DNA from: Phoronis australis
Lineage: Eukaryota > Animalia > Phoronida
Length of the DNA stretch: 64,000 bases
NCBI GenBank assembly: GCA_002633005.1
Contig: NMRA01000050.1
Coordinates: 451,353 to 515,352 of the forward strand
Reading direction: 5' to 3'
Shown piece after piece: positions 1-64,000 of this stretch (position 1 is its first letter; the number at the start of each line of letters is the position of its first letter). The notes beneath the pieces are model-generated. The model saw only the letters and a program-made list of their open reading frames with translations. It made no database searches and was not told the DNA's origin. The position numbers and the translations under genes were made by a program.

Positions 1-1940
1 ATCAGCAGAATTGAGGAATTTCAAGTAGTGCAAATAGTAAATGACTGCCTTGAACCATGTCGAGTGCTGAGTAACGATCAACGATCATGTACAAATAATA
101 ACGATTGCTCTGAGAAATCTGAATAGATGCATGAGGCGCATGTTGTGAATTGCCCCAACTTCTTATCTTAAAATGAAGAGTTAGTTTGATTGCAGAAACC
201 ATCAAGCACGATGTTATCTATTAAAAATGTTCTTCTCTTGGTTTTCATTTGAATAAATCAAAACGAAAAAAAAAATTATCGCACTTGAGATTTAGCTGTC
301 CAGGACACTACATTTGGGTGTTTCCAATATCGAAAAGGGGTTGCTTAGAGACCGCACCCTGTTGACGTCATTTGGATGTTTAAACGCTGGATTAAAACAT
401 AACGGTTTTCTTGTGAACATCGGTTTCAACTTTCGAGTTTCTTGAACAATCTAAAATAATTTTTTATCAAAAAATCCAAACATTTCGTGATAGATATGCA
501 AACATAGACTGTCCGGTCCGTTTTGTAATACGGAAAACTACGTCGTGTGGTCAACGGGTGAAGATCTTTCAGTGCTATGATGCTTCAACTAATGAAACGT
601 GGGGAGTGAGATTTCAAAGAACGATGTTGAGTTATTTTCCGTGTTTGAGAATCTAAACTTGGGATGGGCACAAAACGACTTTTAAGAATTAAAGATGTTC
701 ACAGTTAACAGAACATGGCAATAGTCTCGTTCTCGGTCATATCTAGTCGCGTCGTGAATAATCTGTTTATTCGGAAAGATATAGCACTTGTATTATCTTA
801 TCTTTTCGTTTCTATTGAGATCATCACTACGCATATAAAACATATTCAGGGAAGACCCAAGACACTCTGACACACGAAACGATGCAATAAGGCGTCATCA
901 CACCTGGTTTTAGTGAGACTTGAGGTTTTTTGAAAACACTTGACATTTGAGTGCGCGTTACATTATCATGGGCTTTCACTTGCAAAAAACCTGCTAAGAA
1001 TATAAATCTTTAGTATTTTTTTATTTAGAAGTCTATATTTTCTTCAAAGCATTCCATGTAAAATTAACCAAATTGATATATTCCCCGTAAGTGGGTATTT
1101 TCACGTTTACTATTGGTAAACACTCGAGATATAATGTACAAATAAAGGATGGTATGACATCTGTTGGCTTATCTCTTTACATCGTGTTCTTATCAAGAAT
1201 TATATTTTTGTATTTATGATTGTTGATTAAGTTCTAAGATTTCGTTTGTATAAAGAATTACACGTTCTCGTTCTCGTGTATTGGACATCCCATGGCTGCG
1301 TTGTGCAATTTTGTGCGGAAATCTATGAAATACGTGTAAAATCTGTTAAAAAATAAAATCTTTCGCTGAATCTATTGTCAATTGCTAAACCCCACTGTTT
1401 ACTACTAAACAAGTACACGATCGTTTATCTATCGTCCTCGGGATAAATTAAGTTCATTATCTTTTCTCGTTTGAAAGGTCCTTCGATAACAAAATACAAT
1501 AAATCTTTTATTTATGGCTTTAGTATTTTAGTTTAGTCAATTTTTCAAAAGGACATGTTGACTTTTTAGAACAAAAATCAACTATTAATGGGTCTAATCT
1601 GAAATGTTATGACTTGTGATCTAACGTGTCAAATTGCATTTGTCTGGTTTTTCAAAAGGGTTCGTCGATGTTTTGAGTTTGCTTTGGAGCCCGCCTGAAA
1701 AATGGACTTATAATTCAGTAATTTTAAGCTGCGTGTTTGTCTTTTCGGCGTTTAAATGTGGAGATTTAACTCTGACCCCTGATCAATGAATTGACAAATT
1801 GAATTGAATACATTTTACATTTTATCTTGTTTTTGATTCGATCAGATGATGATATGTGAACGCAACATTCGATCCAGTACTACGAAAGAATAATTGCTTT
1901 TGTTTACAAAACCAACCTTCAAATTATGAATGTGTAAAGA

Positions 1941-2003
1941 GGCGGCAATTGTGGCCTAGTCGGTTAGCATTCGTTTCCTTTACTCGGGAGTTCGAGACCC
2001 TCT
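1941..2003 (+). mobile_element. tRNA-derived SINE head / degenerate tRNA-like sequence
   Basis: Pol III A-box-like TGGCCTAGTCGG (1952) and B-box-like GTTCGAGACC (1990); spacing too short and no acceptor stem for an intact tRNA. Confidence 0.4.
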
Positions 2004-2093
2004 GGAGCACACTGTTAGAACCTAAAATCAGGACTCCAGCTCCGCAGCTCGGTTCTAAATATGTATATTAATAAAACATAAAAACGTTTCCAG

Positions 2094-2129
2094 GCCATCA
2101 ATGCAATGGGCCCACGTCTGGTACAACTC
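2094..2129 (+). CDS. candidate 36-nt micro-exon (HQCNGPTSGTT)
   Basis: tttccag acceptor, gtaatt donor, phase 1-1, compatible with exon at 3078; no domain support. Confidence 0.3.
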
Positions 2130-3077
2130 GTAATTATATTTATGCTAATGTGTATACAGTGTGTCAATATTGCGATTGTTCGATACCTCTTCATTAAATC
2201 ATTGCTTTGTAAATATCTCTCAAAGACAAAATTTAAGCCCTTACGGCAATCAAATTCTACTTTTTGAATTAAAAAAAGGTTGAATCCAGTAGTTAGCAAA
2301 CCACGTGTAAGAAAATACTGGAGGAACTTTTCAGCAGCTAAGTAAGAGAATTCCTTATCATAATATATAGTAAGCTAAGACGATCAATGAAAACAATGCA
2401 AACAGCATTATCAGAAATAGCAACAGGTTATCCTTGCTTATCAAATTTTATAGACCCATACCTCGCTAGGAGAGCAACGCAGACATGTTAAAACTGGGGA
2501 TAATAGTTACTATGTATGTTTGGCGTAAACTCCTAGCATCACGAGCAATAACTAAAGTTTAAATTGGAAAAGGGGTTTGATATTTAATAAAATTTGTCGT
2601 GGGTGGTTTTAATGAATACAAATTAAAGGATTATTGTTTATTAAATGCTCACTCTGGAATGGTTTGCACGCGTCTTGTCTTGATTGATTATCGGACATAA
2701 AAAGTAGCCTTCGGTTTAACGTTGCTCTTTAGTCTACGAAGCGATTGATCATACACGATGATTGACACTAAAATTACTCTAAACCACTTGCTTTTTCAAA
2801 ACTTTCAGTTTGTAATGTTTCAGCTGTCCATTTTGCATCCCCCTAGCCCAATTCAAAATGAAAACAAATATAAGGCTGTTTTGCGTGATCATGGAATAAT
2901 GGACCTACATTGATCCGGAAACGAAAACGTAGATGTAAAATGAGCTCGACGATTTCCGGTACTTTCATGGCACAGTCGGGACATGTATTCATTATGAAAC
3001 CAAAACCAATAGAAATGTGTCTCGGCGACTTCACAATCTCTGTATGATTTAAGCTATTCTCCATCTTTCTTTTTTAG

Positions 3078-3153
3078 CTGTCAACGGGCTTTGCAAACCG
3101 CGACAGGCACCTAAAAACGGTGTCATAGATTGCTACGAAGACGGACTGTACCT
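3078..3153 (+). CDS. exon 1: Sushi 1 N-half ([24 protein letters not shown])
   Basis: tttttag / gtgagt; phase 1-2; C-x-P-x-x-x-P-x-NG Sushi motif. Confidence 0.85.
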
Positions 3154-6100
3154 GTGAGTTTAACAAAATCAGAAATTTTGTTCTTAAAATCCTTTCCATA
3201 GACCTGTGGTAAGGCTACTCATTTGCAATTCGTTTCACTCTTCTATAATCAGCTTTCTTCTCTTCAAAGGACGTAATTCACATTTTATCGTATTTACTAA
3301 AGCCTATTCATGATCTTAATTGGCCGACTTATAATTAATTACATTAGTCTCTGATGTCATAAGCCGAACTTTTTCCAGAGAGCATTTTAACGCTTTGGTC
3401 GCTTTTACAGATGCCCACTGTGTTAGTCTATCACTAGCCCGCATTTCATTAACTCTGCACTTAAGAAACACTACGCAATGTTCTCTGAGTGGAGTTCGGA
3501 TAGAGTAGGCTTTGCTTTCAACATAATCTTCTCAACCTTTTATGGTATGGTCGCGTGACAAATCTTGTACGCCGATGAAAGCAGTACATATTACGTAATA
3601 AAAGTGTGTAAAATACAGCAAGAGGAACGCCGATATAAATTTGTAATCAAAACCAAACATTTCGAGTGCAGAAAGATCAGTGCTCTGGCAAAACGATGGT
3701 TTCTTGTTAGAATTGGATAACGAGGTTCGTCTTGATATATTTCATACACTTCCATTCAGTTTGTATCGGTGGTACAGACTTATAACGGTTTTTGATTAAT
3801 ACGACGTGGCATTTTACTATCCCATTTTTGTTGACGGTCAAAGAATGCGCACTTTCGCTCCCTTTTTAATCCTCTTATTGAAAAAAAAAAAAACAATAGA
3901 AAACGAGAATCTCTACAAAGCCACTACATTGTCCACTCAAAACAACGACTAGAAACTGAAGTTTTTGAATATTAATTCACTAGCTCAGCATATGTTCCTC
4001 TGTCTAATGAATTCACTTTTGGTTGCATCCAGAACTTGCGAAGCCAGGTGTAAAAACGGGTACAGGTTCCCTACTGGTCAAGGGGAGATTATTGACGACT
4101 GCGACCAATACGACGGGACGTGGCTGGATAATATTCCCTTTCCGGAGTGTATATGTAAGCGTTCTAGTACGCCTAATTTGCATTCAATGACAAGAGCATG
4201 GAGTGTGTCGAAGGTTGACCAAGGCACCGGGTGTCCTATCCTGGTATCTGTCTTGCGATGAGCGAGCGTCAGTTATACATGTATCTTGACACGTTTCTCC
4301 TAGACATAAGCCATGGACGTACGCCCGGGACGTACGTCAATGAAGATGAGCCTCCATGTTCTTGTTGATGCTAATTTATGCAGAAAAAAAATACGTCTGC
4401 ATTATAAATGTATTTTCGACATTGCGTTTTTTAATTGAAAGCAAAATCTAAATCACACGTAGACATGCGCGCACCAGCCTAAAATATAGGGGGCTCGAAT
4501 TGTTCGATATGCGGACCTTTTACTGAAAAAAATCAAACGAGGACTAAAAAAAGGGGCCACTTGGTTCAGGCCTGCCAATCGTGCATCCGCGCCGAATTCT
4601 TTTGGACTTTGTGGACTTTTGTCTCATTTACTCGGCCGGACTTTTTGTTTCACTGAGGCGTTTTTGCCCAACATTAATTCGCCAAATTGGGGGGGGGGGG
4701 GNNNNNTCGTTCGAGTCTCCCGAGCTCCCCCCAACTGGGTTCGCCCATGGTAGATGCTATTGGCTACGGAGTTTAGTTTCGCAGAACGCACACTGTTTGC
4801 TTTCAACCAAAAAATGCAATTTCAGTAGGCCTATATGCCATAGTAACGTATTCTGACTAACACACTGTTTCATGTACATATAGGCGTTGTGAGGCTTCTT
4901 GTAAAGACGGCTTTAAGTTTCCAACAGGCCAGCTGTCTATTGTGGATGACTGCGACGATTATTCTGGGGAATGGCTCGACAACGTACCAATTCCTGACTG
5001 CATTTGTAAATATGAAATCATCCCTTCACTCCAGTCAAACCCTACGCCGGTCCCAGGTTTCGGTCCTGATTCAGTAAAATACCACGTAGATTATATTTTA
5101 CCCTTGATCACAAACCTTTAGTCAAGTAGATGAGGTCGTGGTTAGTTATCAATAGTGTCAGAATTATCAAATTTGATGGGTTATTGTGGTACAGTTTCCT
5201 GCCAGAATGAGTGTGGCCAAGAACGCAATTATTACAAAACGACCACAAGATGTCTCTGTGTTTCATAAAAATTGGTGGACGTGACTCGGCTGCGCTCTTA
5301 CTTTTGCAGTTTCGGGACACGTTTTTTGAATACGAGGACCAACAATAGCACGATAACAGTCTGGTATTAATTAAGCCCCACCTAAATTTCTTACTTTTCA
5401 ACTTTCGCTGTTTTGTTTTTCGCCGTGGTTCTGTGTTTCTTCTAAGTGCCAGTTAAATTCATTGATTTGCTGTCGATGTCCTGCATCGTCTTCGATGATT
5501 GTCTGAAAGTTAGTGGGCCAGTGTTGTTGCTTCCTGTTACTAGGGCAGTCTCGATCTGACTTGTCTTGTTCTGTTCTCGTTGTTAGCTACTGGGAAATGC
5601 CAGGAGCCAGGCGACCCCAAGAACGGCAAGGTCTCGTGTATAGCAGACCACTTGAAGACCGAGTGTACTGTTCGCTGCATTGATGGTGAGCCAGTTATCT
5701 TAGAGTTATTGATCACCTTTGCCTACCGTACTCAATTTTTCTTCTAGTGTGAAAGTTGTATAATGGTCCTAGATTCGATAGTAAAGCCATTTCCACTGAC
5801 AATATTTATTTTCATTATTCAGTGAAAGTTGTAGTTACGCAGTGGTTCTCAAATCGGGGACTTTTACATGTTGCCAGATTGTTTTTTTGTAAACAAACCT
5901 AAGGAAAAACGAGAATTGACTATGCTGGTGTGGTATGTATATCTAATAATGTAAACCTTTTTAGAACTGGTGTAAGGATTTTATCCTGCAATTGGTCAAG
6001 ACTTTTCCGTACTCAGACATATAAAACATCACAGTCCAAAGCAATTTAGCTGTGTAAATGCTTTCAACCTAAAGTTGATGCTAATCTTGAGAGGGATCAT

Positions 6101-9100
6101 GGGCATGACATCACTTCCTGTGAGTCATTGTAGGAGTGCTTATAATAGATTGCTGGAAAGATTAAGAAACTCAGCATATCCATAAATTGGCATTTATAGC
6201 TGAATGCATTACAGCGTTCTGTCATTCAGTAACTTTTCCAGACGTGAGGGGTGCTGAACGTGCGATAACACCTGGCTCTTTTGTTAACTGCCCATCTCAG
6301 TCTTTTGTCCCATGTGATAACAAGCAGGCCAATTATCTCCCAGGCTTCAAAGGAAACGTATGGTGGTTGCACGCTATTACAGAATGCGTATGAACACAGT
6401 CAAACCCAGTGCGTTGGTAATCCGTTTGGACAGAATAGATTGTCTTAAAATATGTTGTAGTTTGGCGATTTTGGTGATTCAAAAACGGAACATGATCAGC
6501 ATTTGAGGAATTTAGAAATGCTACTGGTTTAAGCTTAAATATGTTATAACTTAACTTTCATTTTTATCAGCCCAGCCCAGTCAGGCTAGATACGATCTGA
6601 TCGGTGATTAGAGCAATTATCGAACATAAGAGTGCAGGCCCTCCGACCCTAAATGCCAGAATGGAGTTAATAAGTCGTGTAAGATATTGCCTATGGGGGT
6701 AAACTTCCATACTCGTTGTTTGGCTATAGAATCGAACAAGTTGGGAGCAACGGGATGTCGCTGTCATGGATCTGAGCTTGGGTAATGCAAATTCGTGGGC
6801 AGGGTTTCATTGCCCGTTGAGCACATATTTGGGCCAATATAATGCTACTTTGGTCCAATCCAGTGGAATGGGTTTTGTACTTCTGCAACCCAGTCAGTGA
6901 TTCGCTATCATTTCAAAGTGTTGTTATCCCTTTGCTCTGCAGGCCATGAATTCGAGTCTCCACCGGCACCTAAGTACATATGTAATCACCGAGGGGAGTG
7001 GTCACCATCACCAAACATACCCGGTTGCAAACCCAATGTTGTCATCATCCCAACGCCGACGACGGCTTCACCAATTCCTACCACAATTGGAACACCAAGT
7101 GGGTGAACGTTCTCTTTGTTCTTTGATCCATTGTTATCAACATGCGGCTGTTGTTATGTAGAAACGCTGAGTAGACTTCAATTATTTTTTCAAGGTACCC
7201 AAACCTACCATTTCATGTAATGTTTAATTTCTCATAGATTTGTTTTGTCCAATCATGCAGTTTGTAACTTGAGTTTAATTAGTTTAATAATCTTTTCAGA
7301 CCTGATAAACCGAAACTTTCCCTTAACCTCAGCAGTGTGCTGTCATGTAACCTGTGTTTACTTTGTTGCATCTTTAGAGTGTGCAAATTTCGTAGAACTG
7401 TCTCTCATATTGACCTGTTACTCATCTGCCGACCAGCTCACCCAGTTGTCACGACGGAAGCCTGGTGCGCTGCCTGGGGTCAGGATCACTATCGTACATT
7501 CGACAGTAAAGTGTACGCATACCAAGGCCAGTGTACCTACCTTTTGGCCAAGGACTGTGACTACAGCACCTGGGCCATACATGTCATCAATGATATGAAG
7601 TGCAAGCCTGAAGCGCCATGCAAGAGGGAGATGGATATCTACTTCGGTGACATGAAACTGGAAATGAGAGTGAGAGGAAAGAGGGTCATAGCCAAACTTG
7701 CTGGCAAGGTAATATTGGACTATAATTTTTAGATATGGCTACAAAGATTAATAAAGTGAGGCGTCCTTTCTTTAGCTTTAATACAGAACAAGCGTGATAT
7801 TGATGAAATGTGAAGACTTGAGCAGTGAACATAAGTTTGCTTTGTCTTTGATTTTGATGAATTATCTAATGATAGCTGTGCTGTACTTCAGATGTACATA
7901 TATGTATAGCACCTCCAGAACAGTTAAGTATAAAGACGGGTTATAAGTACTGTACTACGACATTGAAGAGAGGATCTAAAGTTTTAAGAACCTTTTGCAT
8001 AGTTGTGTCCATATTAAGCTTTAAGCAAGCTCTGTTGAAGGACACTTGTGTCCGCATTCTTTATTTATGTTAGATGCAAATCTGGTCCAAGTTTACAACA
8101 TAATACATAATATGCATCAGGACTCAACTGCACATATGCTTATGCTGGAGTGACATCTTCAGGACTCAATTGCACATATGCTGGAGTGACATCTTCAGGA
8201 CTCAACTGTACATATGCTGGAGTGACATCTAAATAGTTTGAGAGCAGAACGAGTTTCCTCATGAGAGCGCTTGTGTGCTAAGGATCTTATGTGACTTATC
8301 TGAATGCATGCATTTCTATGGGAAGGTCCTTAGCTTCACTTGCAACACCTGGAGAATTTCATGGTTGGCTATTGCATCTATCATGGGTGAGGTCTTAGCT
8401 GTAATGTCTGGAGTCATCCTGGAGCAACTCTCTCACTATATACCTACATCAGATTAAATGTTTATGCGTGTGTTTCTCTTGTAGGAGATAGAGGTCCCTA
8501 GTGTCAACTCTGGTGTCATTCTGGAGCAGGTCTCCCAATATATTTACATCAGGTCAAACTTGGGCTTCAAGGTCAAGTGGGACATGAAGGAATCCATCTA
8601 TGTTGAGGTATGCTCATCACACCCGTGGGAAAGCATGAAGCTGGGCAGGGCAATGGGTACTCTAATTTTACGCGTGATCACTCTTCTTGAGATGTGTTCA
8701 TTCAGTCACCCATTAATTCCACTCCTTGACAATCAGAAAATGTGCAGTTTGATGATCGAATGGTATACCAAGTAATTATGTGCTAGTTTATTCAAATAGT
8801 GTATCTGATATTGACGTTGAAAACATTTAATATTAAAAGACACTTGATGTATAAGTGATGTGTCGTTTACACTACATGTCATAGTTCATAAATTTTTGGT
8901 TGCCCGGTTGGAGATAATTTGGGGATGGGTCTTCCACCAAGTGACTATGAGTAGAAAACCTATGGTCTGCTAGGGGTCGATAATTTGTTCTTGTAAGTTA
9001 ACACACTTTAGAATTGGTTTCCTAGGTAACATCCTCCATGAAGAACAGGACTTGTGGTCTCTGTGGTCGCTATGACGACAACGCAGCCAATGACTTTGAA

Positions 9101-12100
9101 AGCATTACCGGCAAAGTTGAGCACTCAGTGCATGCCTTTGCCAAGAACTGGAAGATGGAGGGTCTGAATGGAAGTATGGCTTTTGATTATCACCTTGAAT
9201 GTCACAGTTACGAAACAAAGTTATCTAATGATGGTAAAGAATTTTGAAGCAAAAATAATCCCTGAAATTGAATGTAGTCCCCATTTGATGGGAGAAACAA
9301 GGGACTTTGATACCAAATAAGTGGTTTTTTGTATCGTTAATTTTTAACAATAAATGACATTCTCAAAATTTTCAAAACATCCATACATTTTTAATTAGTC
9401 ACCTTGATAAGCATTTAAAGTTGATTATCATTCTGTTTACAGTATGTCCGGACAAGATTGGTGAGAGTCCGTGTGATCGGTCAACACCAGAGGGTGCTAT
9501 CGTCGCAAGACGTGCTGACCAACAGTGCAGCCGATTGAGGGGACCGCTGTTTGGTGCCTGCAATTCGGTGAGACATGATGTTCTTTGCTTGCTAAACTCC
9601 TATCAAATTACATTACTAGATAATGATGATGAAAGAGCCATCTGCTTATAAGAAATGCATACATTCAAGTCTCCCCTATCCAGTGGATGACTCCCATTCC
9701 GTTGAACAGCTTTCGGTACTCTGTCTGTTCACACCACAAGAGAGGACTGTTTTTTCCTTAGCACAACAGTGATTATCTAGTCTTGAAAATGGCAATTTCT
9801 GCTCTGCAAACATGTTATAGAAATGGGAGACGGGATTTTATTGCCAAGGGAAGCATTATTTAAGTTGGTCAACATTGGACAAGCTTCATTAAATCTGTGC
9901 TTTAAGAGCGAGGTATTGTCTGGTTTCTTTTCGGAGCATTTAAATTCATTCCTCTATTCCGCTTTAGATTCCTATTCCATTAAAACTTGTTACCGTGTCC
10001 TTTACAGGTAGTGGATCCTCAGCCTTACATTGAAGCGTGCAAGGTAGACTACTGCTCGTGTGACTCTACAACTCGCACGGACTGTGTGTGTAACACATTC
10101 GAGGCATATGCTAGAGCCTGTCTCAAGGCAAAGATCACCCCTGACTGGAGATCTCCTAGCCTCTGTCGTAAGCTATTCGTTAATTTTACATGAAACTCTG
10201 AATTCAGTCTGATACTTGGTCATTCTTCCTAAAGTTTTAGTATGTCGCTGTAGTGCATGTGGTGTTTTAATATATTTCTTGATAATCAGAATATTTTGAG
10301 TTAAAGGTACAAAATCTGAAACTTGTGGAGTTAGAAGTCCCTGTTACCATAGTTCAGTGCAAGAAAGTGCTCATACTTGATTTGTTTAATGTTACTGAAT
10401 TGATTTCAAATTGTTTTAGATAAAAATGTAACCTTCAGTTCAAACATTTAAATGTAACCTCCTTAATGGGACCATGTCTTTGAGCTAATTTAAGTTTAAT
10501 TTTATGATTCTCATATCAACGCTCTCCTCCTGTTTACTGTTGGTGTTGCCTGTAGCATACTGCCCTCTATTGTATATGTTCATTCTTCAGCTGCCAACTG
10601 TCCTGTTACCATGGTACCCAATGAGTGTGGATCAGCCTGTCCTAGGACGTGTAAGAACACTATCTACACATGTGACAATGAACATTGTGTCGATGGCTGT
10701 CATTGTCCTGCTGGGTGAGTACAACTCTTACTAATTTCATGACGCCCTGGTATCTTGGAAAATCTGCAAAATGCCGAACATTTTTTCATTCATGAAAAAA
10801 TAAATGGAAAACATAGGTCATGGAAATGTCACAGAATATTTCTTTAAGAGGTTGTAATTCCGCATCACAGAAACCAACTTAGATCACTTGTCGTTAGGAA
10901 ATTGTCTCAAATTGTTCTGTAGTAAGTTGGATGTGATTATAATGCTTGGAAAGAACTAATATGTGTTTATTGCTTGAGATTATGCTGTACAAGCTGGCTT
11001 GTCACTCAACATGGTGTCATGAAATAACAAACTGTCAGTTCTTTGTAAGCCCAGAAAGCACTTCTATTGACTAAGGATGAAGTTGGCACCAATTCTAGAT
11101 GGGTAAAGAGACCTTACATAGAGCAAGGGTTTATAGTCACTGTAAAGTAAATGAACCTGCTGGAGGTTGTCATATCGAGTAGTCAGCCTAACTGAGTTGG
11201 TAGCCATATTGAGTTGTCAGCCATACTTAGTAGTCATTCAATTTGGCTTGGCAAAAATTAGTTGGACATAATAGTACATTGTTTAATATTTTGTGGAAAT
11301 AATAGTTCAATGTAACAAAATAGTTATTTGAAAGCATGATGGTCAAGTAATTAAAATAATTAACAGTCTGTCTAGCTGCATTTTCATTCTGTTATCCATA
11401 TCATACGTGTACTATAGACAATATAAACAATGTAGTATAACCATACCTGCTTTCCAGAACCGTCTTGGATGGCGACCGATGTATCAAGCAGGAGGATTGT
11501 CCTTGTGAACACCAAAACAAAGAGTACAGAGCGGGTGATAGTGTGCGCAAAGACTGCAACACCTGGTCAGTAGTCCCTTGTAGTTAATAGCTTTCTGTTG
11601 ACACTATTGTGTTACCTGCTACAATATTTTATTAACACACTTTGCATTGTAATGTAGTACTTTTTAATATATGATAATTTTATTTGACAACAGTGTCGTA
11701 TAATGTAAAACAGTGAGGTGCACGTTTTTGTACAAAACTGAACTTCTGGCTACAGTTGATTAAAGTTATAACCAGTATTTCCATATGCATGGTTAAACAC
11801 AACTGGGATACAAGTCAAGTCTATCTTAGTCATCCCAACTCTCCAACTGTGCATTGTTAAACACCTGACATACATCCAGTAGCACAAATCTATGAAGTAC
11901 CTTTAGATATCGTAATTCTAACTTTGCTCTCTCGATGGCAGCACGTGCAAGGGAGGGAGATGGGAGTGCACTGACAAGGAGTGTGAGGCCATCTGCTATG
12001 CCAGCGGCGACCCTCACTACAAGACTTTTGATGGCAAACGCTACAGTTTCATGGGCGAGTGCTCCTATTACATGATGTACGACAACGACTACAAGATCAT

Positions 12101-15100
12101 CGCCGAGAACGTCAAGTGCGGCAATGAAAACGCCGCCTGCACTAAGGGAGTCACCCTGGTGGTGAGTGTTGGAAGTAATCATTGCGGTTTTGTTGCGTAA
12201 TAACAAACCTTTAGTCCTAGCAAAAACACGAAATTTACTGTCCTGTTATTGAAATTCAAAGAATAACTGTCTGTGACTGCAGTGTCACAAGTAGGCGTAA
12301 CTGTTGATATCTTCTTGGCACATACGTGTGAAGTGTCATTACTGTTCTAAATTATTTCTTATCAGATCGGTGATACCAAGATGGAGATGAAGCAAGGTAA
12401 ACACCTGTACGTCAACGGTGCGGAGGTAAAGAGCCTGCCCTATACTGCACCTGGCATCTTCGTGTACGACGTCTCTTCAGTTTTTGTCAAGGTATGTCTG
12501 TGTGTGTGTTTGTCTGTCTGGCTGTTAATTGTTTTCTTGTACTTTTAGGAATGAATTATCTCAATTGTTCAATGGATTTATTACTTGATTTTTTCAAGAA
12601 TACCATCTGTTGACAAACAGTAAAGTATAATAAAATCAGGCTTCGAAACAGACCTGTGAGTTTTGTAGCACCAATTTTAATATACTTGAAGACCCCTCCG
12701 ATTAATGATTGATGATATCTGGCAATGGTTTACTGGTAAAAACCTGACATAAGCACTCGAACACACTGCTTGACAACAGGCTCACTCTCAAACTTCTCTT
12801 GAGCCATTCACAAGTCTGCTCCACCCCCTCAAAAACATGTCTGCAACGTTGTCTTCTTGTTGTCATTTTGAAGCAATCTGCAACTGCAATTATATTTTTA
12901 ATCCATTCTGTGATGTTTCGTGATTTTGAAAATTTTTCGGTGGGAACCTAATTGAGATGAGAAGCTGGCCTTCTCACGATGCTACATAAATGGAACACTA
13001 TTGAATTGGGCATGGCAGGACATACTATTGAATTGGGCATGACAGGACATACTATTGAATTGGGCATGGCAGGACATACTATTGAATTGGGCATGGCAGG
13101 ACATACTTTTTTAGTTGTTCTTGTTCAATATTTTCTGTTAAACTGGTTGGTTGGTTGTAACAATTCTGTTGCTTGCCTAGGTCGAGATGGTCAATGGTCT
13201 CAAGGTGATGTGGGATGGCAAGTCGCGTGCCTACATCTATGCGCCACCGTCCTTCAAGAACAATACCCTTGGTCTGTGCGGTACTTTCAACGGAAGGTAT
13301 GTCTGTCACGGATGAAGTGGAACACCTGTTTTTAACTTCAATGTCAGTTTTCATCTGTGTGTGTCAACTTCACATATTGTCACTCTATTTTGCATGGTTG
13401 AGTGATGAGAAAATGATTACAATGGAATAGTTAAAATATGATATCAATAGCTACGTCTCGCAATACCTGAGTATCACTGGTTTTGCGTTATTTACCCACA
13501 ATGGTACTCTGTATGCCTCTTATCTCACATGTATCGTGATTATCAGCATTCAGAGTGTGTCATTTGTTATTAATTCAAATACCAACAAAGTTTTGGTGTT
13601 TCATAGCGAGTTGCAACTCTGGAATGAAAAAGTTGACATGTAAAAGCATAGTTTACTAGTTTGACTCAGTCTGTAAGCAGTCTAACCTTTTGATTACGTG
13701 CCCATTCATACACGCTTTTCTGCAGTCTCTACGTGAACTTAAGTCTTTGATTAGCTATTGCCACGCCTCTCATGTCAGTCACATGTAACATGATCGCATT
13801 TTCATTGCCCAGAATAGATGTTCGAATTTTTACTTACTTATCTTGTGTAAGGAGATTTAAATATCATGTGGTCTTGCACAGCTAGATTGGAACTCACACA
13901 TATCACGAAGCCACGCTCCTGTAACATTTTTATTACAATTGAATTTTTCTACCTAAATAGTCAGGTACCTTTTACACCGTGTACATTCCACATTTTGGTT
14001 GATGTGAGTTAATATCAGACTAATGATAAATGTTCATCAGTCTAGTGTCAGTCTGGTCGTTATTCATAACATCATTCACGGGTCACTTTGGATCATTCAT
14101 CAGTCTAGTATCAGTCTTGTCGTTATTCATAGCATCATTCACGGAACGCTTTGGATCATTCATCAGTCTAGTGTCAGTCTGGTCGTTATTCATAGCATCA
14201 TTCACGGAACACTTTGGATCATTCATCAGTCTAGTATCAGTCTGGTCATTATTCATAACATCATTCATGGAACACTTTGGATCATTCATCAGTCTAGTAT
14301 CAGTCTGGTTGTTATTCATAACATCATTCACTTTTTGGTTCATTCATCATTGCTGAGTGATAAGAAACCTGATGGCTGATGATAAACCTTGCATGAATAA
14401 TATGTGTTTGTATCCACCATTTTTATCATATATCATTCATACGAATTCATACAAATGGCAAAATAAATATCAATTCAGTCTTTTGTGCTGAATTGCGATC
14501 AGCCAGTTTGCCTGAGTGTGTATTGTTTAGGCTGGGAATGAGCCAGAATCGTGCTGTGCATTTTTTCTACCTCCATAAGAGAAGACTTGAATTTGATGCA
14601 TTACTGTTAATTTCTTTTCATTTTGACATGTGTAGCATAATAATTTGCTATGCTGTAATACACCACTGATGTGCTGCAAGTACTTTTTCATTGAAAACTA
14701 AATTTGCTTATTGAAAATTATGATCATTCTCTTTAGGCAAGACGATGACTTCCGCACCCTGGAAAATGATGTTGAAACTAACGTGAATGCTTTCGGCAAC
14801 AAGTGGAAGTCACATGGCACATGTACGGATGTCGACCCCAATGTGACTCCAGTGGATCCATGCGATGTCTACGCTCAGCGTAAACCTGTCGCCCACGAGG
14901 AGTGTGGCAAATTGAAAAGTTCACTTTTCCAAGGTATCAGTCAAGCTCATTCAATTTTGTGAGAAACCAAACGAATTTCGTGAGCCAAAAACATTTCGGA
15001 TATTGACATAATGTGCGAAGAATTGTGTAAATTTGACAATTAAGATGTTTTCATGCTCATTTCTAGGGATGTCCGGTTAAAATTGAATGAATTGGAGTTT

Positions 15101-18100
15101 TATTCCTTAACCATTCTACAGGAATTCCAATGTTAGTGTAACGTGGTTTGTTCAGCACGTAAATTCCAGTAAATAAAAACACTGAGTAAAAACCCGGCCA
15201 GATTTTCTCATGTCATTGTTTTCCAGATTGCCATGACGTTGTGGACGTTGAATCGTTCTACCAAGACTGTCTGTTTGACGTCTGTGACTGTTCTGCAAAT
15301 CTGAAAGAGTGTATGTGTGACTCCTTTGCCGCCTACTCAGATGAGTGTGTTCGCAAGGGGATCAGAATCCCGTGGCGTAACTCTGTCAAACTTTGTGGTA
15401 AGGCAACTGTTCCGTTTTTTCACAAGTTTTCTATGATTGGTGTGTTCATGGTATCAGTAATGGCGTGGACATAATTTGTAGTTTTATTGTAGCAATAGTA
15501 AACAATCAAGGCTTGGAATTTTCTGCGGAAACGCTGATTTACGCTTTTTTCTCTTATTCCCTCTGCGCATTTTTGTTATATTCCACAAAAAATCGGATTT
15601 GACCTGTAAGTGTAGCAAGTAAATGAGGAATACATTACCTGGTGATGTTTTGAAATAAGAAGAAAATGTGTCTCATTTTCGGTTTCTTTCTAAGTAACTA
15701 TTTTTAACATTTTGTTTTTACTTCACCATGGACTCACATTTTATGCAATACCTATTAAACTACACAATCCTCTCTTTTCGGCATAAGCAACATATATGGT
15801 CACATCGGATTCCTCTCCTCTGTTGCAGGCCTCACCTGCCCTGGTGGCCAGATATACCAAACCTGTGGCAGCTCATGCAAGCGCACATGCCGTGCCATCG
15901 CTGAGAACCCCACGTGTGCAGACAGCTGCGTAGAGGGCTGCAACTGCCCCCAGGGTTACTCTCTTAACACGAACGGCGAGTGCATTGCTCAGAAGGACTG
16001 TCCATGTATCTTTGATGGTCGTGAATACCCCAGCGGGTTCTCTGCCAAGAAGGGAAATGAAGTCTGGTAACTTGGTTCTTTGAGTTCTTGGATTATTTGT
16101 GGCTAGTAATTCTATGATCAAAAATTCTAGGTTTGATGACGGTGTGTGATGTAATTTGTCCTTACTTGCAGCTTTCATCTTACATATATCACACTCAGGA
16201 GGTATTCCTCATCACGTGATTCTGATGTCCTTTTTTCATGATTGTCTCATTGCCAAAACGCTTGATGCACTTCAGTTCTTTGTCTCTTTCCACAGCCGAT
16301 GTCGCGGTGCCAAGTGGGTGTGCACTCCAGGGGGTGATCCGTCTGACCCCACAACCCCACTGTGTCCTGCCAACATGGAGTACGCTGACTGTGTAACCAC
16401 CTGTCCAACTACCTGTACCAACATGCACTCACCTCCCACCTGTTCTACACCTGCAAAAGTAAGCATTGCGTCTGAAACAGTTGTATCTAATTATACATTA
16501 ATAATGTCAAGGTAGTCTATGCCTGCTAACTGTCTTAAAAAACCAGATGAGTGCAAAATAGTGTCTTTGTGTATTAAACATCTTTTACTACTGAATGCCT
16601 GTGGTAGATAAGCAATACGTTAGTATTTTCACTTCTGTTTTGTCATTAGGTAAATTGTAAATAAACCTTTTGCTATGATAATAAAAACAAGGGAGATGAT
16701 TCCAATTCTATGACTGCATATGGGGAAAATGACTAAATAGTATAAAGTTGGCTGTTAGCATTCTTGTTGCAACTTCACTTTTACTGTGTAATTGTTGAAG
16801 GTCGATTATTCTTGCGTTGACTTTGATATATTTTACCAACAAAAACGCCTTGGTTGACAAAGCTGTCAAAAGTCTCTTGGGAAGTGAAGCTTGTTCATTT
16901 CATGACATGGTCTCTTGAGTCTTCTACAGGTTAATTGATAATCTCTTCTCTGCAGGACTGCAAAGCTGGTTGCCAGTGTAAGGTGGGTTATGTCCTCGAT
17001 GGCACTAATTGTGTGAAGGCTGATTCCTGCCCGTGTCACCACGGTGGACGGTCATACTATGAGGGGGACTCTTTCAAGAGGGAGTGTAATAAATGGTATG
17101 TACACTTACACTATCCCTCACCTTCTTATTTATTTTGGGCACATATTTAAAGGCGTGTTCTTTCAATTAATGCTTAGGCCTTTTAGATGCTTATTAGTAC
17201 ACGGATATGCTGCAGATTTTATGTTGTAGATTTTGGACAAATTTTAGTGAATGCTGGACTGTAGGAAATAGGAGCAGGGGCAACATGACACTCAATAATT
17301 TACAGGTGTGAGGGCGAAAACTTGTTGGGACTAGTGTAGTTGTATATAGAGATTTGTCTGACATTTGGGCAAAAATTATAAGAAAAAGGCACATCAAAGC
17401 ATGAATAAGAGAGATAACATTTTCACTGTACTGGGCTCCAATAGGGTCGCTTTTGTCTGGGAGGCATTTAATGTCTTTGCATTATTGAAAAGGGCCTGGG
17501 ATGCAGAATTTCCAGTTCAGATTTATTCAAGTCAGGGTATCTGTTAGAGAGTGCATTTTTCCTCTAGGGGGGGGTCTCTCTGACAAGGGATATTGTGATA
17601 AAAATTGTACATTTTTCCATGTTGTGGAATTGTGTATGACTGACAGATAGTTGTTTCATGAAAACCCTTTGTTTGTCATATCTAGCATAGGAGATGTTCC
17701 CAACTAAGCCCAAGGTGAAACTTTATTCTGTATCTTGGTTATTTAATTTTATTTACAGCACGTGTAAGAGCCGACACTGGGAGTGCGAAAACAAAGAATG
17801 CGCGGGTACATGCACAGTATTCGGCGACTCTCATTACAAAACGTTTGATGGCAAACTGTACGACTTCCAGGGTAACTGTGACTACGTTTTAGCTCGTAGC
17901 AAGCCTGGTGCTAAAGACGAGTTCCTCATCACGGCTGAAAACATTCCTTGCGGTACATCTGGCGTAACCTGCACTAAGTCTATCGAGTTCTCCGTGGGAG
18001 CGCCAGGTTGGTAAATCAATGGGGTTGTGTTTTTATACAGTAACTCTTCCCAAGTGTTTTATGCAGGCTTGAATAAGTTCAAAATTAATTGTAGATTGGC

Positions 18101-21100
18101 GAACACTGCTACTGCTTGACATTTTTAGTCTTGTTGCGAGTTATGTGACACGCATGTGATTGATTAGTAGTGTTGACTGCTTGAGTGTATTGGTGAAGGA
18201 GTGAGGTCAGAGGTCAGTAAGAAATAATGTGTGGTTTATCAAGAGATCAGTTATTTCAGATGAGAAGTCATTGAGTTCACACGATGATGAACATACATGT
18301 ATGATGAAAAAATTACAAAAACATTTTAATGGTTTAGAGAGCTTTCTGTTTTTATTCACATTGTTGCCAAACAACAGCAATTTGAATGTTTTTAATTCCT
18401 TGACAATCAATTAAATGCTGACTTTTTTCTGGTTTTGTATGTTATACAAGAACAAAAATAGTTAAGACATTCTTTCATCCATTGTTAAGTATAATTGAAT
18501 ACTTCTTCATAAGCCACACAAGCAATGTGTCTCAGCCAGTTAAGGTGTAAACCGAGGACATGTTGTAGTTGCTCTGTACCTTGTAGGCTCTCAGGATTAC
18601 TACAAGCTGCATCTGATCCGTGGTAAGCCGGTGGAGACCCCAGACGGCTCTAACTTCATCATCAAGGAGATCGGATTATTTGTCTTTGTACAGACTCCAT
18701 TTGGTATCACGCTGCAGTGGGACAAGGGGACAAGGTTGTATGTGATTGCTACCACAGAACTTCAGGGCAAGGTAGGCTTTCATGAAACTTACCTGAGAAA
18801 GACTTAGAGTGCAACATAAATCTACTCGATATATTAGAGTGTTGCTGGTCTAGGGAATACGTTTTGGACATTACAAGTAAAACTGGAAAAAAATGTGTAT
18901 GTATGCATGTTTGTATGTATGCATGTGTGCATGTATGTATGTATCTATTTGTGTGTATGTTTTTGTTTCGTATGATAGTATTGGAGACAGCGAAATAGGT
19001 TTTTGAAAGTAAAAATGGGAAAATGTGGATATGTGTATGTATGTAAGCTGTACACTTGTGACACAAAAGTGTTGTAAACAGCCAAATAGGTTTTTGGAAA
19101 TAAAAAGTATAATTGAACAAATCTTAGTTGTTTTTGTAATGTGATGGTTTGTGTTGGTGTGGATTTAGTCGATTTGTTATCTTGTATCAACTTAAATGGT
19201 GTAAATGTGTCGTTGAGCATCTCTGGTCAACTCTTTGATTGTTGCATGTCTGAAAGTTTATGTTTAAGTGCTAAGTAACTTTAATTTCATTCCAATTGTT
19301 TGTTAAGGTTGAGGGTCTCTGCGGTAACTTTAACAATGACCAGAATGACGACTTCCTGCCACCATCAGGGGGTGTACCCATCGTGCGTGCCAACGTGTTT
19401 GGTGACAGCTGGAAGGTACATGACTACTGTGTCAAATCCAAGACCATTGACGACTCATGTGTGCTGTCCCCTCAGCGTAAGACGTGGGCCCAGCAGAAAT
19501 GTGGTATTATTGCTTCCGACACGTTCAAGCTGTGCCATGGACTTGTGCCATTCAAACCTTACCTGGACAGGTAAGTGTTCTCTTTAAAGTGATGATGCTT
19601 CTTTGAAAACTTTTTGCTTAGTAAATCTAGTCATTTTGGTGTAATTTGGACTGTTTTTGTTATGCCTTCTCAGGTTATTGACCTAGATGAAAAGTTTAAA
19701 AAGAATTCATTTAAATAATAGACTCAATGTCTTCTTGTAAAAATTGAGACATTTTCTGACCAGAAACTATCTGCTAAGTCTTATATGATACATTATCGTA
19801 TTTTTGAGATTTAATTTGACAAAATTAGTGTGGACTGAAGGAGTTGTACTGTGATTGATAATTGTTTTCATAATGTCACTGTCATCTGATTGTCTCTTCA
19901 GGTGCATTTTCGATGCCTGTGCTTGTGACATGGGTGGGGATTGCGAGTGCCTGTGTACGGCTGTGGCTGCATACGCTCAGGAATGTAACATGCAGGGAAT
20001 CAATGTCAAATGGAGGTCACAGGACAACTGTGGTATGTTACTAGTGAAGCCACCTGGTGGTCGTATTGGGAGTTGTGCTCATGTGATCAGATGGGCTTCT
20101 TTCTTGCTACGTAATATGCATCCTGTTTGAAAACTAAGTAATTTTACAGTTTTAAAGTGTAATTGGTTTTAGTGGTAATAGAATGATATTGTTGCCATAG
20201 TTGCTCATTGCTTCTTGTTGTTTAATCTATTTGAACTACAAATAGACGCCTTTCAACATAAATTGAATTGAACTAAAATTTGTCCATGACGGATAATCAC
20301 AACTGTGAGTCTCATAGTATGAATAATTATATGGTTGCATGTTTTAGCACTGTCTCAGAACATACTGTCCTACTTTAAAAACAGCCATTAAACTTGAACA
20401 TGAGTTGAATGCTTGTGAACTCATGTGTCCCTCGGTTTGCTGTATAATGGTATTATAAATGCCGCGTTTTCAGCCATTCAGTGCGAGACCTGTGAGATCT
20501 ACAACCCATGCATGAGCATCTGTCCCAAGAAGACGTGTGAAAATAAGGATGTCTACTCTTCCATTGTTGCTAATGGCTGTACTGAACAGGTGAGTCTGGG
20601 TCAACGAATCGAAAAATATTTCCTACTGACTTGTGATTCTTACAGTGACAGGTGAGTCTGAGATGGTCAATTGGAACACTTTTCACTGAGAAGGTAAGTC
20701 TGTTATACAATTGGAACACTTTTCACTGAGAAGGTAAGTCTGTGTTATACAATTGGAACACTTTTCACTGAGAAGGTAAGTCTGTGTTATACAATTAGAA
20801 CACTTCTCATTATCTGATGAGTCTTCATTATGTTATTTTTGATGTCCTTCATCTGATGTATGGCTGGTGTCTGCCTTAAGTAAACTTGTCATTGCTTAGC
20901 CTCCTAACTGATTTTTATTGTATTTGGCGTGTCCGTGTATGTTATTGATAGCTCTGAATCTTTAAAAGTCTGTTTGATAACAAAAATTTACCCCTTTATT
21001 GGTTTGTCCTCGTCCTAGGTTGTGTAATTTTGTTACGATTCTTTGCAAATTTTTCTAAGGTGTTTTGTAATTCATTTTATGTATTAATATTTTTCACAGA

Positions 21101-24100
21101 AAATCATGGAAATTTGTACCGTCTTAAAAACAATTTGTAATAGAATTTTGAGGAGCAGTGCATAAAGCATAATCTGAAAGTTTCATGAAACTGGTCGGAC
21201 CTTTCTGAGATGATATTCGGAATTAAGCCAACTATGCACATTTTTCTAGGCCACTGCATAGTCTTAGCCCACATGATTGAATGGTCCTGTCGCATATGCT
21301 TAGTAGTCATCAATCATTCGTCAGTCACTTGCTACATCTTCAGGTGTGTGTGGAAGGCTGCACTGTGGATGACTGCCCTGTAGGCAAGGTGTTCCAGGAC
21401 CTGATCAAACCACTCAAGTGCATCCCTGAGGCTAACTGTGAAGAAAAGGAGTGTGTGATCGGTGGCAAGACGTACAAGAGTGGGGAGCAGATAACTGACC
21501 CCAGCATCTGTAACCAGTGCCAGATGTGGTCAGTTGCACTTTTGATATTACTGTAACCAGTGCCAGATGTGGTCATTTGCACATTTGATATTCAATGTCT
21601 CTTCCCACTTACTGTCAAGCCACCTTGGAACACAAAAAACAAGTTTTGATTTAGACCATGTATTTAATTGGCCGCAAATTGTTTCTTAGTTGAATTGTTG
21701 GTGATTTCAGGGCTTGAACTGACAGTTTGTGTTGCTTGTGATCATGTCCAAGTTGGCTTGTCACTGTGGCTCATTGTATTAGCCAAGCATTCTCTTAAGG
21801 GAAAATGAACTATGAGTTCTTTGCAAACCCATAAATCTCTTCTCATTTGAATAATGGACAAGTTGAGACCACTTTTTGTAGCAGTTAATGATCAAAAGTT
21901 TGCTTCTTTAAAAGAACCCAAGTTTTTAGCCGATTTAACGATACATTTCAGCCGCATTGGATAGAATTTTTAAAATCATTTTTATGAAAGTTATCTGGTC
22001 AGCACAGAGTCTTACTTTCTTTGAGGACCTTTAACACATTCTTACCACACTCCATCCCTTTCATGCACTCATGTTGAGGCTGAGTTCTTTGAGGCAAGAG
22101 ACAGTAAATTATTGCAGTATATTGATAGTCTGTCAGCCAACACAGGATTTGACTTGAGACCTCACATGTAAGAGTTCGCAGTCCTATACTACCCTTTTAA
22201 AAATGGCGGAAAATGGTTCTTCACCTCTTTACGTTAGTTCAAAAACCCTGTCGTGATGCATTATAGGATAAAATTATGTGCTGAGCACAAATGTGATTTA
22301 TGGATATGGACATTCATGGTTTGTTTTATTTATTAGTGATTTGATGTTTGCAGTCTCTTTGAATCACCAAGTGACCATCATGATATTGTGAACTATTTGC
22401 TGACTGCAGTGTAACTGACTGACACTTGATACCTGGTAAAGTGTCTCTGTCATCCAATCAGTGCCATGCTGACTGCCATCCAATCGCAGCCATGGTGACA
22501 GTTGATACTCAGTTTTGGTGTACTTCTAGCTACTGCCAGAAAGGCAATGTGACGAAGAATGGAGATATATGCACGCCCAGTTTGTCTACACCCAAGACAC
22601 CAGGGCTTACAACTACAACAGCACCCATTCAGACCAAGACACCTATTATAACACCAACACCGTCACCATCACCAAAGATTACAACCCCTCGTGTAATTAC
22701 AATACTGTGAGTAATCTGTGTATTTCTTTTGTTTTTTTTTTGTTGCCACTTGTAAATTCTTAGGTTTGTACTTGATATAATTTATTGTATGACCTATCAA
22801 TGTTAACTTTGATAATATTAAATATAAAGATTCACCAAAAGGGGTCTTTATTTAATATTATCATCATTTAAATGGAAACCAGGAATATACAGTCACAATG
22901 TTAACTATAGCCATTGCACAATATCTTGTAAATTGGCGATTGCTGATATGTTATTCTTTTCATGCTGCGTTTAATTTCCATGGCTCCGTTGTCATAATAC
23001 TTTTTAAAGTATGCTTATGAGATTTTTGTCCTCAAACACAGAAAGTTTCTGTACACATTAACTAGTCCACAGTGTAGCATGCATTATTAAATGTGACATC
23101 ATCTTACGAGACAAGTCCTGTTTTGGAGAAATCAACAATGTAAGTTATCTTGAGAGAGTCAAAGCAGTGATGCAAGAGAAAGAGATTAGTGCTCTTTATT
23201 TATGACTGCACAATTGAATAAATGATATTTTAAACAGAAATGGGATTTCAAGAAACCCAGACCTTGATTTACCCCAGTCTTCGTTTCATGTTGACTTCCA
23301 TTACTCTGTGTTCCCATTCAGTTGTGAAAAGACGGGCTGGACTCCTTACATGGACTCTTTTGTGCCTTCCAAGTTGAGGAGCGGTGACCTTGAGACATAC
23401 AAAAACCTCCGTGCTAAATATGACTTCTGTGGTTATGAACAGGTTTGTCCAATCAGGTGTATACACGATAGTGTTAGGGCAGCCACATCAGTCTATAGAA
23501 GAGTTACATCAGATCTATACCTGCTGGAGTTAGACCTGAAGTATGCAGGATAATGGATAAATTTTAAAACAAATCGCAGATGCATCCTTAAAATGTGAAT
23601 CTTAACTTCCCTTTTGATGTTAGTTTTAAATTCTAAGGCAGAAAGAATATTTTTGTGTTACCGTCTGTGAGAGACAATTTTTGTTCTCATAGACAATATG
23701 TTTGGAGGACACTTGCATCGCATTTATCACAATAACATGATGAAATATGTAGCGTTTGACTTGTTTATTTAATTCCATTCTATAAATACATGTTAGTCAC
23801 AATTAGTAATGAGTTTCTAAAACTGCTCTGAGGTGGTGGTGTTTTATAACTATTAATAAAATCTCTTGGTCTATTTACACCGACCTTATAAATATACAAG
23901 AGGTCGGTGTAAACAGACCGAGAGATTTTACTAATAGTTACCACAATTAGTAAATCTCCCAATCAGTCACAATGTTATTTGTGTCTCTGTTGATAATTTT
24001 GAGGAAATTAATTCCATGTTTTACTCATTGTGGGTACAACTACGTTGCTCTTTGCAGGTCACTGCCATTGAATGCCGCGCCGTTGGTTATAACACAATGG

Positions 24101-27100
24101 CCAACTACGCTGGGCAGAACATCACGTGTGACATTAAGAATGGTCTCATCTGTCTCCACGAAAGACAGGTGTCAGGCGAGTGCTACAACTATGAAGTGCG
24201 GTTCTTCTGTAACTGCGAAGGTTTGTAGTTTCTTTGTGTTGAGCTGATGTGCTGTAGTACCACTGAATGTTTGAGTAAAGTGTTCGCTTACCAGAGTGAC
24301 TTTTTGTGTATTATATGCAATAGATAACATGTGTATTATATTGTTTTGGAAGTTCAGCTTGAAGTAAGCTAGTACATTTTGATTGCAAAAACAACTTACA
24401 TATACGACCCATTTGTATCTAATTAGTAGCAAGTCTCAATGAGTATATGCACGGAATTATAGAAGAAGACTTTACTTTTGATTAAAAAGTGAAAAATGGT
24501 AAAATCTGCAAAGTTTCTGTAAACTCTGCAAAAATGGGTTTGCTGAAATATTATTCCACAGTGTAGTGTAAAACTGCATAGAATGAAGTTACAAAGATGA
24601 TGAGATGATGACTGTGCTGATGTGGATAATGAAGGAGGAACATTCTATGCTCATTTATTGCTTGTATGTGCATTTAGAGTTTACTATATTGATCATTCAA
24701 ATACTAGCAGGCATTCACCTCTCTGTTCCTTTAACATCCTCTCTCAACCTTCTAGAAGTGACCCCAACGCCATCGGTGTCACCTACGCCATCGGTGTCAC
24801 CATCGGCCAAGACCACTGTCTCACCTACTCCCTCACCCACTAGCACCAGTCCCAAGACGCCGTCAGTGTCACTTACTCCAGAGACAGCATCACCAACTCC
24901 AGGCTCATCACCGACACCATCTGTCTCTCCAACAACTGGGTCAACAGTAACACCAACACCAAGTGAGGGCACCCCTTCGCCAACCCCAGGCACCACTCAA
25001 AAGAAGACAGTTTCCCCTACCACAGGAACACACGAGACTCCAACCATTGCACCCACTCCTAAGCAGACCCTCACCCCGAATCCAACAACCAAGAGACCAA
25101 CATCAACGGGCTCTGTTTCTACGGTGACACCAACTCCTGAACAGACGTCAAAACCTCCTTGTGAGTACAAAACTGACTGGCTGAGTATACACACACCGGA
25201 TGATAGTGCTGAATACGAGTTTGTATACTTACTGCGTGACAATGGTATCAAGTTGTGTTCTGATGAATATATCCAGGACATTGAGTGCCGTGAGAAAGAT
25301 TCGGCCATTCCAGCACAGTTCAGTGACTGGAAAGTACAATGTAGCCGCCAGAGGCAAGGCATTGTCTGCTTGAATGAAGAGAACCCTGGTCGGAAGTGTC
25401 CCGATTTCGAGATCCGTGTTGTCTGTGGCTGCGACAAGTATGTCAAACCAACAGAGGGCAGCACGCCAGAACCCACCGCACCCGTTACGACAAAGGCACC
25501 AACCACGGTGACTGGAGGAACACCCACCCCAAGTACGTCAAAGGAAGTGACCCCCACACCATCCCCCACTTCATCAACTGGAAAGACTCCAAGCATAACA
25601 GAAACCAAGGAACCCAGCACTACACCACCAACGCCTCCTACCAAGCCAGGTAAGTACTACCAGCGGTGATCATGCATAACATTAAAGCAACAAAATATCT
25701 TGACTCTTGGTGCAATTGACAAAATTGTTACTATTGTCCTTTTTCATTGTCTGCAGGCAAATATTGATTAAGTGTGTTAAGTGTGCAGTGCACACACACC
25801 CAAACACAGACACATGCAAACGCATATACACACACTCACGCACTCACACACTCTAGCAATAGTCTGCGTTTAAGTCTTTGTAAAATCCATTTAATTTACT
25901 TTTGTAAATAAACTTGCATTGTATTTTATTTCATTATTCATGTACTTTTTCTGTTGTTATCTATATTGTTCTTCTTAATTGTAAATATCTGTTTAATTTA
26001 TTTTTACTTGGTGGTCAGCTACTAGCGGCCAGCGCCTTTGCTGGCCACTCAGTCACATAACAGCGTATGTTTTTATATGATTTAAAAAATGAAAATTTCT
26101 CTCACGCGAAAAAAATTGCATTCAGTGTCATGATCATGGTTCGAGTGAAATGCCTCTCATTTAGTTGCCAGCACAAGCGTAAGGTGGTTGACAGTCACCT
26201 GTTTGGTTACAGGTGTTCCAACGGCGATGTGCCTGCGCAGTGGCTGGACCAAGTGGCTGAGTAAGGACACACCACTAGATGGCGTTGATGATGAGAACAT
26301 CATGGAACTGAGGAAGGACCTTATCTTCTGCAAGGATGACCAAATCAAATTCACTCAGGTACCAGGCTCAGTACTTTTACCTGTCATGAATGGGGATAGA
26401 ACCAATCAAGCTAACAACATTAAATGATGCGTTTCAGACGCATGTCTACCACTTTGTACCCTAGTGTCAATTTTAGTTGTTTGCATTTGCCTCATTCATT
26501 GTTCATTGGTTGATTTTTGTGAATTTTAACAAATAGGTTTCTATTAAGGAGGTGATGATAAGCGTCTATTTTCGTATGGATTTGATGTATTTTGTCCATC
26601 ACTTAGTGGTAATTTTTATTTCTCTGGTTGCGTTTTTTTTCCTGATAAGAAAATGCTGATTTGTGAATGGATTCAACAATTGTGAGGCTTGCTGGTGACA
26701 ATTGTTGTCTTTTTTGCTTCCTCGGCTGTGTCCTTATTCCTTATTCCTTTTGATGGATCTTTGGGAAATTTTGCAGGAGTTGGTTTTATAAATATGATTA
26801 CAACTACCAGCACCTTTAGGATGAATATGACTACCACAGTGACTGTACCTACCTTCTAGTGACAATTTTAGTTTTTACGATCTTGAGAGATATTTGACAG
26901 TTTTTATTGAATTGTGGTAAACAAGTTTCTATCATGATGGCGTAGCATGTATCCATTTTGGGATTTGGCATATTCTGCGCCACCTTGTGTCCATTTTGGG
27001 ATGGATTTGGCATATTCTGCGCCACCTTGTGTTCATTTTGGGATGGATTTGGCATATTCTGCACCACCTTGTGTCCATTTTTGACACTTAATACCCTTCA

Positions 27101-30100
27101 AAGCATACTGTTTGTGTTGCTGTCATGGGCACATTTCAATGCTCTGCGTTACTATTGTTTTAAAAAAATTCTGCAGGAAATCTGGCTGGAATAACATTTT
27201 ATTGTTTCACATTTAGCCATAATTTATGCTCTGACCTTTCGCCAACTTTCTATAAAAATAAATCCTGTCAACTTTATTTAATATACAACTGGAGCACCTG
27301 CCGTAGAAGTGATTTGCTGAATTGGCGCATAATTATTTGAACAAAGTTAGGATCTCCACACTAGATGGTTTTGTGCGTGTAAAGCGAGTTGTCAGCGTTT
27401 TTCATTATTAAAATGAAATGGACGTTAAACATTGTTTTTCACATGGAAGGCAACGGAGTATGGGGATAAGGACAGCGTAAAGTTTGTCTATCTGGTTGCC
27501 TTTCATTAAATATTTATTGTTCAAGGTTATTGTTTACCTTAATTGTGTATTCCTTTTATATTCTATTAAATTTGTTTTCATCACCCATTTTCAACTCAAT
27601 AAAATTGTAATTATGTTAACTTTAAAGAACCATCGATGACTGAAAAATCTTAATCTAAAAATTTGAAATGCCATATCATAATTTATAGTCACGTGGCTAC
27701 CATTTTTGTAAAAAAGAATTGTGTTTTGCTTTGATCATGAATTTGTAAAAGACATAAACTGCAGGTGACTATGTGTTTGAAAATATATAAAGGGAAACCG
27801 GTCTCTTATTCTTGATTTACCCTCAAATTAGTGCAAAGTTTCATTCAAATCAACCTCACACTACATAAAAATTGATGTTCAAAACTGCTAAAAACTTTGA
27901 AAATCAAAAGGCTTGAAAATATCCCATCAAGATTCCCCAGGTAATTGATATTAAATGAACTCCTGTAAAAAAAACTCGCGTACTTGATACAAATAAATAA
28001 TGCATCTAAAGTCACTGCAATGTTATGGATCGCTACTAACAATTTAGAGATTATGTGGTATGCAAACATTGCGTATTTGAAAAATTTTCCACGTATTGAA
28101 AATTGACATTCTTATTCATTTTACTGAATAATATAACTGTAACTACAATTGGTTGTTTTGCTTGTAGTGTCGGCGTAAGAGTGATGGTGCCAGCTTCGAT
28201 GAAACTGGTGAGAAAGTGTCGTGCAACAAGAATGGCCTGCTGTGCGATGACAAGAATGGGTGCAGCGACTACGAGATTAGATTCTACTGCGAGTGTGAAA
28301 CATTTAGTAAGTCACTCCACTACCTCTAGGTCTACTTACAGTTGATAAAAATGAATTGTGTGCACCAAAGTTGCTACATGGTAAGAGCATTTTGAAGATA
28401 AAAGACTGTTTCATCGTGTCTCACACACTATAAGTTTGTGTTTATTTCATTGCTATCTAGAGTTGAAAATGACTTGTGGGGCCTGAAATTAAAACACTGA
28501 CTGCAACTGATTGGCTCGGATAAAGGTAGTCCTAGTGGGCTTGAATGAACCATGTCGCCAAGTGAACTCATAGCTGTTTGAAAATTACGTGTTGTGTTCT
28601 TTGTTTTCAAAAACAGTTTTGCAGTGGGCTTATAATTTGATTGGCCCAGTCATTAACTGTCACTCATTGATGACATATTGACCAAACTTGAATTATATTG
28701 ACCAAGCTTTAACACTATTGACCATGCTGGAATACATTTGTGCACTTTTTAAGTTTACAATTAATCTTGCCAGTGGGGATTATTTAAGCTTCATAAATGT
28801 ACTGTAGATATAAATTACTGTGGACTAAGATTAAGCAAAGCTAGTCTTAATTATGGTAGTGAAGCCGATACTCCAGGTCCGTCAGCTTACCATGGTCATC
28901 TGGTCGTTTCAGAATGTAAGAGTCAGATTACAGAGGAGAATGATAACATTAAGGACAGTCAGCTGAGTGCGTCCAGCTTTTTGATACCATCTGTTGGGCC
29001 ACAAAAGTCACGTGAACACTCAACAGGATGGACCGCCAAGGTGAACAACGACCAACAATGGATACAGGTGGACTTCTTGGAGAGCATTCAAATTGCAGGT
29101 GCGTTAGTGTTGCACTTTTATATTCAGTATTCTGTGTATTGATCAAGTATTTATAATAATAAGAAATGATTTGATTTGAAAACACTGAGTCTCCATTTTT
29201 GTTTCCGTTCATTTTGTGTATTTTATTTGCGGTATAATTGTTTTTTACTAGTTTTGTTCATTAATATCAAGGTACTTATTATATAAACTTTAACATATAC
29301 CATATAATCCCAATCATCATTGAATACTATCGCTGGAAATTGAGTAAAAGAAAGAATCAGGCGACAATGAGGGATTCTGATGTGAAATTTTGGAAAAGTG
29401 TATCATTCAACAGAACTATGGAAATAACAAAATGGATCCAAGTATGATCTGATAATAAAACTTGAGATATGATATGGGACATGTTGTAAGGGCTTGACTC
29501 TTATGACACGGGAAAAATAAAGTGAGAGGAGTAGATAATTATAATTCTTATGTCTAGTCCTTCATGTTTTTAGTTTCTCAATCCAATATGGTACTCTTTT
29601 AAATCTATGGTTGGTAATAAGATGTCTTAAAAGCTCTTTTTTCATTTTTGCCTTCAAGTTAGAAATATTTTGTATAACACATCCATGATTATTGTCTCGC
29701 AATAAAAGGGTAATATTTATGGCAGGCGCCTGTCTGTCTGCCTGTTTGTTGGTCTGTTGTTCTAACCGCATTTTCACTAAAGTATGCTAATGAAGTACTG
29801 AGTAGTATCTTTCGTCAAAATTTTGAGATATATCAGATTTGTTCTGAAAGTTACTTAAATGCTTTACTATACTGTGCATAACTCTTTGAGAACCTCAGGT
29901 GGGATGTAATTGCTATCTCTGACTACCATATTAAATTTAAAACTAACCCTTATTAGTTATACAATCATGTCAGTGGACATTTCAATTTACTGTTTACAGC
30001 TCCATCTGTTGTCTTCCTTTCAGGAATACGTACGTGGGGCAGCAGGATGAAGCCTGCCTGGGTAACTGAGTACAGAGTTCAAACTAGTACTGATGACTTG

Positions 30101-33100
30101 TGTTCCAACTTTGAGTACATGATGGATGTTGACAACAAGCCCAAGGTATTCACTTCATCACAGACATGCATGCACTATTGTGGCTAGACTTCATCTTACC
30201 TGTATACCACACTATTTCCTACAGTCAATAACACATCATGAACTGGTATGGCGTACTGGTTAATCTTTTTTAACACTTATCCACTTTTCCAAACTGCAAT
30301 TTATTAAATTACAACCCCTGAACCACTGTGCATGTAATTGCTTTGGGATTTTTTTACTTATAATTACTAATAAATAAATTAGATCTTGATCGAATGATGT
30401 TTGTTTACAAATTCAAAGCCAAGGCACAAAAATCTCTTATGCTTCTCTGTCATTAAATTGAGATATCATTTGATGAAGATGCTGTTGCACTACATTGAAA
30501 AACACAGTTACCAGCAAAGTCTTCTTTATGCTTCAACATAATTACATTATGCTTTGTTTTTAGATTTTCACTGCTAATGTGAACAACCTGACTCCTGTGG
30601 ATAACTTCTTTGACAGAAGATTGAAAGCGCGTTGTTTGCGCATTAACCCAGTTGGCTACAAGAACTCAGTTAGCATGCGCTTTGGTGTCTATGGATGTCG
30701 CATTCAAGGTGGGAGTCAGAGCAAGGATTAATTACTATCAAAATTTAGGCTAAAACATTACCCCTGTTGTAAGGCTAAACTCTAGTTGCTGCTAAAACGA
30801 TACATGGTGTAAGTATTTAGACAAAATGATCACTCTGTAGTTCCCCTACATAATGGCTGGAGAAAGTCAAAGTCAAAGTCAGGCTGAGAATGATGAGGAC
30901 TTAAGTGGAAGGAAGTTAGTCCAAATGTTGTCACCATAACAGACATTTTTGCTTTTAATTGAAACAGCCATCATGATGGACACGATGTTTTCTCTGATTA
31001 TCGTTTTATTTTATGACTTAAAGGCTCAATACTGGCACTGTTGAAAAGTACTGGGTTTTAGGTTGTCATGACAATAATACATCATGTGGTATGAATGATG
31101 TTAACTTAACATTACAAAGTTGATGTTCAGAAGTTATCTAAAGAAATGATGAAAATAGTGTTGGTATTGTGGCAGATGTTTCATTGTTCAATTTGGAGAG
31201 GAGAGGGTGCATTTAAAGAATATTAAGTAAATCTTCTTGTGTTTGGGAGAGGGCAGTTCTATAGGTAAGTGTGCCAATATGTATTTTGACTTTTAACTTC
31301 ATGTATTTAGATCACACTGAGACACCAGGCATTCCGACTTTCACTGTGCCAACACCAAAACTGACGACAACAGATACTGAAACCACTGCCAAATCCACTC
31401 AAAGCACCGTGTCGAGTACTAAGCCAACACCCAGCACACCGTCTGAGGGTACACCACCACGCACCCCTGGTACCACGACTAAGTCTACCGAGAGCCCACC
31501 ACCTGTGTCGAGTACTGAGCCAACACCCAGCACACCGTCCGAGGGTACACCACCACGTACCCCTAGCACCACGGCTAAGTCCACTCAGAGCCCACCACCT
31601 GTGTCGAGTACTGAACCAACACCCAGCACACCGTCCGAGGGTACACCACCACGCACCCCTGGTACCACGACTAAGTCTACCGAGAGCCCACCACCTGTGT
31701 CGAGTTCTTCTCCAACACCCAGCACACCGTCCGAGGGTACACCACCACGCACCCCTGGTACCACGACTAAGTCCACTCAGAGCCCACCACCTGTGTCGAG
31801 TACTGAACCAACACCCAGCACACCGTCTGAGGGTACACCACCATACACATCAAGCCATACATCTAAAGTAACTGTGAGCCCTGGTACCAAAACAACAGCA
31901 TCCCCAACCCCCTCATCAACAGCAAAGACATCGACACGTACACCGACTCTGGTTCCCAGCACCTCACCACCAACTCAAAAGTCCAAAAAGTGCGTGACAC
32001 CGACAGACCACTGGACACCATGGATGAACATCGATTCGCCAGAGGACACTCACAAATACGAGACTGACGGTGCTGGTGACTACGAATTGGTTGAAGAATT
32101 GAGGTAGGCATCTGTCTTTGAACCCATCATGTCTATCATAACAAAAGTTGACACTGAAAGTTTACTGTAGCCATTTTCTTTGGGTGTTTAGAAGGAAAAT
32201 TGAGAAACTATTTCTAGTCTTGTAAAAGTATCAAACAATTCTTTGCAAAACACGTGAATCTTTAGACATCAGGCTTCATGCACTATCATTTGTTTACCTG
32301 ACTATGACTCAAGGACTGTAGAATCGTTTGATTCATAATCCTGGGACAACATTATACATAATCCTGCGACAACATTATACATAATCCTGCGACAACATTA
32401 TACATAATCCTGGGACAACATTATACATAATCCTGCGACAACATTATACATAATCCTGCGACAACATTATACATAATCCTGCGACAACATTATACATAAT
32501 CCTGCGACAACATTATACATAATCCTGATTGATGAACCCTCTTTGCAGGTACTATTATCAGTTCTGTGCCAAGCCCAGCAGTATTGAGTGTCGCGTGGCG
32601 AGTGACAAGCACTCTATGTGGCATGTTTCTGGCGAGAAGGGTGTCACCTGTGACCTGAACAAAGGCCTCATCTGTCTGAATAGTGACCAGGACTCATCCA
32701 AATGCGTCGATTTTGAAGTCAGGTTCTTCTGCGAGTGTGGACGTAAGTTTTGCTTGTCTTCACTCTGAGTTTGTGTTTATTAGATATTGGCATAGGTCTT
32801 GGTGTTTACTAGATACAAGGTTTTATCAGATCCAAATGATAAAATGAAATTGTACGAACACTTGTTAGACCAGTAATGTGACATAGAGTTTGTTCATGCA
32901 GAACCATTAAGTATTGTAGTGTGAACTGCTTTTGATGACAAAAATAACACATGAAAGCATCGAGGTTATTATTTGTGCAGCCAAAATATCAGTCGCGCCT
33001 ACACCAGGCCCCACCAAGTCCACCAGCGTATCACCACAAACCACCACAGGCACTACATTGCCTCCACTTTGCAAGACAACTGGTTGGAGCCAGTGGCTCG

Positions 33101-36100
33101 ACTCATCCACGCCAAACCAGGACGGCGAGTATGAGACCCTGCACAACCTGAGGACCAAATACCAGTTCTGCGAGTTCCCAGCATCGATCGAGTGCCGCGT
33201 GAAACCGAAGGAGGAAAACAGCAAGAAGTTCACCATGTTTAACACGGCAGGCCAGAAGGGCATCACCTGTGACCTCAACAGGTAAGTCACTTGGTTGAAA
33301 TTAATAAAAACTGCAACTCAATAAACAAGACATTGGTGTATTAATATATTAGTTATTTTGTTAGAATGCGGATGGATGTCATCTTAATAGCTAGGAAAAT
33401 TTCATTTTTCATACAGCATGGGTCAGTGAAAGACTGGCTTATCTTCTACCTGGAATGGGAACAAGGTCTCACCAGTGTCGTGCCTTCAAGAGCACTGAGG
33501 GTTTTTTCTGGTCAGATTATCCTAGGATTAATACAGTGGTCACAATTTTTGCTGTTTGTTTTCCCTCTCCTAGCTAAAGATACAATGTGCTGTTTGCATG
33601 TTACAATATTCATTTCATTGAATCCTTTAGGTACCTCATCTGTGAGAATGCCCTGCAACCCCTAGGGCATTCCTGCTATGATTATGAGATCCGGGTTTAC
33701 TGTATCTGTGACACCACGCCGTCTGTAACCACCAAGGTCCCCCCATCGACACCAACTGCAAAACAGACACCGGAGCCAACACCATCGTCAACTCCAACAC
33801 CGCAATGGACACCAACACCAACCAAGCAAAAGGAAACAGTTGCGACTCCACGTGAGTGGTTGACACTGTGCTACATTGATGGGAGATGTCATTTTGTATA
33901 CCATGTTTTCCTCACTTTTGGCCTTCTCTGCAGCAGTGCACTGCAAAGGTTGGACTTGCTACTGCCAATATTATTGCTCCAGCCATTAGTCAAAATTTCA
34001 TTCTAGTATTTACTCTGTAGTGGTTAACTACAAATAAACAGCAAAAAATTGAACACAAGACATAAAACAATGGTTGCTATAGATTTCTAATTTTTGTTAC
34101 ATCTCCGTATTTTACCAAATTCTAGTTATAAGTGACTACCATGAACGAATTTGAAAATGGGTATTATGCATTGAAACATTTAACTGTTTTGGTCGTAACC
34201 AAAGCTGTAGTGATGACTTGCAAGTTTAAAGGATATAGCTTTGTTTTCTGAGTACGGCACAGTGATGCTGAATACTCTACTTCAGGTTATGAAAAATCTA
34301 CCATCGGACCTACTCCAACTGGCGCCTCATCGTCACCCACTCCTGGAGAAACTCCATCACCAACACCAAGCAAGCCATCATCCCCAACACCATCACCAAG
34401 CACTGGTGTGACTCCAGAGCCAACACCAAGCACCACAGCTGAGGGCACCTCTGGGCCAACAACAAGCAAGCCATCATCTCCTACACCATCACCAAGCACT
34501 GGTGTGACTCCAGAGCCAACACCAAGCACCACAGCTGAGGGCACCTCTGGGCCAACAACAAGCAAGCCATCATCTCCGACACCATCACCAAGCACTGGTG
34601 AGACTCCAGAGCCAACACCAAGCACCACAGCTGAGGGCACCTCTGGGCCAACACCAAGCAAGCCATCATCTCCAACACCATCACCAAGCACTAGTGAGAC
34701 TTCAGAGCCAACACCAAGCACAACTCCATCCATAGGGCCCATCTGTGTGGAGGGTTGGACACAGTGGATCAATGATGATAAGCCGTGGACTGGATCCGGT
34801 GACATTGAAAGGTTGCAGAACCTGCCCAACTATCCTAGAACATGCATGAAGGCTATCCAGGTAAGATGCCGCAAAGTGCCAACTGAGATTTTAATTGCTA
34901 GACACCGGTATGGAAAGTTCTCAAGAAATATGACAAATTTTCAGTAAGTTGTAGTATTGTCTGTTTATAGCATGTGCTAAGTTCAATTTTAATTTAGGTA
35001 TTTTACACAACCACAGACTTATCATTTTAAAATTGAGATGTTGAGAACACAGTTTATGAAGATTTGACTGCGTGTAGTTTTGAACTGTTGGTAACATGAA
35101 GTTCAGGTTGTTTTTCTTTTTCATTACTAAGGTTGAGTGCTTTGATGCTGAGGTAAATCGCGATGTGAGGGAAACCGGCAAAGATGTGTCTTGTACTCTT
35201 GATGGTGTCACATGTATCAACTCCGACAGCAACGAGTGTTCGGATTACAAAGTGCGCTTCTATTGCTTATGTAAGTCCCATGTTTCTTGATTTTCATTCA
35301 TTGCATTTTATACTGAACAATAAATCAACATTTGGCTTGCTGCATTCATTTTAATACTTTGATTACCTACTTTAACCGTCGTATATGGACATGTCGTAGA
35401 CATTTATTTGAGTGCGAAAATCTAGACAAGTTGTTGTAACTGATTTCTAGGTGAACCAACAATCATGTCAACACCATACCCATCACCGAAGACAGCAACT
35501 CCCACACCAAGTGTTGGAACAAAGGAGCCAACAGTTAGCAGCACTGTCTCACCTAAAACTACCATTAAGCCACCAACGACATCAAGTACCCCAGAGCCAA
35601 CACCTCCAACGACTGGTATTAGTGTTGAGACAAAGGAGCCAACGGTTGGGAGCACCGTCTCACCTAAAACTACCATTAAGCCACCAACGACATCAAGTAC
35701 CCTAGAGCCAACACCTCCAACGACTGGTATTAGCGTTGAGACAAAGGAGCCAACGGTTGGGAGCACCGTCTCACCTAAAACTACCATTAAGACACCAACG
35801 CCATCAGGTACCCCAGAGGCAACACCTTCAACGACTGGTATTAGTTTAAAAACGAAGAAGCCTACGTCAATGAGTAGCCTGACACCTGAACCAACAACTC
35901 CACCAGGTAAGGATAAAATGTGATAATATTTCAAGATATTTTGTACATTGGTTGATAACGGATGACAGTGAAATCTGTATATTATTCAGGTTAATGGCAT
36001 CATAACATGTTTTTTAGCCACAATACACTGCATCAAGCCAATGGGTGTTGCGAATGTCCGTGTGGTGGGTGATAATCAGTTGACGGCCTCGACATCGTTT

Positions 36101-39100
36101 GATTACCGCTTCGAAGCCCAGCGTGCTCGTCTCTTTATTGAGAGTGATGGTGAGCTCGCCGGAGCATGGGTTCCAAGGTTTGTAGACGTTAAGACATAAA
36201 ATTTATGTTTTTGTATAGATTTCCTTTCATCTTGTTTGCACACTCCTCGTTTTCTATTTGCTTAACGTTTTTAAGTTGTTAAAAACCTCTAAATAGGAAC
36301 TTTGTGTACTTATCAATGGAGTGTGATTGTCATGAAATGAACTATTGTATTGTATGGCCACAGGTTCCAAAATGACAAGCAGTGGATCCAGGTGGACTTT
36401 AAGCAGCCTGTGGAGATATCTGGAATCAAAACACAGGGTCGATCAGATGCAGCAGAATGGGTGACTAGGTATACCGTGTCCACAAGTATGGATGGAAAGA
36501 CTTTCACACCTTACCATGAGAATGATGTTATTAAGGTGCGTCTGTTACCTTGTTTGGACTTGTTTTACTTGGTGATCAGATTAACCTGGCAAGAAGTGTA
36601 CAGTTGCTTATTTAAACATTTTAGAATGTTTTATACACTGCTGTGTAAGGAAAATGTAAATGCACTGTGTACAAGGTAGGGGTGTAGTTCTCAGGATGAC
36701 AGTCTGCTTTATTGTACATTCAAATAAGACAAATGACAAACTTGTTTTATTTCTTTCTTCAGGTTTTCCATGCTAATGTCGACCAGAACACTATCAAGAC
36801 TAACTTTTTCACTCACGAGTTCAAAGCCAGGTTTGTGCGTTTACACCCGGTAACATGGGAGGGGCGGATTGCCCTGAGATTTAATGTGCTTGGTTGTAAC
36901 GAGATGACACCTGAGCCAACACCGCCGTCAACTCTTGAACCAACCTCAAGCTCAACCGCATCACCAAGCCCATCAACCAAACAGCCACCAGTGTCTACTG
37001 AGGTGCCACCAACACCTACAACTTCTGGGTCATCCAAGACAACGAATCTTATTCCAACAACTAGCTCTGCCAAGACACCCATAACTTCCCCACGTGTGCC
37101 AACATCGAGATTTACAAGCAAACCAACACCAAGTGAAGCAACCCCAACTCCTGGCACATCAGGGTCTCCAAGTATTGGACCAACAACTGGCTCTAGCAAG
37201 ACACCAACACCATCAGAGCGTGTGCCAACATCAGGGCTTACAAGTGAACCAACGCCTAGTAATCCAACACCAACTCCCGGTTCATCAGAGTCTCCAAGCA
37301 TTGGACCAACTACTGGTTCTAGCAAGACACCAACACCATCAGAGCGTGTGCCCTCATCAACTCCTGAGGTTGGATTGACACCAACAACAACAACAAAGTC
37401 ACCATTTAGTACGTCGCAGACTCCAAGCATTAGACCAACAACTGGCTCTAGCAAACCACCAACGCCATCGGAGCGTGTGCCTTCAACAACTCCAGGTGGT
37501 GGGCCTACACCAACTTCTGAAAAACCAACATCTAGAACATCACAGGGTCCAACAGTTGGGCCAACCACAGGCAGTACTAAACCACCAATGACCACCAGCT
37601 GTGTTTACTGGACGCCATGGGTCAGCAACAGAGAAAGCTCATCAATAGGTACATATTGGTGGACGTTTCAATGATTTTTCACACATTCATTCTTTTTAAA
37701 AGTACCCTACAATTGATCTAGTTGATGGGATTTTTAACTGTGAAACGGTGAGTAATTGAAGAAGGATCTCATTTGAAAAGTCATCATTTGTCAAGTTGTG
37801 ACACCCAAAAATTCATCTTCATCTTTTGTTTTAGGTTGCTGCATAATAGCACGCTCATGCCTAAGTTACTACTTCAGAGGACATCTCATTTCTGCAAGCT
37901 AACCTGACTTTATGTTGACATAATGCATTTTCCTTTAGGTGAAGCTGAGTTCATTTACATTATGAGGGAGTCCATTGACTTCTGCCAAGATGAAGATATT
38001 CTTAGCATGCAATGCCGTACAGTTGGCAGCCATGTCTACTTTAAGGACATGACTCAGAAGGGAATTATCTGTGATGTTAATCAACAACGGTTCACGTGCC
38101 CTGGCGAACTAGATGGCAAGTATATTTTCATGACTGAGATACTATTTTACCAAATGAAGGCATCATAACAGAGAGCTACAAATGGAGATAACTTTAATAT
38201 GTGTTGCATACTATTTTTCAATATTTAAAAATATTAATTCAAGACATGAGTCAAATAGTGCTCAATTTGGAAAAAATAGCTGCTGTCTGTGAATGACAGC
38301 AAGTGTTATTGTGTCAGTTTGGTTTGTGTTACAGGATTTACTCAGGACTGCCCAGATGTTGAAATCAGAGTTCAGTGTAACTGTGGTGTGATGACAATGG
38401 TTCCTCCAACTCCAACATCTTCTGAGACCCCTGAGCCTACATCGACGTCCACTGGTAAACCAACACTGTCTCCAACAGCTGGTTCCACACCAGAGCCAAC
38501 TACCTCTGAGAAGACTCCAAAACCAACAACTAAAGGAGTTAAGACACCAACATCGACGTCCACTGGTAAACCAACACTGTCTCCAACAGCTGGTTCCACA
38601 CCAGAGCCAACTACCTCTGAGAAGACTCCAAAACCAACAACTAAAGGAGTTAAGACACCAACATCGACATCCACTGGTAAACCAACACCATCTCCAACAG
38701 CTGGTTCCACACCAGAGCCAACATCTTCAAAGAAGACTCCAGAACCAACAACTACTAGTATCAATACACCAACATCAACGTACACTGGTAAACCAACACT
38801 GTCTCCAACAGCTGGTTCCACACCAGAGCCAACTACCTCTGAGAATACTCCAAAACCAACAACTAAAGGAGTTAAGACACCAACATCGACATCCACTGGT
38901 AAACCAACACCATCTCCAACAGCTAGTTCCACACCAGAGCCAACATCTTCAAAGAAGACTCCAGAACCAACAACTACTGGTATCAAGACACCAACGTCAA
39001 CATCCACTGGTAAACCAACACTGTCCCCAACAGCTGGTTCCACACCAGAACCAACTTCTTCAAAGGAGACTCCAGAACCAACAACTACTGGTATGAAGAC

Positions 39101-42100
39101 ACCATCACCGACACCCACTATTAAACCAACACCGCAAATAGCAACAAATCCGCCTCCTGGGAAGAGGTAATCTTTGCTGTGTAATTCCTATGTTTAACGC
39201 CACAGTTTAGCAAGGCTTCCTGTAAAGGGGGAATCAACATTTGATTGGACTTCAAAACCACTTGGCAGTGGATTTAGGAGTAGCCAAGTTGTTGACATGG
39301 ACACTTACTAGGTCTAACTTGTACCAGAGCAATTGTAGATAATTGGCATTTTTTAATTACAGAATACGTATTAATTTGGAATGTATAGAGTATAGATAAT
39401 AACATCCAATGTAACAAATACTTCTGCAACAAGACTCCCTCTACGTCTATGAGAGAGGTTTAGCCACCACAAGACTCCCTCTACGTCTTTGCGCAAAGCG
39501 CTCAGTAATTAACAAGTTTTTTTTTGTTCCTTATTTTGAACACAGGCGTTTTCTATTTCATAGCCAGAGGTAAAACTTATTACCCATTTTGTCTGTGTGG
39601 CAAAATATAACCTGAAATGAGGCTTGTAGACAGTGTGAATAAAATGGTCTGTATACTTTGCCCAACTCCAGGAATTGCAACTCTTGGACAAATTGGTATA
39701 ACGAGCATAAGCCAAGTCCACTAGAAGATGAAATAGAGAACGTATCTACAGGGTTTCTCATGAAATTCTGTGCGGGCGGAGAAATCACCAAGATTGAGTG
39801 TCATGATGAGCAGGAATCTCTGCCATTTGACACGACTGGCGACGTGGCCACATGTACTGTCCAGGATGGACTGAAATGTCTCTGGTCGGACAATGACCCT
39901 ATTCCTTGCCATGACTATATGGTGCGGTACTACTGTGAGTGTAAGGAAGGTAGGCTGATGGCAACTGTAATTACTAATTATGCTTCCATGTATTTGAGAT
40001 TGTGAATCCATCACTGTTACATTGATTCAGTTAATTTAAGTATTCTGCTGTGTACTTGTAAATTATGTAATGCTTTTGAACTTCCAGTCCTGCTGTGTAC
40101 TTGTAAATTATGTAATGCTTTTGAACTTCCAGTCCTGTTTCTTGTACATGTGTCTTACAAAAAGTACTGCTAACTGGGATTTCCAATAAACAGCCCCATG
40201 CGGCCTCCTTGAGAAAATTTTCCGGATTAATTTGCATTTTCAGCTCAAGTGTTGGAAAAGGTGGATTAAGTTACCTTATAGGAACAATGCTACTATTACA
40301 GCTGAACGTAAATTTGCATTGTGTTCATATGAGGCCTGGGGCATACTTGCATGTGTGTAAAACATTGTTTTCATGGGAACTTTGATGGTCATGGGAATAC
40401 ACAATCATACAGGTGATAAAAATAATTATGTTTCATTCGTAAGTATACACTTGGTCTCTTCATCGTGTAAACACCATTATCATCTAAATAGTCCTTTATG
40501 CATCACTGGACTTCTCTTGTAGCAGTCTTGCTGTTAATTAAGTGAAAATTTGCAAGGTATATTTGAAGTCCATGAGTGAATGAGACTGTTGCAGGTGAAG
40601 TTACTGCAAATTTCCAAAAGAACCCAACCGCTTTTTGCTGAAAGAATCCTCAGGGAATGCTTGTTGGGAAAAGCATTATGGGAAATGGCATTTCTGAAAA
40701 ACACCTGATACTCTTTTACAAATTACTAACGGTACATGTTTCACACTGGTAAATATTAAGTAATGTTGACTGGTACTTCAGAGACAACACCAAAGCCAAC
40801 TCCGAGCTCACCAAAGACACCGACTGCAGGCACTCCTGAGCCAACATCGAGCTCAACCGAGAAACCAACACCAAAGCCAACTCCGAGCTCTCCTAAGACA
40901 CCGACCCCAGGCACTCCTGAGCCAACATCGAGCTCAACTGAGAAACCAACACCAAAGCCAACTCCAAGCTCTCCAAAGACACCGACCGTAGGCACTCCTG
41001 AGCCAACATCGACCTCAACTGAGAAACCAACACCAAAACCAACTCCGAGCTCTCCAAAGACACCGACCCCAGGCACTCCTGAGCCAACATCGACCTCAAC
41101 TGAGAAACCAACACTAAAGCCAACTTTGAGCTCACCTAAAACACCAACACCAGGCACTTCTGAGCCAACGGTTAGCTCTCCTGGGACACCGACCCCAAGC
41201 ACAACACCTCAACTGGTATGAAATGAGTTTTCCTAATATTTTTATTGATGGCGTATGTTCATTTAGGTATATGGCTCTATCCAGAGCTTCACATTTATCA
41301 AAATTTAGGCACTTTAACCTAATTCAGTAAAAGCACCTATCAACCCTAATAGTTCATGTGTGATGGTTAAGTTATATAGTAAAGATAATTTTTGTAAATG
41401 CACTCAGAAAATGAAGGAGTTTAATGCAATGGTTAAAAGTGTGGCATTACATGACAAACGTGGCTTTAAGTGTAACTCTGGTAGATGTACCTGTCTGTGA
41501 AATGTTGTATTTTAGCAAAAACGTTTTTCTTTTTTTGTTGTGAACATGTTGATAGGGGCGTCTGAGCATATATGCATGCACATACAGTAATTTCGGGTAA
41601 GATATAGAAGAACTGATGTATTGTCTCTGTGTTAGTTAATTTTTTGCATTTATATTGTTCATAAAGAATATATAATCATAATATTCTTGCATTAAGGTAG
41701 CAGTATTGTTTATGATAGTTTTTGTTGGTGTTTTTGTCATGGTATGCTCATTTGCTAAATATCTGAAGGTGTCATTTGATTGAGGTTCTGCCATGGAGGA
41801 CTCATTACACTTATCTGTATCCTGTTTGCACATTGTAGCCAATATCTGTTCGTTGTGACTGGTCCCCATACGTCAGTGTGCATACACCCACCATGGATGA
41901 GAACGATGGCGATTTCGAAACTATTTCGTTGTTGAAGAAGAGATTCAGGCTCTGCCGTGAAATCAAGGACATTGAATGTCGCACCAAGGGGGAGAAAACT
42001 CCTTCCAAATTTGCCAACCAGGTGAGCAGACTGAGACCATAGTTTCTCATTTCAAAACTTGGCCAGGAGCATAATATATTGACTCGTTCTTATTTTTAAA

Positions 42101-45100
42101 TTCTTTGGTGAAAATTGATCAACATTTTAAATGATAACTGTAATAATTGTGTAATTGTTGTAATATTTCTTTTAATATCATCTTGCCTGTTATTAGTTAA
42201 CTGCATTGTTACTGGTGGTATTCATTGTATTCTGATACATTGTGTCCATCACTTTGGTTTTACTTTGTGGTAGCTCATGTGTTTTGTGTGTAAAAAATTT
42301 TCAGGAAGAGGTTTTCTTCAACTATTCTCTTAATAGAAAATATATGGCTAACATTACAGGAAGTTACCTGTGACATACACAATGGTCTGCGGTGCTACAA
42401 CCAGGAACAACAGACCAAGCGTTGTTATGACTACGAAGTTCGCGTGTATTGCTGGGATGATATGTGTGTCCCAAGTGAGTGTTTTTGCTGGATTCAGGAA
42501 CTTTTGATTACTTTTAAATAAGTAGTCTATCGTGGCATAAATGTGTATGGTGAATGTGTCAAATGTAGTAATTGCACGCTCACCAATGGCCACATTGTGA
42601 ATTAGAATGTATGTCTTGTTATTTGAAAGACACAGTGTCCCTGCGTGAATACAACTATGGCCATTAGTATGTTGTTATTTGAAAGACACAGTGTCCCTGC
42701 GTGAATACAACTATGGCCATTAGTATATTTTTGTCATTAGAATATTTGTTGTGCCATCAGTTGTGAAGTGTAGGTGAAGATAGTACATGCAAACTGGAGT
42801 GTATTTTGTAATGTTACTCTCTGATGGTGTTCATGTCGTATCTATGTTTGTTTGTGTCTATTGTAGCACCTCCTTCCACTGTGTCACCCACGCCAAAGCC
42901 AACACCATCTTCTACACCTAAGCCTCCTGTCACGACAAAGCCAGTGAAGTCAACCACACTGTCACCAACGCCGAGCATTGTCACGGCAACCACGTGTAAA
43001 TATTACGACTCACATTCAATATTGGCCAGGCAGAAATGGCCATGTGTAGTTAAACTGAAGTGGTCTGTGTCAATAGTTTTAGTGAACCAATAATTAAAAC
43101 TTAGTCAGAATTCAACTAACAACTGAAGCGAAAATTGGGTGACCAATAACCAAACGTTGAGCAGCTGTTATCTTCTGTTGTCTGGCCTTAAGTTCTTTGT
43201 CATCAGAAGGACTTTAGTAGCAGCTATATCAATTTGTGTTAAACTTTCTTATTTGTAAATTATTGCAGTAGTTTTTCACCTATTAAGCACCCGATATGAT
43301 GGTTTAGTATCAAGTTTCTTAATGAAAATAAATATTAAAGACAATTTTAGTGTATGATCAGCTTCTGAATCATATGTAGTGCATGGATTTCATATGTAGC
43401 TTGTGGATTTCATAAAACACTAACTCCATAATTATGTAGTTTGTGAGTTTCATAAAACACTAGCTTCATAAATTATGTAGCTCGTAGATTTCATAAAATA
43501 CTGGCTTCATATAGCGTGTGGATTTCATAAAACACCGTCTTGCAAAGTTTATATGACTTGCAGCAAGGTAATCGCCCTTGTTTGATAAGTAGAAAAATTT
43601 TGACAATTATTTTAATTTGATTTTGAAAAGGCTGAGAAAATCATTTCATCTGTAGTTGTTGAATCAGTATGTACATGGACCACCCTGCCACGTACGGTCT
43701 CATTTTGACCTTTTTGTCTTTGACCTCTTCTTATCGTAGCTATCTGTGCACCTGGCCTGAAGTGGAACCGCTGTGCTTACCATTGTGACGCTCTCTGTGA
43801 CTACGTCAAGCAAGGCTACATAGAGAAGAAACTGTGTGGACCAGACTCAGACAAATGTATCCCTGGCTGTGTGGACGAGATAAAGAAGCTTGAGTGTAAA
43901 GCACCCAAATTGTTGAAGGACCTCGACACATGCGTTGATAAGGATATGTGTACTTGCTTGAAACCAGATGGAACAGAGGCCAAGGTCAGTGGTGTCATAC
44001 ATTGTGCATTAAGGATTATTGTCGCGATGGGCTCCCTTGGATAGCAGTGAAAACTGACAGGGTTACCATCATTGTAAATATCACAATCAAGGCTTTTAGT
44101 ATCATTTAACATGTCAACGATTTGTTCCTGTCTGTTTGAATTTTTATTGTGTGTTTGCATTTTGTAACAAGCTGCATGTGTTTCATTGTAGTTTGTGTTT
44201 TGTTGCACTGCACTGTGTTCATTTGTGTTGTATTTGACTGTAGCCTCTTGAACAATGGAAGCACCCCGAGGACAAGTGTTCAAGCTGTATTTGCTGGATG
44301 AACAAGGTTGATTGTGAACAAGATGAAGGGTGCATTTCCACGCCAACACCTTCTGTATCTCCATCATCCGTCACTCCAACACCAAAGGGCACGCCTAAAC
44401 CCACACAATCTTCATCTGTTTCTCCTCAACCAACTACAAGCTCGCCACCAACGACTAAAAAGGTATCGAGTCATTTATTAACAAATGTTTTCAAAAGAAC
44501 ACTATAACGTGGTAACACATGTTCTATTCTACCAAACATAGCAATCAACATTACTCATTCTGTTAGGTATGTCTCATTAATTAACACAGTCCTATCTTGA
44601 TTTTTGTGGCAAACAGAAACGTGACCTATGAAGGTGGGCTTTCAACTTGAATGACTGTATTTATGTTTCAAAGTACAAAGATGGCAGCATCATTAGCATA
44701 AGGTGGCACTTATGTGCGGATTGAGTTATAATATTATATGATATTCTTAGTATATGCCCACACTGTAACATTCACTGAACTGATCTCTGACCTCTTCAGG
44801 TGCACCCTGACTGTTTCTGGACTGAATGGATCAACATAGACTCACCCGTAACTGGTGCTGGGGACTATGAAAGCCTTGCTCTCATTCGCATGTACAACAA
44901 GTTCTGCGCCAGCCCTGTGCAGATTCAGTGTCGCGAGGTCAGTAGCAAACAAGAAGCTGGAGAGCTCGGTCAGGACCTGACATGCAGCCTCACTAGCGGT
45001 CTCCGCTGTGACAACAGTGAAAATGCTGGTGGTTGTTATGACTATGAGGTACGCTTCTACTGTCCGTGTATGACCCCACACCCGACATCCGAGTCAACTT

Positions 45101-48100
45101 CAGGACCTACGCCTTCTACGGCTAGTCCAACACCTGGATCGTCAACAGGGCCAACGCCATCTACAGCCAAGACAATGCCAACCACAGGCTCGAGCCCAGG
45201 ACCTACACCGACCAGCTATCCACCCCGTTGTGTAAAAACAGGATATACGGGTTGGATGAGTGTGGACACACCAACACTGGGTAACAATGATGGAGACTAT
45301 GAAACTATCCCAGCTCTCAGGTACCAAGTTAAAGCACATTGCTAATGTTTATAGTAAACAATTATGGTGTAAATGCTTTTAGCTCAGCTAGCAGCTTAGT
45401 TCGGAAGTTCTTGTCACTGAATTCTGTGTAGGAATGTTGAAACTTGTATTCAGTTGTTTGTGTTTCTGTTGAAATATAACAGGCTTTATTATGTAACATG
45501 AAGCTTGGACTGCCAATTTTGAAGGAAGGAATTTTCAAATGTGAAGTACAAACTTTCTGTCTGGAAGGACAAATTTAGGGCATACCGTCAGGTGTTCATG
45601 ACCGGCGCAAAATGAAAATTTTGGGGTTGAGATATCTTCAGTTCACTACTTTTAAGACACTTAAACCTGCCTAAGTGCTATCCTAAGTCATAACTGCTTT
45701 CTGTTTGTTTATTTCATGTGTATGTGGTTTGCCTCTTGGAAGTGAGTGTGTATCCTCACATGTCAGAGGGAAACTTCTGTTACAACCATGGAAGATATTT
45801 TAGGGTTAACTTAAGCCAAACTTCACGCAGGAAATTTTACAGACAACATAAATCAATTGCAAGAACTTGAAGAATTGTATCAGTTTTTAGATTAATTTGA
45901 TCGATTAAGCTGACTTGTTTTTCACAATCAAGATTAAAACTAATGTAAATGAAAATTAAATCAATTTCAATCATTTGGATAGTAAATTGTATATCAGAGT
46001 AAAATTTGCTGTCCTTATTTGTGCCCCAATTATCTGACTTCAAGGCCCTTGGCTGTCGAAGAGTTCACGCTATATTGACCATGTGGTGGACAGGTTTGAA
46101 TGACTTTATGCCATACTAATAAATAAAACAATGGGGCTTCTTTCACACCCCGTATTACCCATTTCCTGTCCTGTTTTTTCAGTCCATGTATGAGCTTAGA
46201 ATATCTGAGCTTCATATTAAGATGATAGAGCCTTTGTAGGGATGCTTCATTCTGTTTATTGCTGGTTCCACATGTGATACCGTACTGCACTACATCAAAG
46301 AAACTAATGGTTTTCCTATTTCTTCCAACAGGAGGCAGTACCAGTTCTGTGACAGAAAAATGATCTCGGCCATCTTGTGTCGTGTCAAGAATTCTGATGT
46401 GATGTATGACAAGGCAGGACAGAATGTTCTATGTGATAAGACTTTGGGTCTTCGATGTAAGAACAGTGCTCAAGGTGAAGGTGAGTCTTAGCAACAGTTG
46501 TATCTGCTGCAGTAACTCTGACAAGTTGTCATTAAGGGTATGTAGAACGTTATGGACTTGTCAGTGTATTTATCCAAAAAGTTACTATCACTGGTTACAG
46601 CAATCTGCTATTAATTGGGTCACGTTACTGTCACTGGTTACAGCAATCTGCTATTAATTGGATCACGTTACTATAACTGGTTACAGCAATCTTCTGTTAA
46701 TTGGGTCATGTTACGATAACTGGTTACAGCAATCTGCTATTAAGTGGATCACGTTACTATCACTGGTTTTCAGTAAAATTTATCAAAACAGAATTTAAGG
46801 TACATCTATAGCAAAACAACAGTATCAATAACTTGATTGTCCAAATTTTGTTTGGTATGAATGAAGAAGATGAAATCTCAAAAATCTTGTTTTTCAGTTA
46901 TCACTTCGTTTTTGTTTGATGCGACATGTCAGTTTTTTTCATAAAATCATGAAAGTCCTGTTTTTTGCTGGCCTTCTTGAAAAACTGGAAAACTTCAAAA
47001 GAAATTCCTAACAGTGTGTTGGGGAAGAGTCTGAAAGTTTCATATGTGTAACATCGGACAAATTTGGCCATTTTTCGAGGGTCCTGCGTAATCTTTAGGT
47101 CCTCGACATTTCACCAATCAATTTAGTTTTAATTCCTTCTTTAATTTTGAAACATGTAGGTCAGTGTACAGTTAGTCAATTAAGTGATGTGAAGTAGCCA
47201 GCTATTGTTATTTTGTGATGTTTAAAGGAAAGAAGTAATACACGCCTGTCAACTTTTACTGGAAAATAAAGTTGTCTTTTTGTATTTAATTTTAATGACG
47301 CTTCATGAAAATTGTGAGATGTGTGTTTTTCAGACAAAGTTAAGAATAACATCATGCACGTTAAATGTCAGGAACAACGCGATCAATTGTGTTCCCAGAA
47401 ATTCTATGCTTGTGATGCGATGATGTTAAGTTGATAAAGTATTGACCTTTCCATGATTTCCATGTTTAGGACATGCATGCTACGACTATGAAGTTAACAT
47501 CTACTGTAACTGTGGTGAGGGTCCAGAGCCCACAAGCTCAACTGTTGGCACGCCCACAGTGTCACCATCAACAGCAAAGACGCCAGAACCTACTCCCTCA
47601 GGATCCACTTCCACTGGACCTACTCCAAGTACAAAAGTTGTATCACCAACAACAGGTGGAACTGAAGGTCCTACACTAATGCCCTCAACCGCAGGCACTC
47701 CTGAAGCAACAAAGAAGACTCCCGAACCAACAACTACTGGTATCAAGACACCAACGTCGACATCCACTGGTGAACCAACACTGTCCCCAACAGCTGGTTC
47801 CACACCAGAACCAACTTCTTCAAAGAAGACTCCAGAACCAACAACTACTGGTATCAAGACACCAACATCGACATCCACTGGTAAACCAACACTGTCTCCA
47901 ACAGCTGGTTCCACACCAGAACCAACTTCTTCAAAGAAGACTCCAGAACCAACAACTGCTGGTATCAAAACACCAACGTCGACATCCACTGCTAAACCAA
48001 CACTGTCCCCAACAGCTAGTTCTACACCAGAGCCAACTTCTTCAAAGAAGACTCCAGAACCAACAACTACTAGTATCAAGACACCAACATCGACATCCAC

Positions 48101-51100
48101 TGGAAAACCAACACCATCTCCAACAGCTGGTTCCACACCAGAGCCAACTTCTTCAAAGGAGACTCCAGAACCAACAACTACTGGTATCAAGACACCAACA
48201 TCGACATCCACTGGAAAACCGACACCATCTCCAACAGCTGGTTCCACACCAGAGCCAACTTCTTCAAAGGAGACTCCAGAACCAACAACTACTGGTATGA
48301 AGACACCAACATCGATGTCCACTGGTAAACCAACACCATCTCCAACAGCTGGTTCCACTCCAAAGCCAACTACCTCTAAAAAGACCCCAGAACCAACAAC
48401 TACTGGTTTGAATACGCCAACGTCAAAAACCACTCTTAAACCAACAACCATAGTGAGCACTTACTGTGGCTTTACTAGTTGGATGAGCTTCAACAAGCCT
48501 GACGACAGAGGTGAATATGAAAACATAGAAATGCAGCGCGAGAACTACAAGTTCTGTAAAACGGAAGACATTACAATCCTAGAGTGTCGCGATGCCCAGA
48601 CAAAGCAGATGTACAACAAAGGAAGGAATTCACAGGTTGTATGCGACTTGGAGCACGGTGCATTGATCTGCAGCAACGAGGAGCAGATCAAGTATGGTAC
48701 AGATAAGTGTGCTGATTACGAGATCCGTGTTTATTGTGAGCCTGAGGGTTGTGTTCCCACTGCTATCCCATCATCCAGCCCAGAGCCAACTACCTCTGAG
48801 AAGACTCCAGAACCAACAACTACTGGTATCAAGACACCAACATCTACGTCCACTGGAAAACCAACACCATCTCCAACAGCTGGTTCCACACCAGAACCAA
48901 CTTCTTCAAAGGAGACTCCAGAACCAACAACTGCTGGTATCAAGACACCAACATCAACCTCCACTGGAAAACCGACACCATCTCCAACAGCTGGTTCCAC
49001 ACCAGAGCCAACGCCTTCAAAGGAGACTCCAGAACCAACAACTACTGGTATCAAGACACCAACATCGACATCCACTGGTAAACCAACACTGTCCCCAACA
49101 GTTGGTTCCACAGCAGAGCCAACTACCTCTGAGAAGACTCCAAAACCAACAACTAAAGGAGTTAAGACACCAACATCGACATCCACTGGTAAACCAACAC
49201 TGTCTCCAACAGTTGGTTCCACACCAGAGCCAACTACCTCTGAGAAGACACCAGAAACAACAACTGGAATCGAGACAGCAACACCAACACCAAAGAGCAG
49301 TGGTAAACCAACAATATCCCCATCACCATCAACAACAGCAGAGCCTACAAAGTTGCCAACACCGACTGCTCCAATGACCACCACATGTTCTTACTGGTCC
49401 AGGTGGTTCAACACACATGAGCCTCAGCTAGGAAAGGGCGAATTTGAAAAGGTCTCTCTGAAAGGTAAGAAAATAATGTTGATTTATTTTCAGTGTAGTT
49501 TTTCAGTTTGCACTAAGAATGAGTACCTGGTGGCTTGTTTATTGCGTTTTTAAAGCTAACACATCTGATGCTGCTTTGTGCTATGCCATTGGCACAAGTT
49601 GAGTGCTGTTTGTTGGAATTTAGTTTTCGACCGTCACAAGAAATTGAGTGTCAAGCTAGCACATCAATGGTTATACTGTGATCACACTCCTGTTTTCATA
49701 GCTAAACTGATTTTATTTATTTTTATTTTTTGCAAGTTTTAGCTTCCGTGGGAATTCTGTATATCTTGTTAGTTTACTTTTATTGGATGATCATTCAGCC
49801 CTGAATATTGGTTGATGTTTTTTAGATCTGCACTCTAATTATGGCTTTTGTGAGAACGGTGTGCTGAAGAACATTGAGTGCCGCCAACACCATGGTGGAG
49901 TCTACATTGAGTCCTCTGGAGATTTGGCTACTTGTGACCTCGTCAATGGATTGGTTTGCGACGAAAGTGTCAACATTGTGCCATGTGAGGACTATGAGAT
50001 CCGATACTATTGCGAGTGTGAACGTAAGTCTTGTGATATCCAGAGCTACTGGACTTAGTCGTTACTGGAGATTTGCATAAGAAAGCACAGTATGTTAATT
50101 TGGATAATGCCTGTATGTGTCTGAACCTTTAAGGAGGAAATGAGCAACACATCCTTGACCTTTTCAATCGCGTGTTCTTCCTTTAGTTACATTTTGTACT
50201 CAAGAAGTAGTGCCTATTTAGCATACTGTAAATATGAATAACCCACATGGAAGGGAATTTCCTAAGTGCTTGCTACCATTGTGATATTCATGGCCTTTTA
50301 TTTGAGTTTGACATTTCATTCTGAAAATATCGTATTCCAAAAAACACTGGAGGAGAAAGCTTGTTCTATGATGGTCTTATGTTATAAATACTGATAAAAG
50401 GATAACTTGTTTTGTATCTAGTTAAGTTACATCATTCATTATTTCATGAAAATGGGATATTGTATAATGTTATTTAATAACTGTATTATGCTTTATAATG
50501 CTGTTTTCAGCTACACCAATCTCAACGATGACCCCAACACCATCAACAGTGAATCCAACACCAACTTCTGGTGAGTCAACTCCAAAACCAACACCAAGCA
50601 CAACAGAGGGACCAACATTGGTCAAGACCGCAACGCCTGGTTCACCCAAGACACCTGAACCAACTACGAAGATTCCAATACCACCAACCTCTGGTGAGTC
50701 AACTCCAAAACCAACACCAAGCACAACAGAGGGACCAACATCGGTCAAGACCCCAACGCCTGGTTCACCCAAGACACCTGAACCAACTACAAAGATTCCA
50801 ACACCACCAACCCCTGGTGAGTCAACTCCAAAACCAACACCAAGCACAACAGAGGGACCAACATCGGTCAAGACCCCAACGCCTGGTTCACCCAAGACAC
50901 CAACTCCGTCCACAAGTAGACCAACTCCAGAGTCGACACCTATTCCAACCAAGTCCACTCCAGTAATCATCATTACCAAAACACCAACTGTGGTCACTAC
51001 ATGGACACCAACACCAGGTAATTGTACCTGACTTTTTGGTTCACGTATCATTTCCTTCAAGGTCATCAGTTGTCTTGGGGCTCTTTGTAGTACGGAGATA

Positions 51101-54100
51101 CTTCATCAAAACTAATATGTCAATTAGTCCAAGCAAAATAAGAGAGATTAGCTGAGTATGATTGAAAATCCTTCGTTCTTGATTCTTTCGGATCTGACTG
51201 TTGCTTGCCTGACTTGTGAAAGTTTTACTGTAAATGGTGGCATGGTAGTATTTAGCATTGTATTCAGTAGCAAGTTATTTTGAACTAGCCATTAAATGTT
51301 TTAATAGGTGAACTGTGTTTGGAGCCCATGTTGAAACACGCCAGATATCCTGTGTCAGATGAACAGCTGAAAGCGTCATCCAGCTGGACGTCGTTCAGTG
51401 GGCCACAGAGGTCAAGGCTGGACACACCGGATGAAGAAGTCAGGACTGGAGCGTGGATGCCTAAGTAGGTTTTTGAAATAATAAGTGGAAGTTTAAAAGA
51501 CCACCTGTTGGTGTTGCAGAAATCTGTTCTGTCATCATATGTACAAAGGGAATCTATTTCTTAATCAGTGTCAAGCAGAAGTTTATTTCAACAAAAGGAT
51601 CATAGCTTTTTTTATTTTGTCATCCGTAAAACAGTGATAAAAGACTTCAGTGCTGTGACGTGAAGAAGTTCAAAGTTGCTGTTGATTGGATACTGTATAG
51701 ATTGAAATTATTCTTTGGCTTATGAACTGTTTTGCTGTTCAAGTGAAGCTAACATTTGGCAATTCCTTAGGAGGGGAGGAGTCAGTGGCGGCGCAGCACT
51801 GAAAAAAGTGGGGGGCTAAAGCCCCCTCAACCCCCCTGTGGTGCACCGCCTATAGACCATGTGCGGTCTAGCACTGAAAAAAGTTGGGGCTATAGCCCCC
51901 CAGCCCCCTATGGTGCGCCGCCCATGGGAGTGTAGCTCTGGAATTGTTTGGGTTTATAAGGTGTACGCTTATGGGTGGATCCATGTATGCGTGGTTAAGA
52001 CTTGTATCAGTTTTGTCAGGTGCAGTTAACTTAGCTTGTTCTATTCATGAATATAGGACCAACGACAAGAACCAATGGCTTCAAATTGACCTTGGCCATC
52101 CTGAGAAGATTGAAGCAATTGTTACGCAGGGCCGCAACGGATTCTCTGAGTGGACCAAGTCATACATTGTGGCCTACTCTAGTGATGGTCTCAACTACCA
52201 GTACTACCTGGAGACACCTGGTGGTTCTGCGCCCAAACAGTTTGTTGGCAACTTTGACTCCGATACCAAAAATCGTCACCTCGTCCGTCCGTTCGTTGCC
52301 CAATATGTCCGCATTCAGCCTGTGTCCTGGCACACACGCATTGCTCTTCGTGTCGAGCTTTTGGGATGTAGAAGTAAGTTGATGTTGACTGCAATTTTGC
52401 TGTTCTTGTGTTTCTACCATGTGCAATTGGTCAATTGTAAGGGCTGGTATTAAATAGTGCAAAAAATATTTACTGATTAAGTTGTTGTCTGCATTGCATG
52501 ATGATTTATACAGAATTTCAATTGACCAAAAGGACAGCATGTGGTTAAAGGTTGTTGCTATGTAACATCTTCTAGGCCCACTACCGACGCCAACTGTCAG
52601 CACAACACCAAGCTCATCAACAGAGGGACCTACTATGACGAGAACGTCACGACCTGAAGCTCCAGTTACCGAAGTTACTCGCACTAAGGTGACACCTTCA
52701 ACAACTCTGATGACTACGGGTATGGTGTGATTAATAATATTAATATGTTAATACGGTTATGATACTTAATAATTAACTAATAGTTATAATGATAGTAATG
52801 AATGTTATGGTACTGTCAAAACTGGTTTTAGGTTTCATTGACATTAAAAAATGATTGCTTTAAAGCAATTTTTTTTCTCATGAATTGTATGTGAAACATT
52901 TCTGGCAATGGAGGTAGACATAGACTTGACATTGTTGCTTTTAAAAAAATTGCGTTACTAACAAAACAGTGGACAGTTTGGTTGGTGTATTGTTGTATGT
53001 AATCATCTTCAGTATTAGGTTTATTCACTTACTAGTTATTCGCCTGTTGTAGGGGCCCTGTGTATTGATGACATGGGAGTGCAGATGAGGTCCATCATCT
53101 CCGATCTGCAGATGACTGCCTCTAGTGAGCGGGACGAGTTGTATGCTGCTCACAATGCCCGCCTCGGAATGGGAGTTACCACGGTCAGTAATGGGAGTTA
53201 CCACGGTCAGTAATGGGAGTTACCACGGTCAGCAACCGAGAGTGTAATTAGTGGAGTAGAGTTTGATTTGTGGCTCTATTTCATGGTGCCGGGTATTTTT
53301 TAATTTGTGCAATCTTTCAGTTGCGTTTTACGTTTTGAATTGCATACAGTCTATTATTAAGCCGCTTCTTCTAAGCTTTGTACAAGAACAGTAACAACAA
53401 GCTTTGACCTTGACCTCTTTGTAGAAGCAAGCATGCTACATGTGCTTGTTTTGAGTAAACATTACTTTTGGCCATCTGTTGTGGATAAGAATGGAATGTC
53501 TTACATCTTCTGTCAATAATGTTTTTTCCACAATCCATTGTACACGGGAAGTGTCTCTCTGTCCATAATAAATCATTGGTGACGTTGATTAGGAAACCAG
53601 TGTGTGTCACCGTAGTGACAATGTCATGTTGTCAACACGATGTAGCAGTTATAGATACTATTTCCCTTACAGAAGAGTGCTGGTGGCTGGGTGCCAGAGG
53701 TGTCTGACAAGAACCAGTGGCTGCAGATTGACTTCCTGCGACCCAGTGTGCTCACTGGTATAGTGACCATGGGCAAGCACATGGGACCTGAGTTTGTCAC
53801 TGCTTACACACTGGAACACTCTAATAATGGTGATGATTGGACACCGTACAAGGAAGATGGGAAAGTTAAGGTACAGGAAATACTCCTTGTAGCTAATGGC
53901 AGAATAGTTGGTGTGGAGAGAATTCAGTTGGTTTTGATTGACTGTGGTCAGACTTAAGTTTTCATTAATGATTCTATGAAGAAAACACTCTAATGAAAGC
54001 ACTCTGATAAAATAGGCAAAGGCTAAACGTGGTCCACTTTGTCTGTGTGTTCATTATAGTAAGTGTTGGTGATTGACGTCTTGCATTAAGCCATTTATTT

Positions 54101-57100
54101 GTGTCAGCCCTGATGTTTCAATTTTTGTAGTTAACCACGATGGTAATGACTAACTACATTTTCATGTCATCCATACACCGACTGACCATTTTAATTTTTT
54201 ACTTATAACTTGGTCTTATTTTTTGTTCTAATTGTATCTTTGATGGTATTCTTTGTATGTCGCTATCAGTCCTTCTGTAGTGTTGTTTCATGTAAGTGTA
54301 TTATATTTTGTTGTATTGGTGTTTCTTTCAATTGGTAGTCAATCGATGTTAATTTAATCAACCAGTTAATCACAACACTACACTCAGTTGTTGGGTATGT
54401 CTCAGTAACTGTTTTGGTGCTGTTATATGGAAGTAGAAATCTCTGCCTTACACATGTCTGTTGGTTTGTTGCAGGAGTTTGAAGGTAATCAGGACCTGGA
54501 CACAGCTGTTCAGCATTTCTTCACCAAGCCATTCACAACCCGCTTTGTCAGGTTCATCCCTGTTGCATTTGAGAACGGAATCGGTGTTCGTCTTGAGTTC
54601 AAGGGATGCTTTGAGCCAAGTGAGTTTGCTAGCTAAAATCTACTTTCTTGTATAATGGGTATGTTGCTTTGTTCTGGCCTCCAGCTTGTAGTCAATTTTT
54701 TGTAAACTAAAACGCAGCCTACTTTCTGAATGCATTAACTTCCTTATTTGGACAATGAGTTGACCATTTGCATTTAAACAGGTTGTTTAGTGTAGGTAAA
54801 ATACCCTTTTTTATTTTGTTATTATTATGGTACATAGTCAATTATCCGGAGTCTAGCAATTTGTTTTTAGGAAACAATAATACAAAGACAAATAAATCTG
54901 AGGTGCATAAAGGGGGTATTAAACGAGCAGGCCATTGTGTCGTTGAGGTGACCATTTTGTGACCGTTGTGTGGCTGGAAAGGCAAGCTTTCGTTCCTGAG
55001 GTACTACGCCCTTTTCAAGACAAATTGCATCTCAGTGAGGATTAGAGTTTTCTAGTCTCTAGTTGGAACCAGCTGTAAGGAATCTAACTAACCCCGATGA
55101 GTAAATTTGTTGTGCTGCACAAATATTTGTGATAGGCTGCAATTAATTCTGTGGCACGTTTTATTTCAGTGCCAACTCCAAGCACTTCAGAGACACCAAC
55201 GCCCAAGACTCCTGAGCAAACACCAGGAACTGAAGTGACTCCAACGCCGTCAACTCTTGAACCAACCTCAAGCTCAACCGCATCTCCAAGCCCATCAACC
55301 AAACAGCCACCAGTGTCTACTGAGGTGCCACCAACACCTACAACTTCTGGGTCATCCAAGACGACGAATCTTATTCCAACAACTGGCTCTAGCAAGACAC
55401 CAACACCATCAGAGCGTGTGCCAACATCAGGGCTTACAAGTAAACCAACACCAAGTGAAGCAACCCCAACTCCTGGCACATCAGGGTCTCCAAGTATTGG
55501 ACCAACAACTGGCTCTAGCAAGACACCAACACCATCAGAGCGTGTGCCAACCTCAGGGCTTACAAGTGAACCAACACCAAGTAACCCAACCCCAACTCCT
55601 GGTACATCAGAGTCTCCAAGCATTGGACCAACAACTGGCTCTAGCAAGACACCAACACCATCGGAGCGTGTGCCATCAACAACTGCAGAAGGTACTCCTT
55701 CATCACCAACCTCTGGTTCAACTCTGTCACCGTCACCATCCACTCTCAAGCCGACATCAGGTGAAACCCCTGAACCTACTCCAACGCCAGTAGGTGAGTA
55801 TAGTATGCTACATGTGTCCTCCTAGCACCTGCTGTGTGTTTTTGTGCCCTGTGTTGCTGCCTTTACTAGAGTTAATGACCTCTGTAATGGGTACAAGATT
55901 TGTAGTGGCAAGCAAGTCTACCTTAGTTGTTCATATGTGATACAGGCTTCCATTGAACATTTTGGTTTTCCTTCTTCAAAGAACTGAGCTGCAGGCAATG
56001 TGATGTGCAGTAATATTTCATGCTAAATTAATACATGACTTTTCTGTAAACAGAATTGTGTAATTTGCCCTGAACATTGATCAGTCAAGTGTAAAATAAT
56101 TAGTCGTAACTTGTTTTCATCCGTACAACCAACTGCTAAGTATGTGCGGAACTCAAAATTTTCTATTCACAATCTGACAAAAGAATTAATTTTTAATCAT
56201 GAGAACACCTCGACAGCAAAAAGGGGAAACATATTTTACCTCTCTACCAACTTTCCTGTCTTAAGGGATTGAGGTTAGGGTGAGGGGAACAACAAGTCTT
56301 TTAAGGACAGCCTAACAGTAATAAATATATTCTCATTGTGTACGTTGAAATAGTGAGCATGGTTTGTTCTATTGAATGATCTGTATATGGAATAGTGAAT
56401 CCTGCTTATTTTTTTGCAGAACTGTGCACGGAAGACATGGGCTTGATGAACAGGTACGTCAGCGACGGGCAGATCACCGTTTCCTCCTACGTTCACGGAT
56501 TTGGTCCAAAGGCTTCACGTCTCAACTCTATGAGAACAGACGTTACTTTTGGTGGCTGGTCACCCAAGGTAAACGATGAGAACCAGTGGATTCAGGTGGA
56601 CTTTGGCACACCCCGTACTCTGACTGGTGTGACCACTCAGGGGCGACAGGGTGTACCTGCTTTTGTGTCCAAGTACAAGGTTCGCCTGTCTGTTGATGGT
56701 GAGACATGGACCACATACACAGAGACCAAAGGTGTAGAAAAGGTTGGTTTGCTCTCTTACTGAGTTCTTCAGCTTCAGAGAAATTAAGTCGTCAAAATAG
56801 GTGTTTTAGTGTTAAATGTTGGCTATGTCGCTACATTAAATTATTTAAACTTTTGACCACCCATTATTTCATGACCGCTGTATGGTGCGCAGAAAGTAAT
56901 AGTTACAAGAATTTTTTTTCTGTCTGTGATGAGGAATTATGAAATGAAAAATTGTATGTGTGAAGATTTTTCCTTCTCCCATGAGGCTGCGCTTATGCTT
57001 GTAAATAAAATCAGGCGCCGTGCCTTTGTGTGGAGAAAGTGTCCTGCGTTTGATTTATCTGTGCCTGTACTGAGTTGTTTAGATGCTTTCACTTAAGGTT

Positions 57101-59402
57101 CTTTCACACTTTATCGACTTGATGGTGTATTTAGCCAAATATTTGCAAAATTGTTGATTTTAAATCTGTTTAAAAAAATAAAAGTATATATTTTCTGAAA
57201 CTAGAAAGGCCGTAGAGTTTGATTTTTAACTTTATACCAGTCTGCTTTTACGTGGATCACGTGACTGTGTTTATGGAAAATTTTAGCAAAAAAGAATCAG
57301 ATATATCCATATCACAACAACAGTATCAATAGCATGACCAAATTGTGTTTGATATGAAATGTCAAAACCATAGTTTTCTACATTTATCATTTCGTTGTTG
57401 TTTGATGCCTTTTTTGAGTGTTTTCATAAAAATCGTGAAAATCCATTTCTTTATCCCCTCATGCAAAAATGGAACAATTCCTGAAAGGATTTTGGAGAAC
57501 AGCGTAACAAATAAAGTATGCGACTGTACTTATGAGAGGTAATGGGTATATTAAAATAAACTTGTAAACAGTTATGCAGTAGGTGGACACTCAATGGTTA
57601 GCTTTGTACTCACAGCTGGGCCGTCTGGTGGCGTGAAACTTGTTATGTGGCTGTCCGTCTTATTCCCTATTAGCGATGCTCTTCAACAAGTGCTTAATCA
57701 TATATCCAATTTAATTTCAGTTCAGTCACTTACTAGAGCTCATTCATTTCCAGATTTTCAGTGGAAACACAATGACTTCTCATGACAAAGCAGTCACCAA
57801 CTACTTCAACCGACCAATTAACGCGCAGTTTATCCGCATTGTGCCAGTGGATTGGACCAATGGCATTGCTCTGCGATTTGAGATCAAGGGTTGTTTTGAA
57901 GGTAATGTTGACTTGTTATATGATTATCATATTGCTACCCCACCTGGTGGACAAAAGCTTATTAGGGCGTTGCACTTTAGAAAGTTAAGGGTAATGATCT
58001 GTACAGATGCATTATGTACATACTTTAAGTAACTCCATAATTCTTTAATTTGTTATAGTGAGTGTAACTATCACAGTAGTATTCATCTGGCCAGAAGCCA
58101 ATTACCCTATGCAGGCCTTTAATGAGCCAATTACCCTATGCAGGCCTTTAATGAGCCAATTACCCTATGCAGGCCTTTAATGAGCCAATTACCCTATGCA
58201 GGCCTTTAATGAGCCAATTACCCTATGCAGGCCTTTAATGAGCCAATTACCCTATGCAGGCCTTTAATGAGCCCATTACCCTATGCAGGCCTTTAATGAG
58301 CCATGGGTTATGAGTTGAAAGTTATTGGTTGTGTGTATGGTATGCAGTAGCATGAGTGTTCACATTAGTGAAAGTCATGACTGCCTCCCTGACTTATTGT
58401 TCAGGGGCCCGTTTCATGACACTTTGTTGGCATAAAATCTGGCTTATTTAAATGCGAAAGCAATTGTTGATCTTATCTTTAGCGCTTGACCTGCAGGTTG
58501 CCAGCTGCGACCTCAGATTTGTTTGGGAACTTGGGCAAATCTCAAGTCGTTACGCAGTTACAACTGCGAGTTTCAAAGTCAAAACAAAAATTCCGCCTAA
58601 ATTTTTTCCAAAATTTATGCTGATTTCCAAGCGTTAAAGGACATTTTTCCTAGATTCATTACCTTTGATTCACAATTGTTCCGTTTATTTTGTGAAATCG
58701 GCGCATTTGCTACCACAACAGTCTGCACACATCAAACTCGTGCTTAAGTTACTTCAGGAAGTAAACCGACAGAAGTCGGAATTGTTGGGTACATGTCGGG
58801 CAAGATCAGTGAAATAAGCACCACCAGTCTCTGCAATCGTCTGTGTCCTATGTTCGTTTGTCAGCGGGAGGAATTAAGTTAGTTAATGAATGCACATAAT
58901 GTATATTTACGGTGCAAATTTAGAGGCGCACAAGATACTGCGAACTGGGCACGTTACGACAGTACAACGTTTTTGGTTGGACGAATTTGATGACACTGCA
59001 TCGGCAATCTTGGATTTCATTTAGCGATGTCGGATTTTAAGTATTGACGACGACCTCAGATTTCGTTTGGTCACCTGGGATTTTTGCCAAATGTGACTTG
59101 GTGTTAAGCTAAGCATGGAGCGCTGTTTTAGTAACAATGTAGATTCCTATTTATTTGTAGTTGGCAAAAGCACAGTTAGTGTGGTCAACTATGAGAGAAC
59201 TCAGTACGCAACTTCAATCTTACTATTAGTTAAAGCCATAGATTGAAAAAGGATGTTTATGAAATTTAGTCTTCGGGCCTTTACCTGAATTTCGATGTTA
59301 ATTTGATAAATTTTTGGTTTCAACATTTGATTTTAAAGTCTCTTTTCATGAAACAGGTCCTAGATTAGAGGAAGGTGGCAACGCATCTCTGTTGTTGTGT
59401 GG

Positions 59403-59437
<35 letters not shown>

Positions 59438-62400
59438 CTCTGATGTTTGTTTCTTAGAGTCAGTAAATATACTGTCACCATTGTATTGTAGGTACTACAT
59501 TATCGCCCACATCTTCTGGCACAGTGTCCCCCACTCCAGGTGGTAAGAAATTAACATATTGTAATATATTGGGCAACAATTCAGAATGCTTAGTCCATGT
59601 ACTTTTAGCCATTTGAAGTTTTAGTCTTTTTTAATTTATTTTGTGTCATGTTTATAATTGCATGATTATCAAGTGAGATGTGATAATTTTAACAGTTTTT
59701 GCCTGTTCCGGTGAGTTCTATGCCACAATTAACAAAATCTTATCTCAAGCAGTTTTGTTAAGCTATCTAAGTCACATTTGTGACTGTGGTATGCATTGTA
59801 TCAATTCTGCATAAAATGCCAACAACAAAAAACTGCATTATTTCATGTGTGAACCTTTTGAATAGCTCGGCCTATGTCCTGCCTATGAGAGAAATCTACC
59901 GGTCTTTTTTCTTTTATTATTTATAAATGGTGCAGTCATGTTTTATATGGATTAAAGTTGAGTTATCTTTTGGTAAAAATCTCGATGGATTAAGGACAGT
60001 ACCGTATTTTAGTTCCCTGTGAGGAACCAATGGGTATGGAGAAGATGATGGTAAGTGATGCTCAGATCACTGCCTCGTCGGAGCGTGACAGTTACCATGG
60101 GGTGTTGCGCAGTCGTCTGAACAGCAAGGAGGGTGACAGTGGAGCTGGTGGCTGGACCCCGAGCTCATACGACAAGAATCAATTCATTCAGGTGAGTAAT
60201 CCGTGAAGATGTGGTGAGAACCAGAGCAAACATTCACAGCTCTAGATTATATTGGGTTTTTCTTGTGGTCAATGCTAAGAATTTGTTGATTGCGTATTTC
60301 TATTAACCATTCCTCTAGAATGTCTTATTGATAACCTTTATTATGTAAGACAAATTAAGACAGAAATATGAAGAAAAATTTTGGCACACCCCGATTTACT
60401 CTCGCAGATTTTGCTACCACTTTTAAAGCTTACTGAAAAGCAGATCATCTCCAATTTGTTTTTTGTTTGTATTCCATCTTTGCCGAAAGAGCAGTTTTAC
60501 TATATTATTTCTGTCCATATATTGCAATACCCAAAAATGTTGGCCAAAAATCACCTTTCAGCTTTCTGGTGACTTATATCAATTCCGCTGCAACGTCTGT
60601 TGTAGGTTGACTTTCTGGAGCCCCAAGTGTTAACAGGTGTACAGACTCAGGGTCGTCAAGGCTTGGCTATGTACGTGTCATCATACAAGGTGTACTATTC
60701 GACAGATGGTGAACACTGGCAGGTGTACAAAGAGGATGGTGTACCCAAGGTGAGTGGGTATCATCACATTGCAGTAGAGGCAGGTATACATTGCCAGCAG
60801 ACAGTACCAAGGGTTCCCGACTCCTATTTTCATACACAACCAGGAAAATTTGAAACAAAAAAGAGTTTCTGTGCAAAGAAAGGGAAAATCCTTGATGAAA
60901 AATCTTGACAACTTTCATCATGGTAGACAACTTCCCTCATGACATTCTCAAGTTTTTTTTCAATTTCTTACTATCCATAGTGTTTTGTTGGGCTGGTTAT
61001 CAGTGGTTACACTAAATGTACTCTTTATTGACTTTCAGTTGTTTGCTGCTAACCATGATAGTGATACTGTGGTGACTAACCTCTTTATTGACTTTCAGTT
61101 GTTTGCTGCTAACCATGATAGTGATACTGTGGTGACTAACCTCTTTATTGACTTTCAGTTGTTTGCTGCTAACCATGATAGTGATACTGTGGTGACTAAC
61201 CTCTTTATTAAACCAGTGAGAGCTCGATACATTCGTGTTAGTCCTCAGACTTACGTCACTGGCATCAGCATGCGTATGGAGATTCTGGGATGTTACAAGG
61301 CCATCAGTAAGTACTGCATCATCATTGACACATGTCAGTCTAACATGTTTTTTTATGAACATCCAATTGTTATGTTCACTAATTGTAAATTGCTTTAGAC
61401 TCACGGTCGTTGTTATTATTGAATGGCCATGTTACACTATGAAGGGATGAAGAGACACTCAATGCTTTCAATTGTTCTAAAGCAATCATAGCAGCTTGTC
61501 TTAATTTAATAAGCAGCTTTTAATTTGAGATGATCGACCAGGTAAAGAAATGCTATTCGCCAAAGTTGACTATATTTTTCAATGGTGATGTGCAAATTAG
61601 AATCTGGCACAGATTGCTATCCATAATAATTATGCAATAATATATTGTTGTTAAACAACTCATATCTCATTCAGCCACGCCTGAACCAACACCGTCACCA
61701 ACTCCATCGGTTACTGTTAAACCAACACCATCGGTCACCCCAACACCAGAGGTCACTGGAACACCATCACCAACAACACCTGTGTCGGTAATAACAAATG
61801 CACCTACAACGATGACTCCTTACCCAACTACAAGTAAGATGCTTTTTGAAATTCTGCAATGGTCTTTGTACTGTCTTGTTGATTTTCATGTTAAGAAAAT
61901 CTAAATGACTAAAACGTGTGCTTGGCTTCCCAGTTTGTAGTACTGGGCAATGACTGTACTATCCGTGTACTTTTATTTGAAACTTAATTGGAGAACTTCA
62001 TCAGCAGGTCTCCTGTCAGCAAGTATAAAATGTATTACTTAACAGCTGGCTTTGAATTTTGATTTTATTTTGCTGTTTTTACTAATTTCAGCGTATCATA
62101 GGCGTATGCGATTTAATATGGAAATATATCATAAAAAGGCCTCCAAACCTACTTACTTTGAGTTGTAAGGTGGTTCGTTTTTGCAAAATCCAAATGTGCT
62201 GTTGAGTTGTGCATTTGTTTGCTATCATATGTGCATACTTGTGTCTCAATCACTCATCATAGATTTTGACATAATTTGTTTCATCCATAGCCTATGACTG
62301 TATTGAGTGGAACGAGTGGGTGAGCACTACCTACCCAACACCAGCCACCAAGGGAGACTATGAACCCTTCACGAAGGTGCTCGAACGGTCCCCACTTTGT

Positions 62401-62590
62401 GCTGAGCCTATCCAGATTCAGTGCCGCAGTGCCGGTCCATTAAAGACGCCATATCAACACACTGGCCAGACAGTGCGTTGTAACTTATGGGAGGGACTGG
62501 TATGCAACCACAAGGACCAGAAGGCCAACGACCCATTCTGCTACAACTATGAAGTCAGACTGGGTTGTCTCAAGAACACTTCTGAGTGTC
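3078..62590 (+). CDS. Giant multi-exon gel-forming mucin / hemocytin-like gene (Sushi x2 - VWD/C8/TIL x3 - PTS with CysD x14, F5/8 type C x6, TIL); partial at both ends
   Basis: 73 exon positions with AG/GT (one GC) boundaries whose phases chain into one stop-free frame of 19,152 nt; recognisable motifs: GDPH/GDSH-Y-x-TFDG, (C)GLCG, C8 and TIL cysteine patterns, WxxW...C-x-D-Y-E-(V/I)-R-x-x-C-x-C, W(I/L)Q(V/I)D...TQG...R-x-E-x-x-GC. Confidence 0.93.
4033..4154 (+). CDS. exon 2a: Sushi 1 C-half variant A ([15 protein letters not shown]...[13 protein letters not shown])
   Basis: atccag / gtaagc; 122 nt; phase 2-1. Confidence 0.85.
4464..4749. mobile_element. short non-autonomous DNA element (MITE-like) with 5-bp TSD
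   Basis: imperfect TIRs CATGCGCGCACCAG / CTGGGTTCGCCCATG flanked by GTAGA at 4459-4463 and 4750-4754; internal G-run and N gap (4702-4706). Confidence 0.6.
4884..5005 (+). CDS. exon 2b: Sushi 1 C-half variant B ([15 protein letters not shown]...[13 protein letters not shown])
   Basis: atatag / gtaaat; 122 nt; phase 2-1; colinear homologue of exon 2a. Confidence 0.85.
5587..5685 (+). CDS. exon 3: Sushi 2 N-half ([17 protein letters not shown]...CTVRCID)
   Basis: tgttag / gtgagc; phase 1-1. Confidence 0.88.
6943..7098 (+). CDS. exon 4: Sushi 2 C-half + short Thr/Pro linker
   Basis: ctgcag / gtgggt; [18 protein letters not shown]; phase 1-1. Confidence 0.85.
7437..7708 (+). CDS. exon 5: VWD1 start ([15 protein letters not shown])
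   Basis: gaccag / gtaata; VWD motif. Confidence 0.9.
8118..8230. repeat. intronic minisatellite, 36-bp unit x3
   Basis: CAGGACTCAAYTGYACATATGCTGGAGTGACATCTT at 8118, 8160, 8196. Confidence 0.85.
8389..8452 (+). pseudogene. decayed intronic copy of the 5' part of exon 6
   Basis: reads [18 protein letters not shown] versus [18 protein letters not shown] in exon 6, then a 1-nt insertion and stop. Confidence 0.6.
8485..8607 (+). CDS. exon 6: VWD1
   Basis: ttgtag / gtatgc; GFKVKWD; phase 0-0. Confidence 0.9.
9026..9173 (+). CDS. exon 7: VWD1 end (TCGLCGRYD)
   Basis: tcctag / gtatgg; CGLCG motif. Confidence 0.9.
9443..9567 (+). CDS. exon 8: C8-1 start
   Basis: ttacag / gtgaga; phase 1-0. Confidence 0.9.
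10008..10167 (+). CDS. exon 9: C8-1 ([10 protein letters not shown]...WRSPSLC)
   Basis: ttacag / gtaagc; C8 motif. Confidence 0.92.
10591..10714 (+). CDS. exon 10: TIL1 (CGSACPRTC...CVDGCHCP)
   Basis: cttcag / gtgagt; phase 1-2. Confidence 0.92.
11458..11565 (+). CDS. exon 11: TIL1/E1 (CIKQEDCPC...DCNT)
   Basis: ttccag / gtcagt; phase 2-2. Confidence 0.9.
11942..12161 (+). CDS. exon 12: E1 / VWD2 start ([14 protein letters not shown])
   Basis: tggcag / gtgagt; phase 2-0. Confidence 0.92.
12366..12491 (+). CDS. exon 13: VWD2
   Basis: tatcag / gtatgt; LYVNG...LPY. Confidence 0.9.
12997..13107. repeat. intronic minisatellite, 27-bp unit x4
   Basis: ACTATTGAATTGGGCATGRCAGGACAT at 12997, 13024, 13051, 13078. 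Confidence 0.9.
13181..13296 (+). CDS. exon 14: VWD2 (WDG...[10 protein letters not shown])
   Basis: gcctag / gtatgt; phase 0-2. Confidence 0.92.
14033..14345. repeat. intronic minisatellite, 63-bp unit x~5
   Basis: TTCATCAGTCTAGTRTCAGTCTGGTCGTTATTCATARCATCATTCACGGAACACTTTGGATCA repeated in tandem. Confidence 0.9.
14737..14933 (+). CDS. exon 15: VWD2 end / C8-2 start
   Basis: ctttag / gtatca; DDFRT...FGNKWK. Confidence 0.92.
15227..15397 (+). CDS. exon 16: C8-2
   Basis: ttccag / gtaagg; CHDVVD...CLFDVC. Confidence 0.92.
15829..16066 (+). CDS. exon 17: TIL2/E2
   Basis: ttgcag / gtaact; CGSSCKRTC...CVEGCNCP. Confidence 0.92.
16296..16458 (+). CDS. exon 18: E2 / TIL' start
   Basis: ccacag / gtaagc; phase 2-0. 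Confidence 0.9.
16956..17095 (+). CDS. exon 19: TIL'/E'
   Basis: ctgcag / gtatgt; CKAGCQC...CPCHH. Confidence 0.92.
17759..18006 (+). CDS. exon 20: VWD3 start ([14 protein letters not shown]...[12 protein letters not shown])
   Basis: ttacag / gttggt; D3-type motif. Confidence 0.92.
18587..18771 (+). CDS. exon 21: VWD3 (WDKGTRLYV)
   Basis: ttgtag / gtaggc; phase 1-0. Confidence 0.9.
18895..18960. repeat. degenerate (TGTA)n microsatellite
   Basis: tgtatgtatgcatgtttgtatgtatgcatg... run. Confidence 0.7.
19308..19570 (+). CDS. exon 22: VWD3 end / C8-3 start (VEGLCGNFN)
   Basis: gttaag / gtaagt; phase 0-2. Confidence 0.92.
19902..20032 (+). CDS. exon 23: C8-3 ([15 protein letters not shown])
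   Basis: cttcag / gtatgt; hallmark D3 motif. Confidence 0.93.
20474..20589 (+). CDS. exon 24: TIL3 start ([11 protein letters not shown])
   Basis: tttcag / gtgagt; phase 1-0. Confidence 0.9.
20644..20809 (+). repeat. 40-42-bp tandem repeat carrying consensus 5' splice sites
   Basis: CAATTGGAACACTTTTCACTGAGAAGGTAAGTCTG units; GT at 20652, 20694, 20734, 20776. Confidence 0.85.
21344..21528 (+). CDS. exon 25: TIL3/E3
   Basis: cttcag / gtcagt; CVEGC...CNQCQM. Confidence 0.9.
22530..22706 (+). CDS. exon 26: E3 end + first PTS segment
   Basis: ttctag / gtgagt; phase 2-2. Confidence 0.88.
23322..23442 (+). CDS. exon 27: CysD1 N-part
   Basis: attcag / gtttgt; GWTPYMD...GDLET. Confidence 0.9.
23847..23940. 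repeat. inverted repeat: 40-bp arms, 14-nt spacer (hairpin / mini-MITE)
   Basis: 23847-23886 is the reverse complement of 23901-23940 at 37 of 40 positions. Confidence 0.85.
24058..24220 (+). CDS. exon 28: CysD1 C-part ([12 protein letters not shown])
   Basis: ttgcag / gtttgt. Confidence 0.92.
24756..25649 (+). CDS. exon 29: PTS - CysD2 - PTS
   Basis: ttctag / gtaagt; phase 1-1; within ORF 24605..25669. Confidence 0.92.
25788..25852. repeat. degenerate (CA)n microsatellite
   Basis: cacacacacccaaacacagacac...cactcacaca. Confidence 0.65.
26213..26358 (+). CDS. exon 30: CysD3 N-part (GWTKW)
   Basis: ttacag / gtacca; phase 1-0. Confidence 0.88.
26950..27081. repeat. intronic minisatellite, ~42-bp unit x3
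   Basis: TCCATTTTGGGATGGATTTGGCATATTCTGCGCCACCTTGTG repeated. Confidence 0.85.
28168..28306 (+). CDS. exon 31: CysD3 C-part ([12 protein letters not shown])
   Basis: ttgtag / gtaagt. Confidence 0.92.
28913..29098 (+). CDS. exon 32: F5/8 type C domain 1, part 1 (DSQLSASS...QWIQVDF)
   Basis: tttcag / gtgcgt; phase 1-1. Confidence 0.9.
30024..30145 (+). CDS. exon 33: F5/8 domain 1, part 2 (IRTWG...WVTEYRV)
   Basis: tttcag / gtattc; phase 1-0. Confidence 0.9.
30564..30708 (+). CDS. exon 34: F5/8 domain 1, part 3 (IFTAN...MRFGVYGC)
   Basis: ttttag / gtggga; phase 0-1. Confidence 0.9.
31311..32103 (+). CDS. exon 35: PTS (32-aa repeats) + CysD4 N-part (WTPW)
   Basis: atttag / gtaggc; phase 1-2. 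Confidence 0.92.
31409..31843 (+). repeat. coding tandem repeat, 96-nt (32-aa) unit x~4.5
   Basis: [32 protein letters not shown]; CCTGTGTCG recurs at 31502 and 31598. Confidence 0.9.
32334..32527. repeat. intronic minisatellite, 23-bp unit x~8.4
   Basis: CATAATCCTGSGACAACATTATA, ending about 20 nt before the exon 36 acceptor. Confidence 0.92.
32549..32742 (+). CDS. exon 36: CysD4 C-part
   Basis: ttgcag / gtaagt; [12 protein letters not shown]. Confidence 0.92.
32981..33281 (+). CDS. exon 37: short PTS + CysD5 N-part (WSQW)
   Basis: gtgcag / gtaagt; phase 1-2. Confidence 0.92.
33631..33851 (+). CDS. exon 38: CysD5 C-part + PTS
   Basis: ctttag / gtgagt; phase 2-1. Confidence 0.9.
34286..34860 (+). 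CDS. exon 39: PTS (96-nt repeats x~3.5) + CysD6 N-part (WTQW)
   Basis: cttcag / gtaaga; unit [32 protein letters not shown]. Confidence 0.92.
35132..35270 (+). CDS. exon 40: CysD6 C-part
   Basis: actaag / gtaagt; [10 protein letters not shown]. Confidence 0.9.
35451..35906 (+). CDS. exon 41: PTS (111-nt repeats x3)
   Basis: ttctag / gtaagg; unit [37 protein letters not shown]. Confidence 0.9.
36018..36177 (+). CDS. exon 42: F5/8 domain 2, part 1 (CIKPMG...ARL...GAWVP)
   Basis: ttttag / gtttgt; phase 1-2. Confidence 0.9.
36364..36535 (+). CDS. exon 43: F5/8 domain 2, part 2 (QWIQVDF...TQGR)
   Basis: ccacag / gtgcgt; phase 2-0. Confidence 0.92.
36763..37648 (+). CDS. exon 44: F5/8 domain 2 end + PTS (126-nt repeats) + CysD7 start (WTPW)
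   Basis: cttcag / gtacat; phase 0-1. Confidence 0.92.
37939..38115 (+). CDS. exon 45: CysD7 middle (GC donor)
   Basis: ctttag / G|gcaagt; phase 1-1 matches next acceptor. Confidence 0.82.
38335..39166 (+). CDS. exon 46: CysD7 end + PTS (111-nt repeats x~6)
   Basis: ttacag / gtaatc; unit [37 protein letters not shown]. Confidence 0.9.
39672..39949 (+). CDS. exon 47: CysD8 (WTNW...[12 protein letters not shown])
   Basis: ctccag / gtaggc; phase 2-1. Confidence 0.92.
40045..40137. repeat. intronic tandem duplication, 45-bp x2
   Basis: CTGCTGTGTACTTGTAAATTATGTAATGCTTTTGAACTTCCAGTC at 40045 and 40090. Confidence 0.85.
40782..41215 (+). CDS. exon 48: PTS (81-nt repeats x~5)
   Basis: cttcag / gtatga; unit [27 protein letters not shown]. 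Confidence 0.88.
41839..42021 (+). CDS. exon 49: CysD9 N-part
   Basis: ttgtag / gtgagc; CDWSPY...DGDFET...IECR. Confidence 0.9.
42360..42474 (+). CDS. exon 50: CysD9 C-part
   Basis: ttacag / gtgagt; [10 protein letters not shown]. Confidence 0.92.
42616..42726. repeat. intronic tandem duplication, 56-bp x2
   Basis: TTGTTATTTGAAAGACACAGTGTCCCTGCGTGAATACAACTATGGCCATTAGTAT at 42616 and 42672. Confidence 0.85.
42867..42995 (+). CDS. exon 51: PTS
   Basis: ttgtag / gtaaat; phase 1-1. Confidence 0.85.
43370..43535. repeat. degenerate intronic tandem repeat (~40-bp)
   Basis: recurring ATGTAGYTTGTGGATTTCATAAAACACT-like units. Confidence 0.65.
43740..43984 (+). CDS. exon 52: stand-alone TIL-like domain ([18 protein letters not shown]...CIPGC)
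   Basis: tcgtag / gtcagt; phase 1-0; TIL cysteine spacing. Confidence 0.88.
44244..44462 (+). CDS. exon 53: E/VWC-like end (CSSCICW) + PTS
   Basis: ctgtag / gtatcg; phase 0-0. Confidence 0.88.
44800..45320 (+). CDS. exon 54: CysD10 + PTS + CysD11 start
   Basis: cttcag / gtacca; WTEW...[10 protein letters not shown]. Confidence 0.92.
46332..46480 (+). CDS. exon 55: CysD11 middle
   Basis: caacag / gtgagt; phase 2-1. Confidence 0.9.
46581..46768. repeat. intronic minisatellite, 43-bp unit x~4.4
   Basis: GTTACTATCACTGGTTACAGCAATCTGCTATTAATTGGGTCAC repeated. Confidence 0.88.
46744..47020. repeat. dispersed repeat fragment, homologous to 57253-57500
   Basis: shared colinear blocks GTGGATCACGT, ACAACAGTATCAATA, CCAAATT.TGTTTG.TATGAA, TTTTTCATAAAATC.TGAAA. 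Confidence 0.7.
47470..49464 (+). CDS. exon 56 (1995 nt): CysD11 end, PTS 111-nt repeats, CysD12, PTS 111-nt repeats, CysD13 start
   Basis: gtttag / gtaaga; phase 1-1; contains ORF 47559..49553 frame. Confidence 0.93.
49826..50023 (+). CDS. exon 57: CysD13 C-part
   Basis: ttttag / gtaagt; [12 protein letters not shown]. Confidence 0.92.
50511..51017 (+). CDS. exon 58: PTS (123-nt repeats x~2.7)
   Basis: tttcag / gtaatt; phase 1-1. Confidence 0.9.
51308..51464 (+). CDS. exon 59: F5/8 domain 3, part 1
   Basis: taatag / gtaggt; CLEPM...QLKASS...SRL...GAWMP. Confidence 0.9.
51783..51926. mobile_element. short dimeric MITE-like element with 5-bp TSD
   Basis: TIR-like ends CAGTGGCGGCGCA / TGCGCCGCCCATG, flanked by GGAGT at 51778-51782 and 51927-51931; two internal copies of AGCACTGAAAAAAGT.GGGGCTA.AGCCCCC. 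Confidence 0.65.
52057..52373 (+). CDS. exon 60: F5/8 domain 3, part 2 (QWLQIDL...TQGR...LRVELLGC)
   Basis: atatag / gtaagt; phase 2-1. Confidence 0.93.
52576..52719 (+). CDS. exon 61: PTS linker
   Basis: ttctag / gtatgg; phase 1-1. Confidence 0.85.
53053..53183 (+). CDS. exon 62: F5/8 domain 4, part 1
   Basis: ttgtag / gtcagt; CIDDMG...QMTASS...ARL; phase 1-0. Confidence 0.88.
53168..53233 (+). repeat. 22-bp x3 repeat spanning exon 62 donor
   Basis: AATGGGAGTTACCACG|GTCAGY at 53168, 53190, 53212. Confidence 0.9.
53673..53870 (+). CDS. exon 63: F5/8 domain 4, part 2
   Basis: ttacag / gtacag; GGWVP...QWLQIDF. Confidence 0.92.
54475..54619 (+). CDS. exon 64: F5/8 domain 4, part 3
   Basis: ttgcag / gtgagt; EFEGN...RLEFKGC. 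Confidence 0.92.
55170..55793 (+). CDS. exon 65: PTS (126-nt repeats)
   Basis: tttcag / gtgagt; phase 1-1. Confidence 0.9.
56420..56742 (+). CDS. exon 66: F5/8 domain 5, part 1
   Basis: ttgcag / gttggt; CTEDMG...QWIQVDF...TTQGR. Confidence 0.92.
57253..57500. repeat. dispersed repeat fragment, homologous to 46744-47020
   Basis: same colinear conserved blocks as the copy in the intron after exon 55. Confidence 0.7.
57754..57901 (+). CDS. exon 67: F5/8 domain 5, part 2
   Basis: ttccag / gtaatg; IFSGN...LRFEIKGC. Confidence 0.92.
58096..58303. repeat. intronic minisatellite, 29-bp unit x~7
   Basis: AGCCAATTACCCTATGCAGGCCTTTAATG near-perfect tandem copies. Confidence 0.93.
58405..59360. mobile_element. 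non-autonomous TIR element (~956 bp), PIF/Harbinger-like MITE
   Basis: 15-bp TIRs GGGCCCGTTTCATGA / TCATGAAACAGGTCC (13/15 match); 3-bp flanks CAG / TAG; internal direct repeat CGACCTCAGATTT; no transposase ORF. Confidence 0.65.
59390..59437. repeat. (GTT)n microsatellite
   Basis: gttgttgttgtt... run. Confidence 0.9.
59492..59542 (+). CDS. exon 68: 51-nt PTS micro-exon ([16 protein letters not shown])
   Basis: ttgtag / gtaaga; phase 1-1; PTS composition. Confidence 0.8.
60013..60191 (+). CDS. exon 69: F5/8 domain 6, part 1
   Basis: ttttag / gtgagt; CEEPMGM...QITASS...SRLN...GGW. Confidence 0.92.
60606..60749 (+). CDS. exon 70: F5/8 domain 6, part 2
   Basis: ttgtag / gtgagt; VDF...TQGR; phase 0-0. 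Confidence 0.92.
61021..61209 (+). repeat. perfect 60-bp x3 repeat spanning exon 71 acceptor
   Basis: CTCTTTATTGACTTTCAG|TTGTTTGCTGCTAACCATGATAGTGATACTGTGGTGACTAAC identical at 61021, 61081, 61141. Confidence 0.95.
61159..61306 (+). CDS. exon 71: F5/8 domain 6, part 3 (alternative in-frame starts 61039 and 61099)
   Basis: tttcag / gtaagt; LFAAN...MRMEILGC; 148 nt matches paralogous exons 34, 64, 67 (145-148 nt). Confidence 0.85.
61675..61833 (+). CDS. exon 72: PTS
   Basis: attcag / gtaaga; phase 1-1. Confidence 0.88.
62291..62590 (+). CDS. exon 73: CysD14 (WNEW...[10 protein letters not shown]); gene continues downstream
   Basis: ccatag / gtaagt; phase 1-1; no in-exon stop. Confidence 0.92.
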
Positions 62591-62973
62591 GTAAGTCTTA
62601 ATTGTCACATTGAACAGTTTGGGCTTGAGGGGTAACTAGTCTGCATAGTTGCTTAGAATTTTGCAAGTCTTGGGTGTCGCTTACACACAATATGCTTTTT
62701 GAAACTGACAAGTGAAAGTGGATCTGTGTGAGCCGTGCTGTTATTCATACAACTGTCCCAGATGGTCTGTGTAATTAAATATGGCTTAACAAAGGGTTTA
62801 TGGTCCTGGCTGAGAAGATAAATCTTTTATTATCCCCTATGAGTTTTAAATAGCCAAGCATGGAATAACAAGGGCATGTGGTAGGTCAGGTGTCAAAAGA
62901 ACTAAGTCATGCTGAAGGCCTAGTTCAGGACGTCTCTTCACCTAATTTCATTCAAAACTATTGAAAAATTGAC

Positions 62974-63171
62974 TGATTGCAGTGCACTCTCACTGGCAAT
63001 AGTACTGTCTACTGTGTGACCATGATTGCAGTGCACTCTTACTGGCAATAGTACTGTCTACTGTGTGACCATGATTGCAGTGCACTCTCACTGGCAATAG
63101 TACTGTCTACTGTGTGACCATGATTGCAGTGCACTCTCACTGGCAATAGTACTGTCTACTGTGTGACCATG
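62974..63171. repeat. intronic minisatellite, 49-bp unit x4
   Basis: TGATTGCAGTGCACTCTCACTGGCAATAGTACTGTCTACTGTGTGACCA at 62974, 63023, 63072, 63121. Confidence 0.93.
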
Positions 63172-64000
63172 TTCATTGATAATAGCATTAACTACTCCAC
63201 CACACTCGGCATTCACCTTCAAATGAAGTGTTAGACGTCTTAACCCTTATCCTGCTGAGCCTCTGTTCAGACTACTTTCCCTGTGTGCTGAGCTAACTAG
63301 GTCACCACTACTGCTGTACACTAAGCTATTGTGGAGGTCACCCAGACTAATGACCTAATAATTTTAAATTAGAAATTTGAAGGGGAAATATTAATTAAAC
63401 AGAAAAGAAGTCAATATAAAACTTGTGCAGAATTTAATGGAGATTTTCACCATGTGTAAGTCTTTATCATAACCTTGGTGAAAGTAAACTGATCCACTGT
63501 CATCCTATCCCATATGGCTCCAGCCATGTAATGAAACTGTGTCTACACTTACATAAACCTGCCAATATCTCCCAAACTATTAATCACAGCCATATGGTTT
63601 AAATTGGAGAACTGTAGAGGAAACTGTGAAGTATGGAATGCTGGGGGTCACATATCTAAACAACATTACAGGGCTCTTACAATTTCTGAATGAAAATCAC
63701 AAGTGTACTGGGGTGAGTGCACTCTCCTAGCACAGCCCAGCTGTAACTTATTATAGTCGATTGAGTACACCCAACGCATTTTAATAGTATAATTGGTATG
63801 TCGGCTGACCTCGCCTAGCGCAGGATAAGGGTTAAGAATTCTGGAATAATAATTGTGCATAGACTCGACGGTTCCTAATGAAACTGCACCGTGTTTTCAG
63901 CTTGGTTCTTCCTGCTGTTTTAAAATGTGATGAATACAGTTTGTCCTTCTTGATGTTGTTTATTGACCTAAGTGCCACCTTACCTATCTGTTACGTTTTT

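What the first reader, a model, noticed from the sequence alone, without database searches (positions are those of the whole stretch)
4033..5005. Candidate mutually exclusive exon pair swapping half of a Sushi domain
Seen: exons 4033-4154 and 4884-5005 are both exactly 122 nt, both phase 2 in / phase 1 out, stop-free, with intact splice sites, and align without gaps ([40 protein letters not shown] vs [40 protein letters not shown]). They are strongly diverged at silent sites but conserved in protein. Only one N-half exon (3078-3153, phase 1-2) is visible. Including both would frameshift, and so would skipping both. The small N gap between them lies inside a TSD-flanked MITE, so it is unlikely to hide the missing N-half exon. 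Inference: old, selected mutually exclusive splicing giving two N-terminal specificities on a giant mucin.
Basis: partly seen in the sequence, partly recalled or inferred. Interest (0 to 1): 0.8.

Follow-up and report, generated by a model that had tools for sequence, protein, structure and literature searches.

The report
Twin half-Sushi exons in invertebrate mucin
A giant invertebrate mucin-like (hemocytin-type) gene carries two old, intact copies of the exon for the second half of a Sushi-like domain, of which only one at a time keeps the reading frame; the RNA examined splices in only the first copy, so the second is likely a rare or tissue-restricted alternative of a well-known kind of exon swap.

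Summary
The DNA observation holds. Exons A (4033-4154) and B (4884-5005) are both 122 nt, phase 2 to 1, stop-free and 26/40 identical in protein, but only 13/40 identical at third codon positions. Simulation excludes neutral decay of B since the duplication (0 of 32,000 runs). No second N-half exon, intact or decayed, is found between them, and the 5-N gap lies in a 286-bp MITE.

RNA supports only half of the claim. In the two runs that express the gene, E1>A (64+4 reads) and A>E3 (34+3) are seen. E1>B, B>E3 and A>B are not listed (under 3 reads per run). The thin coverage over B runs on into the flanking introns. B has a very weak donor, and a 9-bp stem covers its acceptor AG.

Best reading (0.62): a duplicated-exon mutually exclusive pair, kept exclusive by frame and nonsense-mediated decay, with A as default and B off in the samples read. 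Main rival (0.22): B was silenced recently. Different binding specificities are untested, and most of the 14 changes are conservative. No orthologue with both exons could be reached. This is a new member of a common class, of modest interest.

The parts
3078..3153 (+). E1: 76-nt exon, phase 1-2, N-half of the Sushi-like domain; spliced to an upstream exon outside the window
   Evidence: RNA joint 3153>4033 and loose ends at 3076; N-half profile 27.3 bits
4033..4154 (+). Exon A: 122 nt, phase 2-1, C-half of the Sushi-like domain; the copy used in RNA
   Evidence: Joints 64+4 reads in and 34+3 reads out; depth 63 in X1; family profile 56.1 bits
4884..5005 (+). Exon B: 122 nt, phase 2-1, intact paralogue of A; no splice junction seen; weak donor
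   Evidence: family profile 50.7 bits
4855..4861 (+). Branch-point-like GACTAAC upstream of B (putative branch A at 4860, 706 nt from A's donor)
   Evidence: Sequence; use as a branch point is inferred
4829..4885 (+). Predicted local stem: 4829-4837 is the exact complement of 4877-4885 and covers B's acceptor AG
   Evidence: 9 bp against at most 7 in 47 other acceptors and 1 of 600 random AGs with 9 or more; whole-window fold not unusual, z -0.51; noticed after the fact
4418..4823 (.). Long inverted repeat (arms 4418-4445 and 4796-4823) with the MITE inserted at its apex; old foldback element or RNA structure
   Evidence: Longest of 95 inverted pairs in 1-7400; z -3.8 without the MITE, but 3 of 354 windows of similar GC fold better
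4464..4749 (.). 286-bp MITE with GTAGA target-site duplication; holds the only N run (4702-4706) after a poly-G
   Evidence: reads of other copies on both strands at 4474-4552
5270..5363 (+). Minor non-coding exon (start approximate) spliced to E3; in-frame TAA three codons before its donor
   Evidence: Joint 5363>5587, 5+2 reads; depth 4.2 at 5270-5357 and 0.11 at 5182-5269 in X1
5587..5685 (+). E3: N-part of the second Sushi-like domain, phase 1-1
   Evidence: RNA joints; N-half profile 16.5 bits
6943..7098 (+). E4: C-part of the second Sushi-like domain and a Pro/Thr linker
   Evidence: Joints 5685>6943 (61+5 reads) and 7098>7437 (68+4)
7437..7708 (+). E5: start of the first VWD domain of the mucin/hemocytin-type host gene, which runs on through the window with C8, TIL, PTS, WxxW and F5/8C exons
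   Evidence: Pfam VWD E 6e-14; C8, TIL, Mucin2_WxxW twice and F5_F8_type_C all above cut-off; RNA joints

Best explanation
Exons A and B are old tandem duplicates of the exon for the C-terminal half of a Sushi-like domain near the front of a giant hemocytin-type gel-forming mucin; only one at a time keeps the frame, A is the copy spliced in the RNA examined, and B is likely a still-functional alternative used rarely or in a tissue or stage not sampled. Shown: E1 splices to A, and A splices over B directly to E3; joining both or neither gives an early stop; B was kept by selection for most of its history. Inferred: (1) A wins by default because B has a very weak donor and its acceptor AG is predicted to be folded into a 9-bp stem; (2) a splicing factor or a change in folding would switch B on and A off in some cells; (3) A+B and skip-both messages would be removed by nonsense-mediated decay, since steric (706 nt) and U2/U12 exclusion do not apply; (4) the B form would keep the fold and change about 14 residues, mainly at positions 17-18 and 25-29 of the exon, which may tune binding of this module.
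For: Equal length, phase and frame; both isoform models open. Neutral decay of B since duplication gave the observed pattern (27 or more third-position differences with 26 or more identical residues) in 0 of 32,000 simulations; two constrained copies gave it in up to 19%. A dead B stays intact with probability only 0.21 after 0.05 and 0.05 after 0.1 substitutions per site, while the best-fitting age is 1.2 to 3 per lineage (the indel rate of 0.1 is assumed). B fits a profile of 58 C-halves from 20 relatives nearly as well as A (50.7 against 56.1 bits) and keeps a branch-point consensus. A>E3 bridges B in 34+3 reads, and no A>B joint is listed. No N-half remnant between A and B. The one-copy product aligns over 232 columns to unnamed protein P0064, which has signal peptide, two Sushi-like modules and VWD; tick hemocytins P0040 and P0041 also have one such module, an EGF and a second module before VWD. 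Three quarters of human isoforms of this class are tissue-specific (PMC9741552, abstract passage), and validation of such exons had not saturated at 15 billion reads (PMC5740500, section 5).
Against: No junction into or out of B is listed in either expressing run: under 3 reads against 64 for E1>A in X1, a one-sided 95% upper limit of 4.6% (0 reads) to 9.2% (2 reads). Sense coverage over B (2.7) equals that in the intron behind it (3.2), and 4654-5181 sums to 6.1 read lengths, as expected from about three unspliced fragments (inferred from bin sums). B's donor lacks G+5 and any exon-side match and is outscored or equalled by 55 of 153 unused intronic GTs. A weak cryptic donor at 5363 is used with E3 (7 reads) while B's is not. 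No competing docking/selector pair was found. No orthologue with both exons was reached, and none of 16 same-cluster pairs of relatives swaps this C-half.
Confidence: 0.62

Rival explanations
1. B was a true alternative exon for a long time but has recently been silenced, by a donor mutation, by the MITE insertion upstream or both, and is now a young pseudo-exon that has not yet decayed.
For: No B junction in RNA. Donor weaker than 48 of 49 donors of the gene. A MITE lies 135 nt upstream of B. A dead B would still look intact with probability 0.74 at 0.01 and 0.54 at 0.02 substitutions per site.
Against: The time in which a dead exon looks intact is short (about 0.03 substitutions per site) against the pair's age. 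Only two expressing samples of one study were seen, one at about a tenth of the other's level, and 18-19% of each run was read. The branch-point consensus is kept.
Confidence: 0.22
2. B is the stranded second half of a former separate tandem domain (N1-A, N2-B) whose N-half exon was deleted recently, so its conservation reflects past use in a longer protein and not alternative use.
For: Relatives often carry runs of this module in tandem (P0001, P0002, P0005, P0020, P0039). B is not spliced.
Against: No trace of an N-half exon in 4155-4883 by profile, protein or DNA alignment (shuffle p 0.27 and 0.71). Losing N2 alone would frameshift the message unless B were already skipped efficiently. A two-module front end is also found in relatives.
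Confidence: 0.07
3. An N-half exon is hidden in the assembly gap at 4702-4706, and N2 with B forms an optional whole Sushi-like domain that is skipped in the samples read.
For: The gap is unbridged here and no DNA run was available to close it. N2 (76 nt) with B (122 nt) would keep the frame.
Against: The gap is 5 N after a poly-G inside an element of ordinary MITE size with matching target-site duplications. No loose-end row behind 4154 or before 4884 is among those shown, though 12 rows were hidden, and depth on B is at intron level.
Confidence: 0.05
4. B is used only in unproductive or regulatory transcripts, for instance A+B messages sent to decay or low-level transcription from the MITE through B to the 5363 donor, and serves to tune gene output.
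For: Sense, apparently unspliced reads from about 4710 to 5180 and a minor 5363>5587 joint exist.
Against: Such a role would not conserve B's protein sequence. No A>B joint is listed. The minor transcript has no in-frame ATG before the VWD exon.
Confidence: 0.04

Closest known systems
Homologous mutually exclusive exons / tandem duplicated exon substitutions (Hatje et al. 2017, PMC5740500, section 5 and passages read; PMC9741552, passages read; PMC7954323, passages read)
   Same: Neighbouring internal exons of equal length and frame with sequence similarity, core residues kept and mostly conservative changes; length not divisible by three, as in 60% of human clusters (PMC5740500).
   Different: One of the two bridging junctions required for validation (into or out of B) is missing, so by that paper's rules this is still a candidate. 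The enriched classes named there are channels, transmembrane and muscle proteins; this host is a secreted mucin-type gene.
FGFR IIIb/IIIc exons and the Dscam1 exon 4 and 6 arrays (recalled; no call)
   Same: Alternative duplicated exons supply half of one extracellular disulfide-bonded domain while the other half is constant.
   Different: There both forms are expressed and ligand or partner changes are proven. Here one form is unseen, no ligand is known, there are only two copies, and no docking/selector pairing was found.
Protostome hemolectin/hemocytin-type gel-forming mucin-like proteins (Lang et al. 2016, PMC4948705, passages read; tick hemocytin-like XP_077527874.1 = P0040, XP_075729139.1 = P0041; zonadhesin-like XP_064486185.1 = P0002)
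   Same: Three VWD-C8-TIL units, then PTS regions with WxxW (CysD) and F5/8 type C domains; the same Sushi-like modules before the first VWD.
   Different: No EGF module between the two Sushi-like modules here; very long PTS/WxxW region; annotated tick isoforms differ only by short indels or one larger insertion elsewhere, not by a half-domain swap.

Membership tests
Homologous mutually exclusive exon pair (criteria of PMC5740500) | Neighbouring internal exons, similar length, same frame, compatible splice sites, sequence similarity, no in-frame stop | tested here: met
   122/122 nt, phase 2-1, AG/GT, 26/40 aa, both models open
Homologous mutually exclusive exon pair (criteria of PMC5740500) | Junction reads from the first exon that bridge the second (A>E3) | tested here: met
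   34+3 reads, 4154>5587
Homologous mutually exclusive exon pair (criteria of PMC5740500) | Junction reads to the second exon that bridge the first (E1>B) | tested here: inconclusive
   Not listed (under 3 reads per run) against 64+4 for E1>A; only two expressing samples of one study, 18-19% of each run read, and joints of 1-2 reads are not shown. Not met in these samples.
Homologous mutually exclusive exon pair (criteria of PMC5740500) | No exon-joining reads, unless joining frameshifts | tested here: met
   4154>4884 not listed; joining would frameshift. Of little weight while B is unused.
Homologous mutually exclusive exon pair | Both copies under purifying selection | tested here: met
   For the pair's history as a whole: 0 of 32,000 neutral-B simulations fit; present-day selection on B not testable
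Homologous mutually exclusive exon pair | Pair conserved in related species | not testable with these tools
   No genome held; no close orthologue found
Steric or U2/U12 exclusion | Donor-to-branch-point distance under 50 nt, or incompatible intron classes | tested here: not met
   706 nt; all sites are GT-AG and neither donor has the U12 consensus (consensus recalled; sequence)
Docking-site/selector (Dscam-type) control | One docking sequence pairs competitively with selectors beside both exons | tested here: inconclusive
   5 region pairs tested; 4 no better than shuffles. Intron 1 (3419-3428) is a 10-nt complement of B's branch region (1 of 49 other acceptors reach 10), but it has no matching selector at A (-10.1 against a median -8.8 kcal/mol). 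No orthologues for covariation.
Sushi / CCP domain (PF00084) | Pfam gathering score | tested here: inconclusive
   Only single exons could be scanned: A 15.9 bits against 20.7, no match for B, E1, E3 or E4; Atlas neighbours of B are Sushi clusters at 0.87-0.89, a lead only; no solved structure matched
Gel-forming mucin-like / hemocytin-type protein (PMC4948705) | [quoted passage not shown] | tested here: met
   Pfam VWD, C8, TIL, Mucin2_WxxW and F5_F8_type_C above cut-off; three VWD-type stretches by tblastn; PTS repeats
Gel-forming mucin-like / hemocytin-type protein (PMC4948705) | Signal peptide and C-terminal VWD units or cystine knot | not testable with these tools
   The 5' exon lies outside the window; 56001-64000 was not read by eye and the C-terminal part was not identified

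The most novel reading that the evidence does not exclude
A secreted mucus/clotting polymer switches half of its front recognition module by regulated splicing: B is held shut by an RNA stem over its acceptor and is opened in one cell type or on immune challenge, giving two mucin versions that bind different partners. I found no such case for a mucin or a Sushi-like domain in the searches made.
Probability: 0.15. Interest if true: 0.55.

Novelty: new member of a known kind. Interest (0 to 1): 0.3.

Why it matters
If B is live, one giant mucin gene makes two versions of a conserved, unstudied module at its front end, which points to that module as a binding site worth studying and extends duplicated-exon switching to gel-forming mucins. 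The class itself is well known and common: hundreds of human cases (PMC5740500), and 12 similar unchecked notes in at least 8 genomes of this scan. If B is dead, it is a small example of an alternative exon caught just after silencing. An annotation pipeline using these RNA runs would miss B altogether.

Tried and rejected
No RNA holder was listed by the indexed search; three raw-read runs and one contig set came by species label. X3 and X4 show no coverage of E1, A, B or E3 and were left out of the second lay (2 of 4 runs). No whole genome is held. Orthologue searches: profile of A+B against 1.84 billion representatives gave 18 hits, all distant, one of them (P0018) an unrelated repeat; word-based searches with A+B and with the VWD exon found nothing (weak evidence, 2000-residue ceiling); a search with tick P0002 gave 55 long proteins, mostly vertebrate SCO-spondins, 5 arthropod hemocytin-like and one unnamed. 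The metagenome scan gave one 44% match (L001), which I did not open. No structure match (best E 0.079); no fold was predicted because the domain spans two exons. A decayed N-half exon in any of the introns 3154-5586: none. A decayed EGF exon between B and E3, suspected by eye near 5185-5260: rejected, 64 of 300 shuffles score as well. Homology of the introns flanking A and B: none (shuffle p 0.16 and 0.70). Competing RNA pairings: not supported. Special folding of the 71 nt around B's acceptor: z -0.51, so the 9-bp stem remains a lead. Isoform swaps in relatives: 0 of 16 pairs for the C-half. The splice-site scores rest on 49 hand-placed donors and 49 acceptors of this gene, only the first few confirmed by RNA and about three probably misplaced; the last count of that script (branch points at other acceptors) did not run. 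The simulation is a simple codon model with assumed rates. Earlier-finding look-ups by relatives, by nearness and by the first word set were empty. No supplements were read.

Full report
Setting. The window is AT-rich animal DNA (35-45% GC) filled by one long + strand gene. Pfam finds VWD, C8, TIL, Mucin2_WxxW and F5/8 type C in single exons, all above the curated cut-offs. Tick protein P0002 maps three VWD-type units by tblastn, and Pro/Thr/Ser tandem repeats fill the later exons. This is the layout that Lang et al. 2016 give for hemolectin-like, mucin-like proteins of protostomes with CysD and F5/8 domains (PMC4948705, passages read). No whole genome is held. I did not identify the species.

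The observation. A (4033-4154) and B (4884-5005) are each 122 nt, flanked by AG and GT, phase 2 in and 1 out. They align without gaps at 75/122 nt and 26/40 aa, with 29, 32 and 13 of 40 identities at the three codon positions. With E1 (3078-3153), E3 (5587-5685), E4 (6943-7098) and E5 (7437-7708), either exon gives an open frame of 241 aa; both together stop at aa 124 and neither at aa 56. E1 plus either exon has the cysteine, glycine and tryptophan pattern of a Sushi-like module found in tick and spider hemocytin-like proteins and in bivalve proteins. Pfam Sushi reaches only 15.9 bits on A, below its cut-off of 20.7, so the name is 'Sushi-like'. A profile of 38 N-halves finds E1 (27.3 bits) and E3 (16.5) but nothing between A and B (best -1.3), and direct alignments of E1 to that intron are at shuffle level. 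The one N run of the window (4702-4706) follows a poly-G in a 286-bp element with a GTAGA target-site duplication, whose left part draws reads of other copies on both strands.

Selection. If B had drifted since the duplication while A was constrained, the combination of 27 or more third-position differences and 26 or more identical residues arose in 0 of 32,000 simulations (two ancestors, four ages). With both copies constrained it arose in up to 19%, best at 1.2 to 3 substitutions per site per lineage and dN/dS 0.05 to 0.1. Against a profile of 58 C-halves from 20 relatives, A scores 56.1 and B 50.7 bits. So B encoded protein for most of its history. The same model says that a freshly dead B stays intact with probability 0.74, 0.54, 0.21 and 0.05 after 0.01, 0.02, 0.05 and 0.1 substitutions per site, so a recent loss is not excluded.

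RNA. Three raw-read runs of one study and one small contig set were available; 18-19% of each raw run was read. X1 expresses the gene well, X2 about tenfold less, and X3 and X4 show nothing on these exons. In the focused lay of X1 and X2 on 3070-5709, all five listed joints are shown: 3153>4033 (64+4 reads), 4154>5587 (34+3), 5363>5587 (5+2) and two repeat-derived ones. 3153>4884, 5005>5587 and 4154>4884 are not listed, which means under 3 reads in each run. Depth in X1 is 63 on A, 2.7 on B and 3.2 in the intron just behind B; X2 has none on B. The sense coverage from 4654 to 5181 adds up to 6.1 read lengths, which fits about three unspliced fragments; this is inferred from bin sums, as single reads were not shown. 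B inclusion in X1 is below 4.6% if there are no hidden reads and below 9.2% if there are two (one-sided 95%). The reads also show that the exon before E1 lies outside the window (60+6 loose ends), and they correct E4's end to 7098 and E5's start to 7437.

Why A wins. Scored with matrices from 49 hand-placed donors and acceptors of this gene, A's donor (6.0 bits) lies above 15 of 49 and B's (0.7) above 1 of 49; 55 of 153 unused GTs nearby score as well as B's. Both acceptors are weak (2.3 and 2.9; above 4 of 49), as often seen at alternative exons (general knowledge). B keeps a good branch-point consensus. B's acceptor is covered by a perfect 9-bp stem (4829-4837 with 4877-4885); none of 47 other acceptors exceeds 7 and 1 of 600 random AGs reaches 9. 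I noticed this after looking at a fold, and the 71-nt region as a whole is not unusually stable (z -0.51), so it is a lead. Just upstream lies a long inverted repeat with the MITE at its apex; similar hairpins occur in other introns of the gene, so it may be an old foldback element. A search for competing docking and selector sites found only a 10-nt complement of B's branch region in intron 1, with no partner at A. Steric exclusion is ruled out by the 706-nt distance. Frame plus nonsense-mediated decay remains as the safeguard; decay itself was not tested.

Relatives. No close orthologue was reached. Distant relatives cut both ways. Several carry tandem runs of the module, which keeps the orphan reading alive. 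But unnamed protein P0064 has signal peptide, two Sushi-like modules and VWD, and aligns to the one-copy product over 232 columns, and tick P0040 and P0041 have one module, an EGF and a second module. None of 16 same-cluster pairs swaps this C-half. One pair, Mytilus californianus lactadherin-like X1 and X2, differs by seven substitutions confined to the signal peptide and N-half of the same kind of module, ending about where E1 ends.

Weighing. A dead exon looks intact for only about 0.03 substitutions per site against an age above 1, which favours a live exon strongly beforehand. The missing junctions, the weak donor and the nearby insertion shift the odds back. My estimate is 0.62 for a live but rare or tissue-restricted alternative, 0.22 for recent silencing, 0.07 for an orphan of a lost N-half, 0.05 for an N-half hidden in the gap and 0.04 for a purely regulatory role. 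These are judgements, not computed values. Tissue restriction is usual in this class: three quarters of human isoforms (PMC9741552, passages). By the rules of Hatje et al. (PMC5740500, section 5 read whole and passages) the pair meets the sequence criteria, one bridging junction and the absence of joining reads, but lacks the second bridging junction, so it is a candidate. Variable residues of such exons tend to be exposed and near functional sites (PMC7954323, passages), which is the only basis for 'two specificities'; here 14 residues differ, mostly conservatively, and net charge is -5 against -6 (counted).

Novelty. Searches for mutually exclusive exons with Sushi domain (2 papers hold both terms, 1 listed, on human isoform structures; listing only), for hemocytin, sushi, mucin and alternative splicing (59 hold three terms, 20 listed, none on this by title or abstract start), for mutually exclusive, exon duplication, mucin and lophotrochozoan (0) and for gel-forming mucins, hemolectin, VWD and sushi (6 listed) showed no description of this event. 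PMC5740500 mentions a cluster of four such exons in CD55, a Sushi-domain protein (recalled), but the passage does not place them in a Sushi domain. The library lacks most subscription papers. The class is well known, and unchecked notes of this scan list many like it, two in this genome. Verdict: real, new member of a known kind, alternative use unproven; interest 0.3.

Noticed in passing
window 5270-5363 (start approximate): Minor exon spliced to E3 (5+2 reads). No AG fits its apparent start, so it may be an internal transcription start; it has an in-frame stop just before the donor and no in-frame ATG follows until the VWD exon.
   Followed up: partly
window 4418-4823: Long intronic hairpin with a younger MITE inserted at its apex; the target-site duplication lies in the upper stem.
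   Followed up: partly
window 3419-3428 and 4855-4864: Exact 10-nt complement between intron 1 and B's branch-point region; 1 of 49 other acceptors has a match that long.
   Followed up: partly
window 6207-6770: Intronic repeat with heavy RNA coverage on both strands from diverged copies in all four runs; not identified.
   Followed up: no
window about 23800-23990, 17520-17650, 26880-27010: Other strong intronic hairpins (-49.6, -40.5 and -35.5 kcal/mol in 127-nt windows); the first looks like a palindromic MITE.
   Followed up: no
window 5006-5269: One antisense read pair in X2; also a little antisense coverage in 1945-2268 in X1 and X2.
   Followed up: no
window 36900-37500 with 55170-55760; 38439-39132 with 47710-49265: PTS exons share the same 126-nt and 111-nt repeat units at distant places, pointing to internal block duplications in the mucin region.
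   Followed up: no
window 53052-53240: An F5/8C exon ends in three copies of a 22-nt unit (53168-53232) that appear to span its donor site, giving several possible donors.
   Followed up: no
P0027 / P0029 (Mytilus californianus lactadherin-like X1, X2): The two annotated isoforms differ by seven substitutions only in the signal peptide and N-half of the same kind of Sushi-like module, as if duplicated first exons swap the other half; could be an assembly duplicate.
   Followed up: partly
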